Below, piece by piece: positions 1 through 64,000 of a stretch of DNA of 64,000 bases. The DNA lies in assembly GCA_021399395.1 (NCBI GenBank), contig JAAFKJ010000047.1, positions 657-64,656 of the forward strand, written 5' to 3'. This DNA is from Candidatus Heimdallarchaeota archaeon. GTDB taxonomy: Archaea; Asgardarchaeota; Heimdallarchaeia; Heimdallarchaeales; Heimdallarchaeaceae. The stretch's first letter is position 1; the number at the start of each line of letters is the position of its first letter. Both the position numbers and the translations under genes were made by a program. The notes beneath the pieces were generated by a model, which ran no database searches, was not told the DNA's origin, and saw only the letters and a program-made list of their open reading frames with translations.

Positions 1-1
1 T

Positions 2-298
2 GCACATGATTCAGAAATTTTTATTTTTGATGATCTTTCTAGTGCTTTAGATGTGGAAACTGAACAAAAACTTTGGAAAAGAGTATTTGAAAGAAGTGGA
101 ACATCAACATGTTTAGCTGTTTCTCACCGTCCTATTGCTCTTCGAAGAGCAGATAATGTTATTGTGCTTAAGGATGGAAAAATAGAAGCCCAAGGAAAAC
201 TAGACGATTTGCTTGAAACAAGCACTGAGATGAGACGTTTATGGGAAGAAAAAATAGTTAGATCAAAACCAGATTCGATTTCATCTCAAACTGATTAA
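2..298 (+). CDS. ABC transporter ATP-binding domain, C-terminal fragment (5' end lies outside window)
   Basis: Frame 2 is open from nt 2. The translation contains [17 protein letters not shown] (Walker B) and LAVSHRP (H-loop), then a typical exporter-type ABC C-terminus. Stop at 296-298. Confidence 0.8.
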
Positions 299-322
299 AA
301 AATAAGTGAGAAGGGTTTCCCC

Positions 323-2143
323 TTACAGTCTTCTTTTGAAAAAATCCAAGATTGTTTTGAAGGATCTTAAACGGAACGTTTGATCTGTAAAACCACCATG
401 ACCAATATCTGTGTGCTCAATATATTCAAAGGTTTTTTCTCCTTCTTTTCCTTCTTTCCAACCTAATTCGAAAAGTTTGTCTCGATATACTCTAGCTTGA
501 GTTATTGGACATCTTGGATCATGAGCACCATGAACTATAAGTAAAGTTGTATTCAGATTTTCTGCGTAATTTATTGGTGACCTTTCTTTATACAGATCTG
601 CTTTTTCTTCAGGTTCCCCGAAAAGCATATGGAGATAATATTTGAAATGAGGCATACTTTCATCGTATAGTAGCTTCCAATCTGTTATTCCCACACTTGC
701 AGCTCCCGCTTTCCATAAATCTGGTTTCTTCACAGTTGCCCAGAAAGTCATATAACCACCATATGAAGTCCCAAAAATCCCAACTCTTTTGATATCAACA
801 TAATCCAGAGTTTTCAGATAATCCACTCCTGCAAGAACATCGTCTAAATCTCCTCCACCAATGTCTTCAATGTTCATATCTTGAAATTCTCTCCCATAAC
901 CTGTTGAACCTCTAAAATTTGGTTTAAGAACTACAAAACCATTATTGACCAAAATCTGATCAAACATGCTAAAGTTTCTAAAATATTGACCTGTGGGACC
1001 ACCATGTACTTGGATAAGTGCAGGTAATTTCTTTCCTTGTTCAATGTTCTTAGGTTTATACAAAATAGCTCCAATTGTGAGGTTGTCAGTTGAAGGATAT
1101 TCCACATAATCATCTTCAATAAAGAAGTCTGGTTTCAAATCACCAAGATTTGTTGGTATTAGTTCATCGATTACATTTTCTTTCAGATCATATTTTATTA
1201 ACTTGCTTGGACTTGTAGAGGAATTCAAAGTTAAAACTAGATATTTATCATCTTTTGTAATTGCTGTACCTGCTACAATACCTGGGGGAAAATCAAGTGT
1301 TCTTTCCTTACCAGAAACAATATCATAAATCATAGGATATACAGTAGCTTTTGAGTTCCTTGCACAGACTAGAAATTTACCATCTACGGAAAACTTTCCT
1401 GAGTACTCTTGTGATGAACCATCACCAAACCACTTTACTTCTTTAATTTCAAAATTATAGACCCCCGCACGTGAATTACCTTCGAAATCAGAAGTTAAGG
1501 CAAGTGTTTTACCGTCTTGTGAGATATCTGTTACTCCATCTTGAGAGCCTTCTTTAAAACTTAATAGTTTTCTCTGATTTGATCCATCAGTATTCATAAT
1601 CCAAATGTCCCCATTTTGCAAATTTGGAGTGTCATTATATCCAAAAACAATATATTCGTTAGTGGGGCTAAACGTTGCTCCAAGAACCGGTCGTTTGTAG
1701 TTAGTTAATTCTTGAATTTCTTTACTCTCAAAATTATAATTGAATAAATTCCTTTGACCATTTCTTGTTGAACTAAATAGAAGCTTTTTACCATCAGGAC
1801 TCGTATGAGCAACATGTTCTTGAAAAGTGGGTGTCTCTGTAATCTGATTCGTTTCTTTTGTTTCTAAGTTTATCATATAGAGATCGTGTTGTTCATTTCC
1901 ATCTTTGTCTTTAGCAAAAATTATGTTCTTGTTATCACGAGTCCAGATAAAACCAGCTCTTAAAGCTCTGGGAACTTCACCATGACTAATTTGTTCATAG
2001 TCTTTAGTCTTTAAATCCATCACATATAATTCAACCCTACCTGTAATATCCCAGAAGAAAGCAATTTTATCTTTAGAATGATTTAAGCTGGTCATGTAGA
2101 ATTGAGGAATACGTGCAATTTTCTCAATTAGTTCATCAGACAT
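323..2143 (-). CDS. S9 family serine peptidase (prolyl oligopeptidase / acylaminoacyl-peptidase type) with N-terminal beta-propeller
   Basis: 606-aa ORF. The nucleophile elbow is GIFGTSYGGYM (GxSxGG), followed by VHGAHDPRCP (Asp) and DIGHGG (His). The N-terminal half has TolB/DPP-IV-like repeats. Confidence 0.85.
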   Translation of the reverse strand: MSDELIEKIARIPQFYMTSLNHSKDKIAFFWDITGRVELYVMDLKTKDYEQISHGEVPRALRAGFIWTRDNKNIIFAKDKDGNEQHDLYMINLETKETNQITETPTFQEHVAHTSPDGKKLLFSSTRNGQRNLFNYNFESKEIQELTNYKRPVLGATFSPTNEYIVFGYNDTPNLQNGDIWIMNTDGSNQRKLLSFKEGSQDGVTDISQDGKTLALTSDFEGNSRAGVYNFEIKEVKWFGDGSSQEYSGKFSVDGKFLVCARNSKATVYPMIYDIVSGKERTLDFPPGIVAGTAITKDDKYLVLTLNSSTSPSKLIKYDLKENVIDELIPTNLGDLKPDFFIEDDYVEYPSTDNLTIGAILYKPKNIEQGKKLPALIQVHGGPTGQYFRNFSMFDQILVNNGFVVLKPNFRGSTGYGREFQDMNIEDIGGGDLDDVLAGVDYLKTLDYVDIKRVGIFGTSYGGYMTFWATVKKPDLWKAGAASVGITDWKLLYDESMPHFKYYLHMLFGEPEEKADLYKERSPINYAENLNTTLLIVHGAHDPRCPITQARVYRDKLFELGWKEGKEGEKTFEYIEHTDIGHGGFTDQTFRLRSFKTILDFFKRRL

Positions 2144-2282
2144 AAGTCAATGACACGATTTAATTTGAAAAGATTTACGGTACAACATGTGACAAAGGTA
2201 CACTTTTTGGTCACAAATTGTGTTTCTTCTTTTTATATATGAGGGAGAAGGATAAGATAGAACAAATAAATTGGTGAAATAA

Positions 2283-3473
2283 ATGGGCGATATAGTCGTA
2301 AAAGAAGACGAAAACATTGAACTAACCAAGGTTGATGGAAATCTAAAGATTGGCGATGGTGCAGAAATTGCTGTTCCTTCTGGCACTTTAGTTATTTCTG
2401 GAGATCTTGTTAGTAAAGGAGATATAGTAATACGTGGATCAGTTAAAGTTGATAATATCAAACATGACTGGGGATACCTTGAGATAGAAGGTGATGTAGA
2501 TACATCATATGTAAAAGTCTCAAGTAGAAGATCAAGCAATGGATCAAAGTTGATAATAACTGGTTCATTGAACTGTGGAGAAATAGACATTGATGGTGGT
2601 TTAGAAGTAGACAAAGACCTTACAGCAGGAGATGTAGAAATCGGAGGTAGTTGTATTGTTCATGGAGAAACAAATGTCAAGGACTATGATATCAGTGGTT
2701 CGGCTAAACATGGAATGAATTTAACAGCCACAGATATTGAAGTAAGTGGTTCTCTGAAGGTTGATGGAGATGTTAAATCCAGTTCTGATTTTGAAATTTC
2801 AGGATCTGCAAAAATTGAAGGAATTTTAGAAGCACAGGAAGTAAGTGTTGGTGGTTCCTTGAAGTGTCAAGAGATAAAATGTGAAGAAATTGAAATTGGA
2901 GGTTCAGCTAAAATCGAATTTGGCCAAATCACAAAAGGATTAGAAGTAGGTGGTGCCTTTGGATGTAGCGACAGCTTCACAGCAGATGTAGTATCTTGTG
3001 GAGGATCTTGCGGATTTGGTGATGACTCTAAGATAAATAAATTAGAAGCAAATGGTGCTACCAAAGTTGGTGATAATTTTCAATTTAAAGATGTTAAAGT
3101 CAACGGTTCATTCTCTTTTGGAATCGATGCAGTAGGTGAAAACCTAGAAGTAAATGGAGCATGTTCTTCCAAAGATAACTTGAAAGTACTGGAGACAATA
3201 GTTGTCAATGGAAAACTGACTGGAAAACATATTGAAGCTAACAAAATTGAAATCGCAGGTGGCTTAGAATGTACTGAAGCCAAAGGACAAAACATTCTAA
3301 TTCAAGAAGATTCTCGAGTTCGAGGAAAATTAGTTGGTGGAGAAGTTATTGTTGAAGATGGGGCAAGAGTTGACCATATAGTTGCAGATAGTGTAAAATT
3401 AGGTGATAAAGTAAAAGTTACCAGATTAGAATCTGCAAATATAGATGCTGAAGATTCTGCTAAATATAATTAG
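2283..3473 (+). CDS. Bactofilin-like (polymer-forming cytoskeletal family) beta-helix repeat protein
   Basis: 396-aa ORF made almost entirely of short degenerate repeats, for example ISGSAKHG, VSGSLKVDGDV, ISGSAKIEGIL, VGGSLKCQEI and IGGSAKIEFG. This is typical of right-handed beta-helix bactofilin/CcmA-type proteins. It is a paralogue of 52156-53058. Confidence 0.6.
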   Translation: MGDIVVKEDENIELTKVDGNLKIGDGAEIAVPSGTLVISGDLVSKGDIVIRGSVKVDNIKHDWGYLEIEGDVDTSYVKVSSRRSSNGSKLIITGSLNCGEIDIDGGLEVDKDLTAGDVEIGGSCIVHGETNVKDYDISGSAKHGMNLTATDIEVSGSLKVDGDVKSSSDFEISGSAKIEGILEAQEVSVGGSLKCQEIKCEEIEIGGSAKIEFGQITKGLEVGGAFGCSDSFTADVVSCGGSCGFGDDSKINKLEANGATKVGDNFQFKDVKVNGSFSFGIDAVGENLEVNGACSSKDNLKVLETIVVNGKLTGKHIEANKIEIAGGLECTEAKGQNILIQEDSRVRGKLVGGEVIVEDGARVDHIVADSVKLGDKVKVTRLESANIDAEDSAKYN

Positions 3474-3555
3474 ATACAGAAAAGTAATCAATTTAGGTCT
3501 CTGAAAATCGGAGACTTAATATTCTCCTTTTACCTAATCAAAATAGGTCATCAAA

Positions 3556-3873
3556 ATGCCAGCTGTAAATAGATCAAGATATGACATCTACGCAGACATT
3601 GTTTCCGTTCTGCAGTTTTACAATGAAGCAGGTATATCTCAGATTGCCAGAAGAGCTAATCTTCCTATCGATCGTGCTAAAGGATTAGTAGAATTCATGG
3701 TAGCGAGAGGTTTAGTATTAAAACAAGAGAACCCCAAAAAACGTCCTAATGTGTTATATCTTGGTACAAATAGAGGGTATCAATATTATGAATTGTACAA
3801 ACAACTACATCACATGGTTGTTGAGATAACTGATGATGAACTGGAATTTGGAATTGGTTTTGACATGAAGTAA
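3556..3873 (+). CDS. Small winged-helix DNA-binding protein
   Basis: 105-aa ORF. The segment GISQIARRANLPIDRAKGLVEFMVARGLV has an HTH plus wing pattern like small archaeal wHTH regulators. Confidence 0.55.
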   Translation: MPAVNRSRYDIYADIVSVLQFYNEAGISQIARRANLPIDRAKGLVEFMVARGLVLKQENPKKRPNVLYLGTNRGYQYYELYKQLHHMVVEITDDELEFGIGFDMK

Positions 3874-3924
3874 TCTTTTGTTTTCAATCAAAATCTATTT
3901 TACTTAAATCTTAATTTTTCATCT

Positions 3925-4416
3925 ATGCTTCATTTCCGTAAATTTACTGAAGAGGATTGGATTAGCTTTGAAGAGATAGCCATGGAAGCCTTTGCTAGAG
4001 AGAATATTCTGAAAGAGAATTTTCTTCAGATACTTGACGATGAAGGTTTTATTGGTGCCTTCAAAGACGAAAAATTAGTTGGATATCTTAGATTGTTGCT
4101 ATTGAATGAATATGGTCATCTTGGTCAAATAGTTGTTGAAAAATCAGAGAGGGGGAAGGGATTTGGAAATAAGCTGATGGAAAATGCAATTATTTACTTT
4201 GGGAAGAAGGATGTAGAAAATGTTGGATTATATGTTGAGACAAAAAACAATACAACTATTTCACTCTATGAAAAGTATGGTTTTGAAAAACAATTCGAAT
4301 CCCGGCATTATTGGATCAAAGAAGAAGAACTCAAGGAAATTGAAAAGAATTATCAACAAAGAGAAAATTCTTCTGTTCGAATCTTAACTGTAGATGATTA
4401 TGCAAAGCTTTCCTAA
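3925..4416 (+). CDS. GNAT family N-acetyltransferase
   Basis: 163-aa ORF with the acetyl-CoA motif A QIVVEKSERGKGFGNKLM (Q/RxxGxG). Its C-terminal VRILTVDDYAKL looks like strand 1 of a second GNAT-like domain that continues in ORF 4394-4750. Confidence 0.8.
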   Translation: MLHFRKFTEEDWISFEEIAMEAFARENILKENFLQILDDEGFIGAFKDEKLVGYLRLLLLNEYGHLGQIVVEKSERGKGFGNKLMENAIIYFGKKDVENVGLYVETKNNTTISLYEKYGFEKQFESRHYWIKEEELKEIEKNYQQRENSSVRILTVDDYAKLS

Positions 4417-4750
4417 TATCAACACAAAAGAGCTTAAAGTTCATCTTACAGGACCCAAAAACAAAGGTTTGAGTGGCGGAGAATCTATTCCACTTGGACT
4501 ATTTATTGGAAATGAAATAATGGTATATGGTAGATTTAATCCTGAATTTCCAGGGTGTAGGCCTTTTGAGATTAGTGATATTGAATACCTAGATGATTTT
4601 ATCGTTGGACTAAGTGAATATAAGACGAAAGATTATCTGCGAATCACTTTTGGTAGGAATAAAGGTTTATCTGATTTCTGCGATAAAAGAGGGTATAGGC
4701 TCCATCATCATTTATGGGTTATGATGAAAGAAATGAAGGAAGATGCTTAA
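4394..4750 (+). CDS. Hypothetical protein, possibly the frameshifted second (GNAT-like) domain of the upstream gene
   Basis: 118-aa ORF in frame 2 that overlaps the end of the frame-1 GNAT gene by 23 nt. It has no independent SD-like motif. Confidence 0.4.
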   Translation: MIMQSFPNINTKELKVHLTGPKNKGLSGGESIPLGLFIGNEIMVYGRFNPEFPGCRPFEISDIEYLDDFIVGLSEYKTKDYLRITFGRNKGLSDFCDKRGYRLHHHLWVMMKEMKEDA

Positions 4751-4812
4751 TCCTCAAATAATAGCAGCAATTTTTTGTGTCTTTAAATACTATTTTTATG
4801 TTTTAATAGTGG

Positions 4813-5073
4813 ATGAAAGAAGAAGCTTCTAAGCAGATATTAGAATCAGAGGTAATAAAGGAAAAGTTTCCCTGTTACAAATATGCTGTAGTTTTTCTAG
4901 AAGCTGAGGACATCATCCAGAGGAAAATAGGTTATTCTTTGCTTGCACCTCTGTTTAAACTATTGCCAGAAGAATTACAAGAATATATCAGTTATATGTG
5001 GGAGATAGATACAGAGAAGAGGAAGATGCCTTATTCTTTTGTAAAATGTTGTGAAAAGATTTTTGCAGAATAA
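4813..5073 (+). CDS. Hypothetical protein
   Basis: 86-aa ORF with no competing ORF and no family recognised. Confidence 0.35.
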   Translation: MKEEASKQILESEVIKEKFPCYKYAVVFLEAEDIIQRKIGYSLLAPLFKLLPEELQEYISYMWEIDTEKRKMPYSFVKCCEKIFAE

Positions 5074-5368
5074 CTCGGTTGTAAGAGAACAGAAATCAAA
5101 ATAACTTATCTCATGTATTAATCGAGCTCATTTCTCCAGAGAAGAATCATTAAATTCATCTAACCAATTTGAAATCATCACTCAATAGGACACATTTTGA
5201 GAGCTATTTTGAGTATTCTTCTTTTATAGTTTACATCTAATGAAAATAAATGTTATTGGTGAAGAGAGATTGGGAAATAATATGCCAGATTGCATGTTTT
5301 TACACATATAAACGAAAAAGAATGGTTTTTATGTAACGGGTTTAGCAAGAGAAACAATTGGTGGTAAA

Positions 5369-6937
5369 ATGAGTCAAGATGATAAAAACAAGAAGAATGG
5401 ATTAATCGTAATAGGGGGAGGCATCACTGGATTAACTTCAGCTGTTACATGGGCAAGATTTCATGATACAGAAAAAGAACCGGTACTAATTATTGAAAAA
5501 GAACCCAAGTTAGGGGGATTTGTGACTTCATATCATCGTAAAGGTTATCAGTTCGACACTAGTCAGATGATTTCAAATTGTAATGACATGTTCGATTTTT
5601 TGGGAATAGAGATTGATCTCAAAAGATTCAAAGGATATTATACACGAATATTTCTTGTTAATCCCGATACAGAAAAAGTAAAAGTAATGGAGATACCATC
5701 TGGATTTGAGAAATTTAAGAAAAAATTAATGAAAGAATATCCAGAAAATGCAAAACAAGTAGAGAAGTTCCTTGACCATTCCAGAGCAATGTATACAGAA
5801 TTGTTCAAATTAAAGACAGAGCCTACATTTGTTGAATTGTTGAAGACAGTTGTATCGTGTCCAAAAATCATAAAAAATAGTTCTAAAACTTTCAAGGAGT
5901 ATTTTGATCAGTTTGGTATAACAAATCCTGATGTAATAGAAATTTTTGATGCTTTCGCAGCTTTCAGTGGATTACCTGGTGACAGAGCAGCTGCTTTAAT
6001 GACTGTAGGAGCTATGAATTCACTAATTGATAATGCCTATAGACCAACAAAAGGATTCACTGAATTGGCAAATCAATTTGAAAAGAGATACAAGGAGTTA
6101 GGGGGAGAAGTCCTTCTTAAAACAAGAGTTGAAAAAATCTTAGTTGATAATGGAGAAGTAAAGGGTGTTCAAGTTGAAGGTGGAAAGAAATTCTATTCTG
6201 ATTATGTAATAACCACAATTGACCCTAAAGTAGCTATGAAAGAATTGGTAGGATTAGATACAATCAGTGAAGTAGATCCAAAATTCGCAGAAAAAGCTGA
6301 ACAAGTAAGAATGTCTCCTTCTTCAATAAATATAGCCTTGGGGTTGGATGATAAACTCGATCTTGCAGGATTAGGAATGGATTGTGGATATAACGTTGTT
6401 ACTACAGGAGGAGAATCATTCTCCAAATTATTTGAGGAATATGAAAAGGGAAATATGGCCTTTTCAGAGAAACAATTTCATATGGGAGTAATCTGTCCAT
6501 CCTTAACAACTGGCGGAAAACCTAACATTACAATTCGTGTTGTGCCAATAGGATTAGGAGATTGGTTAGAATTACGAGAGAATAACCGCAAAGAGTATGA
6601 TAAGAAAAAGGAAGAAATATCGAACTTAATCATAGATTTAGTGGAAAAATATCTTATTCCGGATTTGAAGAAACATATAATTGTAAAAGACGTATCAACA
6701 CCCGCAACGTATGCGAAATATTCTGGTTCGCCAACTGGGTCAATATATGGTATGGCACCGTTTACAGATAATTTTGGTAGATCAAGATTGAAAATGAGAA
6801 CACCGATCAAAGGGTTATTCCAACCACTCTTTTCTCACGGTATTTTTGGTTGCATGTTAGGTGCTTTGCAAGTAGGTGACATGATACTAAATCGAGAAAT
6901 ATTAGATGGAAATGCCCGTTTAAAACCAAAAGAATAG
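5369..6937 (+). CDS. FAD/NAD(P)-dependent oxidoreductase, phytoene-desaturase (CrtI-like) family
   Basis: 522-aa ORF with an N-terminal Rossmann motif LIVIGGGITGLTSA. Length and C-terminal pattern match the amine-oxidase/phytoene dehydrogenase superfamily. Confidence 0.8.
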   Translation: MSQDDKNKKNGLIVIGGGITGLTSAVTWARFHDTEKEPVLIIEKEPKLGGFVTSYHRKGYQFDTSQMISNCNDMFDFLGIEIDLKRFKGYYTRIFLVNPDTEKVKVMEIPSGFEKFKKKLMKEYPENAKQVEKFLDHSRAMYTELFKLKTEPTFVELLKTVVSCPKIIKNSSKTFKEYFDQFGITNPDVIEIFDAFAAFSGLPGDRAAALMTVGAMNSLIDNAYRPTKGFTELANQFEKRYKELGGEVLLKTRVEKILVDNGEVKGVQVEGGKKFYSDYVITTIDPKVAMKELVGLDTISEVDPKFAEKAEQVRMSPSSINIALGLDDKLDLAGLGMDCGYNVVTTGGESFSKLFEEYEKGNMAFSEKQFHMGVICPSLTTGGKPNITIRVVPIGLGDWLELRENNRKEYDKKKEEISNLIIDLVEKYLIPDLKKHIIVKDVSTPATYAKYSGSPTGSIYGMAPFTDNFGRSRLKMRTPIKGLFQPLFSHGIFGCMLGALQVGDMILNREILDGNARLKPKE

Positions 6938-6943
6938 ATATAA

Positions 6944-7053
6944 TGGTGGGGTCTGGGTGATTTGAACACCCGACCAATTGGTTTCTTCGGTTGTTCATTG
7001 CCTAAGCAATGTTCTCTGGAGCCAACCACTCTACCGGACTGAGCCAAGACCCC
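6944..7053 (-). tRNA. tRNA-Trp (anticodon CCA) with a 33-nt intron at 37/38 and genomically encoded CCA
   Basis: The minus strand reads GGGGTCT-TG-GCTC-AGTCCGGTA-GAGT-G-GTTGG-CTCCAG[intron 7015..6983]A-CCAAT-TGGTC-GGGTG-TTCAAAT-CACCC-AGACCCC-A-CCA. All four stems pair, and the mature length is 77 nt. Confidence 0.85.
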
Positions 7054-7110
7054 GACCTGTGCTCGTTTTTTCTCATCTTATGTTCTTTTAAGGTTTTCTT
7101 TATCCTATTG

Positions 7111-7737
7111 CTATTCAATCCTCTTAATCATAGCCCAGTTCATAATCTCTGTTTCAGGGATTTTTGTTTCTTCTATTAATTCAAACCCTAGGTGTTCATA
7201 TAACCCCACATTTCCTTCGAGATTTGTTTCAAGAAATACAGAGTATCTTTCTTTTTCTATTCTTTCTAACATAGGTTTGATTAACTTACTTCCATATCCT
7301 TTTCCTTGATGATCTGGGTCTACACCTATATTTGCCAAATACCAATGAGGTTCTTTCATCATTTCTTTGTGAATTTGCAAGATATTATCTGTAATTTCTT
7401 GAATCTTTCTTGGGGAAAGTTTTCGCTCATCTTTCTGCTTGGCTAGCGCCACCCCCATCCCTAGACCTCCACTTTTGATAGTTCTCCATATTCCCATATG
7501 TTCTTTTCCTGGGGGTAACCACTTCGCTACCCCTTCTATTTTATCTGTAGGAGAATAAACTTCCCCACAATTTATTCCATCTCTTGTCATGAATTTCCAT
7601 AGAACTGGGGAATACCTCTTTCTTTCTTCAGAATCTGGAAATATTAATTTAATTAATGGATCCTCATGAAAAGCTCTTGTTAAGACTTCAGTAGCTTTTT
7701 CTACATCTTTCTTTTGAATCAAATACACTTCTTTCAC
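7111..7737 (-). CDS. GNAT family N-acetyltransferase
   Basis: 208-aa ORF with motif A IGVDPDHQGKGYGSKLI. Confidence 0.8.
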   Translation of the reverse strand: MKEVYLIQKKDVEKATEVLTRAFHEDPLIKLIFPDSEERKRYSPVLWKFMTRDGINCGEVYSPTDKIEGVAKWLPPGKEHMGIWRTIKSGGLGMGVALAKQKDERKLSPRKIQEITDNILQIHKEMMKEPHWYLANIGVDPDHQGKGYGSKLIKPMLERIEKERYSVFLETNLEGNVGLYEHLGFELIEETKIPETEIMNWAMIKRIE

Positions 7738-7772
7738 ATCACATTCGTTATCAAACCAGCATTTATTACAGT

Positions 7773-9563
7773 TCAGCCTACTATTTTTTCTAGTTCATCT
7801 ACAAACCTTTCATATTGTTTCATACCTAGTTTCCAGAAGTCTGGTTTGGTAATATCCAACCCCATTATTTCACCAAATTCTTTTGGTGATTTGCTGCTAC
7901 CAGATTTTAGAATTTCTTTTAATTTTGGTATGAAACTTTCTCCTTCATCTAAATACAGCTGATACATAGCATACACAAACATTTGAGCAAAGACGTATGG
8001 ATAATTGTAGAACCTGAAATTTGACATGTAATAGTGTGATTTCATTGTCCACTCCCAATCCATCTCCTCAAACCATTCAACTGTGTCCCCGTAGATTCTA
8101 TCTCTTGATGTTGTCCAAAGTTCTGAGATTGTCTTTCCATCCAATAGTTTTCCAGCTTTTATAGCATCATACATACCTTGTTCAAACCAAACACGAGCAC
8201 TTACTTGGAAAGTAGCCATCCCCGCTCCATCCAGAACTCTACTTAGAATTGCTTTTTTCTCTTCATTTGTTTCTGCTTTTTCTAATAGAAGGTCAGTTAC
8301 TAGCAACTCACCGAAGATTGAAGCTACTTCAGCAATTACCATTGGATATCGAGTATTACTAAAGGTCTGTTCTCTTGTAACTAGATATCCGTGAACAGCA
8401 TGTCCCAATTCATGAGCTAGAGTATAAATATTTGATAATGCACCAGTAAATGTTTGTAAGATATAGGAAGTCTTTCCATTATACCAAGTTGAACAAAAAG
8501 CTCCATTTCGTTTTCCAAATCTAGGACTTGCATCAATGTGATTACGTTCAAACATGTCCTTGGCAGTCGAATAGAAGCTTTCATCGAATTTCCCATATGC
8601 CCCCAATATTATTTCTTGAGCCTGTTCCCAGTTATACTTTATATCAGGAGAATCTAAGAGGGGAGCTACTACATCTTCACACCCTAATTTTGGTAAATCA
8701 AGTTGTTTTGCTTTTAACTTCAAGTATCTTTGGTAAATTCCCACATGCTCTTCTATTGCAATCATTAAATTGTCGATTGTCTGCTGATCAACATCATTTG
8801 CGAGTAGACTCTGGTGCATTGGCGAATCATATTTTCTTCTTTCCGAGATTTTTACCCAATCTCCACATATACTTTGCATTGCAGAAGAAAATAGCTCTTG
8901 ATCCCTTCCTAACAGACCGTATATAGCTTTATTTGCTGATTTTCGAGTTGCTTTATCTGGGTGACCAAGGAGTCCATTAGCTTCTCCATACGATAAAGAT
9001 TTGAGTTCTCCTTCTACCTCTACATCAAACTTTCTCGTGTTTAACCATTTAGCTTGTAATTGCTGCCAAGCTACGATACCGTGCTGATCCTTTTCTAGTA
9101 TAATCTGTTCTTCAAGTTCTGTTAACTTATGTGGATGAGCTCGTAGAATTCTTTCAATTGTATGTTTATAGTCAGCTAATATTGAATCTTGTAGAATATC
9201 TTGATTTTCATAAACATATTTGCTAATCTCTAATTCTAAGAAAGCTAATTTCTTCCTTATTTTAGTCGAAAACTCTTCTGTTTTATTCTGAAGAGCTCTA
9301 AATTCTGCATTAGTCATATTTCCAGCAAAAGATAATCTAGCAAATTGGTTTAACTCAGCCAAATCTGAAAAAAACTTCTCTTGTAACTGAAAGAGTTTGT
9401 GTAAATCCTCATGACTGAAATCAGATACATTGATTTTCCCCTTATATTTTTGAATCATATCTTCCGATCTCTTCTCTAAATCTACTATTGTTTCTTCTAT
9501 TTTGGGGTCAGTTGTTCCTTTATATATCTCACTGAGATCCCAAGCAATTTCCTCTTGAGTCAT
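7773..9563 (-). CDS. pepF: Oligoendopeptidase F, M3B metallopeptidase
   Basis: 596-aa ORF with the zinc motif LAHELGHAVHGY (HExxH). Length and overall pattern are those of the PepF family. Confidence 0.9.
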   Translation of the reverse strand: MTQEEIAWDLSEIYKGTTDPKIEETIVDLEKRSEDMIQKYKGKINVSDFSHEDLHKLFQLQEKFFSDLAELNQFARLSFAGNMTNAEFRALQNKTEEFSTKIRKKLAFLELEISKYVYENQDILQDSILADYKHTIERILRAHPHKLTELEEQIILEKDQHGIVAWQQLQAKWLNTRKFDVEVEGELKSLSYGEANGLLGHPDKATRKSANKAIYGLLGRDQELFSSAMQSICGDWVKISERRKYDSPMHQSLLANDVDQQTIDNLMIAIEEHVGIYQRYLKLKAKQLDLPKLGCEDVVAPLLDSPDIKYNWEQAQEIILGAYGKFDESFYSTAKDMFERNHIDASPRFGKRNGAFCSTWYNGKTSYILQTFTGALSNIYTLAHELGHAVHGYLVTREQTFSNTRYPMVIAEVASIFGELLVTDLLLEKAETNEEKKAILSRVLDGAGMATFQVSARVWFEQGMYDAIKAGKLLDGKTISELWTTSRDRIYGDTVEWFEEMDWEWTMKSHYYMSNFRFYNYPYVFAQMFVYAMYQLYLDEGESFIPKLKEILKSGSSKSPKEFGEIMGLDITKPDFWKLGMKQYERFVDELEKIVG

Positions 9564-9628
9564 TTCTATTCAAAACGAAATGATATATTACTAATAAAAA
9601 AGTTATCTGATTTACTGAAGTCAGTTAT

Positions 9629-10735
9629 TTATTCAAGATAATAGTTTTTTTCTTCATAGATGAATCCTTTGATGTTTTCACCAATTTCCTTGTTGAGTGG
9701 TAAGCGTTTCAATACATCATCATAATTTTCATAATTGTCTAGTGCCATAATTGTAGCATTGACACCATCAGAGGAAACAAACATATATTCTCGACTTACA
9801 ACTGAATCGCTTTTCTTTAATCCACGGTCTTTAATTCTTTTTCTATCAAAATTCTTCATCTCACGGTTTTCAAGTGATTCCAGCCTGATTTTCGCTTCAG
9901 TTATGTTTTTTACAACCCAGAAAATACCTTCAAATTCGAGTATGTCTCCAGAAGTATATTGTGGGAGTCTTACTAGGTAGGTGTTTTGGTAAAGATCGGT
10001 ACCATCCCTTGATTTAGTTTTCAACTCATAAGCAACAGTTAATTTTCCAGCTGTAATGCTTTTTATTTCTCTCGCCATGGTTTCAGCAAGATATTTTGTA
10101 CTAGTTTTGCATGTTATTCCATCTTTATCTGCTTCATAATCAAGAATATACATCATCTTAGATTCTTCATATTTTTTCATTATCTGATCAATATGACTCT
10201 CTAATCTTTCAAGTTCTAGCTCACCTAATTTCCTATTGTCAGCCCTGATTTGTAAAATACCCTCAAAGTAGCCTGATTTGTATTTAGAACATTCGTTACA
10301 ACTCGCTCGAATTAATTTAATCCTAGTTGTGAATTCCTTTTCAAAATCTGAAAATTCCTCAAATGGAGTTGCTGTAACATTTGTTCGAATCTCAAACGCC
10401 TTTACTCCATAATTCATTATTTTATCTTCTTCGATGTTATCTTCGAACTCACAATCATAAAATAACTCTGTTTGAATTTTCTCTATAATAGTTCTTCTAA
10501 CAACTTCCCGAACTATGGGCTCTAATCCTTCTTCTTTATTCCAAGTTGATATACTAGTACCTTGAATTTTTAGATTCCCACATAAAGGACAGATTTCTAC
10601 ATTGACCTGTTTAATAATTTCAATATCTAAGGGGTGTTCTTTTTTATAACATGTTTCACAAAGATTGTTTAGGAACGGACCAGTTTTGGTTCCACATACT
10701 GCACAAAAACGACCTCTTTGCGAAATTTTAATCAC
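9629..10735 (-). CDS. NMD3 family protein (large-subunit ribosome biogenesis/export adaptor homologue)
   Basis: 368-aa ORF with N-terminal zinc-binding CxxC pairs (CAVCG...CETCY, CPLCG, CNECS) followed by the NMD3 core. It lacks the eukaryotic C-terminal NES/NLS extension, as in archaeal NMD3. Confidence 0.8.
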   Translation of the reverse strand: MIKISQRGRFCAVCGTKTGPFLNNLCETCYKKEHPLDIEIIKQVNVEICPLCGNLKIQGTSISTWNKEEGLEPIVREVVRRTIIEKIQTELFYDCEFEDNIEEDKIMNYGVKAFEIRTNVTATPFEEFSDFEKEFTTRIKLIRASCNECSKYKSGYFEGILQIRADNRKLGELELERLESHIDQIMKKYEESKMMYILDYEADKDGITCKTSTKYLAETMAREIKSITAGKLTVAYELKTKSRDGTDLYQNTYLVRLPQYTSGDILEFEGIFWVVKNITEAKIRLESLENREMKNFDRKRIKDRGLKKSDSVVSREYMFVSSDGVNATIMALDNYENYDDVLKRLPLNKEIGENIKGFIYEEKNYYLE

Positions 10736-10779
10736 CTTTTAGTAATTCCTTCCCTACACCAAAATAAGAGTTGTTATCT

Positions 10780-11082
10780 TCAAGTTATTAAAATTGCATG
10801 ACCAACTTTCTTTTTTTTATCTTCAGGATATTCCATCCACAATACAGCTTCTTCATGTATCAATCTATTTTTTACTAGAAGTTTTATAATTCTGGTTCCT
10901 ATTACATTTGCCGAGGTACAGCATTTAACAGCATCTAAGAATTCTTTTTCTGTTACAAGTTCATTTCCATAAAATTGAGAAGTTGCTTTGATTTTTACAC
11001 CATTACTGTAAAGTTCTACATCTAGAATTTCTTTATCACAAGCTGCTACAAGTTTCTCTCTTGTTTGTTCTCTTATTTTCAT
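10780..11082 (-). CDS. DUF424 domain protein
   Basis: The segment KLVAACDKEILDVEL...FYGNELVTEKEF...NVIGTRIIKLLVKNRLIHEEAV matches the archaeal DUF424 pattern. I placed the start at the third in-frame ATG (MKIREQ). The ORF extends to 11109. Confidence 0.6.
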   Translation of the reverse strand: MKIREQTREKLVAACDKEILDVELYSNGVKIKATSQFYGNELVTEKEFLDAVKCCTSANVIGTRIIKLLVKNRLIHEEAVLWMEYPEDKKKKVGHAILIT

Positions 11083-11121
11083 AAAGAAATCCGTCATCCA
11101 AATACACACTCTTCTTTTGTT

Positions 11122-11532
11122 TTACCTTCTTAGAGGTTTTACTGCCATTGATGCTCCACAAGCATCACATCTCTTCCTCAGAATTCGAACTTCAGTAACA
11201 AGCACTGTATCTGGTTTTCCACATTCACCACAGATAACATATTCTTTGACATATCTCTCTAATAGATTTTGAAGTGTTACTTTTGCATGTTTTCCTGCAA
11301 AAACAGCTCTGGCTCCTTCCATAGTAACTGAAGTTGCTAATTCACCAGCGAAGAATTTAAGGAAATGGTTATCTTCTCTGTTGAGTATAGTTAAAACATC
11401 TCTTATATTTACAATAAATGTCTTATTTCCTTCAATTACGGAACTTATTTTAGGGATTTCTAATCGTGATTGTTCGAATACTTTTTCGGGGAGCTGTTTT
11501 CTTGCTCTATTGTATAGATCATTATAGTTCAT
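11122..11532 (-). CDS. Translation initiation factor aIF2 beta subunit
   Basis: 136-aa ORF with the eIF2-beta/eIF5 core and a C-terminal zinc ribbon CGECGKPDT...CDACG. Confidence 0.9.
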   Translation of the reverse strand: MNYNDLYNRARKQLPEKVFEQSRLEIPKISSVIEGNKTFIVNIRDVLTILNREDNHFLKFFAGELATSVTMEGARAVFAGKHAKVTLQNLLERYVKEYVICGECGKPDTVLVTEVRILRKRCDACGASMAVKPLRR

Positions 11533-11652
11533 TTCCGTACCTCATGTTCATCTGTATCCTATCCTTTTTGTTTGTTTCGTTCTAGAAGTTTTACGATTTT
11601 TCATGATTCCTTTAAACAAAAACTATTTTAACCTTAGGTAGTAGTCTAAATT

Positions 11653-11657
11653 GAGGT
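11653..11657 (+). promoter_or_regulatory. Shine-Dalgarno-like GAGGT upstream of the TTG start of aIF1A
   Basis: GAGGT lies 6 nt upstream of TTG at 11664. The same GAGGT motif precedes the ATG at 30240, 7 nt upstream. Confidence 0.45.
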
Positions 11658-11663
11658 TAGCAC

Positions 11664-12038
11664 TTGAGCAAAAGGAAAAGACCGACTAAACCAAAGAAAA
11701 AACCAAAAAAAGGTACTGGAGCCAGAAACTGGGTTACAGCTGACTCCGATGCAATTAGAGCACAACTTCCGAAAGAAGGAGAAGTGTTTGGTATTGTATT
11801 ACAAATTCTAGGAGCAAGTATTCTTCTTGTTAAGTGCTTAGATGGATTTACAAGACAAATACGAATTCCTGGGAAGTATAGAAAACGAATGTGGTGCAGA
11901 GTAGGAGATATTGTTATCATCATGCCATTTTACGGAATGAATCCAGATGAAAAAGGTGAACTTGTATATCGTTTCCGTAAGAATGAAGTAAGATGGTTAG
12001 TCAACAACAAACACATCCCTGATGACTTTGTTATGTAA
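11664..12038 (+). CDS. Translation initiation factor aIF1A (TTG start, basic N-terminal extension)
   Basis: OB-fold core GEVFGIVLQILGASILLVKCLDGFTRQIRIPGKYRKRMWCRVGDIV. There is no in-frame ATG upstream of the conserved core, so a non-AUG start is required. The N-terminus KRKRPTKPKKKPKKG is Lys/Arg/Pro-rich. Confidence 0.9.
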   Translation: MSKRKRPTKPKKKPKKGTGARNWVTADSDAIRAQLPKEGEVFGIVLQILGASILLVKCLDGFTRQIRIPGKYRKRMWCRVGDIVIIMPFYGMNPDEKGELVYRFRKNEVRWLVNNKHIPDDFVM

Positions 12039-12186
12039 TGGAACAATCCCGTTCACCTCATTTTTAAACATCAACAATAGTTTTATTTAGTTTCAATTTG
12101 TTTTATTTTCATATATCAAGTATTTAATCGCCCCCTTGAGTATTTACTCTTTGCAAACAAAAACTCACTCTCAAAAATAAAATTAA

Positions 12187-12996
12187 GTGAAAACTATGTC
12201 AGACAAAGAAATTGACAGATTTGATGTAAAAGTTGATCAAGAACGTATCCGTGAAAAGGACAGGGATACCCTTAAAGTAATTGAGAGTGTATTCGATTTT
12301 CAAACTAGTATGTTAATTGTTAAACTTATGAATAAAGGAATCATCAAGGATATAGGATTCTGCATTTCAACTGGAAAAGAAGCTAACGTTTACCATGGTG
12401 TAGGGTATAAGGGGGAAGAATTAGCAATTAAAATCTACCGTACTACAACAGCTGAATTCAAAAGAAACTGGATGTATGTTGAAGGAGACCCAAGATTCAA
12501 GGGGTATAAAAAAGGCACTTATTCTTTTATTTACACATGGGCGAGAAAAGAATACAAAAATCTAAAACGAATGAACAGTGCAAAGATAAGAGTCCCTGTT
12601 CCTATCATTGTTGAGAAGAATGTTCTGGTCATGGAATTCATCGGCAAAAAAGAGAGAGCAGCTCCTCTTATCAGGGAAGTTAATTTAAGAAAGCCTCATA
12701 AAATATATGCACAGGTTATTGATTTCTTTTTCAAACTTCATGAGGATGCTACAATGGTACACGCTGATTTAAGTGAATATAATATCTTATTTTATCAGAA
12801 AAAACCCATTTTCATTGATGTATCACAAGCAGTTCTTCTTGGACACCCTTATGCACCAGTATTTTTGTATAGAGATATTGCTAACATAAACAGATACTTT
12901 GGTAGTCTCAGAGTCGATGTTATACCAAATAAAGAACTTTATGAACAGATAACTGGAACAGTTCCAAGTCCAAAAATAATGTCAATGGAATTTTAA
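12187..12996 (+). CDS. RIO-type serine protein kinase (Rio1-like)
   Basis: Contains the ATP loop ISTGKEANVY, the catalytic loop HADLSEYNIL and the metal loop IDVSQAV. There is no N-terminal wHTH, so it is Rio1-type rather than Rio2-type. The start is either GTG 12187 or ATG 12196. Confidence 0.85.
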   Translation: MKTMSDKEIDRFDVKVDQERIREKDRDTLKVIESVFDFQTSMLIVKLMNKGIIKDIGFCISTGKEANVYHGVGYKGEELAIKIYRTTTAEFKRNWMYVEGDPRFKGYKKGTYSFIYTWARKEYKNLKRMNSAKIRVPVPIIVEKNVLVMEFIGKKERAAPLIREVNLRKPHKIYAQVIDFFFKLHEDATMVHADLSEYNILFYQKKPIFIDVSQAVLLGHPYAPVFLYRDIANINRYFGSLRVDVIPNKELYEQITGTVPSPKIMSMEF

Positions 12997-13007
12997 AAGG
13001 TGAAAAA

Positions 13008-13661
13008 ATGTCTAGTGAGTTTCTTGTGAGAGTTCCTTTGGAAAGAGTTGCAGTGCTTATTGGTCCGAAAGGAAGTACTAAGAAGAGAATTGAAGAATTA
13101 ACAGATACAAATTTGGTTATAGATAGTCAAAGTGGAGACGTAATCATATTAGTTGAGGAAGAAGAGCTAGAAGATCCAATAAGCTTATGGAAGTCCAGAG
13201 ACATGGTAAAAGCTATCGGGAGAGGATTTAGTCCACAAAAAGCTTATCAGATAAATAATCCAGGATTTGGGTTTGATTTACTCCAACTAAGAGACTTTGT
13301 TGGAACATCACATAATGCCCTTAGAGAAGTAAAATCCAGATTAATAGGAAAAAATGGTAGAACTAGACATATCATTGAACAGACAGCTTCTTGTTATATC
13401 TCTGTTTTTGGAAACACTGTTGGAATTATTGCAGAACAAAGGTCAATTCAAATAATTCGACAGGGGATTATTAGTTTAATAAACGGTTCAAAACAATCAA
13501 CCATATACAAATATCTAGAAGAAAAAATGAGAGAGTTAAAGGGAGATAAAGATAAGTTGTGGGTTACAGGGGAGAAGGAAGAGGATTTGGTTGATATCAC
13601 TGATCTTGACGAATTGGAAAGGCTGATTTTTGAAGAAGAAGAACAAGAAAATCAAGATTAA
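13008..13661 (+). CDS. Double KH-domain RNA-binding protein (Dim2/Pno1-like) with acidic tail
   Basis: Two GxxG loops are present (IGPKGSTKKRIE and IGKNGRTRHIIE). Its position downstream of aIF1A-Rio1 is the conserved archaeal arrangement. The C-terminus is FEEEEQENQD. Confidence 0.8.
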   Translation: MSSEFLVRVPLERVAVLIGPKGSTKKRIEELTDTNLVIDSQSGDVIILVEEEELEDPISLWKSRDMVKAIGRGFSPQKAYQINNPGFGFDLLQLRDFVGTSHNALREVKSRLIGKNGRTRHIIEQTASCYISVFGNTVGIIAEQRSIQIIRQGIISLINGSKQSTIYKYLEEKMRELKGDKDKLWVTGEKEEDLVDITDLDELERLIFEEEEQENQD

Positions 13662-13679
13662 GAAAATGGATCTGCTGAG

Positions 13680-14318
13680 ATGAATAAGTATATCTTTGAC
13701 CTTCACAGCCACAGTCATTACTCTAGCGACTGTAAGAGTCACCCAAAGGATATAATAAAACAAGCTATCCAACAAAAACTATCTGGAATAGCAATTACAG
13801 ATCACAATACAACAAAATTTCATCACCAAAATTACAAAGACAACAGATTACTTATTTTAACTGGAGTGGAAGTTTCTACAAAAAGTGGCCATATTATAGG
13901 TTTAGGTATTAAAGAGGCCGTAAAAAAGAGATTATCTATTGAAGAAACTATAGAGAAGATAATTGATATGAATGGTTTGCCAATTGCTCCACATCCATTT
14001 GATTTTACTAGAAAGGGGATAGGAAAGAAAATCTATAGTTTAGAAGAAATTACAGTTGAGACATTGAATGGTTCTTCTCCTTTTGATTATTTTAATGAGA
14101 AAGCAGAGAAATGGGCAACTCAAAATAATCTTCCAGTAACTGGGGGTTCAGATGCACATCGAATTAAAGATATAGGAATGGCTTACACAATCTTTGAAAA
14201 TGAAGTCAACAACATTGATGATGCTATTGAACAAATACGGAAAAGAAAAACAACTGTTGGTGGAACTCACTTAACTTTAGGTGAAAAATTTATCAGAGCT
14301 TTTCAGATTCACTTTTAG
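13680..14318 (+). CDS. PHP-domain metal-dependent phosphoesterase
   Basis: Has the N-terminal DLHSHSHYS and ITDHN motifs, followed by APHPFD and GGSDAHR. Confidence 0.8.
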   Translation: MNKYIFDLHSHSHYSSDCKSHPKDIIKQAIQQKLSGIAITDHNTTKFHHQNYKDNRLLILTGVEVSTKSGHIIGLGIKEAVKKRLSIEETIEKIIDMNGLPIAPHPFDFTRKGIGKKIYSLEEITVETLNGSSPFDYFNEKAEKWATQNNLPVTGGSDAHRIKDIGMAYTIFENEVNNIDDAIEQIRKRKTTVGGTHLTLGEKFIRAFQIHF

Positions 14319-14348
14319 TATATCCTAAAAGAAGAGCTAGAAGTGGAA

Positions 14349-14504
14349 TTAAAAGGCATTAGTCTTATTCCACATTTCTTCCTTTAATAAATCACGAATT
14401 GCGACTCTTATACATTCACTTCTGTTAGGGTATCTCTTTTGCCTGACTAGCTCATCAAGATCATGAAGGAACTCATCGGGCAGATGTACTGTGACCAATT
14501 TCAT
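14349..14504 (-). CDS. Ribbon-helix-helix (CopG/NikR-type) protein, 51 aa (below the ORF-track threshold)
   Basis: Hand translation gives MKLVTVHLPDEFLHDLDELVRQKRYPNRSECIRVAIRDLLKEEMWNKTNAF. The beta-strand and two-helix pattern and the RSE-IR-A-RD motif are shared with 28309-28518. Confidence 0.6.
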   Translation of the reverse strand: MKLVTVHLPDEFLHDLDELVRQKRYPNRSECIRVAIRDLLKEEMWNKTNAF

Positions 14505-14704
14505 ACTTTTTGCACCTCTGAATTTTCGACTGCAATGTCTATTTAAAGGAGATGTAATATTAGGGAAATATACTTCTCTATTTTCGCATGTTTTTCTGAT
14601 ATAGCGTTTATGAAATAATAATTGAAGAAAAATGGCTCAGAAAGCCGTATTATATCATCTATGAGTGTTTTACAGATATTACAATATTGTTTGTAAGTTC
14701 ATAA

Positions 14705-16756
14705 CTATGCTATACCTGTTCCTGGTGGAACTTTTTTGTCAACATCAAGTAAAATTGGTTCACCATTAATATCTGCAGCCAATAACATTCCGTCAGATTT
14801 TTCACCCATCATAGTTGCGGGTACTAGATTGACTACAACAATTATTTGTCTTCCAACTAGATTTTCTGGTTTGTAATATTGCTTGATACCAGCAAGAATT
14901 TGACGCTTCTCATCCCCAAGATCAATCTGGAGTTTTATTAGGTTTTTACTTTTTTCAATGGTTTCTGCTTCTAATACGGTTGCAACTTTGAGAGTTACTT
15001 TTTTGAATTCATCAAAACTTATTCTTTCCATTTTTGTTTCACTTTTTGGTTTCTTCTTCTTTGCTTTAGATCTTATATCGCCCAGCTTTTGTTCAACTTC
15101 GCTTGCTTTAATTTTGTAAAAGACTGGCTTAATTTTCTCTATCTTCTGACCCACGTTTAGCTCTTCTAAATCAATCTGATCAATCCCCTTATCTGGAGGA
15201 CTTCCCTCAAATCCTAAAGCCAACCAGATCTTTTCTGCAGTTTTTGGCATTATAGGCCAAAGTAATATTGATATTATCTCCGATAATTTTGCAGAGAGAT
15301 TGAGTACAGTTGCAGTTTTTTCTTTATCCTTTTTGACTAGATGCCAAGGTTCTTTTGTCGAGAAATATTGATTCCCTAATCGAGCAACATTTATTGCAAT
15401 ATTTGTTGCATCTTTAATCTTGAAATTATCCATAGCCATAATATATTCATCAATTCCTTTCTTGATGTTTTCAATCAATGTTTTTTCTTCTTTGAACAAT
15501 TCACCTCTCTCAGGTATTTTACCATCGAAATGTTGATTTACAAAAGTGATTGTTCGATGGATGAAATTTCCAGTAACATCATTTAAATCAACATTAACGT
15601 TTGTAGCGAATACATCCCAATCGAAGAAGAAATCTTTGAGTTCTGCTCTATTAACACTAAGATAATATCGCCAGTAATCAGCAGGAAGGGTCTCTATAGC
15701 TTCATCACACCATATCCCTATACCTTGAGATTTTGAAAATGGTCCTTCCTTGAAATTTATGAAATTTGTAGTTGCTACGGCATAAGGTAGGGGATAGGGG
15801 TCTTTTGTTGCCAGAAGCATAGCTGGGAAGAGTAGTGCGTGAAAGATGATATTATCCTTACCTATGCAAAATACAGTTTTTGTGTTTTTATCAAACCAAT
15901 AATCTTCAAATTTCTCTGGTTTACCTTGTTCCTCAGCTAATAGTTTAACAGTACTAACATAGCCAAGAACATTTTCAAACCAAACATAGAGAACCTTATT
16001 TGCAAATTCATCTCCAAAAATTGGACTAATTGGAATGCCCCAAGTTAAATCCCTAGATATGGGCCTCTCCTTTAATCCTTCATCAATCATGCTCAGAAGC
16101 TTTTGTTTTGCAAAGCTAGGAATATGAGGGTTTTTTGAAAGAAATTCTTGTAACTCATCAGTAAAGGCAGGAAGATCAAAATACCAATGGCTTGTTTTCC
16201 TAAGCGCTGGGGTCTTTTTACAAGTTACACAATAAGGGTCTTCTAATTCTGTAGGTTTCAGAATCATTTCACATTCAGGATTAGTACATTGATCGCCTCT
16301 TGCTCCCTCATGACCACACTTTGGACATTTTCCTTCAACAAACCTATCTGGAAGGAATCTTTTATCATATTCACAATAAAATTGTTCTGTTTCTCTTAAA
16401 TTGAAATAACCATTTTCATGAATTTTTTTATGGAAATCTTGGACAAATGAGATATGAGTAGGATTACTTGTAACAGTGTATTTGTCAAATTCAATGTTCC
16501 ATTCATCTAATAGATGTACAACTTGATTATGATATTTGAGTGCTAACCCCTCGGGAGTTAGACCTTCAGATTCTGCTGCAACCATAATTGGGGTTCCATG
16601 AACATCAGAACCACTAACATAGATAACGTCATGTTTTTTTAATTTATGATAACGAGTAATTACATCACCCCATAATAATTGTGAAAAGGTTCCTAGATGT
16701 GGAACATTATTTACATATGGCCAAGCTGCTGTGATAACCCACTTTTCTTTAGACAT
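14705..16756 (-). CDS. metG: Methionyl-tRNA synthetase with C-terminal tRNA-binding (Trbp111/EMAP-like) domain
   Basis: 683-aa ORF with the HIGH-type motif PHLGT, the KMSKS-type motif PFSKSQG and the zinc knuckles CPKCGHEG...CTNPEC. The C-terminus is an OB-fold segment (KLQIDLGDE...VVNL). Confidence 0.95.
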   Translation of the reverse strand: MSKEKWVITAAWPYVNNVPHLGTFSQLLWGDVITRYHKLKKHDVIYVSGSDVHGTPIMVAAESEGLTPEGLALKYHNQVVHLLDEWNIEFDKYTVTSNPTHISFVQDFHKKIHENGYFNLRETEQFYCEYDKRFLPDRFVEGKCPKCGHEGARGDQCTNPECEMILKPTELEDPYCVTCKKTPALRKTSHWYFDLPAFTDELQEFLSKNPHIPSFAKQKLLSMIDEGLKERPISRDLTWGIPISPIFGDEFANKVLYVWFENVLGYVSTVKLLAEEQGKPEKFEDYWFDKNTKTVFCIGKDNIIFHALLFPAMLLATKDPYPLPYAVATTNFINFKEGPFSKSQGIGIWCDEAIETLPADYWRYYLSVNRAELKDFFFDWDVFATNVNVDLNDVTGNFIHRTITFVNQHFDGKIPERGELFKEEKTLIENIKKGIDEYIMAMDNFKIKDATNIAINVARLGNQYFSTKEPWHLVKKDKEKTATVLNLSAKLSEIISILLWPIMPKTAEKIWLALGFEGSPPDKGIDQIDLEELNVGQKIEKIKPVFYKIKASEVEQKLGDIRSKAKKKKPKSETKMERISFDEFKKVTLKVATVLEAETIEKSKNLIKLQIDLGDEKRQILAGIKQYYKPENLVGRQIIVVVNLVPATMMGEKSDGMLLAADINGEPILLDVDKKVPPGTGIA

Positions 16757-16860
16757 TCTTAATCACCTGCTTACAATCTGTTGAAGATGTTCGATTCTCT
16801 TCTCTAGATTTCAGAAAAACTATAAGTTTTTGTGTCTTTTGGAAAGAATGCATTCTTGTT

Positions 16861-18015
16861 TCATTCATTTTTACGTGAAGCAAGATTGAAATAAAGTTGC
16901 TCAATTTTATCAGTTATTTTTTCAAAGGAAAATTCAGAGCGTATTCTTGGTCTAGCATTTAGTGCTTTTTTGACAAGGCTTTCATAATCGTCTATCGATT
17001 TAAGTATCAATGTCTCAAGAGTTTTTTCATCACCTGCTTTGAATAACAAACCGCTTTTTCCATTTTCTAATAAACGTGGAATATCCCCTATTTCTGCTCC
17101 AATAACTGGTATCCCCATAGCCATAGCTTCAATTATAGTAGTGGGGGAACCCTCCCAAAAACTAGGTTGTATTAGAATATTAGATTGAGCCAAAATTTCA
17201 GGAACTTGAGAGTGTTCAATAGCTCCAAAGATTTTTACTCTTTTCTCATTTTCAAATCTTGTTTTAAGAGAATCATAGAGAGAACCATATCCTACAAACC
17301 AGAAGACTGCCTTGTTTGTACGTTTTAATACCCTTTGCACAACCCGAGCATAATATGGAATTCCTTTCCAAGGTTCTAAATCACCTACAAAAGTTATTAT
17401 GCACTCCTTCGAATAAACAGGTTCAATTTCTGTAAATAGAAGAGGATCTATTGCATTATTAATTATAGTAATCCTTTCGGGATTTGAGTGAACAGTTTCC
17501 CTAAGTAAAGAAGCATCATAATCACTTACTGATGCTATTGAATCTGCCTGTGAGATTACAAATCGTCCAAGAGTATAATCAAAGAATAATTTAGCAAACT
17601 CCTTCAAGAAGCCTGTTTTGTAAGGTGGTCTTCCAACTCCCCCATGAACATGCAGAAGCATTGGTATTCTTCTAATAAGTTTAGTTAAGGCAGCTTGAAT
17701 TGTTGTAAAATAAATATAGGAATGTACATGAAAAACATCCACATCACCTAATTGAAGCATTTTATGCAGCATAAAACATGCAGGATTTATCCCAAAAACG
17801 TTCCATGGGCTATAAAATCTATGGACTGTCATATTCTCATGGTATGTTTGGTAAGGGATTTTGGTACTTCGTTTGGTTGTAAATATATCTAGATGGTGTC
17901 CTCTTTTAACTAATTCTTCTGATAGATGACTAACATACCTCTCAGTTCCACCATAGCTTTTTGATCCAAAAAAAGGTGTAACTTGAACGATATTTAGAGA
18001 TTCCATTATATCCAC
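16861..18015 (-). CDS. Glycosyltransferase family 4 (GT-B)
   Basis: 384-aa ORF with the EX7E motif EGSPTTIIEAMAMGIPVI and an N-terminal GGTERYV donor-site-like motif. Confidence 0.85.
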   Translation of the reverse strand: MDIMESLNIVQVTPFFGSKSYGGTERYVSHLSEELVKRGHHLDIFTTKRSTKIPYQTYHENMTVHRFYSPWNVFGINPACFMLHKMLQLGDVDVFHVHSYIYFTTIQAALTKLIRRIPMLLHVHGGVGRPPYKTGFLKEFAKLFFDYTLGRFVISQADSIASVSDYDASLLRETVHSNPERITIINNAIDPLLFTEIEPVYSKECIITFVGDLEPWKGIPYYARVVQRVLKRTNKAVFWFVGYGSLYDSLKTRFENEKRVKIFGAIEHSQVPEILAQSNILIQPSFWEGSPTTIIEAMAMGIPVIGAEIGDIPRLLENGKSGLLFKAGDEKTLETLILKSIDDYESLVKKALNARPRIRSEFSFEKITDKIEQLYFNLASRKNE

Positions 18016-19727
18016 CAGAAATTGTAAAGAAGAAAATTATTTCCATTATTTATCACAACATGATAAGATAGATCACCTACGTAATAGAAATTTAATAGAT
18101 ACATCAGTTCATCTTGCGTTAGTTGATATGGTAATCCTAACCATTGATCCATAACTGTACCTATCACAAGGTAATCAAGTCCCGTATGTGTTAGATGATG
18201 GCCATTTTCAACCATTGTAAATCTTGAACTCAAAATAATGGGTAAAGTGTAGATATTAATTCCTTTGATAAATTTAGATATCGAAAAAGGTATACTTGCT
18301 CTAGAAGTATTGAAATCAATTAATGAATCCATTGTATTCGCTATGGTTAGGTTTTGATAGTTATTGGTTAGATTATAACTAGGCAGATATTGTTGTCCAA
18401 CATAAGCAATGCTTAGATATGAGTTGAAAACAAGTACGGTAAGGAAAATCATTTTCCAATTATTTTTTAATTTAGGTATCCAATCTGAAATCGCTAGATA
18501 AGCCAAGAATGAAACAAAGATTATTGTGAAAACAAATGTTCTAGGTGCAACCCATGAGAGCTCTGGTTCAGATGAAAACAATAAGGAAAATACAACAGTC
18601 ATTCCATAGAAAAAGAAACCTAGTATAAATAATGATAATTTCAGGGTATTTCTAGAAATTAATGATATGCCACTTAGTACAAAAATAAGCACTAATTCAG
18701 CTGAGATAAACCAGGAAGATAAGCTTGCAGAATATATGAAAAGACCAATCACTTCAACAATTATCAGAGCGGCTATTGTACCTAAATATGCAATTTTCTT
18801 TAAATTAACTCCTTTAGAAGCTTCATTGAGTTTTGTAATAATTTTTGTTTGTGTAATTTTATTTTTGAGTTTTCTAAATTGCGTTTTTATGAACTCTTTT
18901 TGATAAGTTCTTAGATAATAACTAGTAAAAATGAGTATTATCCAGATTGAAAGAAATACAAATTTATTGCCAACAAAGACCTTGAATACATTCTCATAAG
19001 CTGGATTCATGGATAGGAAATAATTCACCTTCTCAAACTCACTAGACCCTAAAATAGTGTTGATTATAATTACAGCTGGAATAGCATAAATTAGAGAGAT
19101 TACTGATTTTATGTCTTTAACTAGAAACAGACTTGCAAATATAATAACTGGAACTAGAAATAGAGCAGAAATATGATGGACTTGCACAGCGACAATTGCT
19201 AGAATACTCGCAATAATCTGAGCTCTGAAGCTTTTAGGCTTACACAGATAAAGATACAAACATAGACTGAACAAGCTAATTCCTAATGAATTTGGTCTTC
19301 CCAAAAACATCTGAATGCCTATCATTGCAGGAAATAATAAGATAAGAGCAAGGTATTGAAACTTCAAGTTATGGGAAATATATCCGTTCTTTTTCTTCTC
19401 TGTATGACGTATAAAAGCTATAATAGTTAGATCAAAAATTAGAATTGGGATAACTATACTAATAAATTCATAAAGAATTTCTGAACTCAATCCAGTCATT
19501 AAAGAAATGCCAGAAGCAAGTAAGTGAAAACCTACAAAGTCATAATATGATGGGGAAATTGAAAACTCAAATATGTGACGATTCTCAATTATAGCATCAA
19601 TATATTGCAAATGAATATATGAATCAAATCCAAACATTCCTAGATTAAAATACAGGATAAGGAAAATTAGAAGAATTTTCCCGAAAATCAAGGTAGGAAC
19701 AAATAAGGATTTTTTAGCCACAATCAC
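18006..19727 (-). CDS. Polytopic membrane protein (at least 12 predicted TM segments), possibly a glycan polymerase or GT-C-like enzyme
   Basis: 573-aa ORF that is hydrophobic throughout with a C-terminal soluble domain. It overlaps the downstream GT4 gene by 10 nt, which suggests an operon. I recognised no diagnostic motif. Confidence 0.5.
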   Translation of the reverse strand: MIVAKKSLFVPTLIFGKILLIFLILYFNLGMFGFDSYIHLQYIDAIIENRHIFEFSISPSYYDFVGFHLLASGISLMTGLSSEILYEFISIVIPILIFDLTIIAFIRHTEKKKNGYISHNLKFQYLALILLFPAMIGIQMFLGRPNSLGISLFSLCLYLYLCKPKSFRAQIIASILAIVAVQVHHISALFLVPVIIFASLFLVKDIKSVISLIYAIPAVIIINTILGSSEFEKVNYFLSMNPAYENVFKVFVGNKFVFLSIWIILIFTSYYLRTYQKEFIKTQFRKLKNKITQTKIITKLNEASKGVNLKKIAYLGTIAALIIVEVIGLFIYSASLSSWFISAELVLIFVLSGISLISRNTLKLSLFILGFFFYGMTVVFSLLFSSEPELSWVAPRTFVFTIIFVSFLAYLAISDWIPKLKNNWKMIFLTVLVFNSYLSIAYVGQQYLPSYNLTNNYQNLTIANTMDSLIDFNTSRASIPFSISKFIKGINIYTLPIILSSRFTMVENGHHLTHTGLDYLVIGTVMDQWLGLPYQLTQDELMYLLNFYYVGDLSYHVVINNGNNFLLYNFWWI

Positions 19728-19809
19728 ACCTAACTGTATTCTTCTAAATAAACTTTTATTGCATTTTCAGGTTCAATTATACTGTATATTCTCTATTAGA
19801 GTTTTAAAG

Positions 19810-20970
19810 TCATTCCATCTTATTCTCTTGTTTCTTTAAAAACTTAAAATTACTACACTGAGTACAGCCTTGATTTTTCAACTGTTCAATAGTCACAAAT
19901 TCTTTATTCTTACCAACAATATACTCGGTCTTACAATTTTTACATAAATAGGTACGAAGAATGGGATTTACATCACCAGTGTACAGCGGTCCTTCAAAAT
20001 TATCTTGAATTAAAGGAGTCGCTGAAGCACCCACAGACAATCTGTACAAGTTAGAAATCCCACCTAACTTCTGTGCGCCTATATATTCGTTAAAACCATG
20101 TAAAATGTTAGTTAACAAGCCGCCCATATCAGTTAAATCCTTTTGAATGGCTAACATTTGTTCTGGGGGTTTACTACCAAAAGAAAGATAGAAAATGCCA
20201 TTTGTCTTTTTCTTGAGTAATTGAATACCACGAGAAACAAACAGCTGCACTCCAGTCTGAGTATATGGTGGATCTGTAATAAAACAATCAAATAGACTGG
20301 AATACTCTTCAGGAAGAGTTTTCCTAAGGTCAAGTTCTATGAACTCGATACTAAGATCTAATTCACTGTTTGCCAAATCAATAATCTCTTTTAATTTTGG
20401 ATCAATATCAAAAACAACGATTCTTGACGAAGAAGGAAGGAACAGAGCCAATGCAATACTGGTTAAATCACTGTCTCCTACAAGTGCATAAGTGCTATAA
20501 AATAAATCATAGTTATGACTCATTGTAAGAACTCGGAGAAGGCTAGTTTGAGGTGTCGCAAACGATTGATCAATAACTGTATTTGGTTGTCCTCTTAGAT
20601 CCGAATACTTTTTGATTATGTCTAATTGTGTTGAGTATCCATCCAGAGGAAAGTGCAAACCAGATTTTGTACAATTTTTACAAGAGAAGTCTACATTTGT
20701 CTTGCTTATCGAAGAAATTATTTCCTGCCCTTGAGATGTTAACACAGTTCCTTTGTTCGTTCTTTTGCACCAACCTAGTTTCTCAAATTCATTTCTTATG
20801 GCAACACATAAAGGAATAGGAAAACTAGCTTTTTGTGATAACTTCTGCATGGGAGAATCAGGAAATCTATCAAGTACTGCGAAGAATTTTACTATTCCAT
20901 TGATACCTTCTTTCAATTTGACCTTATTTTGGACAGCAGAGAATGAATCAAAAATAGTGTCTCTATCCAT
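19810..20970 (-). CDS. DUF43 / BpsA-like aminopropyltransferase (branched-chain polyamine synthase family) with C-terminal zinc ribbon
   Basis: Contains VGDSDLTSIALAL and ITDPPYTQTGVQLFVSRG, characteristic of DUF43/BpsA-type enzymes. It also has an N-terminal wHTH-like region and C-terminal CKNCKTEY...CTQCSN. Confidence 0.6.
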   Translation of the reverse strand: MDRDTIFDSFSAVQNKVKLKEGINGIVKFFAVLDRFPDSPMQKLSQKASFPIPLCVAIRNEFEKLGWCKRTNKGTVLTSQGQEIISSISKTNVDFSCKNCTKSGLHFPLDGYSTQLDIIKKYSDLRGQPNTVIDQSFATPQTSLLRVLTMSHNYDLFYSTYALVGDSDLTSIALALFLPSSSRIVVFDIDPKLKEIIDLANSELDLSIEFIELDLRKTLPEEYSSLFDCFITDPPYTQTGVQLFVSRGIQLLKKKTNGIFYLSFGSKPPEQMLAIQKDLTDMGGLLTNILHGFNEYIGAQKLGGISNLYRLSVGASATPLIQDNFEGPLYTGDVNPILRTYLCKNCKTEYIVGKNKEFVTIEQLKNQGCTQCSNFKFLKKQENKME

Positions 20971-21088
20971 AAATTAAGTTATATAATATATTCAAAAATC
21001 TGATGGATATAGACAAAAACATGCCATTAATGTGATATTGAGCGATAATATTTTTTAAAGAAGAAAATATTGTACGAACAAGAGCGTT

Positions 21089-22351
21089 ATGTTTGATACT
21101 ATAGAAAACTACCCCTATCTTGAATATAAGAACAAAGAACTTCATTTAAATGGAAAAACAATTGATTCCGTTCTTTCAAAAAAAGAAACTCCAATTTTCA
21201 TATTTTTAGAAGAAAGATTTCTGAATAATGCTACTGAATTAGAACAGAATCTCAAAAAGTCCATTCCAAATTTGTTTATATCCTATGCAATTAAAGCAAA
21301 TTACCTAGGTAGAATTTTACATAGTGCTAAGAAAATTGGTTTGGGGATTGAAGTCATGTCACTTTTTGAGCTAAAATTGGCACGCGAAGCTAAAATCCCA
21401 AACAAAGATATCATCTTTAATGGACCCGCTAAAACAACAGAAGAGCTGGAATATGCACTTGGTGAGGGAATCGAGAACATAAATGTCGATTCTATGAATG
21501 AACTGATTCTTATTGAAAAACTAGCTAAGAAAAGAAATATGGTCCAACCCATCACTGTACGTATTCATCCGAAGCTAGATGAAAAAACAGAAAGGAAGAT
21601 GTTAATCAAGAAAAACAGCAAACTTGGAATAGATTACTCAAGAGGAGTAAAGTTATTTGAGTTCGCAAAGAAGAGTGAAAATCTAAATCCAGTAGGAGTT
21701 CATACTCATATTGGGACAAACCTAACTTCTCACAATTTCTACGAAGAGTTATTAGAGTTCATGAATAAATATATTAGTGATCTCGAAAAGAAGCATGGTA
21801 TTTCAATTGAGAACATAAATCTAGGAGGAGGTTTAGCTAGTAAATCCACATTAGACAAGAGTGGATTTCAGATAGCAAAATTAGGCGAACAAATTTCTTC
21901 ACATATATCTAACATTGAAGATAAAACGATCATCTTTGAACCTGGAAGATACTTAATAGAAGATAGTTTCGTTGCTATCACTAAAGTCCTTAGAACAAAG
22001 AAATCTTGGGGAAGGAAATGGGCTTTCACCGATATAGGAGCTAATTCATTAATCCCTATGAGATATACTCATTACAAAGTTATTCCTCAGAATTTCAAAG
22101 GAAAAGGTCAATATACAAATATCGGAGGCCCTTTGTGTTTACCCGTAGATGTATTGACTGATGAATCTGTAGACTTTGAAATAGAGGAAGAGGATCTTTT
22201 AATGGTTTTAAACTGTGGAGCCTATACTATTTCAATGAGTGAACAATTCGGATATCCAAGGCCTGCGGTTTATGCTTTGAATCAAGAGAAAGAGTTGGAA
22301 TTAATCAAACCAGCTGATGACATAGATAAAATGGTAAGAGAATCTTTTTAG
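21089..22351 (+). CDS. PLP-dependent decarboxylase, Orn/Lys/Arg/DAP (fold-type III) family
   Basis: Contains the PLP-lysine motif SYAIKANY, then NLGGGL, EPGRYL and CGAYT. Substrate cannot be assigned from sequence alone. Confidence 0.85.
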   Translation: MFDTIENYPYLEYKNKELHLNGKTIDSVLSKKETPIFIFLEERFLNNATELEQNLKKSIPNLFISYAIKANYLGRILHSAKKIGLGIEVMSLFELKLAREAKIPNKDIIFNGPAKTTEELEYALGEGIENINVDSMNELILIEKLAKKRNMVQPITVRIHPKLDEKTERKMLIKKNSKLGIDYSRGVKLFEFAKKSENLNPVGVHTHIGTNLTSHNFYEELLEFMNKYISDLEKKHGISIENINLGGGLASKSTLDKSGFQIAKLGEQISSHISNIEDKTIIFEPGRYLIEDSFVAITKVLRTKKSWGRKWAFTDIGANSLIPMRYTHYKVIPQNFKGKGQYTNIGGPLCLPVDVLTDESVDFEIEEEDLLMVLNCGAYTISMSEQFGYPRPAVYALNQEKELELIKPADDIDKMVRESF

Positions 22352-22359
22352 GGGAAAAC

Positions 22360-22887
22360 ATGAAGAAGCCTTCTGATAGTCTAGAAATTTGTTCGAAACA
22401 TTGCGGGAGTAAATGTTGTAGAAGCACACCTCCAGCATTAACCAAAGAGGATATTGACAGAATAGAAGAAAAAACTAACATTGAGAATTGGTACACTACA
22501 ATTGAGTTTAATCAAAAAACTGCAAATGTTGTTGCCAAAAAAAATGATACAGATGATTGTTTTTTTCTATCAGATAATGGGTTGTGTGGTGTTTACGATT
22601 ACAGACCACTAGATTGCAAGTTATTTCCTTTATTTGTACAAATCAAAAAACAAGGTGAGAAAGAGTATAATGTTAGATGGTTGGTTTGGTACTGTCCTTT
22701 AACCGAGAATAAAGGGATAGAGGTTCTGAAAGTAGAATCAGAGAAACTTTTGATATCAATTTTATCGGAAAATCCAGATCAAATATTTGATTATCAAGAA
22801 GCAATGTATACTTCAAGAGGTTACAAAAAGAAACACTTCTTTAAGGAAGAATGTTTAAAGATACAAAAGAGTGATTCAGAATCATGA
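22360..22887 (+). CDS. YkgJ/UPF0153-like cysteine-cluster protein
   Basis: Contains an N-terminal CSKHCGSKCC cluster and CFFLSDNGLCGVYDYRPLDCKLFP. The stop overlaps the next gene's ATG (ATGA). Confidence 0.7.
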   Translation: MKKPSDSLEICSKHCGSKCCRSTPPALTKEDIDRIEEKTNIENWYTTIEFNQKTANVVAKKNDTDDCFFLSDNGLCGVYDYRPLDCKLFPLFVQIKKQGEKEYNVRWLVWYCPLTENKGIEVLKVESEKLLISILSENPDQIFDYQEAMYTSRGYKKKHFFKEECLKIQKSDSES

Positions 22888-23873
22888 CCACAATCTCCCT
22901 TATAATTCCAACTTACAATAATGCCTCCACTTTGAGAGCTTGTTTAGATTCTGTAAAAAAACAAACACTAACTCCAACAGAAATAATCATCGCTGATGGT
23001 CATTCAAGTGATGACACTGTCAATATTGCAAAGGAATTTGGCTGTAAAATAGTATACGAAGAAGGGGGAACAAGAGCTGCTGCATGTAATGTAGCGCTTG
23101 AAAAAGCCGAAGGAGAATTGATAGCTTTTACAGATTCTGATGTAATTGCTAAAGAAGATTGGCTGGAAAAACTTGTATCTACTCTAGACACAATAGAATA
23201 CGAAAATGTTGTTTGCATAACAGGACCAAATATTGAATATCCTAATGAGAGTTTGTTCGGAAAAGCTGTCACTGCGATTTACAATACCTTTCTAGGAGGA
23301 GGCTGGTCAGAGCAAGCTAGAAGCATATTTAACAAAGAGGGTAGATTTGTTGAAAGTGCTGCGGGGTGTAATGTACTATATAGAAGAGAAGCATTGAATG
23401 AAGTTCTTCCATTTGATGAAGATTTATTAACTGCGGAAGATACTGACATCAATTTCAAACTTCTGAAAAGAGGGTTCAAACTTTACTTTACCCCAGAAGC
23501 AATTGTTTATCATCAACGTCCTCAAAATCACAAATCATTCCGTTCTAAGTCAAAGAAATATGCAATAGGAAAAATTCAGTTTTTCAAAGAGCATAAAACA
23601 GGTCTTGAGCTATGGCATTTATTACCATCTTTCTATTTTATAACTGGAATCTTTCTAATTTTTGGTTTGTTTGCTAGCCTTTGGATCTGGATTGGTATTG
23701 TAGCATATTTTGGTTTTTATCTTTTAGTAATAATATTAGCTTCTTTGATTCAAGCTATAAAGTTCAGACAGTGGAAGTTTATCTTCTTATTACCTATCAT
23801 GTTCATTGAAGGTCATATATCATGGAGTATTGGAATACTGAAAGAAATTTTCCTTCCAATGAAAAGAGAGTGA
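22884..23873 (+). CDS. Glycosyltransferase family 2 (GT-A) with C-terminal TM segments
   Basis: Contains IIPTYNNASTLRACLDSV and the DxD motif FTDSDVIA, plus a hydrophobic C-terminal third. Confidence 0.85.
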   Translation: MTTISLIIPTYNNASTLRACLDSVKKQTLTPTEIIIADGHSSDDTVNIAKEFGCKIVYEEGGTRAAACNVALEKAEGELIAFTDSDVIAKEDWLEKLVSTLDTIEYENVVCITGPNIEYPNESLFGKAVTAIYNTFLGGGWSEQARSIFNKEGRFVESAAGCNVLYRREALNEVLPFDEDLLTAEDTDINFKLLKRGFKLYFTPEAIVYHQRPQNHKSFRSKSKKYAIGKIQFFKEHKTGLELWHLLPSFYFITGIFLIFGLFASLWIWIGIVAYFGFYLLVIILASLIQAIKFRQWKFIFLLPIMFIEGHISWSIGILKEIFLPMKRE

Positions 23874-23878
23874 AATAG

Positions 23879-25096
23879 ATGTCCTTAAACATAGCAATGA
23901 TTTTCGAATTAGGTCCTCACGATGATGGCTTAATCGGAGGTGGTGTAGAACTTCATGCGTTAAACCTTTCAAAGGCACTTGTTAAAAGAGGACATAAAGT
24001 GACATATATCACAGGTTCCATACCCAATAATGAGAATAAAACAAATATTGAAGGGGTGGAGATTAAAAGAGTTGATCTTTTATCTATTATAAAACGAGGT
24101 TATAACGCTCAAGAATTAAAATTTTCTCGGCAATTCTTTTTCTTGTTGAAAAACACATTACCAATATTGAGAAGAGAGATAGATAGTAAAGCGTATGATC
24201 TCTTTCATGGTCATGTTTATTCTTCAGGTTTAGTAGCGACGGCTTTAGGAAAGAGAAATCAAAAGATAATTATCAACACAATGCATGGATCCTACTATAA
24301 ATATTGGAGTCAGTTGGTAAAGAATCGAATCAAGGCTGGATTCTATAGAGGAATGGAAAGAAAACTAGCTCCATATTTAGCAAAAAAGGCTCATTGTCAG
24401 ATTCATACAGATTATGATTATGCTCAGATAGTTAAAAACTGGTGTAAAGAAGAAACAAAAACTAAAATCCATACGGTGTTAAATGGAGTTGATATAGAAA
24501 AGTTTCATCCCGAAATATCTCCTGAAACTAGTATTATAGAAGAGGATGGACCAATCATTATGACTACCAGAAGATTAGTAGTGAAGAATGGTGTGATTCA
24601 CTTAGTTAGAGGTTTTGAAAAAATCTTAAAGAAACACTCATCGGCAAAACTACTGATTGTAGGTGATGGTCCAGAAAGGTCCCCCATTGAGAGAGAAATA
24701 AAACAAAGAGAATTATCTAGTAGTGTTAAATTAACAGGGATGGTCCCCAATGACAAAATACCTTCATATTTGGCCCTAGCTGATGTAGTTGTTGTGCCAA
24801 GCATAGTTGAAGCATCTAGCATAAGTGTACTTGAAGCGATGGCAATGAGAAAGGCGATAGTAGCTTCAGACATTCCAGGTATTAGGGAAATAACAAACCA
24901 AGGAAAAAATTGTGTGTTAGTCCCGCCTAAAGACCCCAAAGCTTTAGCAGATGGTGTGATAAAACTATTGGATTCAAAAGAACGTGCAATTAAATTAGCA
25001 AAATTAGCTTATGATAATGCAGTTAAAGACTTCAGTTGGGAGAAAAAAGCACAAGAAATAGAAGCCCTCTATTTGAGAGAGCTTGATAGGAGTTGA
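23879..25096 (+). CDS. Glycosyltransferase family 4
   Basis: 405-aa ORF with the EX7E motif EASSISVLEAMAMRKAIV. Confidence 0.85.
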   Translation: MSLNIAMIFELGPHDDGLIGGGVELHALNLSKALVKRGHKVTYITGSIPNNENKTNIEGVEIKRVDLLSIIKRGYNAQELKFSRQFFFLLKNTLPILRREIDSKAYDLFHGHVYSSGLVATALGKRNQKIIINTMHGSYYKYWSQLVKNRIKAGFYRGMERKLAPYLAKKAHCQIHTDYDYAQIVKNWCKEETKTKIHTVLNGVDIEKFHPEISPETSIIEEDGPIIMTTRRLVVKNGVIHLVRGFEKILKKHSSAKLLIVGDGPERSPIEREIKQRELSSSVKLTGMVPNDKIPSYLALADVVVVPSIVEASSISVLEAMAMRKAIVASDIPGIREITNQGKNCVLVPPKDPKALADGVIKLLDSKERAIKLAKLAYDNAVKDFSWEKKAQEIEALYLRELDRS

Positions 25097-25103
25097 CTTG
25101 GAA

Positions 25104-25988
25104 ATGGAGACGAGTTTTTGTTTTAGAGTAGATATAGACACTTGGGAAGGATTACATAAAGGAATTCCGGAATGCTTGAGACTCTCTAAGGAAAATTCAT
25201 TTCCGTTTACATATTATTTGAGTTTAGGAAAATATGCAACGGGTAGGAATCTCTTTCGAATTATAAAGAAGAATGAGCCCATTAGAAGAAATATTCCAAT
25301 ATGGAAAAGAAATCATTGGAAAGATCTATTCCGTGGCATTTTACTTCCACCTAAAAAAATAGGAAGTAATACAATAAAGATACTTCAAGAATATCAGGCA
25401 AATGAACATACTGAGTTTCATTCTCATGGGTATAATCATGTGCATTGGGCAAATTCATTTGATCATTTCAGTGAAAATGAAACTTCTAATTATCTTGATT
25501 TGATGAAAACAGAATATACTAAGATTTTTGGAAAAGAACCTCAAGCTAATGCTGCACCCAATTTCAAAGTAAACCCTTTCTACTTGGCAATATTATCATC
25601 AAAGCAATTCAAATTCGCTTCAGATTTTGTTTATCATTCACCCTTTTTACTTTCTTCCAGTGATAAGAGTAAAAAAACAGAAGAATCTATAGTACAGTTA
25701 CCTGTTACTGAGGAAACAATTGAAAGTTTAGTGATGCAAGGTAAAAATAAAAGTGAAATTATTGAGTACTACAAACAAAGGTTTCAGAAACAAATTGATA
25801 ATGGTATTTCTTATGTGTGTTTGTATATTCATGCAATATATGAACCATTAAAGCTATATTCTATTATTGAGGACATAATCAAATTAACTGAACAATATGA
25901 CATGAAACCTCTAACACACTTAGAATATTATAATCAAAGAAAACAATATCCAACAATCAAAATCAAGAACATCTTACCGGAGATATAA
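25104..25988 (+). CDS. Polysaccharide deacetylase-like (CE4/ArnD-like) protein
   Basis: Contains FRVDIDT and HSHGYNHVHW motifs resembling CE4 metal-binding motifs. I chose ATG 25104, which has GGAG upstream. The ORF track starts at TTG 25083. Confidence 0.55.
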   Translation: METSFCFRVDIDTWEGLHKGIPECLRLSKENSFPFTYYLSLGKYATGRNLFRIIKKNEPIRRNIPIWKRNHWKDLFRGILLPPKKIGSNTIKILQEYQANEHTEFHSHGYNHVHWANSFDHFSENETSNYLDLMKTEYTKIFGKEPQANAAPNFKVNPFYLAILSSKQFKFASDFVYHSPFLLSSSDKSKKTEESIVQLPVTEETIESLVMQGKNKSEIIEYYKQRFQKQIDNGISYVCLYIHAIYEPLKLYSIIEDIIKLTEQYDMKPLTHLEYYNQRKQYPTIKIKNILPEI

Positions 25989-25991
25989 CAT

Positions 25992-27140
25992 ATGAATAAA
26001 AACACATCGTGCATACTCACTCAAGAATATAAAAGAGGAGCTACATGGATTTACAGTGAAGAGTTAGCTAAAGCAATTAAGAGACAAAGTGACTGGAATC
26101 CTGTTTTAGTTACAGCATTAAGGGATGAAAAACTTACCCCTAAACCTGAAAAATCAGAGATTGAAATTGAATTTATAAATACAATTTCGTCAAGATTTTT
26201 CTATTCTAATAGTTATTGGAGAGGAACTGGTTCTGTTGTTGAAGCAATAAAACCGTCAATTATACACGGTAATCTCCCTATGCTATCCACTCGAAAAATA
26301 AAAACAAACAAACCCATAGTTGAAACAGTTCATACAACATTTTATGGAGAACAAAAATCTATTATCCAAGAACCATCAGTTACATTGAACTGGGTCGAAA
26401 GAAGATTGTTATTGGCTTTTCCCTTTTTGCAAAGAATTGAAACTAAGCTTATGAAACAAGCTGATCATCTTATTGCCGTTAGCGAACCTATTAAACAGGA
26501 AATAATGGAAAACTATCCAATTGAAGATTCTAAGATTTCTGTTATACCAAATGGGGTGGATATAACAAAATATACTAAAGATGAGAACAAAATTTACGAG
26601 AAAAATGATGATGAGTTTGTTTTAGGATTTCTGGGAAGGATGATGATTAGAAAAGGTTCTGAATTACTTGCTCCATTATTAAAGAGAGTAAAGGATGTGA
26701 ATCCAAATGTCAAATTACTGTTCGCTGGAGATGATCTGAAACAGAAAAAGAATTTTGCTAGAACATTGAAGAATTATGATCTTACAGAGTCAGTTGTAGA
26801 TTTAGGTTATATTGATGACAATATGAAAAATAGTTTCTTCAGCTCTGTCGATTTGTTCTTACTTCCTTCAAACTATGAAGGCATGAACCTAACTTTGCTT
26901 GAAGCGTTATCATGTCAAACACCTATTCTAGCTGCACCTGAAGCAGTTACATTTGAACATGATGATACAATTTTCACAGCACAGCGAAACGTTAAATCTT
27001 TTGCAGATAAGATAGTTGAGTTAATGGAAAATAAACAATTACTATCCTCAATAGCAAAGAAATCTAGAGGGATAGCTGAAAAATACACTTGGGATAACAC
27101 TGCTGAACAAACCCTTGAAGTCTATGAAAAACTCTTATGA
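25992..27140 (+). CDS. Glycosyltransferase family 4
   Basis: 382-aa ORF with the EX7E motif EGMNLTLLEALSCQTPIL. Confidence 0.8.
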   Translation: MNKNTSCILTQEYKRGATWIYSEELAKAIKRQSDWNPVLVTALRDEKLTPKPEKSEIEIEFINTISSRFFYSNSYWRGTGSVVEAIKPSIIHGNLPMLSTRKIKTNKPIVETVHTTFYGEQKSIIQEPSVTLNWVERRLLLAFPFLQRIETKLMKQADHLIAVSEPIKQEIMENYPIEDSKISVIPNGVDITKYTKDENKIYEKNDDEFVLGFLGRMMIRKGSELLAPLLKRVKDVNPNVKLLFAGDDLKQKKNFARTLKNYDLTESVVDLGYIDDNMKNSFFSSVDLFLLPSNYEGMNLTLLEALSCQTPILAAPEAVTFEHDDTIFTAQRNVKSFADKIVELMENKQLLSSIAKKSRGIAEKYTWDNTAEQTLEVYEKLL

Positions 27141-28223
27141 TTCATCTATATTTTGACTAGATTTCTTCTTTTTCCTTTCTTCTTTCTTTGCTATCTTTCT
27201 TTGTTTTCTTTCTTGTTTTACTTCTTTTGTTTCAGCAAGAGGGAGAATATACATCCAGAAAATAGGAAGCCAAATAATTAAAATTACATACCCTAGGTAA
27301 TTGTGTACTGGTCCAGCAATTGAGCCACCTTGATAGTAATATAATGAGATGATAATCATAATTCTAATCAGATTCATGATATAAGTTCCAATAATACCAA
27401 GCAGAGTTACTAAAATTGTTTTATAATTCCATTGAAGTCGCTTACGTGCTTCAAAAAGCATAAGAAGGAATACAGCTGCAAAAACAGTTAGAGAATGTAT
27501 ACCACTACAAGCAGCATCAACATAGAGAGAACCTTGCCCACTGGGGGCATTGGAAAAAATAATTCTAATCATCCATTTTGTGTCAATTAGGTTGCGTAGT
27601 TCAAACGGTGAGCTAAGGAAAAATGTAGTTCGATTTACTCCCGCTAATTGTGTATATGTATAGAAGGGTACCCAACTAACATCCAGTAAATTCACTCCAA
27701 AAGCCATAACAATTGAAGAAGTAATGACACCAGTTGACCTTGTTAACCATTTTGCTAGGGTTGTACTAAACAATAGTTCAGAAATATCAGTAAATATGAA
27801 AATGTAGAAAATAGTAGTTAACACTACAACATATATTCCTGGAGAGCGATACTTCTTGAAAAATGGATCATCCCAAGTTATATAGAAGACCAGAATTGTA
27901 GCGAGTACCAAACCTATTGGAACAAGAGTAGCCCGTAATGCTTTATTTTCTGCTTCAGGATATGTTTCATACAGAACATAAAGTGTAACAACTAAACCAA
28001 AAAGGATTGCAGAAAGAGTATATCTTACATATTTATTTTTAAGAGGAAGAATAATTGGTTCAAGTTTCGAATAAGTTTTAGACGAGAAAGTAGAGAGATC
28101 CTCTTTTGATTTAGAAACGAATCTAGATAGTTTTGTTTGAGGTTTATCATCAGATGATTCCTCAGTTGAAGTTTTCACTTCTTTACTATCTTTAGAATCA
28201 ACCTCATCTGCCATTTGAATCAA
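27135..28223 (-). CDS. Archaeosortase/exosortase family transpeptidase-like membrane protein
   Basis: 362-aa polytopic membrane protein with the family's Cys-Arg-His signature in the expected order: VDAACSGIHS, MNLIRIM, then GPVHNYLG. It also has a roughly 60-aa hydrophilic N-terminal extension and a Lys/Glu-rich C-terminal tail. Confidence 0.65.
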   Translation of the reverse strand: MIQMADEVDSKDSKEVKTSTEESSDDKPQTKLSRFVSKSKEDLSTFSSKTYSKLEPIILPLKNKYVRYTLSAILFGLVVTLYVLYETYPEAENKALRATLVPIGLVLATILVFYITWDDPFFKKYRSPGIYVVVLTTIFYIFIFTDISELLFSTTLAKWLTRSTGVITSSIVMAFGVNLLDVSWVPFYTYTQLAGVNRTTFFLSSPFELRNLIDTKWMIRIIFSNAPSGQGSLYVDAACSGIHSLTVFAAVFLLMLFEARKRLQWNYKTILVTLLGIIGTYIMNLIRIMIIISLYYYQGGSIAGPVHNYLGYVILIIWLPIFWMYILPLAETKEVKQERKQRKIAKKEERKKKKSSQNIDES

Positions 28224-28308
28224 CTATTTATTACTAAAAATTAAAGTTCCCCATTTGTTAAACCTAACGTTTCTTCAAATGGAAATTAAGCATTGAAATG
28301 AGATGAAC

Positions 28309-28518
28309 TCATTCGTCTTCATAGATAATGTTGTTAAAGGCATTATCAACATTTGGAAAACGAAAGTCTGTTGATTGCTTTGAAGCATAATGTTCTCTGT
28401 AAAAATCTCTTAATGCCAATCTTATTGCCTCTGATCTCGATGCATATCGCCCTTGAAGAACCATTTCATCTAAAATTTCTACAAATTGACTAGGAAGTCT
28501 TATTGAAATCAAGTTCAT
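28309..28518 (-). CDS. Ribbon-helix-helix (CopG family) DNA-binding protein
   Basis: The segment MNLISIRLPSQFVEILDEMVLQGRYASRSEAIRLALRDF has the RHH pattern. Confidence 0.7.
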   Translation of the reverse strand: MNLISIRLPSQFVEILDEMVLQGRYASRSEAIRLALRDFYREHYASKQSTDFRFPNVDNAFNNIIYEDE

Positions 28519-28724
28519 TTTTTAACCCCAAACAAGTATTGTATTATTCTAGTAATAGTGCTTAACCCATTTATAGATTTGTAACACTTTTTGTTCAAGA
28601 ATACCCAATACTTTGATTCCAATCTCACAAGTTTTTAAGGTTTACCTCACCGACAATAAAACCCTAACTTGATAAGAGGAAAACTTAGAGAAATAGTAAA
28701 AAACTTGATTTTCTGAAAAAGGAA

Positions 28725-29309
28725 TTAGATTGAAACCAACTTCTTGCACTTTTCACATTCCAAAATCGTACTGTCAGGTAAAGGATCCTTTGTCTTCTTT
28801 AGAACATTACCGCAATAGCAAACGTATCCTTGCAATCGAGCAGGATTTCCATACACCAATTCATGGTGTTGAACATCTTTTGAGACCAAACTTCCTGCAC
28901 CAATCATTGCATACTCTCCAATTGTAATTCCACAAACAATTGTTGCGTTTGCTCCTATTGAAACGCCCTTCATAACTTGTGTTTTTACCAACTCCCAATC
29001 AGGATTTGCTGCTCTTGGTAGAAAATCATTTGTAAAACATACATGTGGTCCAACAAAAACATCATCGCCTATTGTTACACCATGATACACAGACACAAAA
29101 TTTTGTATCTTAACATTGTTACCTATGGGAACTTTAGTATCAACAAAGACAGATTTTCCAAATATGCAGTTTTTACCTATTCTTGCTCCTTTTCTTATCT
29201 GAACCAGATGCCATATCTTAGAACCTTCACCAATAAATACGTCGTCTTCAATAAAAGCAGAAGGATGAACATAGTAGTCTTTATCCGCATTCATAATTCT
29301 ATAATTCAT
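28725..29309 (-). CDS. Left-handed beta-helix (hexapeptide-repeat) sugar N-acyltransferase with C-terminal zinc ribbon
   Basis: Contains consecutive hexapeptide repeats (IGKNCIFGKSVFVDTKVPIGNNVKIQNFVSVYHGVTIGDDVFVG). The C-terminus is CYCG...CEKCKK. Confidence 0.85.
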   Translation of the reverse strand: MNYRIMNADKDYYVHPSAFIEDDVFIGEGSKIWHLVQIRKGARIGKNCIFGKSVFVDTKVPIGNNVKIQNFVSVYHGVTIGDDVFVGPHVCFTNDFLPRAANPDWELVKTQVMKGVSIGANATIVCGITIGEYAMIGAGSLVSKDVQHHELVYGNPARLQGYVCYCGNVLKKTKDPLPDSTILECEKCKKLVSI

Positions 29310-29345
29310 TTAAAATAATAAAAAAGTTTACTACAGATGGTAGTT

Positions 29346-30113
29346 TTACAATTGCGAACAGCTTTTACAGTTATTGTCTTGTTCAATTTGAAATGTTTCA
29401 TACGAATTATATTGTAAATCTACATACATAATCTTGTTTACCAGTAGTTTTTGATTATCTCTAAATACAAGGTATTTGATAGCTTCATTTGCTTCAATTA
29501 TTCCAAAAAAACCAGCAATAGTACCAATAACACCATCTTCACTTGTTGTAGGATATGAACCAGGGGTCGGTATTTCTTTAAACATACATCTATAGCAAGC
29601 TGTTTTGCCAGGAATCACGGTCATCATCTGACCCTCAAATTGATAAACACCACCAATAACAAAAGGAATCCCAAGTTTACAGCACATATCGTTTACGAGG
29701 AATTTAGTTTCGAAGTTATCACTGGCTTCAACAACAAAGTCATAACCCGCTAATAATTCTTCAATATTTGAAGAATTCAGAGTTACAGAATGTTCTACAA
29801 TCTTTACATCAGGATTAAGTTTAGTAATCTTCTCAAAAGCTGACAAAGTTTTAGCTTTACCTTTATCTTCTTCATAATGTAAAATTTGCCTGTTCAAATT
29901 GGATAATTCTATCTGATCTTGGTCAACAAGTCCAAGAGAACCTACACCAGCTGTAGCCAAATAATAAACAATACTTGAACCCAGACCCCCTAAACCAATA
30001 ACGCACACTTTACTTGATTTTAGTTTTTCTTGTCCCTGTATTCCGAAATTCGATATTATTATTTGACGATTATACTTCTCAAGTTCTCTCTCATCTAACA
30101 TTTTACCTATCAA
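29346..30113 (-). CDS. ThiF/MoeB/HesA family E1-like adenylyltransferase
   Basis: Contains the nucleotide loop VIGLGGLGS and the zinc motif CYRC, with a second pair CKSC at the C-terminus. Confidence 0.85.
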   Translation of the reverse strand: MIGKMLDERELEKYNRQIIISNFGIQGQEKLKSSKVCVIGLGGLGSSIVYYLATAGVGSLGLVDQDQIELSNLNRQILHYEEDKGKAKTLSAFEKITKLNPDVKIVEHSVTLNSSNIEELLAGYDFVVEASDNFETKFLVNDMCCKLGIPFVIGGVYQFEGQMMTVIPGKTACYRCMFKEIPTPGSYPTTSEDGVIGTIAGFFGIIEANEAIKYLVFRDNQKLLVNKIMYVDLQYNSYETFQIEQDNNCKSCSQL

Positions 30114-30239
30114 AATACAGTTAAAAATGAAAGTAAAATAATCTTTCTAATAGTAAATCATAAAATGTATAAGATGCCAAAATATTTAAAATCGTTTCAT
30201 CTCATTGGCACAACGACTAGAAACACCGAGGTTTCAACA

Positions 30240-32333
30240 ATGAAAAAGATAAGAAGTACAATTGTTACTTTGGCTGTGCTATTTACAATATCCATGTTAT
30301 TTTCAGTAATGTATGGAATAGTACAAGCTAACCAATCAGCAGATTTACCTATAATCCAACCAGAAAGAATAAACACATCAATTCCTTCAACAGAAGAATT
30401 GTCCCTAACAGATGATATTGTGTTCGAATATAACTATGGAATAAATGTCACTGCTATAGCTAATAGATCTATAGAAATTCAAACATTCGGTGTATTATCA
30501 CTGGTTGACTCAATAAAACTTGAAATTGTTGGAAATGTGAATTTAACATATTTCAATTATACTTTACCAAATATTCACACTAGTAATATTACATTTGCAA
30601 GTTTCCGTGTTTCAAATGATTCTTATGAGGCAGTAGGCAACTCATCAGCTATGCGTTCTTACACTTATCAGAAGAAGATAAATTATACAACCTTTATAAT
30701 ACCTTTACATGTCAATAGAACAAGTTTTGGGCAAGGTCAAGTAATTTACATCAGTACTTATCTAGAATTTTCTTCCCCCTATTTGTTTTGGTTAGAAGGA
30801 GGAGAGCAAGTAATTCATTATGAAGAGTTAATTTATCCTTTAATCAATAACATCCCAATAGTAAATGGTTCAACGTGGGTACAGAAACAGGGTGGTGATG
30901 TTTTCTTATTGGATAGACTTACCCCAACTAATGGTACTAATGGAATTTTCAATTCAGTTGATACAAATCAAGGAGTAATAAAATGGACAAATATTACAAG
31001 ACAGCCATTTAATTACTCACAATCATACGATGAAGACATATACATGCATGTCTATCTAACAGCAGTTTCAGTAGGTGGAGAAGTAGAAAATCCAGCTAAT
31101 ACTATGCTGTTCAAATCTACAGAGATAAATCGTAGAATTGAAATAGATCCTTATGGATTAATTAAAATTACCGAGCAACAAACACTTCACTACTTTGGAC
31201 CTGAGAGACCAGAAGGTAATTTGTATGAACTTAAATTATGGGCATTGAACTCTTTTCCAGTTATCTTACCAATAAATGCTACAGTTCTTGAGCTCTATGA
31301 TGAAATAGGTGGATTGAATCAGCAATACCAAATAAGTGACGACCTATTTTTTGAGCCAGGAGCATATAATCAACGTCCTAGTGTATTTCTTGGTCATGAT
31401 GCATTAGTCATTTTTCCACGAGCACCTTTATTCAATGGAGATGAATTTACTTTTACAATGATTTACACAGTACCTATGGAAGTATATATTGAGAAAGAAC
31501 AAGGAAGCATCAATTATAGGATGAAATTTGAGCCTTGTTCAATTATTAATTGGACAGTAGAACAACTGAATGTGGATTTAGTTCTTCCCAAAGGAGCTGT
31601 ATATCATACAATTAGATACAATAATCCTGATCCTTACCAAGATATGATACTCAACTATAATAAAAAATTCGATTTTGTTTCTCTAGGATTCAGGAGAATT
31701 CTCAGTTTCTCATTTACTACTTTCACAGGGAATGATAATGCTCCACTAGTGGTTGAATTTAGTTATTCAAGGTTAAATGTTCTCATCACTTACTTCTTCC
31801 AAGTACTTACAGTTGGTATCGTATTTGCTATATATCTTGGAATTAGATGGTCAACAAAGAAAACTAAAGATCTAGTGGTGAGTGAATCTGAGAAAGAATT
31901 TATTCCAATCGAAGAAATTGAGGAATTTGTTAAACAGTACGAAGAAGTTCTATCTATAAAAGAAAGGCTCAGAGAAACTAGAAGTAAAGTCGCAGCAAAG
32001 AAAATGAAAGCTAAAGAAGGAAAAGACGTGATTGCTAAATTAGAGACACGTATGAGATCTGAAGAAATCAATCTCAAACAAACTAAGGAAACTCTAGTTA
32101 AACATGGTGGAAGATATAAGCAATCCGTTCAAAAAATTGAAATTGCTGAAAGAAAACTCTATGAAGAAAGAAGAAATCTACGTGTTCTTCAACAAGAATA
32201 TAGAGTAAAGAAGACTATTATGACTAGAGAGTCTTACGTAAAGATGTTCCAAGACAGACAGCAAACCATTGAAAAACTCAGAAATGACATCGATGGTGAG
32301 TTACTATACCTTAGAATGTTATTGGAACCTTAA
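30240..32333 (+). CDS. Ribophorin I (OST1)-like type-I membrane glycoprotein
   Basis: The start is set at ATG 30240, preceded by GAGGT 7 nt upstream. The order is a signal/anchor, a roughly 500-aa luminal-type domain with 17 N-x-S/T sequons (hand count), a single TM segment (VLITYFFQVLTVGIVFAIYLGI) and a roughly 160-aa charged coiled-coil tail. Local motifs match my recollection of human RPN1 (see finding). Confidence 0.6.
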   Translation: MKKIRSTIVTLAVLFTISMLFSVMYGIVQANQSADLPIIQPERINTSIPSTEELSLTDDIVFEYNYGINVTAIANRSIEIQTFGVLSLVDSIKLEIVGNVNLTYFNYTLPNIHTSNITFASFRVSNDSYEAVGNSSAMRSYTYQKKINYTTFIIPLHVNRTSFGQGQVIYISTYLEFSSPYLFWLEGGEQVIHYEELIYPLINNIPIVNGSTWVQKQGGDVFLLDRLTPTNGTNGIFNSVDTNQGVIKWTNITRQPFNYSQSYDEDIYMHVYLTAVSVGGEVENPANTMLFKSTEINRRIEIDPYGLIKITEQQTLHYFGPERPEGNLYELKLWALNSFPVILPINATVLELYDEIGGLNQQYQISDDLFFEPGAYNQRPSVFLGHDALVIFPRAPLFNGDEFTFTMIYTVPMEVYIEKEQGSINYRMKFEPCSIINWTVEQLNVDLVLPKGAVYHTIRYNNPDPYQDMILNYNKKFDFVSLGFRRILSFSFTTFTGNDNAPLVVEFSYSRLNVLITYFFQVLTVGIVFAIYLGIRWSTKKTKDLVVSESEKEFIPIEEIEEFVKQYEEVLSIKERLRETRSKVAAKKMKAKEGKDVIAKLETRMRSEEINLKQTKETLVKHGGRYKQSVQKIEIAERKLYEERRNLRVLQQEYRVKKTIMTRESYVKMFQDRQQTIEKLRNDIDGELLYLRMLLEP

Positions 32334-32429
32334 TCCTTTTTTCCTTCTCCTTTTTTTATCCAAAAGGCAATCTGAAAAAACTTATAAGAACATGCAATAT
32401 CTTTAATTTACAAACTCTTAGGGTTAACT

Positions 32430-32834
32430 ATGCATCTTGAAAGTATAACAGAAAGTGCCGAAACAATTGGTAAAGAAGTTCCCGGACTCTCTGACGTAGC
32501 AGAAGAACTTGCACAAGTCCTAAAGAAAGGAAGGCTTATGCTCAATAAGTTGTTTGATCTATGTAATCGAGTTGGATTAAATATAGATTTAAGTCCAGAG
32601 GAGCAAAATGAAATTTCTCTTAAGGTAGCCTTAGTTACGGATCCTGACCAAGTATTTCAATATGCAAGAGTAGTCCAACTGGTTTTTCAACTGAATTATT
32701 TTTCTAAGTGTTATGAAAAAGCTCTTGGTTATGGTAAACTTCCAAATATCGTTAAGAAAGAGGCAGTTTCACTTCACAAAAAAATCGATGAGTTCAGAAG
32801 AATAATTGAAAAGGAATATGTTGCCAGCATCTAG
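32430..32834 (+). CDS. Hypothetical all-helical protein
   Basis: 134-aa ORF with no family recognised. Confidence 0.4.
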   Translation: MHLESITESAETIGKEVPGLSDVAEELAQVLKKGRLMLNKLFDLCNRVGLNIDLSPEEQNEISLKVALVTDPDQVFQYARVVQLVFQLNYFSKCYEKALGYGKLPNIVKKEAVSLHKKIDEFRRIIEKEYVASI

Positions 32835-32896
32835 GCTGAATATTGATTTTACCAAACTTTCGCAATGTTTTTTTATTCAAATTACAAACTAATATT

Positions 32897-33712
32897 GTGT
32901 ATTCCCTAAGAATTTCTCCTGAAAAACTTGCGAAAATGATTGATCACACAAATCTTAAACCATTTTCTTCTAAGAAAGAAATCAATAAATTATGTGTAGA
33001 AGCACTTGAATTCAATTTTGCAGTTGTGTGTGTTAATTCAAACCACGTTTCATTTTGTAAAGAAATTCTAAAGAAATCTGAGGTTGGTGTAGCATCTGTT
33101 GTAGGATTTCCTTTAGGAGCATGTACTACTAAGACAAAAGAATTTGAAACAGCTGAAGCTGTAAAGAATGGTGCTAACGAAATTGACATGGTCATGGATG
33201 TCGGTAGTTTTAGAGAAGGAAATTATTTTGCCGTAGGAAATGATATTGCTAAAGTTGTACAAGCAGCTGACGGTGTTTGTGTTAAAGTCATCCTTGAAAC
33301 AGGTTTCTTAACAGACGATCAAATCGTTAAAGCATGTGAAATTTCTAAGAATTCTGGGGCTCATTTTGTCAAGACTTCAACAGGTTTCGGACCAATGGGA
33401 GCTTTTTATGATCACATTGTTCTTATGCGTCATACTGAAGGTAAAGATTTAGGCGTAAAAGCTTCTGGAGGAATTCGGGATGCTAGAACTTCTGTTAGAC
33501 TAGTTAATGCTGGTGCAGACAGATTGGGGGTTAGTGCCGGAGTAACTATTGTTAAACAATTAGCTCAAATAGTAGAAGAAGGTGGATGGTTTCTAACAAG
33601 TGAAGACAAACCTGAGAGTTTATACTCATGGGGAGCTGCTGACTCTAAGAAACAGCCTAAAGATGTGTACGATTTTTATATGCAAAAGAGGAAAGAGTTT
33701 AAGAGAAGTTAG
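32897..33712 (+). CDS. deoC: Deoxyribose-phosphate aldolase
   Basis: Contains IDHTNLKP, KVILET, the Schiff-base lysine motif FVKTSTGF and VKASGGIR. The start is uncertain (TTG 32843, GTG 32897 or ATG 32936). There is a roughly 45-aa C-terminal extension. Confidence 0.85.
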   Translation: MYSLRISPEKLAKMIDHTNLKPFSSKKEINKLCVEALEFNFAVVCVNSNHVSFCKEILKKSEVGVASVVGFPLGACTTKTKEFETAEAVKNGANEIDMVMDVGSFREGNYFAVGNDIAKVVQAADGVCVKVILETGFLTDDQIVKACEISKNSGAHFVKTSTGFGPMGAFYDHIVLMRHTEGKDLGVKASGGIRDARTSVRLVNAGADRLGVSAGVTIVKQLAQIVEEGGWFLTSEDKPESLYSWGAADSKKQPKDVYDFYMQKRKEFKRS

Positions 33713-33729
33713 CTAAGAGAGTAGAGATA

Positions 33730-36372
33730 ATGAAGCAGTTTGATGATCGAAAGCTAAAGCCAACGTTAACTCCTATGATGCAACAGTGGCAGGATATTAA
33801 AATACAACATTCAGATTACATAATATTCTTCCGAGCAGGAGATTTCTATGAAACCTTTAATGAAGATGCAAAGATTGCTTCAGATGTTTTGAATATCACT
33901 CTTACAGCAAGAACAATCGGAGAAAGAAAGTTTCCATTAGCTGGTGTTCCGTTTCATGCTGTAGACGCATATATTGCTAAAATGGTTGAAAACGGTTACA
34001 AAGTGGCTATAGTTGAGCAGCTTGAAGACGCTAAAGCTACTAAGAAGATTGTTAAACGTGGAGTTGTACAATTAATAACAAGAGGTACAATAACGATCCC
34101 AGAATCTCTAAGCAAGGGACATAATAATTATCTTGTTGCTATCAATAAAGTAGGCGATATCTATGGTTTAGCTGCTCTCGATTTATCCACTGGTGAGTTT
34201 TTGGTTTCGGATTTCGAAGGAGATAAAGCTCTAGATCTTCTAAATGTTGAACTAACTAGATTAAATCCCTCTGAGATAATAATGGAGGAGCAATTAAACA
34301 AAGAACTAAAAGAATTTGGAGAACAAAGCAAAACTACTAAAACCTACAGAGAGTTTTACTATTTTGATATCGATCAAGGGTCAAGGGATCTTTGTACCCT
34401 CTTTGAAGTTCTTAGCTTAGATGGATTTGGAGTCAATGAAACATATCCCTCAATAGGAGCTGCAGGTGCAATTATTAGGTATATCAAAGAAACCCAAATG
34501 AGGGAAAACTTTCCTAATATAACAAAAATCAGTCAAATTATTAGTCAGGATTACATGCTTTTAGATTCAAGTACTATTCGAAATCTAGAACTTATCGAAA
34601 ACTTACAAGCTAGAACAGAGTACGGAACTTTGAGACAGGTTCTGGATAATACAAAAACATCTCCTGGATCTCGACTTCTAACTTCATTTATCTTGAGACC
34701 TAGTTTGAACGAAACAATCATTCAAGGAAGATTAGATGCGACTGAAGAATTAGTAAGTGACAGTGTTTCAAGAGAAGAATTTCGAAGTATTCTGAACAAA
34801 ATGAGTGACATTGAAAGAATTACAGGAAGGATATGTCTTGGAAGGAGTAAACCAAGAGATTTGGTTGCATTAAAAAACTCACTCGAACTAATTCCAGAAA
34901 TCCTTACAATTCTTTCAAAATTCAAATCATCACTTCTTACTGATATACACAAGAACTTAGATCCCTTGAAGGAGGTAGTAGAGATTATAACAAAGGGCAT
35001 AGAAGATGAAGTTCCAGTAAATATCAAAGATGGAGATGTCATTCGAGACGGTTACAACGAAGATTTAGATGAATTAAGAAAAATCCAAAGAGGAGGCAAA
35101 TCTTTTCTAACATCTTTAGAAGCAAGAGAGAGAGTTAATACAGGCATTAAGAATCTTAAAGTTCGCTTTAACAAGGTTTTTGGTTACTATATTGAAGTCC
35201 CAAGAGCTTCATCAGACAAAGTTCCAATACAATATGAAAGAAAGCAGACATTAGTCAATGCTGAACGATTTATCACTCCTGAATTGAAAGAATATGAGGA
35301 GAAAATTCTCAATGCCGAGGAAAGAATCTTAGTCTTAGAAGAAGAATTATTTTATAATCTATTAATGCAAATAGCTGAATATGCAACGACAATTCAACAA
35401 GATGCATATCTCACTGCGCTCCTAGACGTTATTGCCACATTTGCTCAAAATGCCGTATATTATAATTATACAAAGCCCGAGATAACAAATGATGACATAA
35501 TTGAGATAAGAGAGGGGAGGCACCCTGTTGTTGAAAGATTATTACCTCAGTCAACTTTTATCTCCAATAATACTACAATCAAGAAGAATGAAAATAGGAT
35601 ATTGATAATAACGGGGCCAAATATGGGCGGAAAATCGACACTTCTCCGACAAGTTGCACTTATTACGTTAATGACACAAATAGGTAGTTTTATACCAGCT
35701 GATTCTGCAACAATTGGGTTAGTTGACCGGATTTTTACTCGTATTGGAGCTCATGATGTGTTAGTTGAACGTAGATCAACTTTCATGGTTGAGATGTATG
35801 AATGTGCTAACATCCTCAATAATGCAACTGAAAGAAGCTTAGTTATTTTGGATGAAGTTGGTAGAGGAACATCAACTTATGATGGAGTTTCAATTGCATG
35901 GTCAATTACAGAGTATTTGCATGATAAAATTGGTAAAATAGGTCCTAGAACTCTATTTGCTACCCATTACCATGAATTAATAGAATTGGAAACTAAACTA
36001 CCAAGAGTGAAAAATTATCACGCCTCTATCAAAAATGTAAATGGGGATATTCACTTCTTGTACAAACTTCAAGAAGGAGGGATCAGTGAAAGTTTCGGTA
36101 TTCATGTTGCATCTTTAGCAGGATTACCAAAGGATGTAATTGATAATGCAAATAGCTTGCTTTCGCAATTCCATAAAAGTGGGGAAGAAAAAGACAAAGC
36201 AATTATTCCTGCAAAAACAGATGAAGAAACCCTTTCTAGAAAATTGGACAGATTTGAAGAGCTAATTAAAGAAATTTCAAAACTAGATTTAGATGAAATA
36301 AAACCGATTGATTCTCTTAACAAGCTAGATGATCTTAAAGAAAGAAGTAAAAAGATTCTAAAGGACAAATAA
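33730..36372 (+). CDS. mutS: DNA mismatch repair protein MutS (bacterial MutS1 type)
   Basis: 880-aa ORF with an N-terminal mismatch-binding domain (TPMMQQW...GDFYE), Walker A GPNMGGKST and FATHYHEL. Confidence 0.95.
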   Translation: MKQFDDRKLKPTLTPMMQQWQDIKIQHSDYIIFFRAGDFYETFNEDAKIASDVLNITLTARTIGERKFPLAGVPFHAVDAYIAKMVENGYKVAIVEQLEDAKATKKIVKRGVVQLITRGTITIPESLSKGHNNYLVAINKVGDIYGLAALDLSTGEFLVSDFEGDKALDLLNVELTRLNPSEIIMEEQLNKELKEFGEQSKTTKTYREFYYFDIDQGSRDLCTLFEVLSLDGFGVNETYPSIGAAGAIIRYIKETQMRENFPNITKISQIISQDYMLLDSSTIRNLELIENLQARTEYGTLRQVLDNTKTSPGSRLLTSFILRPSLNETIIQGRLDATEELVSDSVSREEFRSILNKMSDIERITGRICLGRSKPRDLVALKNSLELIPEILTILSKFKSSLLTDIHKNLDPLKEVVEIITKGIEDEVPVNIKDGDVIRDGYNEDLDELRKIQRGGKSFLTSLEARERVNTGIKNLKVRFNKVFGYYIEVPRASSDKVPIQYERKQTLVNAERFITPELKEYEEKILNAEERILVLEEELFYNLLMQIAEYATTIQQDAYLTALLDVIATFAQNAVYYNYTKPEITNDDIIEIREGRHPVVERLLPQSTFISNNTTIKKNENRILIITGPNMGGKSTLLRQVALITLMTQIGSFIPADSATIGLVDRIFTRIGAHDVLVERRSTFMVEMYECANILNNATERSLVILDEVGRGTSTYDGVSIAWSITEYLHDKIGKIGPRTLFATHYHELIELETKLPRVKNYHASIKNVNGDIHFLYKLQEGGISESFGIHVASLAGLPKDVIDNANSLLSQFHKSGEEKDKAIIPAKTDEETLSRKLDRFEELIKEISKLDLDEIKPIDSLNKLDDLKERSKKILKDK

Positions 36373-36431
36373 CAATAAAAACTAGGAATGTCTTCTAAGA
36401 TTTAGCAAAAACAATAATTATCTGTGGTTCT

Positions 36432-38249
36432 ATGAAGCTGAAAATACTTGAACTCGATACTCTTACGATAAACAAAATTGCTGCAGGAGAAGTAATAGAA
36501 AGACCTGCTTCCGTAGTCAAAGAGCTAGTAGAAAATTCACTAGATGCTCAAAGTGACCAAATAACAATAAATATTCATGAGGGAGGTAAGAGTCTCATTG
36601 AAATTATTGATAATGGCATGGGAATGAACCCCGAAGATGCAATTTTATCCATTAAGCGTCATACAACAAGCAAAATAACAAATGCAGATGATCTCTTCTC
36701 AATCTACAGTTTAGGATTTAGAGGAGAAGCTCTAGCAAGTATAGTTAGTGTTGCTCAAGTGGAAATATTCTCCAGAACCAAGGAAAATGAAATTGGTACT
36801 CATATCTCTGTTGAAGGAGGTAAACTAATCTTTAACAAGAACATATCAACACCCGTAGGAACACGAATAGTTGTGAAAAATCTTTTTTACAATGTTCCTG
36901 TTAGAAGAAACTTCCTCAAAACAATTTCAACTGAAATCAACCATATAACTGAATTTGTTACCCGTTTAGCTCTTTCTCAGCCTGATGTTGCTTTTTCGTT
37001 AAAACATAATGGAAAAGATATACTGACAGCACCAAAAGGGGATTTGCTTGCACAAATTACAGCCATCTTCGGAGAACAAATAGCTAAAGGATGTATTGCA
37101 TTAGATAAAGATGAAGACAACTATAAGATTAAGGGATTCATTACCAAACCCGAATTTTCTAGGAAATCCAAAGATTATCTTTATACTTTTGTGAATATGA
37201 GATCTATTTCAAATAAAACAATTTCAGATGCCACATCACGTGGTTATGGTACTTCTATCCCACATGGCAGATTTCCCATTATTTTTCTCTATCTTACTCT
37301 ACCAGCTGAAGAAGTCGATGTGAATGTTCATCCCACCAAAAGAGAAGTAAGGTTTAGCAAAGAATCAAAAGTATACAGTTTGATTGAATCTGCGGTTAGA
37401 CAAGCTTTAGAAAAAAGTGGATTGGAAATCTTCGAAAGAACATTAGAAACAAGATTCAAACCAACAACTCTAACAAATATTGGAAAACTGAAAACTAAAT
37501 CAGATACAAGTAAAAGAACAACACCAACTTCAACTATTGCAAAGCAACCAAAGTTTCAGATCATAAAAAGTAAAGAACAAAGAATTGATTCCTTTCTCCC
37601 TTCATCTATGACTGGAGTTTCTGACTTGGATAAGACTGCACAGCAGAAGGTTGGTATCAAGGTTCTTGGAATCATCAAAGACACCTATATTGTAGCAGAG
37701 ACTGAAGCAGGGTTATTTCTAAGTGATCAACATGCGGCTCATGAAAAGGTGAATTATGAGAGATATATCAATCAGCTTAAGAATAAAAGAGTGAATGTTC
37801 AACAATTACTTGCACCAGTTAATATTGCTCTCAAACCTTCTGAATTTGCAAGCTTTGAAGAAATTCGTGAGAATATGGGATTATTTGGATTTGAAATTGA
37901 TGTCTTTGGCAAAAATGAAATTATTCTGCGCTCAATACCTTCAATTATGGGGGTTTCGATTGATTTCACAATCGCAAAGGATATCATCGATATAATTAAA
38001 GAAAATGTATCTGAAATAAAGAACAATCTTCAAGTTGAAGATTTGAAATTCATCAAAGATCTTGTTTCTATTTTCGCATGTAGAAGATCGATAAAAGCTG
38101 GTGATAAGATCGCAATAGAACAAGCAGAAACGTTACTGAAAAACCTTCTATCACTCAAAGAACCTTTCACTTGTCCTCATGGCAGACCCACTATCATTAT
38201 TCTTAATGAAGATTATATCGAAGAACTTTTCAAAAGAGATTATAGATGA
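36432..38249 (+). CDS. mutL: DNA mismatch repair protein MutL (endonuclease-proficient type)
   Basis: Has a GHKL ATPase N-terminus (ELVENSLDA, DNGMGM). The C-terminus carries the endonuclease motifs DQHAAHEKVNYE (DQHAx2Ex4E), ACR and CPHGRP. Confidence 0.95.
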   Translation: MKLKILELDTLTINKIAAGEVIERPASVVKELVENSLDAQSDQITINIHEGGKSLIEIIDNGMGMNPEDAILSIKRHTTSKITNADDLFSIYSLGFRGEALASIVSVAQVEIFSRTKENEIGTHISVEGGKLIFNKNISTPVGTRIVVKNLFYNVPVRRNFLKTISTEINHITEFVTRLALSQPDVAFSLKHNGKDILTAPKGDLLAQITAIFGEQIAKGCIALDKDEDNYKIKGFITKPEFSRKSKDYLYTFVNMRSISNKTISDATSRGYGTSIPHGRFPIIFLYLTLPAEEVDVNVHPTKREVRFSKESKVYSLIESAVRQALEKSGLEIFERTLETRFKPTTLTNIGKLKTKSDTSKRTTPTSTIAKQPKFQIIKSKEQRIDSFLPSSMTGVSDLDKTAQQKVGIKVLGIIKDTYIVAETEAGLFLSDQHAAHEKVNYERYINQLKNKRVNVQQLLAPVNIALKPSEFASFEEIRENMGLFGFEIDVFGKNEIILRSIPSIMGVSIDFTIAKDIIDIIKENVSEIKNNLQVEDLKFIKDLVSIFACRRSIKAGDKIAIEQAETLLKNLLSLKEPFTCPHGRPTIIILNEDYIEELFKRDYR

Positions 38250-38617
38250 ATGTGAGGATTATGGAAAACATAATTATAGTTAAACTGAAAGATTTCATTA
38301 ATAAGATTGACAGAGCAGCAGGTATTCAACTAGTTATGATTTTCATGACTCTTGTTGCTTTTATTATACTATTATATATTCAAAAGTATCTGCCAAGTTT
38401 TGAAGGCTCTCAAACCAAATTAATTATTGTTGATATTCTTTTAGGGGTTGGTTTGTTAATTGAATTTGGTTATTTCATATGGCATACCAATAAACAAGGA
38501 AAAGAGGAAAGCACTAAAAAGGCAGAAAACAAAGAATCCACAGCAGAAAACTCAGTGGAAATAGAGAATTTAGTAGAAACAGAAAATAAGGAAGTTATTC
38601 CAGAAAAGGACAAATAA
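38246..38617 (+). CDS. Small membrane protein (2 TM) with charged C-terminal tail
   Basis: 123-aa ORF whose ATG overlaps the mutL stop (ATGA). It has two hydrophobic segments. Confidence 0.45.
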   Translation: MNVRIMENIIIVKLKDFINKIDRAAGIQLVMIFMTLVAFIILLYIQKYLPSFEGSQTKLIIVDILLGVGLLIEFGYFIWHTNKQGKEESTKKAENKESTAENSVEIENLVETENKEVIPEKDK

Positions 38618-38621
38618 ATCT

Positions 38622-39026
38622 CTACTTCTTATTTTTACTCTTTCGTTTTCCATAAATTTCTTCTATTTTTTCTTTTGACAACATAACAGGGATTCCTTCT
38701 TTTATCGCATATTCATGGTTTTTATCTTCACTACAAAAGATTTTACCGTTCAGAATATCAATTTGAAAACATTGTTTACAGTCGTCTAGATTTACATATT
38801 CTTTAATTTGTGTTATCGATTTAGCTGCTTCCTCACCTTTGCCATCTACTGTAACTAACATGAATTGTTTAAAATTGCAGAAAAATCCACAAATTACACC
38901 AGTGTCTGGGTTTTCTAAAGGTAATGATATAATTTCATCTTCCTTCACTTCTTGAGTAATTTCCAACTTCAAAGGCCAAGATTTGTCAATAGGACAAGCC
39001 AATAAATCCATCAATCTATGTTTCAT
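38622..39026 (-). CDS. Trm112-like methyltransferase activator, long (eukaryote-length) form
   Basis: The N-terminal LMDLLACPIDKSWPLKL and C-terminal YAIKEGIPVML are the two halves of the Trm112/DUF343 zinc-knuckle fold. They are separated by a roughly 80-aa insert containing extra Cys pairs. Confidence 0.6.
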   Translation of the reverse strand: MKHRLMDLLACPIDKSWPLKLEITQEVKEDEIISLPLENPDTGVICGFFCNFKQFMLVTVDGKGEEAAKSITQIKEYVNLDDCKQCFQIDILNGKIFCSEDKNHEYAIKEGIPVMLSKEKIEEIYGKRKSKNKK

Positions 39027-39071
39027 TAACCTCCTTTAGAAGAGCATGAATAATAATTTTACTATCAAAAA

Positions 39072-39803
39072 TCATTTTTCCATAATTGATGTAATATAAT
39101 TATGATCTAATTTCTCATAGCGTTCTATAGAACCAATGTCTTCCCAATAAACATCTTTTGGCACATAAGCAGACATCTGCTCTTGTTTTGCAAACTGAGG
39201 AAAGATATCTCTTGATAAATCCACACTTATATTCTCGTTGAAATCATTGAGATAATTAAATATAACTGGTTCCAAAACACTAATTCCTGTATTCACAAAA
39301 AGTGGAATCTCAGGTTTCTCTACAAATTTTGTCACCTTATTTTCTAAGTTAATCTCAGCTGTTCCAACTCTTAATTTCCATCCTTTTGATGCCAAAATTG
39401 TTGCCCAAGTTTTTTGTTTATGATGGTAAGATAACATATCTGTAAAATCAACATTAGTAATTATATCAGAAAAATATATTATCAATCTTTTATTTTCTAA
39501 AAACTCTCTTGCATTTAACAATGCAGTACCTGTCCCCACAGGACCAGGTTTATCGGGAACATAAGTCAAGTTCATACCAAGTTTGTTTCCGTCCCCAAAA
39601 TAACCTTCAATTTGCTCCTTCTTATAATTCACTAGAAGAACGACATCATTTATTTTATGTCTCTTGAAATGTTTTAAAACATACTCCAATATAGGAACTT
39701 GATTTACTCCAATAGGCAGCATTACTTTTTGCATGTAGTAGGTTAATGGTCGCATTCTTGTCCCTTCCCCACCACAGAAAAGAACTCCAGTAGTATCCGA
39801 CAT
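39072..39803 (-). CDS. Sugar-phosphate nucleotidyltransferase (NTP_transferase family)
   Basis: Contains the signature GVLFCGGEGTRMRPLT...KVMLPI. The start is placed at the internal ATG (MSDTTG). The ORF extends to 39875. Confidence 0.8.
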   Translation of the reverse strand: MSDTTGVLFCGGEGTRMRPLTYYMQKVMLPIGVNQVPILEYVLKHFKRHKINDVVLLVNYKKEQIEGYFGDGNKLGMNLTYVPDKPGPVGTGTALLNAREFLENKRLIIYFSDIITNVDFTDMLSYHHKQKTWATILASKGWKLRVGTAEINLENKVTKFVEKPEIPLFVNTGISVLEPVIFNYLNDFNENISVDLSRDIFPQFAKQEQMSAYVPKDVYWEDIGSIERYEKLDHNYITSIMEK

Positions 39804-39938
39804 CTCAGATGAAAGACTAAAATAACATTGATATTTGTTGTGATTTGCACAAAATGTAATAATATTTTTCCTCAAATGCTATTAAGTCATTTTCAGCTTA
39901 AGAAATTCTTATTAACTCTGAAAGCATGTATATTAAAC

Positions 39939-40595
39939 ATGGATACGTCTAGAACATCTACTTTAGATGAGATTTCGCAGAAGCTCAAAGATAATATTGC
40001 ATTGAACTACTGGAAAGGCAGAGGAAACAGACAAACTTTCCGAGAGGATGTTAAAAAACTTGTAGCTAATGAGATATTAACGAAAGATGAGTATAATTAT
40101 TTGTTAAAGAATGAACGTAGAGTGTTAGTAAAAACTCAACTTATTCATCTTATACCCGAATTACAATCGCAAGAGGTTGTAGAAAAAACGCTCAAACATC
40201 TTTCCAACGTTGTTTTTAGTAAGAAATACAAAGAAGCAGAAACAAGAAAAGAGGAACTAGAAAATCAATTAATATCCCAAATATCTGAACATCTCCATTC
40301 AACACTTCATCCAAAAGTAACTACAATTAATGAAGCATTTTCTTTTATTAAAAGTTTAATAGAAGAAAGTTCAGATCTTACAAAAGAATATCTAAAAATC
40401 TCAAATCAACTTTTAGAGATAAGAGATGTCTTTCTTGAACAAGGGAAAAGTCCTATGCTTCTGCACGATTTAGAGAAACTGTCAACCAAGATGATTTTTG
40501 CTTCAAAAAGCAATGAACCAGCAGAACAACCAACAAAAGAAGAGTTGATTTCTATATTAACTGATATACAAATTAGCTCAGGTGTTTCTCAGTAG
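39939..40595 (+). CDS. Hypothetical helical/coiled-coil protein
   Basis: The start is placed at ATG 39939 (MDTSRTS), because the upstream part of the ORF overlaps the divergent gene. No family recognised. Confidence 0.4.
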   Translation: MDTSRTSTLDEISQKLKDNIALNYWKGRGNRQTFREDVKKLVANEILTKDEYNYLLKNERRVLVKTQLIHLIPELQSQEVVEKTLKHLSNVVFSKKYKEAETRKEELENQLISQISEHLHSTLHPKVTTINEAFSFIKSLIEESSDLTKEYLKISNQLLEIRDVFLEQGKSPMLLHDLEKLSTKMIFASKSNEPAEQPTKEELISILTDIQISSGVSQ

Positions 40596-40693
40596 AGGAA
40601 TCTATTTCATCCCCATATTTCGCTCTTTTCTTCTATACTTGGTAAAGCAAAATATTTTATAATGAAGCATAGTTTAGTTTTTAGAACCAATTT

Positions 40694-41878
40694 TTGGAGA
40701 GAAAGCGTTTGAACAGAATTAAAACAATTGCATCAGAATCAGTAACAGAAGGTCATCCAGATAAAATCTGTGATCAGATATCAGATGCGATTTTAGATGA
40801 ACTTATCAAAAAAGATCCTGATGCTCATGTTGCTTGTGAGTGCTTTGTAACAACAGGACTTGTGTTATTGGGTGGAGAGATAACAACCACTAAACCAGTT
40901 ATTATAGATTACGAGAAAATTGTTCGTTCAACAATCAAAGAGATTGGTTATGATGATTCTAGTATAGGATTTGATTACAGAGGTTGTGCGATTATTAACA
41001 CTATACATTCCCAATCTCCGGACATTGCACAAGGAGTGAGAAAGGATGAAGTTGAAGAGCAAGGTGCTGGGGATCAAGGAATTATGTATGGTTATGCAAC
41101 TAATGAAACACCAGAGTTTATGCCTCTCCCCATTGTTTTAGCACATAAACTTACACAAAAACTTACAGATGTTCGCAAAAAGGGAATTCTACCTTTTCTT
41201 AGACCTGATGGTAAATCATTGGTAGCAGTTGAGTATAAAGATGATAAACCCTTCAGAATCGCAGCGATTGTAATAGCAGCTCAACATACACAAGAAGCTA
41301 CTAACGAAGAAATAGATAAAGGAATTAGAAAAGAAGTTATTGAAACTATTGTCGATAAGAAATTAGTAGATGAAAAAACAAAAATATTCATTAACAGAAC
41401 TGGCAGATTCGTCACAGGTGGCCCTCATGGAGATGCGGGGTTAACAGGTAGAAAAATTATTGTAGACACTTATGGTGGCGTTGATTCCCATGGAGGAGGA
41501 GCTTTCTCTGGGAAAGACCCTTCAAAGGTTGATCGTTCTGCGTCTTATGCGGCTAGATATATGGCCAAGAATGTTGTTGCAGCAGGTTTAGCAGATAAAT
41601 GCGAAATTCAGGTTTCCTATGCGATAGGAGAACCCCAACCTCTAGCTGTCAACGTTGAGTGTTTTGGAACAGAAAAAGTAGATAAAGACAAACTACAAAA
41701 AGCAGTTTTAAACGTATTTGACTTTAGACCTGGAAAAATAATCAAGCATCTTGATTTGAAAAAACCAATTTACAAAAAGACATCTTGTTATGGTCATTTT
41801 GGAAGAAACTTGCCAGAATTTACTTGGGAAAAGACAGACAAAGTTGATGAGCTGAAAAGAGCTTTAAATATCGAATAA
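40694..41878 (+). CDS. metK: S-adenosylmethionine synthetase, bacterial/eukaryotic MetK type (non-AUG start)
   Basis: Contains [31 protein letters not shown] and [16 protein letters not shown]. There is no in-frame ATG upstream of the conserved N-terminus, so the start is TTG 40694 or TTG 40709. Confidence 0.9.
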
Positions 41879-41940
41879 GAGATAATTCATTATTTCTATT
41901 CACAAACATTTTTTATCTATAAATTGTTACGTCCGAAAGT

Positions 41941-42615
41941 ATGTGCGCAAATGAGAGCTCTAAGGTCAAAAAAATAATAATTAAAATTTTGACTGAAGAA
42001 AAGCCCAAAACTGTAAGAAAATTATCGGAAAGGGCAGTAGAGCTTTCTAAAAAGGATAAGAATCTTATATATAATTCAATCAGAGAGATGGAACAAGAGG
42101 GAGAGATTCGTTTAGGTTCTGAGAAAATTGAAAGAAAATTACCTAAAACAATTTCCCAGTATTTTCTACAAATTCATTATTATTCAATAGAATTTTGGAC
42201 ATTGATTGTACTAACTACTATTTTCTTTCTAACTGTCCTTCTAATTCCTCAAGGTTCCCCTTTCTACTTCCTAAGAGTTATCATGGGCGTCACCTATGGT
42301 TTTGTAATTCCGGGTTGGGCGATTAGTAGTATAATATTTCCTAAACTCTATGAAACAATTGACCAAATTGAAAGAACATTGCTTGCAATAGGAATAAATG
42401 TTGGAACTATGATATTTGGAGGTTTGATTTTAGATCAAATATGGGCGATAGATAATTTACCATTTGTAATTGTTCTTGGTTCTCTTACCATAGTTTCTGC
42501 TATAGGATCAGGAATAATTAGAATATTGATTGGATCTGATAAGATAACCTTGTTACAGCTTAGAATAAAAGATAGAATATTCAAGAAGGATGAGAGAGAT
42601 GAAAAGGAAAATTAG
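41941..42615 (+). CDS. wHTH-like N-terminus plus DUF1616-like membrane domain
   Basis: 224-aa ORF. The TM region (FLRVIMGVTYGFVIPGWAISSIIFPK...IERTLLAIGINVG) resembles the N-terminal membrane part of archaeal DUF1616 proteins. Confidence 0.5.
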   Translation: MCANESSKVKKIIIKILTEEKPKTVRKLSERAVELSKKDKNLIYNSIREMEQEGEIRLGSEKIERKLPKTISQYFLQIHYYSIEFWTLIVLTTIFFLTVLLIPQGSPFYFLRVIMGVTYGFVIPGWAISSIIFPKLYETIDQIERTLLAIGINVGTMIFGGLILDQIWAIDNLPFVIVLGSLTIVSAIGSGIIRILIGSDKITLLQLRIKDRIFKKDERDEKEN

Positions 42616-43123
42616 ATTCATCATAATCACTATTTGTTGTTTTTTGATTGTAATAGCAATGTCAATGCCTATTACTTCACAAACTCAGCAAACTGCCCTT
42701 CTTGCCATTCAACAAGCTGATGATAAATTACTCGAGGTAGTTTCATCCTTGGAAGAAGCTTCAAGGTCTAACATAGATATTCGAGACCTGGTAATTACTA
42801 CAGAGGATGCACGTCAATTAATTGCAATTGCAAAGGAGATGTATAATGAAGCAAGTTATACTGCAGCTTATAGCAATGCAATTAACGCAAATGAAGAACT
42901 TGATTCAGTAGTTGATGAAGTCGAATTAAGAACTGACAATAATCAGCAGAATAGAACAATCTTATTTTCACTTCTTGGAGTATTTTCTGCCATTTTTACC
43001 GGTTTGGTTATCTTTCTAATCATTAGAAAAGGATACCCCTGGTATTTAGAGAAGCGCAATGAAGAATTTGGTAAGCTAGAAATACAGTATATTGAGAAAA
43101 CTGAAGGTGTTAAAGATGAGTAA
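42599..43123 (+). CDS. Secreted helical protein with C-proximal TM segment
   Basis: Has a signal-like N-terminus, a helical ectodomain and a TM segment (ILFSLLGVFSAIFTGLVIFLII). It overlaps both neighbouring genes. Confidence 0.4.
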   Translation: MKRKIRFIIITICCFLIVIAMSMPITSQTQQTALLAIQQADDKLLEVVSSLEEASRSNIDIRDLVITTEDARQLIAIAKEMYNEASYTAAYSNAINANEELDSVVDEVELRTDNNQQNRTILFSLLGVFSAIFTGLVIFLIIRKGYPWYLEKRNEEFGKLEIQYIEKTEGVKDE

Positions 43124-43715
43124 AAAACTATTATCATCTCAAAAGAAGAGATTACTAACTGTAGCCATTTTTACAGTACTTATTATCTCAATAATAGCCA
43201 TAGCATCCAGCATTTTCTTCCCTACTACTAGTAGCGGATTCAGTGAACTATCTCTTTTAACCTATAATGATTCGTCACAAACATTTGAAGCAGATAGATA
43301 TCCATATTCTCTTGAATCAGGAGTAAATAGAACTATTTTCTTTATGGTGAAGAACTTTGAAGATGTTGTAAAATATTATCAGATTCAGATTAAGGTCACC
43401 AAAATCTCTCAGAACGCCACATATGAATATCCTTTGAATTCAGCCAAATCCCATCTACTTTATGAAAATGATACTTATGAAAAGATTCTCTCTCCTGCTA
43501 CAAGAAATGAAAAAAGAGAAAGTGGAACTTTTTCAGGTGATTATATTTGGAGCCCTGTAAACGTTACTCTATATTCTAATGCACTTGTTGAAGCTGTATT
43601 AGAAGGAGATGATTTTATGAAAATAGTTTTTGAATTATGGGAATTTAACTCAACAAGTAATAGTTTTGAGTATTCAGGAATTTTCACATTTTTAGAGCTA
43701 CTATATTACTATTAG
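43116..43715 (+). CDS. DUF1616-like extracellular domain protein (N-terminal TM anchor)
   Basis: The segment FSELSLLTYNDSSQTFEADRYPYSLESGVNRTIFFMVKNFEDVVKYYQIQIKV resembles the C-terminal ectodomain of DUF1616 proteins. ATG 43116 overlaps the upstream stop. Confidence 0.45.
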   Translation: MSKKLLSSQKKRLLTVAIFTVLIISIIAIASSIFFPTTSSGFSELSLLTYNDSSQTFEADRYPYSLESGVNRTIFFMVKNFEDVVKYYQIQIKVTKISQNATYEYPLNSAKSHLLYENDTYEKILSPATRNEKRESGTFSGDYIWSPVNVTLYSNALVEAVLEGDDFMKIVFELWEFNSTSNSFEYSGIFTFLELLYYY

Positions 43716-43725
43716 GTGACTGAGT

Positions 43726-44373
43726 TTGGTGCTAAAATTACTAGTGTTGTCTGACATTCACAATCAAGATATAACTTTGAAAGCTATATTACAAGCTGTA
43801 GAAAAATTTGGAGGTAAACCAGATTTCTGTTTGATTGCTGGAGATATAACTAATTTTGGAACCACCAGAAATTTAGAGGATATACTAAATATTATAGTTG
43901 ACCAAATTCCTAATACATTCTATGTCATCGGAAATTGTGATCCAGTTACAGATGGTGTTAATCTAGAAACTTCTGCGATAGATGTTGAAGCTAAATCTCA
44001 GGAAATGGGCTCTTACTCAATCATAGGTTTTGGAACACACAAACCTAAATTGGACCAAAAGAAGCTGAAGAAACTCAAAAAGGTTAACAAACAAGTATGT
44101 TTGCTTACACATGCACCGCCCTTCAAGACATCGACCGATATGGTGTACCCGAATAGGCATGTGGGATCTAAACAGCTTAGAGAATTTATTGAAAAAAATG
44201 AGCACATATTCTTATCAATTTCAGGACACATACATGATTCTCCAGCAATATCAAAACTAAATAATTGTACAATTGTAAACCCCGGTCCTGTAACTACAGG
44301 AAACTTTGCTATTATTGAAATTCAAAAGAATTTAAAGATTAAAGGAAAAATATACAACTTATACGAGCTGTAG
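43726..44373 (+). CDS. Calcineurin-like metallophosphoesterase
   Basis: Contains VLSDIHN, AGDITNFG, GNCD and SGHIHDSP. It has a TTG/GTG start with GGTGA upstream. Confidence 0.8.
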   Translation: MVLKLLVLSDIHNQDITLKAILQAVEKFGGKPDFCLIAGDITNFGTTRNLEDILNIIVDQIPNTFYVIGNCDPVTDGVNLETSAIDVEAKSQEMGSYSIIGFGTHKPKLDQKKLKKLKKVNKQVCLLTHAPPFKTSTDMVYPNRHVGSKQLREFIEKNEHIFLSISGHIHDSPAISKLNNCTIVNPGPVTTGNFAIIEIQKNLKIKGKIYNLYEL

Positions 44374-44379
44374 GCAAAA

Positions 44380-45042
44380 ATGTCAAACAAGGAATACAAA
44401 ATGAAATATATTCCTACAAAATCAGAATTTAGGAAGATTATTTCTAAAGCTCATATCATTGTTAAAAAAGAGCTTCATACAGAAACTAACAAGAAATTTC
44501 ACTCTCTTGAACATACACTTAGAGTTGTCAACACATGTTTATTTCTCTCTGAGAAGCTAGATGCTTATGTAGATGTTGTTGTACTTGCAGCAATATTTCA
44601 TGACATAGGCCGACCAATTGAAAGTAAAACTGGCAGATGTCATGCTGAAATAGGTGCAGAACAAGCTGAGCAATTTCTAAATCAGGAAGGCTTGATTGAC
44701 CTAACCAAGGATGTCTGTGATGCAATAAAATCACATAGATTCAGTAAAAATATTGAACCTATCTCTTTGGAAGCTAAAATCCTCCAGGATGCGGACACTC
44801 TTGATGCCCTAGGGGCCTTAGGTCTTTACAGAACACTAGGTTTCAGTTTTGAAAGAGGATTGAATCTAGATGAATCCATAGAACACTTCCATGATAAACT
44901 GTTCAAATTATCATCGAGGATGCATTTCCCAGAATCCAAAAAATTGGCTGAGGAAAAAGAAAAAATCCTATATGATTTTGTTGAAGGTGTTGATTTAGAT
45001 AAAGAAAAATCCGATTTTAATAATATCTTGAATCAGTTGTAG
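44380..45042 (+). CDS. HD-domain phosphohydrolase
   Basis: Contains HSLEHTLRV and FHDIGR (the H...HD motif), followed by DADTLDA. Confidence 0.8.
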   Translation: MSNKEYKMKYIPTKSEFRKIISKAHIIVKKELHTETNKKFHSLEHTLRVVNTCLFLSEKLDAYVDVVVLAAIFHDIGRPIESKTGRCHAEIGAEQAEQFLNQEGLIDLTKDVCDAIKSHRFSKNIEPISLEAKILQDADTLDALGALGLYRTLGFSFERGLNLDESIEHFHDKLFKLSSRMHFPESKKLAEEKEKILYDFVEGVDLDKEKSDFNNILNQL

Positions 45043-45120
45043 AGAATATGGTAAAGAAGCAGAATCTTAAATATACCTTAAACCATAATTTTTACTTGAG
45101 CAGTAAAGCTAGGTGAATAT

Positions 45121-45819
45121 ATGACCACTCTCAATAATGGCGACATTGTAAATTTGAACTATACAGGTAGAACTAAGGAAGATGACAAAGTAGTTGATAC
45201 TACAATAGAGAGCATAGCAAAAAAAGAAAATATCTTCGATGAGAAAGTTATCTATAGGCCTTTTACACTAATCGTTGGGAAGAAATGGCTACCTAGTGGT
45301 TTGGAAGAAGCATTAATAGGCATGAAAGAAGGCCAGAAGAAAACTATTGAAATAGATGCAAAAAATGGTTTTGGACTCAGAGATCGTTCCAAAATCAGAT
45401 TAATTCAAAGAAGAGAATTTCAAAGACATCAGATTAAACCAAAGGAAGACATGAAAGTAGAAATAGGGGGTCAAACAGGAAGAATCCTCAAAGTTTCAAG
45501 CAGTAGAGTCAAAGTCGATTTCAACCACGATTTAGCTGGTATGGATTTAATTTATGAGGTTGAGATCGTAAAGAAAATCACTGACATTAAAGAACAATTC
45601 ATCTGTTTACTTGAAAAACGGTTACCAGGAGTAGATTTCTCACCAACAAAAATCAACATCAAAAATAAGGTTGTTGAAGTTGAGCTGCCTAAAGATACTC
45701 GATTCATGGAGTATATTCAATTTATCAGAAATGGCGTATCGAGAGATTTAGGAGAAATAACTAACAAGTTTGATAAGATAACCTTTATTGAGCATTATGA
45801 TATTGAAAAGAAGAAATAA
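45121..45819 (+). CDS. FKBP-type peptidyl-prolyl cis-trans isomerase (long archaeal form)
   Basis: Has an FKBP core (GDIVNLNYTGRT..DDKVVDTT ... VDFNHDLAG) plus an insert-in-flap and a C-terminal domain. Confidence 0.8.
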   Translation: MTTLNNGDIVNLNYTGRTKEDDKVVDTTIESIAKKENIFDEKVIYRPFTLIVGKKWLPSGLEEALIGMKEGQKKTIEIDAKNGFGLRDRSKIRLIQRREFQRHQIKPKEDMKVEIGGQTGRILKVSSSRVKVDFNHDLAGMDLIYEVEIVKKITDIKEQFICLLEKRLPGVDFSPTKINIKNKVVEVELPKDTRFMEYIQFIRNGVSRDLGEITNKFDKITFIEHYDIEKKK

Positions 45820-45828
45820 TCTACTAAG

Positions 45829-46266
45829 TTATTTCGTTATTTTCTCTCCTTCTACCAATACTAGTTGATAGTTGAGAGGGCAATTTATTTTCCCTAAATT
45901 CTTTAGAATTTTAATCTTGGTTGTTTTACTGTACTTTTCTGAAACGCAATAATCATAGTTTTCACATAGAATTTCAACACAATCAATAGTTTCTCTTGTA
46001 ACAACCACATTATCAAGATATTTCTGTTGTCTAACTGATATTTTATCATTTTTTTGTTTCAATTCACAAACAACCATCATACTATTATCAATCAAACAAG
46101 GATGTTCTTTCTCCCTAACTTGTATAACTTCATATGTACTACCAGTTTCTAAAGAATTTACACATACAGAAAGTAGGTTGCATTTTTGACAAGTTTGAGT
46201 ACTGCCAAGATGCGTAAACTGATATCCTTTTTGCGCAACACCCTTAGGTACCAATGAGATTACCAT
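45829..46266 (-). CDS. UPF0179 family protein
   Basis: The segment LVPKGVAQKGYQFTHLGSTQTCQKCNLLSVCVNSLETGSTYEVIQVREKEHPC matches the archaeal UPF0179 pattern. Confidence 0.6.
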   Translation of the reverse strand: MVISLVPKGVAQKGYQFTHLGSTQTCQKCNLLSVCVNSLETGSTYEVIQVREKEHPCLIDNSMMVVCELKQKNDKISVRQQKYLDNVVVTRETIDCVEILCENYDYCVSEKYSKTTKIKILKNLGKINCPLNYQLVLVEGEKITK

Positions 46267-46314
46267 TTCGTGGTAAGTAAAGTCATAGTGTTTTTTAATA
46301 TTCTCAATTAAGTG

Positions 46315-47382
46315 TCAGTTTATTACACCAGTAACTGTCGCTACTTTTACTGCAGCATCACTTGTTAAACCATCTTTTCCTAAAATAGTATAACGTTCAG
46401 GCCTTATACTATGAGCAGTTTCTAGAGCTTTAATCACTTCCTCGTCCTTCAATCCTAAATCTTTAGCAGTCACAGGTAAACCTAAGTGAATCATAATATT
46501 CTTTGTTGATTCCCAATCAAGATCGTGAAGATAACCCATCATAATACTACCCAGCGCACATTGTTCCCCATGCAATGCTGGTTTTTCTGCTATTGTGTCT
46601 AATGCATGACTGAACATATGTTCTGATCCACTTCCTGGTCTTGAAGACCCTGCTACACACATCGCAAGTGAGCTACTTATGAGGGCTTTTACAACAATTC
46701 TACTATATCCCGAAACTTGACTTTTGATTACATTAGCTTTTTTAGTTATAAGTTGGACCGTCATATCTGATAAAGCAATTGAATATTCACTGATCAGTTC
46801 ATTCTTTAGTCGATGAGAAAGCATCCAATCAGCTATTGCTGTCCCTTTGGCTAATAAATCGCCACATCCAGCAGCTGTGAATCTGTAAGGTGACTTATCA
46901 AGTATGATAGTATCTGCTACAACTGCTATAGGGGGGAGCGCTTGAATTGAATGTCGCTTATCTGAACCCATAATTGAAGCTCTCGAACTAGCTACGCCAT
47001 CATGGCTTGCAATAGTTGGTATAGAGATAAATCTCTGATTTGTTTTGTATGCTACAGATTTTGCGATATCTATGGGCCTTCCTCCGCCCAAACCTATAAC
47101 AAAATCTGGTTTAATTTCTTTATGAACCCCAATTTGTTTTTCAACTTCATCCATTGTACTATTTTGTATGATACTGGTGAAAACCTCAATATTACCATCA
47201 ATAAGAATATCCTCAACATCTTTTGCTATTCTAGTTCTGAGAAAATCATCAGTTAATAGTAATGCTTTTTTTCCAAGAGAAAGACGATCAACCACTTTTG
47301 GAACACTTTTTAGCATATCTGCCCCTAAACAAAGTAGAGTAGGAAGTTCGATAAATTTGAATTCATTTATAACACTGTTCAT
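46315..47382 (-). CDS. egsA: sn-Glycerol-1-phosphate dehydrogenase (archaeal lipid backbone enzyme)
   Basis: Contains GLGGGRPIDIAK, ASHDG and GSEHMFSHALD, the iron-ADH/DHQS-like G1PDH pattern. The start is at the internal ATG (MNSVINEF). Confidence 0.85.
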   Translation of the reverse strand: MNSVINEFKFIELPTLLCLGADMLKSVPKVVDRLSLGKKALLLTDDFLRTRIAKDVEDILIDGNIEVFTSIIQNSTMDEVEKQIGVHKEIKPDFVIGLGGGRPIDIAKSVAYKTNQRFISIPTIASHDGVASSRASIMGSDKRHSIQALPPIAVVADTIILDKSPYRFTAAGCGDLLAKGTAIADWMLSHRLKNELISEYSIALSDMTVQLITKKANVIKSQVSGYSRIVVKALISSSLAMCVAGSSRPGSGSEHMFSHALDTIAEKPALHGEQCALGSIMMGYLHDLDWESTKNIMIHLGLPVTAKDLGLKDEEVIKALETAHSIRPERYTILGKDGLTSDAAVKVATVTGVIN

Positions 47383-47452
47383 CTTAAAGATGAATTTTAA
47401 TAGGTTACTTTTATATTTTAACCTAAAATAGTACAAAATAGCTGAGGAGTCA

Positions 47453-48418
47453 ATGAAAATGGTGAATGAATCTGGAGATATTCATCAATTAGGTAAAGAC
47501 CTTGGATATCTTCCTTACATGATTGATAGATATATTACAATTTTTGGGGAGGAAGAAACTAAGGAACTTCTTCAGTTCAATGAAACCAAACTACCTAAAA
47601 CCATTAGACTAAATTCATTGAAAAACCCTCCAGAGGAAACAGAGAAATTACTGAGAAAAAAGCAAGTGGTAATGGAACGAGTAAAAAATCTTCCTGAGGC
47701 AAGAAGAATAATTAAATCCCCAATTCCCATCGGCGCATCTGAGGAGTATCTTAATGGTTATTATACCTTACAAGGAGAAAACTCTTTTTATCCCACCCAA
47801 ATACTTAACCCAAAAGAAGAGGATTTAGTTGCCGATCTTGCTGCAGCACCAGGAGGTAAAACATCACATCTAGCGCAATTAATGAAAAATAATGGTACAA
47901 TAATTGCAACCGAAATCAGCACAAATAGATGTAGAAGTTTAAAGTCCAACTTAGCGAGAATGGGTGTTGAGAATACAATAACAATCAACATGGATGCCAA
48001 CGATATTAGTTTATTAGATCTAAAATTTGATAAAATCCTTCTTGATGCTCCTTGTTCAGGATCAGGAATCATTATTTCTGACCCTAGTAGAAAATCAACA
48101 AAAACAAGCGATGATTTGCTTAATTATCACGAACTCCAAGTTTCGCTACTTACAAACGCTATTGATGTTTTAAAGCCACAAGGTGAAATAGTTTACTCAA
48201 CATGTTCACTTGAACCAGAGGAAAATGAACTCGTTATCACCAAAATTCTGGATTCAAAACCTGTGAAAATAGAGGAAATAGGTGTTTTTGGAGAAAATGG
48301 TTTGTTGAAGTTTCAAAACTATAATTTTAATCCCGAAGTAGTAAAAGCTAAACACTTGTACCCGCACAAGAGTTGTGGTGAAGGATTTTTCATTGTAAAG
48401 ATGGTGAAACAAAAATGA
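47453..48418 (+). CDS. NOL1/NOP2/Sun family RNA cytosine-C5 methyltransferase
   Basis: Contains the SAM motif DLAAAPGGKTSH and the catalytic Cys motifs DAPCSGSG and YSTCSLEPEENE. Confidence 0.85.
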   Translation: MKMVNESGDIHQLGKDLGYLPYMIDRYITIFGEEETKELLQFNETKLPKTIRLNSLKNPPEETEKLLRKKQVVMERVKNLPEARRIIKSPIPIGASEEYLNGYYTLQGENSFYPTQILNPKEEDLVADLAAAPGGKTSHLAQLMKNNGTIIATEISTNRCRSLKSNLARMGVENTITINMDANDISLLDLKFDKILLDAPCSGSGIIISDPSRKSTKTSDDLLNYHELQVSLLTNAIDVLKPQGEIVYSTCSLEPEENELVITKILDSKPVKIEEIGVFGENGLLKFQNYNFNPEVVKAKHLYPHKSCGEGFFIVKMVKQK

Positions 48419-48963
48419 TAATGAATGATTTTACTTTCCGTAGAGCATCAAATTCAGAAAATGAATTGGTTAAAAAACACATTCAGGAAAAATTCGGTTC
48501 AAAAACCATTCAAATATTTTCTCATAAACAGATATGGATTAAGGAAGGAAGGATAAAAGAAGTTTTTCTGGTTCGTGAAAAACTAGAAAATATCCTTGAT
48601 AAACTATCAGAGTGGATATATTCTATGGGTATTCCAATTGGGAGTCTATGTGAAGATATGTTCCAGTTAGAAATAGAGGGTTCGTATCTAATATTACCTT
48701 ATACAAGTAATATAATCAAAGTTAAAACAAATCAATTTCTATATGGTAAACCTATTTTTGTGGAAAATGTTGACTCATTTACTTCCGATTTCAATAAGGG
48801 AGATCATCTAATAATAATTGGGAATAATGATATACATTATGGAGTTGGGAAGGCAGAAATTGGAGCGAGGGAGGCTAATAGTGCTCAACCAAATACCATA
48901 CTTGTGAAAGGCTTACAAAATAAACCACTAGATCGAGGATGGTATTTACGTAAGGGAAATTAA
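48415..48963 (+). CDS. Nip7-like PUA-domain protein
   Basis: 182-aa ORF whose ATG overlaps the upstream stop (ATGA). The C-terminal half (FLYGKPIF...HYGVGKA...LDRGWYLR) resembles the Nip7 PUA domain. Confidence 0.6.
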   Translation: MIMNDFTFRRASNSENELVKKHIQEKFGSKTIQIFSHKQIWIKEGRIKEVFLVREKLENILDKLSEWIYSMGIPIGSLCEDMFQLEIEGSYLILPYTSNIIKVKTNQFLYGKPIFVENVDSFTSDFNKGDHLIIIGNNDIHYGVGKAEIGAREANSAQPNTILVKGLQNKPLDRGWYLRKGN

Positions 48964-49135
48964 TTGTACTTTGTCTCCAAAATTAAATACTCTTACAATA
49001 AATGAACAGTTTTACTTCTAACAAAATCAAAAAGTATTTAAGTAATCTTTGAGGACGTAACTTAGTTTTAAAGCATGTTATATGCAAATTGTATTTATTT
49101 TGCAGTACATTTGTCTTTGATATAAACATACAGAG

Positions 49136-51055
49136 TTGAAGAATTTGAGCTTCAGAGAAGTATTAGACCAGATTTCCAAAGATATACATAAGGAACTACC
49201 ATCTAATTCAGAAATTACACAGATAGAATTTGAGGGACCAGAAGTTGCTGTTTTCTCAAAAAACCCTCGTGTTCTAGTAGATGATGAAACCATTGTAAAA
49301 GAATTAGCTAAGAAGCTTCGAAAGAGAATAGTCATACGTTCAGATCCCAGTGTTAGACTTCCAAAAGATGAAACAATATTCACCATAAATGAATTGGTCG
49401 GAAAAGAAGGCGAAATAACTTCAATTGATTTTGATGAACTTGTTGGTGAGGTTATCATTGAAGCTTTGAAACCAGGTGTAATTATCGGTAAATCAGGTGA
49501 AATGTTGAGAACAATAATCGCTAAAACACTATGGCGACCTAGAGTGATGAGAACACCACCTATAGAATCCCGAGTTATTAAAACCATCAGACATCTCTAT
49601 CAAGAGCATTCTAAGAGAAGGCAAGAAATTCTCAGATTAATTGGAAAAAGAATTCATAGACCTGTAATCTACAGAGATGATACTATTCGTGTAACAGCAC
49701 TTGGTGGTTTTGCTGAAGTTGGAAGAAGTTGTGCTCTAATACAAACTGGAGAAAGTAGAATTCTTGTAGATTGTGGGATCAATGTTGGAAGCAATACTCC
49801 AAACAATACATTTCCACGCTTTGATTTACCAGAGTTCAATATTGAAAATCTTGATGCAGTGGTCATTTCTCACGCACATCTTGATCATTCAGGATTCGTC
49901 CCCTATTTATTCAAGTATGGGTATAAGGGAGCAGTGTATACTACAAGACCAACAAGAGATTTGATGACCATGTTACAAATTGATTATCTCGATGTTGCTC
50001 AAAAAGAAGGTAAAACACAACCCTATGAACAGAAGGACATCAGAGAATCTGTTTTACACAATGTAGTATTAGATTATGGAGAAGTTACAGACATAACTCC
50101 TGACATTAGATTAACATTCCACAACGCTGGGCATATTGTTGGAAGTGCAATTCCACACCTCCACATAGGAGAAGGGGTATACAATATGGCTTTTGCACAA
50201 GACATTAAATTTGCAAAGTCAAATCTTCTAGATTCTGCAAATTGCAGATTTCCAAGACTGGAGACATTATTTATTGAATCAACATATGGTAAACCACATG
50301 ATATTCTTCCTTCCAGAGCTGAGTGTACAAAGTTGCTACGGAATATTGTTTTTGATACAATTAAAAAAGGTGGAAAGGTATTAATTCCAGTGTTAGCAGT
50401 AGGGAGAGCTCAGGAAATTCTTGTTATTCTCGAAAATTTAATGAAAGTAGGAGAATTACCATCTATTCCAATTTACACTGATGGTATGATTAGAGAGGCT
50501 TCAGCTATTACAACAGCTCATCCTGAATTCCTTTCCAAAGGAGTAAGAGAAAGAATTTTCCATGATGGAGAGAACCCATTTTTAGCTGAACAGATGAAAC
50601 ATGTTTCTTCTGCTGAAGAACGTGATTTGATTATAGTAGGTGATCCTGCCATAATTGTAGCAACTAGCGGAATGCTAAATGGTGGTCCCAGTGTTCAATA
50701 CTTCAAAGCTCTTTGTATGGACCCAAACAATTCTATGGTTTTTGTGAGCTATCAAGGTAAAGGGACTCTAGGAAGTAAAATTCAGAAAGGCATTACTGAG
50801 ATACAGATGGTAGAAAGAGGTAGAACTGTAATGCATCACATTGAAATGGCAGTTCACAGTATTTCAGGATTTACAGGTCACAGTGATAGAAGGGAACTTG
50901 AAAACTATATTAACAAAGTAACTCCAAAACCAGAAAGAGTGGTTGTAATTCATGGTGATGAGACAAAAGTAACAAAATTTGCTTCATGGATTTATAAAAC
51001 TACAAAAAGAGAAAGTCTTGCTCCACCTAACGGAACAACAATACGATTGAAATAA
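49136..51055 (+). CDS. aCPSF1 (FttA) beta-CASP/metallo-beta-lactamase ribonuclease with N-terminal KH domains (TTG start)
   Basis: 639-aa ORF with the MBL motif HAHLDHSG, a beta-CASP region and N-terminal KH repeats (IIGKSGEM). The first in-frame ATG would delete the KH domains, so TTG 49136 is inferred as the start. Confidence 0.9.
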   Translation: MKNLSFREVLDQISKDIHKELPSNSEITQIEFEGPEVAVFSKNPRVLVDDETIVKELAKKLRKRIVIRSDPSVRLPKDETIFTINELVGKEGEITSIDFDELVGEVIIEALKPGVIIGKSGEMLRTIIAKTLWRPRVMRTPPIESRVIKTIRHLYQEHSKRRQEILRLIGKRIHRPVIYRDDTIRVTALGGFAEVGRSCALIQTGESRILVDCGINVGSNTPNNTFPRFDLPEFNIENLDAVVISHAHLDHSGFVPYLFKYGYKGAVYTTRPTRDLMTMLQIDYLDVAQKEGKTQPYEQKDIRESVLHNVVLDYGEVTDITPDIRLTFHNAGHIVGSAIPHLHIGEGVYNMAFAQDIKFAKSNLLDSANCRFPRLETLFIESTYGKPHDILPSRAECTKLLRNIVFDTIKKGGKVLIPVLAVGRAQEILVILENLMKVGELPSIPIYTDGMIREASAITTAHPEFLSKGVRERIFHDGENPFLAEQMKHVSSAEERDLIIVGDPAIIVATSGMLNGGPSVQYFKALCMDPNNSMVFVSYQGKGTLGSKIQKGITEIQMVERGRTVMHHIEMAVHSISGFTGHSDRRELENYINKVTPKPERVVVIHGDETKVTKFASWIYKTTKRESLAPPNGTTIRLK

Positions 51056-51056
51056 T

Positions 51057-51548
51057 TTACAACTGAAATTTCCAAATATCATCTTTAAGATGATGGATGG
51101 TCTTTATGACTTTCCCTTGTTTTGTTTTTTCAAATTTTTCAGAGTTTACAAGGGAAATTCCTACTCCTAACAAACTATCTGCTTTCTCTTCGTGAATAGA
51201 CACAACTGACCCTTCAGTTATTTTTTCGTCGAAGTAAACTATTCCTGGAGCCATAACATCTGCTCCATTTGTTATAAAACGAATTGCTCCAGTATCAACG
51301 ACTATTTTTGGAAGTCCAATTTTATTTTCTCTTAAGAAATGAATTGTTGGTGTTTGTTGTTTATCATAATCAAAAAACCATATTCTTCCGTCTTTCACTA
51401 GAAAGGTACCTTCATCTGTTCTTACTTCTTCTATAGCTAACGTTTTTTCAAAAGATAATATAATACCCTCACCATAGAACATCTCAAGATTTTCTTTTAG
51501 GGTTTTTTTGTCTTTTTTTGATAACATGTTTCTTGATTTAATTTGCAT
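51057..51548 (-). CDS. PUA-domain RNA-binding protein (Tma20/MCT-1-like)
   Basis: 163-aa ORF with the C-terminal PUA pattern VVDTGAIRFITNGADVMAPGIV. Confidence 0.7.
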   Translation of the reverse strand: MQIKSRNMLSKKDKKTLKENLEMFYGEGIILSFEKTLAIEEVRTDEGTFLVKDGRIWFFDYDKQQTPTIHFLRENKIGLPKIVVDTGAIRFITNGADVMAPGIVYFDEKITEGSVVSIHEEKADSLLGVGISLVNSEKFEKTKQGKVIKTIHHLKDDIWKFQL

Positions 51549-51568
51549 GTAAAAACCTCTGAAGATAT

Positions 51569-52009
51569 TTATTTCTTCAACTTTTCAAGGATTGATCCAT
51601 AAGATTTTTTTATAGCCTCATATCTATCTTTTGAGGACATTCCTAGAACATACATTTGCTCTTCATTTTCTAATCGTCTGTTATACTCTTCCCTCAGTGT
51701 AGTGATGAATGTATCAATTGCATCCCCTATATTTGACAATAAATCGATACCAGGTGTGGGGATAGTGTAGATATATTTCAGAGTGGGATATGTATCTGCT
51801 TTTCTCTCAATCAAACCAATTTCTAACATCTGTTTGAGGTGTTTTTCAACAGCTGGTCTAGAAATTTTAAGCTCTTTAGTAAGTTCGTCAGCAGTGAGTT
51901 TCATATTACTTAGGAGTTTTAGTACGGTTCTTCTTGTGGAATCTCTGAAAATAGAATAGATTGTATCAACAATAGGAGATTTTTCTTTCTCATCACCAAA
52001 CTCTGACAT
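51569..52009 (-). CDS. ArsR-family winged-helix transcriptional regulator
   Basis: Contains RRTVLKLLSNMKLTADELTKELKISRPAVEKHLKQMLEIGLIER. Confidence 0.7.
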   Translation of the reverse strand: MSEFGDEKEKSPIVDTIYSIFRDSTRRTVLKLLSNMKLTADELTKELKISRPAVEKHLKQMLEIGLIERKADTYPTLKYIYTIPTPGIDLLSNIGDAIDTFITTLREEYNRRLENEEQMYVLGMSSKDRYEAIKKSYGSILEKLKK

Positions 52010-52155
52010 AGCATTTTAACAGGTTAACGTTCGATATAAATTGTTGTCGGTTAAACTGTAAGGTTAAAGCTTCAAACTATGGGCTTAAGTTTATATTCCG
52101 ATTACTTAAAAAAAACATTATATAAAGAGATTATATTTATGAGGTAGGGAAAAGA

Positions 52156-53058
52156 ATGAGCCAAGACGACATAAGAATGTATGAAGAACTTCTTCAACTT
52201 CTAGAAGAGCGACGTAAGAAAGAAGAGATAGACGAATCAAGTTTCATTGAGTTAAAAGAAAGATATACTGAGAAACTAGAAAAAACAAAGGAAGCATTCA
52301 AATTCCAAGAAGATGCTCCTACTGTTAGAGTCGCAGGAGAAAAAATCTTAACTCAAGATGCTTTAACAGTTTCAGGTGCTGCCACAATTACAGGAGGGAA
52401 GATTATGAGGGACATCAGAATATCAGGATCTGGAAGAATCACAAGTGCAGTTGAATGCAATTCTCTGCGATGTTCTGGAGTAGTAAAAGCTTTAGGCGAC
52501 ATTATTGCTCATGGAGAGGTAAAATGCTCTGGCTCATTTAAATGTGAGGGAAATCTTCATGGGGATGGGAATGCAACTTTTAGTGGATCCGCTAAAACTG
52601 CTGGGGAAGTTGTTATTCAAGGTAACCTTACAATTTCAGGATCATATAGAAGTGGAAAGAATACGCAAGCTGTAACTGGTGCATCGTTAATTGGGTCAAC
52701 AACAATAGAGGGGAATTTACTATCTGAAAATTCTATCAAGATTGGAGGGAAGGCGCGTATACGTAAAAATATACTGTGTGAAAACATACTAATTGAAGGC
52801 AGGAGGACAGTATTTGAATCTTGGTTCTTTAGAAGACAAAAGAAATTAGTTCACGTCGAGGGAAATATTATAGCGCAAAAAGATGTTGATGTCCAAGATG
52901 TTCACGTTCGTAAGAATATCAAAGGAAGAACTGTCAAATTGGGACCAAATACTCAAGTTGAAGGAAAGGTTTACTATGTTGAAGATTTATTTCTGAGTAA
53001 AAGTGTTAAGTTGTTGAAAGAGCCTGTAAAAATAAAACAGGAAGATCTCAAACTTTAA
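52156..53058 (+). CDS. Bactofilin-like beta-helix repeat protein with N-terminal coiled-coil
   Basis: Has repeats such as ISGSGRITS, CSGVVKALGDI, CSGSFKCEGNL, FSGSAKTAGEV and ISGSYRSG. The N-terminal roughly 50 aa are charged and helical. It is a paralogue of 2283-3473. Confidence 0.6.
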   Translation: MSQDDIRMYEELLQLLEERRKKEEIDESSFIELKERYTEKLEKTKEAFKFQEDAPTVRVAGEKILTQDALTVSGAATITGGKIMRDIRISGSGRITSAVECNSLRCSGVVKALGDIIAHGEVKCSGSFKCEGNLHGDGNATFSGSAKTAGEVVIQGNLTISGSYRSGKNTQAVTGASLIGSTTIEGNLLSENSIKIGGKARIRKNILCENILIEGRRTVFESWFFRRQKKLVHVEGNIIAQKDVDVQDVHVRKNIKGRTVKLGPNTQVEGKVYYVEDLFLSKSVKLLKEPVKIKQEDLKL

Positions 53059-53148
53059 TCGCGCCCTTTTCCCTATTTTTTCATAATTGCATTTTAGACT
53101 AAAAATGCCATTAATTACACCTCAAGCCACGATAAAAATAGAGGAATA

Positions 53149-53182
53149 AGGATAAGAAGTACTTATCCTATTTTTTGTTTTT
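53149..53182 (+). terminator. Hairpin plus T-tract, putative terminator of 52156-53058
   Basis: An 8-bp perfect stem AGGATAAG/CTTATCCT (53149-53169, 5-nt loop) is followed by ATTTTTTGTTTTT. Confidence 0.35.
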
Positions 53183-53195
53183 ACAAATTATGATG

Positions 53196-53480
53196 GGTTT
53201 TTGTCATGTTGGCACGTTAACCAACATAGTTGAGCACATTTTATAGACGATGTATGTGTCATTCCTTATGGGTCTACGCACATTCTATAGGGGTACATCA
53301 CGTACCCTCCTACCCCGTTCACACCATTTATGGTGCTTTCGGATCGCTTGTTCCCTTCGTGATGGGTATAATGGAAAGGATTCCATTTCTCTCGTAACTT
53401 GACTACAATCCCAGTGGGAGGTGGTCACATAGGCTACTTGAGCGGTAAACCCCGCTCCTACTTCTTCAAGACCTTTTGAC
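53196..53480. ncRNA. Unassigned GC-rich structured RNA candidate (minus strand slightly favoured)
   Basis: It lies in an ORF-free gap between convergent genes. By hand count, 53201-53480 has 128 G+C of 280 nt (46%), against 28-32% in the adjacent 60-nt flanks. Perfect hairpins occur at 53206-53227 (7 bp), 53291-53307 (6 bp), 53322-53335 (5 bp), 53371-53386 (6 bp) and 53440-53457 (6 bp). Confidence 0.5.
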
Positions 53481-53488
53481 TATATAAT
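53481..53488 (-). promoter_or_regulatory. TATA-box-like ATTATATA upstream (minus strand) of the GC-rich RNA candidate
   Basis: The minus strand reads GGGAGATTATATAGTCAAAAGGTCTTGAAGAAGTAGGAGCGGGG. The box is about 20-25 nt upstream of where the GC-rich sequence begins. Confidence 0.3.
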
Positions 53489-53550
53489 CTCCCGTAATAT
53501 CTTACTTTCAGTCTTCTTTCAAACTGATTAGTAACCTATTTAAGATGACT

Positions 53551-55077
53551 TCAGGACAAAGTTCTTTCATAAATTTTTGAGAATTTTTCTTCAAGATATT
53601 TTAGATGATATTTTGGTGTTAAATCTTCTCCAGTTATACTCTTGACCATATCAAGGCAATCTAAGGTTCCACCTTTTTCATGAACATTAGTTTTAAGCCA
53701 CTCTCGGATTGGTGTGAATTTACCTTTTTGCAAAGAGTTTTGCCATTCTGGAAGACTTTTATTCATTTTAGCTGTTATCTGAGAGGAGATTAGATCCCCT
53801 ATTCCATAACCGAAGAAGTAACCATAGTATTGAGAATACCAATGCAAATCTTGCATCAACCCCAAAGTATCATTTGGAACATCAACGCCTAGATATTGTT
53901 TGTATTTTTCATTCCAAACTTGAGGTAATTCGTTGGTTTTTATTTTTCCAGCAAACCAATCCCTTTCAATTTCAAAACGGATAATGATATGCAAAATATA
54001 GGTCACTTCATCAGCTTGAATTCTTATAAACCCAGGAGTTACAGCATTAAGTGCAGAATAGAAATCATTTGAAGAGATATCATCAAAAACCCCATCAGCA
54101 TCCTTCTTAAACTGTTTATAATAATAGTCCCAAAACTCTTCTGAACTTGCGACAATGTTTTCAAATAATCTAGATTGTGACTCGCCAAAACTGGGAGAAG
54201 ACATTCGATAAATAGGTTGATTATACCACTCATCCTTTCCTTGTAAACTATGAATAGCATGCCCACATTCATGAGCTCCAGCAAGAAAAGCTGCTAGAAT
54301 ATTATCTTCATGATACTTGACTGTAACCCTAACATCTTTGTACCCACCACCTATAGTAAGTGGGTGTTCTACCTCAGCGATATTACCAGGAGCATCTTTT
54401 GAATAGAAATCATATTCCAAATATTTTGCCAGATTTTCCACCATTTTAACCTGTGTTGAACGTGATACATGTCTTGATAAAAAGGATCTATCAGGTTTTA
54501 CACCAGATTCTTTACATGTCTTGATAAATGGAACCAAGAATGATTTAGCTTCATCAAAAAGTTTGGTAAGTGAATCTACACTAAAACCCTTATCCCGACT
54601 ATCGATTAGTGCATTAAAGGGGTCATTCATTTCTTTAGATTCAGCTAATAATGAAGCTGATTCCAAATTAAGATCAAACAATATCTCTAAGTCAGGAAGA
54701 ACCATCTGAAAATCAATTTTTTCCTTAGCTTTTTTCCATACTTCTAGAGTTTTGTTTGATTGAGCCGCAAGCTTTCCTACAAGTTCAGAAGGTAAAATTG
54801 TTCTACTGTCATATGTTCTCCGTAGAAGTTCAACATTTCTTCTTTGAATCTCATTGAGAGAAGAGTCTTGTTCACAAGAATTCAGAAGAATACCAACTTC
54901 AGGATCAGTAATTAAACCATGAGTTTTTTGGCTGATATATTGAAACTGTTTTGCTCGCTGACCTACAGCAGCTGGAGGCATGTAAGTATTCATATCCCAG
55001 TATAAAACCCCACTAATTGAATTTAATAGTTGTATTTCTTGATAACGATCAAGTAATGTTTTGTAAGCGGTTTTCAT
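53551..55077 (-). CDS. Carboxypeptidase Taq-type M32 metallopeptidase
   Basis: Contains HECGHAIH (HExxH), IRIQADEVTY and GLMQDLHW, the M32 signature motifs. Confidence 0.9.
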   Translation of the reverse strand: MKTAYKTLLDRYQEIQLLNSISGVLYWDMNTYMPPAAVGQRAKQFQYISQKTHGLITDPEVGILLNSCEQDSSLNEIQRRNVELLRRTYDSRTILPSELVGKLAAQSNKTLEVWKKAKEKIDFQMVLPDLEILFDLNLESASLLAESKEMNDPFNALIDSRDKGFSVDSLTKLFDEAKSFLVPFIKTCKESGVKPDRSFLSRHVSRSTQVKMVENLAKYLEYDFYSKDAPGNIAEVEHPLTIGGGYKDVRVTVKYHEDNILAAFLAGAHECGHAIHSLQGKDEWYNQPIYRMSSPSFGESQSRLFENIVASSEEFWDYYYKQFKKDADGVFDDISSNDFYSALNAVTPGFIRIQADEVTYILHIIIRFEIERDWFAGKIKTNELPQVWNEKYKQYLGVDVPNDTLGLMQDLHWYSQYYGYFFGYGIGDLISSQITAKMNKSLPEWQNSLQKGKFTPIREWLKTNVHEKGGTLDCLDMVKSITGEDLTPKYHLKYLEEKFSKIYERTLS

Positions 55078-55151
55078 TTATTTCGCTTAAGTTTTCATTT
55101 TACTATTCAAAAATATTACCCAAAAATGTAAAAGAAAAAAGAGAAAAAGAA

Positions 55152-56399
55152 TTAATCTCCAAGATATTTAGCAGAACTGCCAAGTTGTTCTTCAATCCGC
55201 AATAATTGATTGTATTTTGCTGTACGTTCGCCTCTAGCGGGAGCACCAGTCTTTATCCTTTCGGCACCGATAGCAACAGCCAAATCTGCAATGAATGTAT
55301 CTTCAGTTTCTCCTGATCGATGTGATATATTTATACCCCACCCGTCAGTTCTAGCTAATTCAGCAGCCTGAATTGCTTCTGTCAATGTTCCGATTTGGTT
55401 TACTTTTAGAAGAAGGTAATTTGCTGCTTTTTTGTCAATTGCAGTTTTTATTCGGACTGGGTTAGTTACTGTCAGATCATCTGCCACTACAGAGATATGA
55501 GGTAATTTAGCAAGTAATTTTGCGAATGAATCAAAATCGTTTTCATCAAATGGATCTTCAATTGAGATAATTGGATATTTCTCAACGAGGTCAACATAGT
55601 AGTCTACTAGTTGTTCTCCAGTTAGTTTTTTACCATCTACTTCATACAGATTGTTTTCATAAAATTCTGAAGCAGCTGAATCTAATCCTATTGATATCTG
55701 TTTCCCTGGAGCATATCCTGCCTCGGTTATTGCTTCTACCAACATATTAAGTGCTTCAGGCGCAGTATCTACTGGACTACCAAAACCACCTTCATCACCT
55801 AGATTTATCGCAGAAGGACCGAATTTCTTTAGGTTATTTCTAAGGATTTGATAGACTTCACAAATAGATCTCAATGCCTCTTTGTATTGAGCAAAACCAT
55901 GTGGAATTAACATGAACTCTTGTATTTTCAAATTACCACCAGCGTGTTCTCCACCATTAATTACATTGAGCATAGGGACTGGTAATGTCTTTGATTCCTT
56001 GTTTAAGTAAGCGTAAATTGGCAAATTGAGTTCATCCGCTGCAGCTTTACAAACAGCCATTGATACACCAAGTATGGCATTAGCACCTAGATTTGATTTT
56101 GTGTCTGTTCCATCTAACTCAAGCATTAACTCATCGATTGCTTTCTGTTCTGTAGCTTCTAATCCAATTATCTTTGGTGCTATGATTTCGCGAATGTTTT
56201 TTACAGCCTTGAGAACCCCTTTACCTAGGAATCTTGAATCTTTATCTCTGAGTTCTAAAGCTTCGTGTTCTCCTGTTGATGCTCCTGAAGGAACAAGGGC
56301 TCTTCCAAACCCACCTTCTGTATATACATCGACTTCAACAGTTGGGTTACCTCTTGAATCTATAATTTCTCTTGGAATAACTTTTGTTATCTTACCCAT
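55152..56399 (-). CDS. eno: Enolase
   Basis: Contains ITKVIPREIIDSRGNPTVEV at the N-terminus, SHRSGETEDTFIADLAV and a C-terminal KYNQLLRIEE. The start is at the internal ATG (MGKITKV). Confidence 0.95.
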   Translation of the reverse strand: MGKITKVIPREIIDSRGNPTVEVDVYTEGGFGRALVPSGASTGEHEALELRDKDSRFLGKGVLKAVKNIREIIAPKIIGLEATEQKAIDELMLELDGTDTKSNLGANAILGVSMAVCKAAADELNLPIYAYLNKESKTLPVPMLNVINGGEHAGGNLKIQEFMLIPHGFAQYKEALRSICEVYQILRNNLKKFGPSAINLGDEGGFGSPVDTAPEALNMLVEAITEAGYAPGKQISIGLDSAASEFYENNLYEVDGKKLTGEQLVDYYVDLVEKYPIISIEDPFDENDFDSFAKLLAKLPHISVVADDLTVTNPVRIKTAIDKKAANYLLLKVNQIGTLTEAIQAAELARTDGWGINISHRSGETEDTFIADLAVAIGAERIKTGAPARGERTAKYNQLLRIEEQLGSSAKYLGD

Positions 56400-56444
56400 A
56401 TATATCAAGAGGAAAAACAAGAAGCAATTATTAAGGATTTTTAA

Positions 56445-57452
56445 TCAACTATGAAATGAAGAGAAATGTTCATATCCACCTTTTGGAATTTCGCATTCTC
56501 TGTATTCTTCATCAGTAATCTTAATTCCTTCAAATTTATCTGAAAAACTACCAATTCTTTGCAATTCCAAATTTTGTTTCTGAGCCTCCTTAATGAGTTG
56601 ATGTTCCTTATCTGGTGATATTGCGAAAACAAGTTCAAACTCTTCTCCACCACTAAAAACCAACTCCAAAGGATTTTGTTTCCACTCTTTTGCATAGTCT
56701 GAGACATTAGGATGGATTGGTAATTTTGAAATCTCAATACCCATTCCATTTAATTTAGATAAATCATTTAAAGTTATAAACAACCCATCAGAACTATCCA
56801 TACATATTTTCACTTGTATTTTTTGAAATAATGATAGGTATTGGATTTTTGCTTTAGGATTATAAACAGATTCAAGTGCAAGGTGTTTCAATTCATCATT
56901 AAGATTTATGTTTCCTAAAAGAAATTGAAAACCAAGTGAAGTTAATCCAAAATATCCTGTTGTATAAAGAATATCTCCTACTTCAGCTCCCACTCTCGGA
57001 ATCAGTGATTCTTTGGAACACGTACCAAATGAAATTGCATCTACAATGATATCAATACCCTCGTTAAGGTCTCCACCTAAGTATTGAATATTATATTCAG
57101 AGCATTGATCTTTAATTCCTTCAATTATCTTTTTTGCAGACTCAACTTCTAAATCCTCTGGAAAAGCCACACTTGCCAAACAACCAAGTGGATTTACGCC
57201 TTTTGCGACTATATCGCTTACTGACATGGTAACTGCCTTCCTACCAATCTGATTATAGGTCATACCAGGTAGAACATCGGTCTGCTTGACTAGCATGTCT
57301 GCATTTATTACCAGAATAGTATCTTCAGACAATTGTATAGCAGAAGCATCATCATTAAAACCTAACACTGGATTAGAAACGAGATTTGCAATTTCAAGTA
57401 AGAATTGTCTTTCTCCTATATCACTCATAACTCTTTTTGGTTTCCTGTTCAT
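56445..57452 (-). CDS. thiL: Thiamine-monophosphate kinase (AIR-synthase-related fold)
   Basis: Contains DIGERQFL, GFNDDASAI and NADMLV, then DSSDGL. An alternative start is ATG 57428. Confidence 0.8.
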   Translation of the reverse strand: MNRKPKRVMSDIGERQFLLEIANLVSNPVLGFNDDASAIQLSEDTILVINADMLVKQTDVLPGMTYNQIGRKAVTMSVSDIVAKGVNPLGCLASVAFPEDLEVESAKKIIEGIKDQCSEYNIQYLGGDLNEGIDIIVDAISFGTCSKESLIPRVGAEVGDILYTTGYFGLTSLGFQFLLGNINLNDELKHLALESVYNPKAKIQYLSLFQKIQVKICMDSSDGLFITLNDLSKLNGMGIEISKLPIHPNVSDYAKEWKQNPLELVFSGGEEFELVFAISPDKEHQLIKEAQKQNLELQRIGSFSDKFEGIKITDEEYRECEIPKGGYEHFSSFHS

Positions 57453-57536
57453 GATCTTTCTCTAAGAAGAATATTACTTTGTATTTCAAAAGAATTTCTA
57501 AAAGAATTAAAAGAAGAAAGAAATATGGGATTATCG

Positions 57537-58376
57537 TCAAGCAGCTGGGAGTAATCCTGCAAAATAGAAGAAATAAACGAATAATGCAATAGGTACGGCA
57601 ATAGCAACAAATGCATTTACCCAAGCCATTTTTCCTATTGTTCTTAATGCAATTGATGAGTATACTATGAAAGCCAACCACAATAATAACATTATAACTC
57701 TGTAAATCCACATACCTACTCCATTACTTACAGTAGCCATATGATTAGAAAAATCTGAAAACGTATAGCTTGTACCAGCCTCCAAATTATCTATGAACAG
57801 CATAAAAAGTATCCCAAGTAATTCCCCAGCAGTAATAGCACCTAGCGAATAACCTATGATAGAACGGAATTGCTTTGTTGTTGCATCTGATCCTAACATT
57901 GCTGCAAATTTTGCCATAAACCAAGTTGTAATGAAGATGAAAACCTTGAACATAAGCCAAATCACTAAAGGCATCAGCAATAGCGCAACAAAGAAAACTA
58001 GTAGATTAATCGGTATTATCATTGACCATTTGTCAGGTTCTGGATTAGCGGGTATCTGAATAATGGTATCAAAACCTATTCCAAACTTCATCAAAACTAC
58101 AAAGAATCTTAGAGAGAGAAACAACGACAATAATAATAGAATGATATTTGCACCTTTTGTCTCTGTTGCTACAGCTATTTCTTCACTTGTTCTGAATGGG
58201 TGACGGAAGAAATTGTACAACCTGATAAAAACTTCTTTTAATGAAGGTTTAAATGAGAATTTTCTAAGCTCATATTCTAAAAGTCCAAATCCGCAAAACG
58301 GACAAACAGAATATTCTAAGGGGACAGTCTCAGAACAGCTTGGGCATTTTTGTGTGCTTTCACTCATGATTCTCAA
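57537..58376 (-). CDS. Zinc-ribbon plus Yip1-like multi-pass membrane protein
   Basis: Has an N-terminal CPSCSETVPLEYSVCPFCG followed by 5 hydrophobic segments with a Yip1/DUF1282-like layout. Confidence 0.5.
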   Translation of the reverse strand: MRIMSESTQKCPSCSETVPLEYSVCPFCGFGLLEYELRKFSFKPSLKEVFIRLYNFFRHPFRTSEEIAVATETKGANIILLLLSLFLSLRFFVVLMKFGIGFDTIIQIPANPEPDKWSMIIPINLLVFFVALLLMPLVIWLMFKVFIFITTWFMAKFAAMLGSDATTKQFRSIIGYSLGAITAGELLGILFMLFIDNLEAGTSYTFSDFSNHMATVSNGVGMWIYRVIMLLLWLAFIVYSSIALRTIGKMAWVNAFVAIAVPIALFVYFFYFAGLLPAA

Positions 58377-58463
58377 TTCTTTATATTGATTTATATTTAA
58401 TATCTCTTGTGGCTAGTTAATGAAAACTTTTGTGTTAAATGTAATGGGGAAAAAAGATGGTTG

Positions 58464-59222
58464 TCACTTACTTTTTCTCTTCAGCATAGAAAGAGCTGGA
58501 AGTGAAATGATGGATAAGAGCAATATAAACATACTAACTGTTACAGTTTCAGTGTAAGGAGTTTCAGTGTAAGGATTTATTTCTAAGTTGGCAATATCTA
58601 GGGAGATTTCCAACTCGTATAAACCAAATGAAGTAAATGCTTTGAGCAGAACACCACTACTTTTGTGATAATAGAAACTAGAATATTGTCCATAGTAATT
58701 ACTTGTATTAAAATGAATGACTGAGTAGGAATTTTGCATTCCAGCAATTGTAAGATTATAACTTTCAATTTGAGTGACAGTGGTATTAGTGTCAACAACA
58801 GATGAAAGAATATTATCCCAGTCTGTTGAGTTAGCAAGAAATCCCCCACTCCATGGGTAGATCCCTAATCCTAATCCAAAAGCAGTATCTACATTTCGAA
58901 CATCATAAAATGTTACATTATCCAACTCATTTCCGAAGAATAGTGTTCCATTAGTTACTCCATCATGTACAGATGTAATATTGAAAATTATACTGTCGTC
59001 TGCGACAACTGACCATGCACCGTAGTATGTGCCTGGAGGAAAAGTACCATAGAAATCATTTACTGTATCACTTGCCGATACAACTTTGTAGGATAACCAA
59101 TCTCCTGAACTCACCCCTACATTTGCTGAGACAGAGTAGTTGCTAAGGAAGATCACAAAGAGATAAGTAATTACAAGAATAAGGGGGCTCAACTTTCTCA
59201 TATTATATTTCTTTTGTGTCAA
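58464..59222 (-). CDS. Secreted N-glycosylation-rich protein with C-terminal TM anchor and basic tail
   Basis: Has a signal-peptide-like N-terminus and multiple N-x-S/T sequons. The C-terminus is PYTETPYTETVTVSMFILLLSIISLPALSMLKRKSK. Confidence 0.5.
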   Translation of the reverse strand: MTQKKYNMRKLSPLILVITYLFVIFLSNYSVSANVGVSSGDWLSYKVVSASDTVNDFYGTFPPGTYYGAWSVVADDSIIFNITSVHDGVTNGTLFFGNELDNVTFYDVRNVDTAFGLGLGIYPWSGGFLANSTDWDNILSSVVDTNTTVTQIESYNLTIAGMQNSYSVIHFNTSNYYGQYSSFYYHKSSGVLLKAFTSFGLYELEISLDIANLEINPYTETPYTETVTVSMFILLLSIISLPALSMLKRKSK

Positions 59223-59243
59223 AATGCATCACTTTATGGATTG

Positions 59244-59339
59244 TGGCGGACCAGGCAGGATTCGAACCTGCGACCTTCTCCTGTCTTCAGTTATAAACTT
59301 CCGAAGGGAGACGCCTTATCCATGCTAGACTACTGGCCC
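59244..59339 (-). tRNA. tRNA-Arg (anticodon TCG) with an 18-nt intron at 37/38 and encoded CCA
   Basis: The minus strand reads GGGCCAG-TA-GTCT-AGCATGGATA-AGGC-G-TCTCC-CTTCGG[intron 59300..59283]A-GGAGA-AGGTC-GCAGG-TTCGAAT-CCTGC-CTGGTCC-G-CCA. Confidence 0.85.
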
Positions 59340-59431
59340 ATTCTGTTATCTTGTTTTTCTTTTTGTTTTTATTTCTTCTGATGAGAGCTTAATGATGTAT
59401 AAAATAGAAAAGTAAAATGAGAAAAGGTTGT

Positions 59432-60676
59432 TTATCTTGGTAGACCATTTTCCATCCAAGAGTTTAGAAGTCTTTCAAATTCCTTCTTCTTCTTTATAGA
59501 TTGTGTCTGATATGAGTATATCTGAGACATCGCCAATCCACCTAATTCAACATAAGCTTCATCCATATCACAAATAGCTGAAATTCTTGCTTTCCAATTC
59601 TCGTCTGAATCAGCTTGTTGACCATAAGAAATGAACAATTTTAGTATCTTTTCAATTTTTGGAGACACAATGCTATCATCTGTTGATGGTTTTGCTCTAG
59701 TATCAACTTTTGTAGGTTTTGCCTTAGGTCTATGTTCTGTTTGGTCACGTGGTTCAGTTTTTGGAACAGGTGTTGGTTCAGGTTTTGATTCTGTTGGAGG
59801 TCGCGATTCTGGTTTTGTTTCTGGTTGTGATGTAGATACAGTTTTCTCCATTTCCTCAGGTTCAGCGAAGATATTCTCTTTTATCATTGGTTTTGCTGAA
59901 CTAGAATTTGCTGGAGTAGGAGACGATTCTTGTTTAACTGTTGCGGGGGTGCTGATACGGGATGCAGTAGATGGCGTTTCTACTATTTTTGGTGCTTTAC
60001 TGAACTTTATCTGCTCTGGAGATATAGTGTCAGAAGAGTTTTGAGCAGATATAGGTGCAGATTGTTGAGAAGCTGCAAGTAGTTCCTTAGGTACTGAGAA
60101 GTTGGTATCTTGAGGGATTTGTCTTGCTGAAATCACAGCATCTAAGCTTCTATGTATTGAATCTATCATTGAATTAAGAGAGGGGGTTTCAGAACTTATT
60201 CCTAATATTCTGTCCTTGAGAGTTTGACATCCTGCAGTCATGACTTCTATCTTTTTCTTTAGATCTTGGTTCTCTTCGGCAAGAGCTTCTTCTCCCTGGA
60301 CAGCTTCAGTTTCGATTGATTCAATAGAACCCATTAAAGCATGCATTTGCATTTTTAGTTCTTCTCTTTCTGCATTGAATAAATCTTGTTGTAATCTTGT
60401 ATCCTCAATTTCTTTGTCTAAATCAGATTTTTCTTTTTGTAAATCCTCTACTAGTTTAGAAAGATGATCAAGTTCTGTAGTAAGTTCTCTAACTTTCTCA
60501 TCAGATTGTGTTTGAGACATTTTTTCTTGTAATTTTTCAAAAAGTTTTATTCTTCTCATTGCCAATTGAGGAGAGATACCTTCTTTTTGCATGAAATTTA
60601 AAATATACTCTAAATCGTGAGATTGAATATTGTACTTCTTGAGAAGTTCATCTATAGAACCTATATTTTCTGACAT
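59432..60676 (-). CDS. Coiled-coil protein with Pro/Thr/Ser/Lys-rich disordered linker and C-terminal globular domain
   Basis: 414-aa ORF. The order is an N-terminal helical domain, heptad-like region (aa ~60-150), a low-complexity region (PETKPESRPPTESKPEPTPVPKTEPR) and a conserved-looking C-terminal ~80 aa. Confidence 0.5.
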   Translation of the reverse strand: MSENIGSIDELLKKYNIQSHDLEYILNFMQKEGISPQLAMRRIKLFEKLQEKMSQTQSDEKVRELTTELDHLSKLVEDLQKEKSDLDKEIEDTRLQQDLFNAEREELKMQMHALMGSIESIETEAVQGEEALAEENQDLKKKIEVMTAGCQTLKDRILGISSETPSLNSMIDSIHRSLDAVISARQIPQDTNFSVPKELLAASQQSAPISAQNSSDTISPEQIKFSKAPKIVETPSTASRISTPATVKQESSPTPANSSSAKPMIKENIFAEPEEMEKTVSTSQPETKPESRPPTESKPEPTPVPKTEPRDQTEHRPKAKPTKVDTRAKPSTDDSIVSPKIEKILKLFISYGQQADSDENWKARISAICDMDEAYVELGGLAMSQIYSYQTQSIKKKKEFERLLNSWMENGLPR

Positions 60677-60781
60677 AACCCTCAGTAGTTTATAGTAGAA
60701 ATTAATTTAATAAAGTTTAGTTGCTGGCTTTAAAAGGAAACGTTTTTTATTTAGCAAGTCACACTTTACCAAGGTGCTTAC

Positions 60782-61843
60782 ATGGTACAGTTAAGAGGAC
60801 TAATGGTAAACAGATTGATAGTTTTACTGCAAATATTCATTTTTCCTGCATATTTCTATATCTGGATGTGGGTTGAACCCATGCGTTCAATGACTCTTGA
60901 TGGTTTCTTCTTTTGGGGAAGTAATCCCTGGACAGGAACACCAGAGCACATTATTCTAAGATGGGTAGCTCCTCTTATTTTTGCATTATCCTTTTCTTTA
61001 GCTTCGGCAATTAAAGCTACTAGGATAGCTAATTCATATGACCTAATGTGGAGAGCACTGGGAAAAGTAAGGATTGACACCAAAATCTTCTATATGGTAA
61101 ATGCCATGTTTTGTTTGTTCTTCCTAATATTACCATTTGCTGGTCCATTGATTGCAGTATTTGGAGCCTTCTTTGCAGTTAAGTTAATACTTTATGCTTT
61201 TGGTGTGAAGAAAAACGTACCAGCTATACTTATCGTTATTCCTGGATTATTTCTAGCTGCGATACCATTAATAATCACAATTGCATTTTTTGCCGAATAT
61301 AATTTACTTCTAGGTCCAATATGGGAGATTTGGGCTAATTACTCACCTGTCTTTTACGGTATTGTCTTATGTCTTGCATGTGCGATAGCGGTTGGTAATT
61401 TCTTTGTTTTCCTTCGAGAAGGAGCATCTCAGGTATCCTATAAGAAGGAAGTAGGGGAGAGAATTGGGATCCTAATCAAAATTGTACTCTTTGCAGTTTT
61501 TCTAGTCTTGTATCTCTTTGTTGATAATAGTACTAGCGCCCCTATAACTAGTTGGACAACAACAGGCATAGCAATGTTTGTGATAAATATAGTTGCAGTT
61601 TCACTAAGTGTTTTCGAAACCATCATTAGATGGAGAAAGAAAACACCAAAAGGTGGCAGTACAGGAGGAGCCGCAGGAACATTAATGGTGCCAATATTCA
61701 TTGCCATGAATTTCTTCATTAAATTATTTGCACGACCTGATATCTTTGTTACCATCATAGTGGCACTCTCTGCTGTAATATTCTTTGGCTTATTCGTTGT
61801 AGCTTACAAATATGCTGAAGATGAGACTTTATTTGAGGAGTAA
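60782..61843 (+). CDS. Polytopic membrane protein (about 9-10 TM), unknown family
   Basis: 353-aa hydrophobic ORF with a Gly-rich loop (KGGSTGGAAG). Confidence 0.5.
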   Translation: MVQLRGLMVNRLIVLLQIFIFPAYFYIWMWVEPMRSMTLDGFFFWGSNPWTGTPEHIILRWVAPLIFALSFSLASAIKATRIANSYDLMWRALGKVRIDTKIFYMVNAMFCLFFLILPFAGPLIAVFGAFFAVKLILYAFGVKKNVPAILIVIPGLFLAAIPLIITIAFFAEYNLLLGPIWEIWANYSPVFYGIVLCLACAIAVGNFFVFLREGASQVSYKKEVGERIGILIKIVLFAVFLVLYLFVDNSTSAPITSWTTTGIAMFVINIVAVSLSVFETIIRWRKKTPKGGSTGGAAGTLMVPIFIAMNFFIKLFARPDIFVTIIVALSAVIFFGLFVVAYKYAEDETLFEE

Positions 61844-61949
61844 TCAACCATCAAATTTATGTTAAGAATCAAAATCAATTCCTAACCAAAATTTTTATAT
61901 GCCAACTTATGAAGTCCTTAACAAATTCTCCACCCATGAGAGGATTACA

Positions 61950-62582
61950 ATGAACAAAGAGCAAACTAATCCCGAAATTACAAAGAAGATTGAAGAAAAT
62001 ACTGAGAAGCTTATCAAAGAGATAGTTGCAGACCAGAAAAAATCTATCAACGAAATAAAAAAGGAAACTGCTACTAAAATGGATGGTGTTAAGGCAAAAT
62101 TAGTTGAAACTGCTAAAACTAGAGCTGATTCAGATTTCATGAAAGAAAAAGCAAAACATGAATTAGACCTCAAGTTACAAATCACTAAATATCGTGATGA
62201 ACTTGTCGAAAACTTCATTGTGAAAGCTCAAAAGAAAATAGCTACAGTAATTGGATCGGCAGAGTATGAAAAAAGCTTAGAAAATCTAGCAGTAGAAGCG
62301 GTTATTACTCTTAAACAACCAGAAATTGTTGTTTTATGCAGAGAGGAAGATAAAAAGATTTTTACAAGCCAATTCTTTGATAAGATTTCGAAACAGCTGA
62401 AAGAGCACAATCTAGATACAAAATTGAGTCTTGCAAAGGACCATATTAAAAGCATGGGTGGTATAAAGATAGTAACAACTGATAGAAAAATCAGCATTGA
62501 CAATACTTATGAAAAGAGAATAGAAAGGTCATTAAGAAACCTGAAAAGGGAACTTTCGTTACTACTCAAAGAAGAAGGATGA
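61950..62582 (+). CDS. A/V-type ATP synthase subunit E-like protein (orphan, outside any atp operon in this window)
   Basis: Has a long N-terminal charged helix and a C-terminal globular domain with SMGGIKIVTTDRKISIDNTYEKRIE, resembling the AtpE GGv.v...dg.i..dnt.e.rl pattern. ATG 61950 is preceded by GAGAGG. Confidence 0.55.
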   Translation: MNKEQTNPEITKKIEENTEKLIKEIVADQKKSINEIKKETATKMDGVKAKLVETAKTRADSDFMKEKAKHELDLKLQITKYRDELVENFIVKAQKKIATVIGSAEYEKSLENLAVEAVITLKQPEIVVLCREEDKKIFTSQFFDKISKQLKEHNLDTKLSLAKDHIKSMGGIKIVTTDRKISIDNTYEKRIERSLRNLKRELSLLLKEEG

Positions 62583-63184
62583 TTTCCATGAACAAAAAAC
62601 ATTTGATAAAAGCAAGTACCTTTTTGATATTTCTAACACTTGCACTAAATCCCGTTACAAGTTTAACTCAAGCTCAATCAGGTGAATATATCGCTGCCTT
62701 TAATGGTAGAATGTCAGATACCCAAATCGTTCGAAACCAAGTAATTAGCATTTATGCAACTATTGTTAATTTTGGAGATCTAACCATAAAGGTTCAGTCA
62801 TTAAAAGTAGATTTCGTTCATCTTGGAGGAAACATTAGACTCAACAGCACTTATACACAAAATTTCGATGTAGATCATTATAAACTTGAACCAGGAGCAA
62901 GTCTGACAGGAACCATCCGTACTGAAATCACTAATGCAGAAGCAGATTATAATGTAACCATCTATTTCTGGGCAGTTGATGAATATCATCCTCATCCTGA
63001 GATTGGAGCTTTTGGGAAAAAGTATATAGCTGCTGAAAATATCACAGTTTCAATAGTTGATTATGGTGGTCCTTCTAACGTCATTATAGGGATTGGTATA
63101 GCATTTGCTGTAGCAGTCGTAGGAGTAATTGTTTTCATCCTATATGGTTGGATTAGAGACAAACTCAAAAAGAGGAAGTATTAG
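62579..63184 (+). CDS. Secreted beta-rich protein with C-terminal TM anchor and basic tail
   Basis: The ATG overlaps the upstream stop (ATGA). It has a signal-like N-terminus. The C-terminus is GGPSNVIIGIGIAFAVAVVGVIVFILYGWIRDKLKKRKY. Confidence 0.5.
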   Translation: MISMNKKHLIKASTFLIFLTLALNPVTSLTQAQSGEYIAAFNGRMSDTQIVRNQVISIYATIVNFGDLTIKVQSLKVDFVHLGGNIRLNSTYTQNFDVDHYKLEPGASLTGTIRTEITNAEADYNVTIYFWAVDEYHPHPEIGAFGKKYIAAENITVSIVDYGGPSNVIIGIGIAFAVAVVGVIVFILYGWIRDKLKKRKY

Positions 63185-63193
63185 AGTAAAACT

Positions 63194-63670
63194 CTAAATC
63201 AGGCGTATGAGCCACCCTTTTGGATGGTAAACCATCCCTTCATTTTTCATTCTCTTAATAATCTGTTCCATCTTTTTCAAGTTAATGTCAAAAAATTTGC
63301 AATGTCTTACTAATTCATCAAATGTCTCTGTGCTATTCTTTCTAAGAAGAAGTAGTATCGTATCTGGTAGAGAAGCAGCTGGCATATCCAAAAAACTTGA
63401 TGAAAGATTCTCATGACGTTCAATAATAAGGGAAATTTGTTCTGTATGCTTGTCTGCGAGAAGAAAGAATTTTTCTGCTAATTCTGCTGATAAAGTATTT
63501 GATTGCATGAATTCTAAGCAGCCATCGTCATTTTTATCCTCACACAATATTGATTCGCCCAAATCATATGTTATCAGAGTTGAACATCTCTTACATAGTC
63601 GGTATTGAAATTCACTTGGAATTTCATTTATAGTCTCACAATGACTACATCGAAAGACTATTTTCATCAT
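63194..63670 (-). CDS. Zinc-ribbon plus C-terminal winged-helix-like protein
   Basis: Has an N-terminal CSHCETINEIPSEFQYRLCKRCS and a C-terminal helical/wing segment (IIKRMKNEGMVYHPKGWLIRLI). Its ATG overlaps the TrmI stop (ATGA). Confidence 0.5.
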   Translation of the reverse strand: MMKIVFRCSHCETINEIPSEFQYRLCKRCSTLITYDLGESILCEDKNDDGCLEFMQSNTLSAELAEKFFLLADKHTEQISLIIERHENLSSSFLDMPAASLPDTILLLLRKNSTETFDELVRHCKFFDINLKKMEQIIKRMKNEGMVYHPKGWLIRLI

Positions 63671-64000
63671 TCGTTTTCCCCTAATAACTTACGTGCAAAT
63701 ATCAGAAATCCCGTATGCCCTATCATTCTCGTATTAGGTCTTATTGCATTTCTTTTTAGTTGTATTCCCCTAAGGATTAATTCAAGGGCTTCAATATCAC
63801 CAAAACTATATTCTTGGAGCTTTATGTAAACCCTTTCAACTTGATTATAGGTTGGCATGAATACGGTAAGAACTCCTCCTAGTTTCAGTGCAGCATATGC
63901 ATGTGGAATAATTTCACATGGATCTCCTAAATCTAAAACAACAGCATCAACTTTCTCTTCATCAAAGCCTTCTGAAACATCCTTAAGTTTGATAGTCACT
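63667..64000 (-). CDS. tRNA (adenine-N1)-methyltransferase TrmI/Trm61, C-terminal part (5' end outside window)
   Basis: The segment DAVVLDLGDPCEIIPHAYAALKLGGVLTVFMPTYNQVERV...RPNTRMIGHTGFLIFARK matches the TrmI/Gcd14 C-terminal half. Confidence 0.8.
   Translation of the reverse strand, partial: VTIKLKDVSEGFDEEKVDAVVLDLGDPCEIIPHAYAALKLGGVLTVFMPTYNQVERVYIKLQEYSFGDIEALELILRGIQLKRNAIRPNTRMIGHTGFLIFARKLLGENE

Follow-up and report, generated by a model that had tools for sequence, protein, structure and literature searches.

The question raised by this locus is whether a Heimdallarchaeaceae archaeon encodes a genuine ribophorin I (OST1) and, if so, whether the protein would act as a subunit of an oligosaccharyltransferase (OST). 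Ribophorin I is a eukaryotic signature protein tying the translocon/OST machinery of the ER to Asgard archaea. Heimdallarchaeia, which are placed nearest to eukaryotes, also have the fullest reported set of OST subunits. To our knowledge, an OST complex has been purified from no archaeon. The window analyzed is the whole 64,000-nucleotide stretch of contig JAAFKJ010000047.1, and the features described below are collected in Table 1.

Results

Gene boundaries

An uninterrupted open reading frame (ORF) of 722 aa spans 30165..32333 on the forward strand. The start at 30240, which corresponds to Met26 of this ORF (“MKKIRST...”, giving 697 aa) and had been chosen in the initial annotation, was favored over the ATG at 30165 on three grounds. 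Of 31 aligned homologues, most have their N-terminus at this methionine or past it and only 6 extend upstream of it, a GAGGT Shine-Dalgarno-like motif is located at 30228-30232, 7 nt 5' of it, and an A/T-rich TATA-like element, at 30180-30191, follows the ATG at 30165, which was therefore dropped as the start. The oligo-T tracts that follow the stop codon are a possible archaeal termination signal, judging from the sequence. A scan for bacterial-type hairpin terminators returned none, and a bacterial sigma-70 promoter scan returned 17 sites versus 13.4 expected; note that both models are bacterial and the host is an archaeon, for which both scans are uninformative.

Table 1. Coordinates of OST1, its parts and the adjacent features in the window.
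Feature	Position	Strand	Details and basis
OST1/ribophorin I homologue CDS	30240..32333	+	697 aa plus stop; ORF, Pfam PF04597, hhalign, Foldseek, homologue N-termini
N-terminal signal peptide or signal anchor	30240..30329	+	residues 1-30; KKIR n-region, hydrophobic core, V-Q-A|N c-region
Extracytoplasmic beta-sandwich domain 1	30438..31067	+	residues ~67-276; AF2 strands 70-274, pLDDT mostly 80-90; hhalign; Foldseek
Extracytoplasmic beta-sandwich domain 2, membrane-proximal	31095..31769	+	residues ~286-510; Pfam match 286-534; AF2 strands 291-509
Single transmembrane helix	31770..31850	+	residues ~511-537; hydropathy windows centered on 520-528
Cytoplasmic four-helix bundle	31860..32330	+	residues 541-697; helices 557-585, 591-620, 625-656, 663-693; AF2, Foldseek
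Two oligo-T tracts	32337..32357	+	T6 32337-32342, T7 32351-32357; sequence reading, just past the OST1 stop codon
p134, conserved 134-aa orphan, soluble five-helix bundle (predicted)	32430..32834	+	synteny; AF2 pLDDT 90.9

Family membership and predicted fold

The product of 30240..32333 almost certainly belongs to the ribophorin I/OST1 family. The Pfam Ribophorin_I profile (PF04597), proposed as a check when the gene was first annotated, matched with 54.8 bits (gathering cut-off 25, E=1.1e-14), but only in the C-terminal half, where residues 286-534 align to positions 193-435 of the 437 in the profile. An alignment of the clade described below was then compared by hhalign with a canonical set of 17 archaeal ribophorin I proteins of ~600 aa each, members of which (P0138, P0097 and P0070) match the N-terminal part or the full length of the Pfam profile. 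This gave 100% probability and E=3e-59 over 537 columns, covering residues 72-693. Because this profile-profile comparison aligns domain 1 with the canonical ribophorin I N-domain, the N-terminal domain is homologous to canonical ribophorin I, though missed by the Pfam HMM; on profile evidence, OST1 shows homology to ribophorin I over its whole length.

Among PDB sequences, the family profile matched human RPN1 with E=1.3e-10 over residues 286-637, yeast Ost1 with E=2e-5 and the tail of OST1 from strain MK-D1 (8whn_A) with E=1.6e-4. The HMMER alignment of domain 2 spans residues 219-567 of human RPN1 and 315-446 of yeast Ost1. Four pairs of motifs had been listed in the initial annotation as common to this protein and human RPN1; all four do align in the HMMER alignment to 6s7o_E, but the human strings given there were slightly off, the actual RPN1 string being “RVIEVSHWGNIAVEEN”. 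Motifs common to domain 2 and RPN1 are R.IE...G.I.V.E, DE.G, PR.PLF.G and LP.GA.

The AF2 model of OST1 (pLDDT 76.4, pTM 0.59) predicts two extracytoplasmic beta-sandwich domains, one transmembrane helix and a cytoplasmic four-helix bundle. Foldseek ranks 1-8 in the PDB are all human or yeast OST1/RPN1 chains (E 3.6e-28 to 4.4e-20), while rank 9, at E=3e-7, is ~13 orders of magnitude weaker. Pfam, hhalign and Foldseek thus all bear out the ribophorin I-like identity given in the initial annotation, and neither of the two outcomes named there as refuting, the lack of a Ribophorin_I HMM match and a luminal fold unrelated to OST1, was obtained. Against OST1/RPN1 chains lacking the tail, TM-scores were 0.70-0.72 with an rmsd of 5.2-5.7 Å over ~500 columns; against full-length human chains the rmsd was ~18 Å, and the relative orientation of the tail in our model is uncertain. 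Domain 1 lies within the ~500-column alignments to yeast Ost1 and to RPN1 of human OST-B. M1 aminopeptidases and LTA4 hydrolase were matched as well (Foldseek E ~1e-6), each beta-sandwich being similar to their N-domain, which is non-catalytic and faces the peptide.

A Heimdallarchaeaceae clade

The protein belongs to a clade of 47 protein clusters from 31 species-level genomes, characterized by a longer ectodomain. These 47 homologue clusters align over the full length at 41-91% identity with length conserved, and PF04597 is present in 47/47. The clade is set off by a sharp gap in score, with at least 955 bits within the clade, at most ~235 bits for the next full-length tier and 52 bits for the next word-indexed match. 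OST1 is single copy in each genome and lacks repeats. Purifying conservation is strongest in the tail and the transmembrane region, and distant relatives match mainly past position ~390. The function of the ectodomain, which is enlarged relative to canonical forms, may have diverged, because it is ~65 aa longer than that of human RPN1 and its domain 1 is not picked up by the Pfam model.

Topology and glycosylation sites

OST1 is a type I membrane protein: all sequons are confined between two hydrophobic segments, and the tail is basic. A signal/anchor, an extracytoplasmic domain and one transmembrane segment had been proposed, and the hydrophobic segments were indeed found at residues ~3-30 and ~511-537, with an extracytoplasmic part of ~480 aa between them. 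At the N-terminus, hydropathy windows above 1.6 are centered on residues 12-21, the model places a helix at residues 2-30, and V-Q-A|N follows the hydrophobic segment. We infer that the signal peptide is cleaved, as that of MK-D1 OST1 behaved as cleaved in HeLa cells in a fusion with gEGFP (PMC11417166). Residues 31-66 form a low-confidence linker preceding domain 1. The model helix at the membrane is continuous over residues 511-549, and the transmembrane helix is aligned to that of human RPN1.

The hand count of 17 N-x-S/T sequons in the initial annotation proved exact, with 17/17 in the ectodomain and 0 in the tail. Shuffled ectodomain sequences (n=2000) contained 5.8 ± 2.1 sequons and in no case reached 17; the observed density is 3.3 per 100 aa versus 1.3 expected. 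Ten of the 17 are positionally conserved (N69, N75, N106, N126, N148, N231, N251, N258, N346 and N437), most of the conserved ones being in domain 1, and clade members carry 13-20 sequons. Since there are 17 sequons, ten of them held in position, OST1 is itself probably heavily N-glycosylated. Sequon enrichment is a family-wide trend, at 2.0 versus 1.1 per 100 aa across archaeal OST1 homologues.

The cytoplasmic tail

The tail had been described as a charged coiled coil of roughly 160 aa. Its size and charge stand (157 aa with 22 Lys, 15 Arg, 5 Asp and 25 Glu; net basic), but the coiled coil was dropped in favor of a predicted four-helix bundle, as seen in the AF2 model and in the Foldseek superposition on 8WHN, the crystal structure of the MK-D1 OST1 tail (TM-score 0.86, rmsd 2.1 Å, 141 columns, ~19% identity). 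Weak coiled-coil-type matches to Pfam and NCBIfam models (Fez1, SMC) were regarded as noise. The bundle at residues 557-693, together with the match to 8WHN, places OST1 with the long-tailed (metazoan/Asgard-type) ribophorin I proteins. The MK-D1 tail is a four-helix bundle of human topology that pulls down human ribosomes, while the MK-D1 ectodomain does not (PMC11417166). Binding has been demonstrated only with human ribosomes, and only for the tails of MK-D1 OST1 and human RPN1; in the human OST-A complex the RPN1 four-helix bundle contacts the ribosome (PMC11417166).

Genomic neighborhood

The glycosyltransferase island, the ThiF gene and the archaeosortase-like gene noted around OST1 at the outset are all present. 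Glycosyltransferases, an archaeosortase-like protein and an acetyltransferase are encoded no more than a few kb from OST1 in most relatives; in L005/L006-type genomes the glycosyltransferase island is missing near OST1. Overall, the neighborhood offers little functional linkage. ThiF was considered as a functional partner and rejected, being a generic MoeB/UbaA-type E1 adenylyltransferase that is no longer adjacent to OST1 in several related genomes. In L005/L006/L018/L022/L031/L032-type genomes it is found on the far side of MutS-MutL, apart from OST1, and its position beside OST1 is incidental.

AglB/STT3 was not found in the window, the WWDxG motif being absent in every frame, and the window's ORFs gave no matches to STT3, OST3 or other OST or translocon families. 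The ORF at 18006..19727, which encodes a polytopic protein of 572 aa, was rejected as AglB/STT3, having neither the WWDxG motif nor a family match. Note that a dispersed arrangement of agl genes has been reported for Asgard archaea. Homologues of STT3, Ost1 and Ost3, together with those of five further subunits (Ost2, Ost4, Ost5, Swp1 and Wbp1), have been reported from Heimdallarchaeia (PMC10307638).

The downstream gene p134

Directly 3' of OST1 on the same strand is p134, found in this position in 26 of the 28 informative species-level genomes and in L001-L006; the two genes invert together as a two-gene cassette. It is better conserved than OST1, and its homologues form 50 clusters, all of those named at taxon level being from Heimdallarchaeota/Heimdallarchaeaceae. 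Searches of Pfam, NCBIfam and the PDB gave no significant match for p134 (best Foldseek E ~1; best PDB sequence E 0.11). That p134 is a detached copy of the OST1 tail was rejected (hhalign probability 0.2%), and the case for a strict OST1-p134 operon is weakened, because the 96 bp between the genes contain the oligo-T tracts and a TATA-like element. We regard p134 as a candidate, either for a partner of OST1 specific to the clade or for a gene co-regulated with it. A more specific proposal, that p134 is a clade-specific cytoplasmic partner that would bind the four-helix bundle of OST1 and modulate ribosome docking at the translocon, is speculative and rather unlikely.

Discussion

Comparison with characterized proteins

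With human RPN1 (6S7O/6S7T chain E, 8B6L chain O), OST1 has in common type I topology, two beta-sandwiches, a single transmembrane helix and a four-helix bundle, at 13-14% identity. The ectodomain is ~480 aa in the archaeal protein versus ~415 aa in RPN1, and the archaeal protein, unlike RPN1, contains several insertions and, following the signal peptide, a disordered linker of ~35 aa. It would face outward in the cell membrane, whereas RPN1 resides in the ER, and it has 17 sequons, unlike human RPN1, which is only sparsely glycosylated. Yeast Ost1p, which together with Ost5 belongs to OST subcomplex I, gave the best global superposition, over ectodomain and transmembrane helix (6EZN, 6C26, 7OCI, 8AGB; TM-score 0.71-0.72, rmsd 5.2-5.7 Å). 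Yeast Ost1 (476 aa) lacks the cytosolic four-helix bundle, so that the archaeal protein is closer to the long-tailed form of metazoans and Asgard archaea.

MK-D1 OST1 (Candidatus Prometheoarchaeum syntrophicum, WP_147663064.1, 607 aa) has a like signal peptide, two-domain ectodomain, transmembrane helix and four-helix tail. The protein described here is 90 aa longer, the extra length being all in the ectodomain, and falls in a Heimdallarchaeaceae clade separate from it; by analogy, its tail would bind ribosomes. The initial annotation was correct that ribophorin I homologues are known from Asgard archaea, but its description of them as uncharacterized is outdated (PMC11417166, PMC10307638): the MK-D1 OST1 signal peptide, the crystal structure of its cytosolic domain (8WHN) and its ribosome binding were published in 2024 (PMC11417166).

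Function and alternatives

Taken as a whole, the data are best explained if OST1 is the Heimdallarchaeial orthologue of ribophorin I/OST1, a non-catalytic, ribosome-docking subunit of OST, and we consider this likely. The mechanism itself is drawn from eukaryotic OST structures and the MK-D1 experiments, and we hold it with only fair confidence. OST1 would sit in the cytoplasmic membrane as a non-catalytic subunit beside the AglB/STT3 catalytic subunit, its basic four-helix bundle would dock on the large subunit of the translating ribosome at the Sec translocon, and its ectodomains would scaffold the complex near the nascent chain as it emerges. Glycosylation of N-x-S/T sequons would then be co-translational, like that by eukaryotic OST-A, but would take place at the cell surface. 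Weighing against this mechanism are the window's lack of AglB/STT3 and of other OST or translocon genes, the low identity (~19%) to the one archaeal tail with demonstrated ribosome binding, that of the Lokiarchaeial MK-D1 protein, and the longer ectodomain.

It is unlikely, though worth weighing, that OST1 instead tethers ribosomes to the membrane or assists the translocon, in either case independently of glycosylation: its tail would recruit ribosomes to the Sec translocon, its chaperone-like ectodomain would hold polypeptides as they emerge, and the link to OST would have arisen later, in eukaryotes. Ribosome binding by the tail is the best-conserved and the sole experimentally supported activity of Asgard OST1, and the strong conservation of tail and transmembrane region, the matching of distant relatives mainly past ~390, the resemblance of the beta-sandwiches to peptide-facing domains and the absence of OST genes nearby all fit such a role. 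However, all solved eukaryotic complexes among the PDB entries matched contain OST1 as an integral OST subunit, and homologues of all other OST subunits are reported in Heimdallarchaeia, including that of Ost5, the subcomplex-I partner of OST1; for both reasons an OST-like complex is the simpler reading. Note that a tether overlaps with, and is not exclusive of, the role as an OST subunit.

Still less probable is that OST1 is a stand-alone glycosylated surface protein of the envelope or for adhesion, which retains the ribophorin fold and is a substrate of the adjacent glycan-island machinery, not a subunit. The density and conservation of its sequons, the enlarged ectodomain and the nearby glycosyltransferases, archaeosortase-like protein and acetyltransferase of most relatives would suit this role. 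It leaves unexplained why a basic cytoplasmic four-helix bundle should be strongly conserved and match a ribosome-binding domain in superposition; moreover, OST1 has one copy per genome and no repeats, sequon enrichment is family-wide, and the glycosyltransferase island is missing near OST1 in L005/L006-type genomes. That 30240..32333 is open by chance or is what remains of a pseudogene can be regarded as refuted: its sole attraction is that an A+T-rich genome favors long spurious ORFs, against which stand 47 clusters conserved at full length, a significant family HMM match and a confident structure model.

Significance

The Heimdallarchaeial OST1 has the full metazoan-type architecture, including a tail of the ribosome-binding type, confirmed here at the structural level by a predicted model. 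The current picture is unchanged, because the family, its distribution, and the structure and activity of the tail were already published. What is defined is a Heimdallarchaeaceae clade of its own, distinguished by a longer ectodomain rich in sequons, and p134, flagged as an interaction candidate, is the one new lead from the locus. Should the proposed binding to the OST1 tail be true, p134 would add to the ribosome-translocon-OST machinery of archaea an accessory layer without a eukaryotic or Lokiarchaeial counterpart.

Gene model, topology and sequons

The open reading frame of the ribophorin I homologue (OST1) spans positions 30165 to 32333 on the + strand. A start at 30240, the second in-frame methionine (MKKIRST...), was proposed in the initial annotation and is borne out as better than the ATG at 30165. 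Most N-termini in an alignment of 31 homologues lie at or after the equivalent methionine (six reach further upstream), a GAGGT motif is found 7 nt 5′ of it, and an apparent A/T-rich, TATA-like element at 30180–30191 lies 3′ of the 30165 ATG. The 697-aa product contains two hydrophobic segments, at residues ∼3–30 (ending in V-Q-A, followed by N) and ∼511–537. These are separated by an ectodomain of ∼480 aa and followed by a 157-aa tail (22 K, 15 R, 5 D and 25 E).

All N-x-S/T sequons are located in the ectodomain; the earlier count of 17 was exact. Composition-preserving shuffles gave 5.8 ± 2.1 sequons, and none of 2000 gave 17. Sequon density per 100 aa is 3.3 for OST1 (1.3 expected by composition), 2.4 for tier-2 relatives (see below) and 2.0 for canonical archaeal homologues (1.1 expected). 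Ten of the 17 (N69, N75, N106, N126, N148, N231, N251, N258, N346 and N437) persist as sequons in 28 or more of the 31 members. Because of this enrichment and conservation, OST1 is very probably a glycoprotein that is exposed at the surface and heavily N-glycosylated.

Family membership and predicted fold

The Pfam profile Ribophorin_I (PF04597) matched OST1 with 54.8 bits (E = 1.1e-14; gathering score 25), limited to residues 286–534 (profile positions 193–435 of 437). NCBIfam gave no match to OST1. A profile from alignment A1 (31 OST1 family members) was used to search PDB sequences and matched human RPN1 (E = 1.3e-10, residues 286–637 against 219–567), yeast Ost1 (E = 2e-5) and, across the tail, 8whn_A, the crystallised cytoplasmic domain of OST1 from Candidatus Prometheoarchaeum syntrophicum MK-D1 (E = 1.6e-4). 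The four short RPN1 matches listed in the initial annotation are each recovered, residue against residue, when HMMER aligns OST1 with 6s7o_E (human), and the sequence features noted there are confirmed. Comparison of A1 by hhalign with A3, an alignment of canonical archaeal ribophorin I proteins (17 sequences of ∼600 aa), gave 100% probability and E = 3.1e-59 with OST1 residues 72–693 aligned; several A3 proteins match the N-terminal part or the whole of PF04597. At the level of profile alignment, the N-terminal ∼285 residues missed by Pfam are thus homologous to ribophorin I too.

An AlphaFold2 model with A1 as input (mean pLDDT 76.4) has predicted beta-rich domains at about residues 70–274 and 291–509, one long TM helix (511–549) and four long tail helices (557–585, 591–620, 625–656 and 663–693). 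With a pTM of 0.59, the model is unreliable as to how tail and ectodomain are oriented to each other. In a Foldseek search of the PDB, ranks 1 to 8 were solely OST1/RPN1 chains of cryo-EM structures of human and yeast OST (E 3.6e-28 to 4.4e-20), with TM 0.70–0.72 and rmsd 5.2–5.7 Å over ∼500 columns for chains lacking the tail. Weaker matches followed from E = 3e-7 on, to arrays of Ig-like domains and to M1 aminopeptidase and LTA4 hydrolase N-domains. The predicted tail alone aligned to 8WHN with TM 0.86 and rmsd 2.1 Å over 141 columns. With a profile match above the gathering score and only OST1/RPN1 at the top Foldseek ranks, neither of the results named at the outset as counting against the assignment (no Ribophorin_I match, an unrelated luminal fold) was obtained, and the assignment of 30240–32333 to ribophorin I is supported. 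The sequence and model comparisons show that the protein is homologous to OST1 along its entire length and is predicted to share its fold, the long-tailed metazoan/Asgard form included.

A distinct Heimdallarchaeaceae clade

A word-indexed search returned 47 clusters of close relatives (41–91% identity, nearly all 694–702 aa, PF04597 in all). Named clusters were Heimdallarchaeota or Heimdallarchaeaceae, except for one Thorarchaeota cluster and one with no finer label than “Asgard group”; a profile search added a single distant protein (22% identity, E = 1e-8). An exhaustive HMMER search of 1.84 billion representatives gave 507 matches at E ≤ 1e-3 in three tiers: OST1's own clade; ∼15 proteins of 660–725 aa aligning over their full length, with E from 1e-65 to 1e-45; and many proteins of 560–620 aa matching mainly from position ∼290–390 on. 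The nearest database relative (91% identity) is annotated as hypothetical. Species-level genomes yielded 31 loci, the nearest at 85% identity, labelled nearly all Heimdallarchaeota, with one Thorarchaeota and a few generic names; for Ca. Heimdallarchaeum aukensis and Ca. H. endolithica, both closed genomes, identity is 43%. From this distribution the window derives from an uncultured Heimdallarchaeaceae archaeon, and its G+C of ∼33% fits that origin. MAG CSMAG_1090 has two contigs (L011 and L028), each with DeoC-MutS and an OST1 (64% and 51% identical to the OST1 of the window); a mixed bin of two strains is more likely than a true paralogue pair.

Compared with canonical ribophorin I, the clade has a longer ectodomain, several insertions in both domains and, following the signal peptide, a linker of ∼35 residues modelled at low confidence. 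Ribophorin I has been listed for years as an Asgard eukaryotic signature protein, cited as earlier-reported (PMC10307638), and its structure and activity are already partly addressed by experiment (PMC11417166). By sequence comparison, the window OST1 is a new member of a distinct Heimdallarchaeaceae clade. Two 2024 papers conflict on MK-D1: one states that Ost1/ribophorin I is absent (PMC11284389), whereas the other reports the protein (WP_147663064.1) together with a solved structure of its tail (PMC11417166; 8WHN). Divergent archaeal OST1s are evidently easy to overlook by BLAST-level searches.

Gene neighbourhood

Features of the window around and beyond OST1
Feature	Coordinates	Strand	Remark
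Bactofilin-domain protein	2283..3473	+	bacterial polymer-forming cytoskeletal family
Translation/ribosome-biogenesis cluster	9629..13661		eukaryote-like; NMD3, DUF424, aIF2-beta, aIF1A, RIO1 kinase, KRR1/PNO1-like KH protein
GT4	16861..18015		start overlapped by next entry
Polytopic membrane protein	18006..19727	-	572 aa, >10 hydrophobic segments
BpsA-like branched-chain polyamine synthase and Orn/Arg/DAP decarboxylase	19810..22351		divergent pair
GT2	22884..23873	+	upstream of OST1
GT4	23879..25096	+	upstream of OST1
ArnD-like deacetylase	25083..25988	+	lipid-linked-sugar deformylase/deacetylase; weak match
GT4	25992..27140	+	upstream of OST1
Exosortase/archaeosortase-family protein	27135..28223	-	recognised by its signature domain alone; all subtypes below cut-off
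Hexapeptide acyltransferase	28725..29309	-	upstream of OST1
MoeB/UbaA-type ThiF	29346..30113	-	upstream of OST1, divergent or nearby
OST1	30240..32333	+	ribophorin I homologue
p134	32430..32834	+	134-aa orphan
MutS-MutL	33730..38249		mismatch-repair pair, full bacterial-type domain sets
2-TM protein	38246..38617	+	123 aa; start overlaps MutL stop codon; no family match
MetK	40694..41878		S-adenosylmethionine synthetase, bacterial/eukaryotic type, not archaeal
Bactofilin-domain protein	52156..53058	+	as above

The order 3′ of OST1 is p134, DeoC, MutS and MutL, a nucleotidyltransferase and MetK; MutS-MutL and MetK are syntenic across Heimdallarchaeaceae. Two related loci (L001 and L003) have ORFs of 82–94 aa at the site of the 2-TM gene. 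The genes from 22884 to 29309 form a glycan-assembly island that adjoins the OST1 region in many relatives, not all, and the adjacent pair at 19810..22351, which looks like a polyamine module, is kept at the island edge in L001. The 18006..19727 protein has no Pfam or NCBIfam match and no WWDxG motif, and may represent an uncharacterised type of glycan enzyme, GT-C-like or of the polymerase/flippase kind. In several related genomes MutS-MutL separates ThiF from OST1. Since synteny of the OST1 region extends throughout the family, adjacency to OST1 alone is weak evidence.

p134 lies 3′ of OST1 on the same strand, at a gap of 97–273 bp, both in L001–L006 and in 26 of the 28 species-level loci that were informative; in both Ca. 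Heimdallarchaeum genomes a 35–38% identical homologue lies ∼2 kb off on the opposite strand. Relative to most other Heimdallarchaeaceae genomes (L001, L003, L009–L017 except L016, and others), the window and its nearest relatives (L007, L008 and L016) show an inversion of the two-gene cassette OST1-p134 alone, with ThiF on one side and DeoC on the other; the pair thus behaves as a unit. The 96-bp spacer contains T6 and T7 tracts, then an A-rich TTATAA element, so the two genes may be transcribed separately. p134 is more conserved than OST1 (89% against 63% in L009). Its homologues form 50 clusters, and all taxon-named ones are Heimdallarchaeota/Heimdallarchaeaceae; among genomes found to carry it, p134 appears confined to the Heimdallarchaeaceae type. 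The predicted model, of high confidence, is a soluble five-helix bundle (pLDDT 90.9), with no match in Pfam, NCBIfam, PDB sequences or PDB folds. Comparison with the OST1 tail found the two unrelated.

Proposed role of OST1

No window ORF matched STT3, OST3 or other OST or translocon families, and the WWDxG motif is absent from all frames of the 64 kb; the catalytic OST partner is not among the genes of this region. Since agl genes in Asgard genomes are reported to be dispersed (PMC11284389), this absence does not count against an OST role. In eukaryotic OST structures, OST1 forms an integral part of the complex.

Heimdallarchaeia are reported to have homologues of STT3, Ost1 and Ost3, and of Ost2, Ost4, Ost5, Swp1 and Wbp1 (PMC10307638; see also PMC8813620). 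The MK-D1 tail is a four-helix bundle of human topology, and human ribosomes were pulled down by this tail and not by the ectodomain (PMC11417166). A glycosylation-independent ribosome tether or nascent-chain holder is a rival reading of OST1 that overlaps with the subunit model. Alternatively, OST1 could be a stand-alone hyperglycosylated surface protein, but this leaves its conserved basic tail unexplained. From the eukaryotic structures, the MK-D1 tail experiments and the reported subunit set, we infer that OST1 would serve, within the cytoplasmic membrane, as the non-catalytic OST1 subunit of a complex built around AglB. The four-helix bundle of OST1 would dock on the ribosome at the Sec translocon, and this docking would couple translocation with N-glycosylation.

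Follow-up and report, generated by a model that had tools for sequence, protein, structure and literature searches.

Comparative evidence that a GC-rich island in a Heimdallarchaeal genome is a scarless insertion with a conserved, structured left end

Introduction

Insertion sequences of the IS200/IS605 family carry subterminal palindromes on the top strand, are marked by TAM and TEM pentanucleotides (e.g., TTTAT and TTCAT) and leave scarless donor joints; they move as single-stranded DNA through the Y1 HUH transposase TnpA, and gene-less, PATE-like derivatives of them exist (PMC10055086). Among archaea no IS family is more widespread, and over 65% of Asgard genomes contain it (PMC13343696). 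PATEs, palindrome-associated derivatives of IS1341-type elements in haloarchaea and Geobacillus, are 0.25-0.4 kb long, have no ORF and no terminal inverted repeats, and insert scarlessly. Their left end is preceded by an AT-rich pentanucleotide and their right end closes with one like it, hairpins of one strand lie near the ends, and the elements depend on a transposase encoded elsewhere.

Here we describe an element from Heimdallarchaeia that resembles PATEs in most of these respects; its insertion is scarless at the two best-resolved sites, a right-end hairpin is clear in one copy (L046), and dependence on a transposase supplied from elsewhere is presumed. It differs from them in its left end, which is about 165 nt long, forms five covarying helices and includes an invariant core of 27 nt, in a short and poorly conserved right end where PATEs usually keep one that bears an omega-RNA, in flanking repeats of 10-11 nt at two sites, and in having no autonomous partner among the loci examined. 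Other systems are also similar in part. Like the omega-RNAs of TnpB and IscB (HEARO, RF02033), the element has a structured domain at a transposon end, 150-250 nt in those systems, that abuts the boundary. Like IS110/IS1111 elements with their bridge RNAs, it has no inverted repeats, a dinucleotide at both junctions and a structured 5' non-coding region. It is small, non-coding, interspersed and present or absent between relatives, as are the MITEs of DDE transposons and the derivatives of casposons, but unlike these it has neither terminal inverted repeats nor a target duplication of fixed length. With eukaryotic SINEs it shares a structured, RNA-like head, a variable body, a 3' end that is short and conserved, and flanking repeats that vary in length.

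The element was recognized in a stretch of 64,000 nucleotides from a Candidatus Heimdallarchaeota contig (the window), in which the original prediction had placed a structured RNA gene, either a very divergent RNase P- or SRP-class RNA or a new family, in the gap between two convergent genes.

Results

The island and its setting

The gap between the convergent ORFs is real and measures 492 nt, from the end of a bactofilin-like ORF at 53058 on the plus strand to the end of an M32 carboxypeptidase gene at 53551 on the minus strand. The features of this region that are needed below are as follows.

52156-53058, plus strand: bactofilin-like ORF, from the ORF list
53123-53180, plus strand: relic of the 3' end of a 607-aa gene (...IKIEE, stop) with its terminator, by homology to locus L010
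53181-53189, minus strand: orphaned original last codons of the carboxypeptidase gene, AAT TTG TAA (N, L, stop), by comparison with L010
53192-53570, plus strand: inserted element of 379 nt with a structured left end, a window-specific middle and an AT-rich tail, delimited by exact removal
53551-55077, minus strand: M32 carboxypeptidase gene, whose last five codons and stop (ERTLS, stop; 53551-53568) lie in the right end of the element

The sequence features that had been described at this place were confirmed. The island is GC-rich and hairpin-dense: 53196-53480 has a G+C content of 45.6%, compared with 33.9% for the whole window and with a mean of 0.338 (sd 0.030) in sliding windows of 285 nt, and only one other place, 41386-41684 within a SAM-synthetase gene, is equally GC-rich. 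The plus strand of this interval has 60 G and 70 C, the excess of G on the minus strand that had been stated. The perfect hairpins are present (ATGTTGG/CCAACAT, GGGGTAC/GTACCC(T), CACC/GGTG, AATGGAA/TTCCATT and GAGCGG/CCGCTC), as are both copies of the 8-mer TGATGGGT (at 53191 and 53360), the minus-strand box ATTATATAG at about 53481-53489, and, as sequence, the plus-strand stretches TAGGCTACTTGAGC and GGTAAACCCC that had been likened to RNase P. No ORF was assigned to the island, and those that can be read in it have no real protein relatives; a coding remnant was considered and rejected, both matches of a 55-aa ORF being summed weak matches to a repeat protein. The folding energy of the island, set against shuffled sequences, is moderately unusual on both strands (z = -2.2 for plus and -2.3 for minus), and since it lies only moderately below the shuffles on either strand, single-sequence folding proves nothing by itself.

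The island interrupts the end of the carboxypeptidase gene

Proteins 52-84% identical to the carboxypeptidase are encoded on 11 Heimdallarchaeota MAG contigs, and the gene order enolase - carboxypeptidase - bactofilin is kept across Heimdallarchaeota loci. In four of them (L001, L002, L004 and L005) the convergent genes lie only 33-75 nt apart, and in three others (L010, L006 and L038) a gene of 607 aa stands between carboxypeptidase and bactofilin. Positions 53123-53180 of the window are related to the end of that gene (78% identity over 68 nt to L010 5510-5577, E 4e-8), and a terminator-like site of this relic, a hairpin plus T-run, lies at 53149-53169. Taken together, 53123-53189 is homologous to a stretch of L010 that holds the last codons of the 607-aa gene, the hairpin terminator of that gene and the point where the carboxypeptidase gene originally ended; by this homology the 607-aa gene is lost from the window, with its 3' relic left behind. 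Nothing resembling the island was found at this intergenic site in any of the 11 related Heimdallarchaeota loci (11/11).

The carboxypeptidase of the window has 508 aa and ends KIYERTLS. Its eight closest homologues all have 505 aa and end xxYx[LI] (8/8), and that of L010, where the site is uninterrupted and thus empty, ends DIYNL. Exact deletion of 53192-53570 gives a carboxypeptidase of 505 aa that ends KFSKIYNL, which is the length and the type of ending of the closest homologues. The same deletion joins ...AAATTAT to AAATTTTTGAG..., and the empty site of the window is predicted to have read AAATTAT/AAATTTTTG (here and below, a slash within a site marks the junction). The orphaned codons at 53181-53189 sit beyond the island, cut off from their gene by the insertion. 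Because removal of exactly 379 nt restores the 505-aa ORF, the insertion in the window is scarless; the dinucleotide AT is the sole sequence common to its two junctions.

Two kinds of target duplication were considered for this copy. For a duplication of 15 bp, the right "copy" proved to be homologous to the right end of the element in L046, and exact excision restores the ORF. A TA duplication of the Tc1/IS630-like type would not restore the ORF and misfits L045. Both were rejected.

An independent Logan assembly, L039 (run SRR29278612), has an identical left junction followed by the first 130 nt, its contig ending right after the invariant core described below, and the insertion is therefore no assembly artefact. 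These comparisons identify the island as a scarless, lineage-specific insertion two codons before the stop codon of the carboxypeptidase gene. What had been taken for an RNA gene resident between two genes is instead a mobile insertion of 379 nt within the last codons of one of them. Its main effect on the host appears to be the change of the carboxypeptidase C-terminus from NL to ERTLS and a lengthened 3' UTR.

The left end has a conserved five-helix fold

Homology to other contigs is confined to 53188-53349 (nhmmer, E 2e-18 to L046 and 1.6e-15 to L044/L045). This part defines the left-end domain, which was modelled as R1 and overlaps the left flank by six bases. The parts of the window copy are the following.

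53187-53191, plus strand: target motif ATTAT (TAM-like), directly 5' of the element, recurring at other insertions
53186-53352, plus strand: conserved structured left-end domain (model R1, 172 bits), from nhmmer and covariation
53191-95/53316-20, plus strand: helix P1 of the R1 domain
53206-12/53222-27, plus strand: helix P2 of the R1 domain
53242-62/53268-89, plus strand: helix P3 of the R1 domain
53290-96/53302-08, plus strand: helix P4 of the R1 domain
53322-27/53330-35, plus strand: helix P5 of the R1 domain
53290-53316, plus strand: invariant 27-mer GGGGTACATCACGTACCCTCCTACCCC, comprising the P4 hairpin and a 3' single strand, from the alignment
53353-53485, plus strand: window-specific GC-rich module with three perfect predicted hairpins and no homologue
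53486-53570, plus strand: AT-rich tail and right end, ending ...CAGGACAAAGTTCTTTCAT, by likeness to L046/L052
53566-70, plus strand: TTCAT, TEM-like terminal motif at the right end of the element

The fold was obtained from an alignment of the window, L046 and L044, to which L052 was added later, giving four distinct sequences in total. In the consensus, a closing helix P1 (UGAUG/CAUCA) encloses P2, a long P3 and P4, and the P5 hairpin follows, so that the topology is that of a four-way junction plus an extra hairpin. With the three sequences, alifold found compensatory changes in 11 of 44 pairs. With L052 included, 89.8% of cells were paired and 13 of 44 pairs had double changes, compared with 30-48% paired and 0-2 double changes in slid controls, and none of 500 shuffles reached the observed values. 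In the pair columns 19 cells are G·U and 4 are A·C, and this excess of G·U assigns the fold to the plus strand, not to the minus strand that the original prediction had slightly favoured. The P2 hairpin is conserved, has compensatory changes and lies 14-16 nt from the left boundary. GGGGTACATCACGTACCCTCCTACCCC is identical in the three intact copies (window, L044/L045 and L046), and an anti-SD-like CCUCC within this core faces, by eye, a GGAGG in P5 of L044 and L046. The first copy of TGATGGGT, previously read as a box motif, is the 5' strand of P1.

It is the covariation among homologues that shows the structure to be real, and it does so for 53186-53352 only. On this comparative evidence the first ~165 nt of the element form a conserved five-helix structure of the plus strand with a 27-nt invariant core. 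The claim of a structured RNA thus stands as to a conserved, covarying, multi-helix nucleic-acid structure outside any Rfam family, and falls as to a resident gene between two genes.

No promoter is conserved upstream of the domain across its three contexts, and in the window runs of T6 and T5, as in terminators, precede the element. Both observations argue against an ordinary RNA gene, although they are compatible with transcription, and the folded domain may act as RNA.

Downstream of it, the middle module (53353-53485) has predicted hairpins at 53370-87, 53400-27 and 53440-57, each from the single sequence. Three short motifs of the left-end domain recur in the module in the same order. No homologue of it was found among 67 loci or elsewhere in the window, and R1 missed it even with filters off. 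The module may be a degenerate second copy of the left-end domain. The AT-rich tail has CTCCCGTAATAT in common with the tail of L052, and its 3' end CAGGACAAAGTTCTTTCAT resembles the end CATGACAAAAAGTTTTAT of L046/L052.

The domain does not belong to the housekeeping RNAs

We compared the region with Rfam 15 (4227 families) by cmscan. Over the whole window, at gathering thresholds, the sole match was an intron-containing tRNA-Glu. A permissive scan of 52950-53650 (E<=10) gave 0 families matching the island, including the RNase P, SRP, 5S, C/D, H/ACA and HEARO models, and the domain in the homologous contigs was likewise without a match, both at gathering thresholds and at E<=10. In particular, neither the archaeal RNase P RNA models (RF00373, RF02357) nor those of archaeal SRP RNA (RF01857) and 5S rRNA (RF00001) matched the island or its homologues at E<=10. 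A C/D box sRNA was rejected as well: the AUGAUGR in question is the 5' strand of P1, whose partner CAUCA lies 125 nt downstream, a D box in register is lacking, and within the element no snoRNA model of Rfam gave a match at E<=10.

A very divergent RNase P, SRP or 5S RNA would fit a GC-rich island in an AT-rich archaeal genome, and a 5S reading could draw on the report that 5S rRNA genes were not predictable in circular Heimdallarchaeum genomes (PMC8813620). Against it, besides the missing model matches, stands the topology: a four-way junction plus hairpin is neither the three-way junction of 5S rRNA nor the core of RNase P or SRP RNA, and the element is mobile. The universality expected of a housekeeping RNA also fails, since the domain is absent at the 11 syntenic Heimdallarchaeota sites, present or absent among strains whose SucC proteins are 98% identical, and decayed in L052 (see below). 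We therefore consider a housekeeping RNA extremely improbable, and the assignment to the RNase P or SRP class is contradicted.

The same domain occurs at other chromosomal sites

An exact 20-mer scan of a metagenome collection returned 3 contigs only, of about 34% G+C. Filled and empty versions of two further sites were found.

L044/L045: rpl44e - sucC, filled, about 320 nt, abutting the sucC start codon
L057-L064: rpl44e - sucC, empty, gaps of 94-120 nt; some SucC 98% identical to that of L045
L046, L052: Sm-like gene (LSm) - rpl11, filled, gaps of about 415-420 nt
L054, L055, L066, the P0002 contig, L047: LSm - rpl11, empty, gaps of 172-230 nt

At the rpl44e - sucC site the insertion is again scarless, GGCAT/ATTAAG in L058-L064 corresponding to GGCAT/GATGAG...GACTCAT/TTGAAG in L045, and the promoter region of sucC is displaced. 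In L052 the copy reaches only 60.8 bits, and P4, P5 and the invariant core are gone from it; by this decay, which would be expected of a selfish relic, the orthologous copy is not under purifying selection. These filled and empty pairs place the same domain at other chromosomal sites of related organisms, with the corresponding sites of close relatives empty.

A fourth, distant case is only suggested. In L038 an insert of 2.1 kb lies between enolase and carboxypeptidase directly after ATTAT, where L006 has 133 nt, and near its start it reads GGGGTACATCA...CCCTCCTAC...CGGTTTGCTTTTG. Its R1 score is 16 bits, and because it is significant neither for the covariance model nor for nhmmer, the likeness is only suggestive.

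Further copies are few. Neither blastn nor R1 with filters off found a second one in the window, R1 with filters off gave noise only in the 11 syntenic loci and the rpl11 loci, searches of viral contigs with four patterns returned chance 18-22-mers only, and a search for copies through spurious ORFs called across the conserved core led back to none but the ORF of L046. One copy in 64 kb and 3 contigs from the 20-mer scan indicate a low copy number.

This distribution bears on whether the domain is an independent gene for a new family of cellular small RNA that has a function in the host and relocates between genomes, its mobility being incidental. Such a gene would account for the covariation, for the many G·U pairs and the invariant single-stranded CCUCCUACCCC, which suggest base pairing or protein binding, for the presence of about one intact copy per assembled contig or sample, and for a copy divergence (75-80%) similar to that of host genes. 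However, the domain is absent at orthologous sites of very close relatives, including one with 98% identical SucC; it was inserted scarlessly after a recurring pentanucleotide, in one case inside a coding sequence; one orthologous copy is decaying; and it has no conserved promoter and, in the window, terminator runs upstream. We regard a cellular small RNA as unlikely.

Junctions and ends

Direct comparison of four copies revealed no terminal inverted repeats at the ends of the element. Across four events, insertion follows TTTAT (L046, L052), ATTAT (window, L038) or GGCAT (L045), and the pentanucleotides that end the element are TTTAT, TTCAT (window), CTCAT (L045) and CTTAT; these belong to the motif class of TTTAT and TTCAT described for IS200/IS605 (PMC10055086). 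The junctions at the two best-resolved sites, window and L045, are scarless. The L046/L052 and L038 sites have direct flanking repeats of 10-11 nt that are present once in the empty sites. In L046 a right-end hairpin (GTCATGT..ACATGAC) lies 12 nt from the right boundary on the same strand as P2; no such hairpin is apparent in L045 or in the window copy. No tnpA, tnpB or iscB with these ends was found in the loci examined or among ten mid-size ORFs of the window, and TnpB-like genes in related contigs are not linked to the element.

Discussion

The absence of terminal inverted repeats, the scarless sites, the pentanucleotides at targets and ends, and the subterminal hairpins of one strand lead us to read the island as a gene-less, PATE-like transposon of IS200/IS605 type with an unusually large structured left end, an assignment on which our confidence is evenly balanced. 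Several observations count against the assignment: the 10-11-nt repeats at two of the four sites look like target-site duplications, which are unexpected for the family; a five-helix left end of 165 nt is atypical; the L045 target GGCAT deviates from TTYAT; a right-end hairpin is clear in L046 only; no transposase gene with these ends was found in the loci examined; the copy number is low; and the fold is based on four distinct sequences.

By analogy with IS200/IS605 elements, the transposase would be of the Y1 type and supplied in trans. The substrate of such a Y1 HUH enzyme would be the top strand, folded as single-stranded DNA, in which the enzyme would recognize P2 as the subterminal hairpin, about 14-16 nt from the left boundary. 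It would cleave on the left after the AT-rich pentanucleotide adjoining the left end (ATTAT/TTTAT) and a second time after the similar pentanucleotide that ends the element (TTCAT/TTTAT), and the element would be pasted 3' of a new TTYAT-like site with no duplication.

The junctions also recall a different class of non-autonomous element, in which the left-end domain would be transcribed as a guide or bridge RNA and would programme a recombinase or nuclease encoded elsewhere, either of IS110 type (with an AT core) or IscB/TnpB-like. The dinucleotide AT is found at both junctions in 4/4 events, there are no terminal inverted repeats, the structured domain begins at the element boundary and reads inward, and at two sites 10-11 nt of the left flank are similar to the right end. 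Such an RNA would explain both this resemblance and the large conserved fold. However, the domain matches neither HEARO nor any other Rfam family in sequence or structure, and as a top-strand structure of the left end that reads inward it fits neither the omega-RNA of TnpB, which lies at the right end and reads outward, nor that of IscB, which starts outside the element. No recombinase gene, including the DEDD recombinase gene of IS110/IS1111, and no nuclease gene adjoins it, its targets are not one fixed sequence, and no convincing complementarity of its loops to targets or donor emerged, judged by eye from only three AT-rich targets. We regard a guide or bridge RNA of this kind as quite unlikely.

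A retroposed, SINE-like RNA would be the cDNA of a structured RNA, inserted by target-primed reverse transcription with duplications of 0-11 nt. The structured 5' head, variable body and short conserved 3' end, the flanking repeats that vary from 0-3 nt to 10-11 nt, and the A-rich 3' junction GACAA(AA)AG are all as such an origin would leave them. Yet the element has no poly(A), A-rich or simple-repeat tail, no reverse transcriptase partner was seen, the two best-resolved junctions are exactly scarless, and the recurrence of the pentanucleotide TTYAT at both target and element end fits cleavage at the DNA level better. To our knowledge, no such retroposons are known in archaea. This origin is very unlikely.

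On the PATE-like IS200/IS605 reading, P1, P3-P5 and the invariant CCCUCCUAC exceed what a transposase needs. For the surplus part of the left end two explanations are the most likely: a leader left over from a transposase gene that has been lost, with its anti-SD-like CCUCC/GGAGG, or an RNA encoded by the transposon. That the left-end domain represents a new class of transposon-encoded RNA, serving as a guide or bridge or as the template of SINE-like transposition, is a tentative idea that we think unlikely to be right.

Conclusions

As this case shows, a mobile element and not a housekeeping RNA can lie behind a GC-rich island of an AT-rich archaeal genome, and a false lead for annotation is removed here: this is not the place of a missing RNase P, SRP or 5S RNA. 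The element defines a family of small mobile elements of Heimdallarchaeia which lies outside Rfam and carries a previously unclassified folded domain. Pairs of filled and empty sites, a target motif and a covariance model are now at hand for genome-wide mining. Its insertions alter host genes, the last two codons of the carboxypeptidase gene having been replaced in the window and the sucC promoter region displaced in L045. If the left end is indeed an RNA with a role in transposition, it would be a new kind of transposon-encoded RNA, and its lineage, the Heimdallarchaeia, which are among the closest archaeal relatives of eukaryotes, is the one with most bearing on how the mobile elements of eukaryotes arose.

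Coding changes at the carboxypeptidase locus

The final five codons of the carboxypeptidase, together with its stop codon (ERTLS-stop, window 53551-53568), are supplied by the right end of the 379-nt element, and the original N-L-stop codons are kept on the opposite side of the insertion, 379 nt away, at window 53181-53189. The insertion has rewritten the C-terminus of the carboxypeptidase. The same intergenic region retains the remains of another gene:

53123-53180, relic of a 607-aa gene, consisting of its last codons (IKIEE-stop) and a hairpin terminator; its counterpart lies at 5519-7374 of the related locus L010

The 607-aa gene stands between carboxypeptidase and bactofilin in three related Heimdallarchaeota loci (L010, L006 and L038) and is missing from the window and from four others (L001, L002, L004 and L005).

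The same strain as that of the window is represented by an independently assembled contig (L039, Logan SRR29278612), which ends at window 53318, directly after the invariant 27-mer of the element. Such a break would be expected if further copies with different continuations were present in that sample.

Other inserts and TnpB-like genes

The L038 locus carries a 2.1-kb insert (1745-3862), flanked by enolase on one side and carboxypeptidase on the other, that is absent from L006. It is bounded by ATTCTAATTAT and ATTCTACTTAT and contains ORFs of 222, 135 and 80 aa; one of its ends distantly resembles the conserved core. At the LSm-rpl11 site, both the empty locus L047 (1-1029) and the filled locus L052 (1-937) have a TnpB-like gene of 508-528 aa (Pfam Cas12f1-like_TNB). 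Its distance from the LSm gene is approximately 0.4-1.5 kb. The gene occupies the same position in two different genomes, so its location is conserved and it is not obviously mobile.

Other features of the window

40694-41878, plus strand, SAM synthetase gene, three-domain S-AdoMet_synt (MetK-type)
59244-59339, minus strand, tRNA-Glu(UUC), length 96 nt (ARAGORN) or 93 nt (Rfam)
2283-3473, plus strand, bactofilin-like gene (Pfam Bactofilin, E 4e-12)
52156-53058, plus strand, second bactofilin-like gene, with only a faint precomputed Bactofilin match

The only other stretch of the window that reaches the G+C content of the island is 41386-41684, inside the SAM synthetase gene. The tRNA-Glu(UUC) is longer than a standard tRNA and therefore probably contains an archaeal intron. 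Two bactofilin-like genes occur within this single 64-kb window. A 5S rRNA match was not found in the 64-kb window, which is uninformative by itself; for the circular Heimdallarchaeum genomes, the authors reported that existing models could not predict 5S rRNA genes (PMC8813620, methods).

The element next to sucC

At the filled rpl44e-sucC site, the start codon of sucC directly adjoins the element (L045 8540-8600, and likewise L044), and in both loci the element cuts the gene off from its native upstream region. Because the antisense of the loop of P2, the second helix of the element's left-end domain, reads TTTATATT approximately 27 nt upstream of the sucC ATG (L045 8540-8600), the element may supply an outward-facing promoter.
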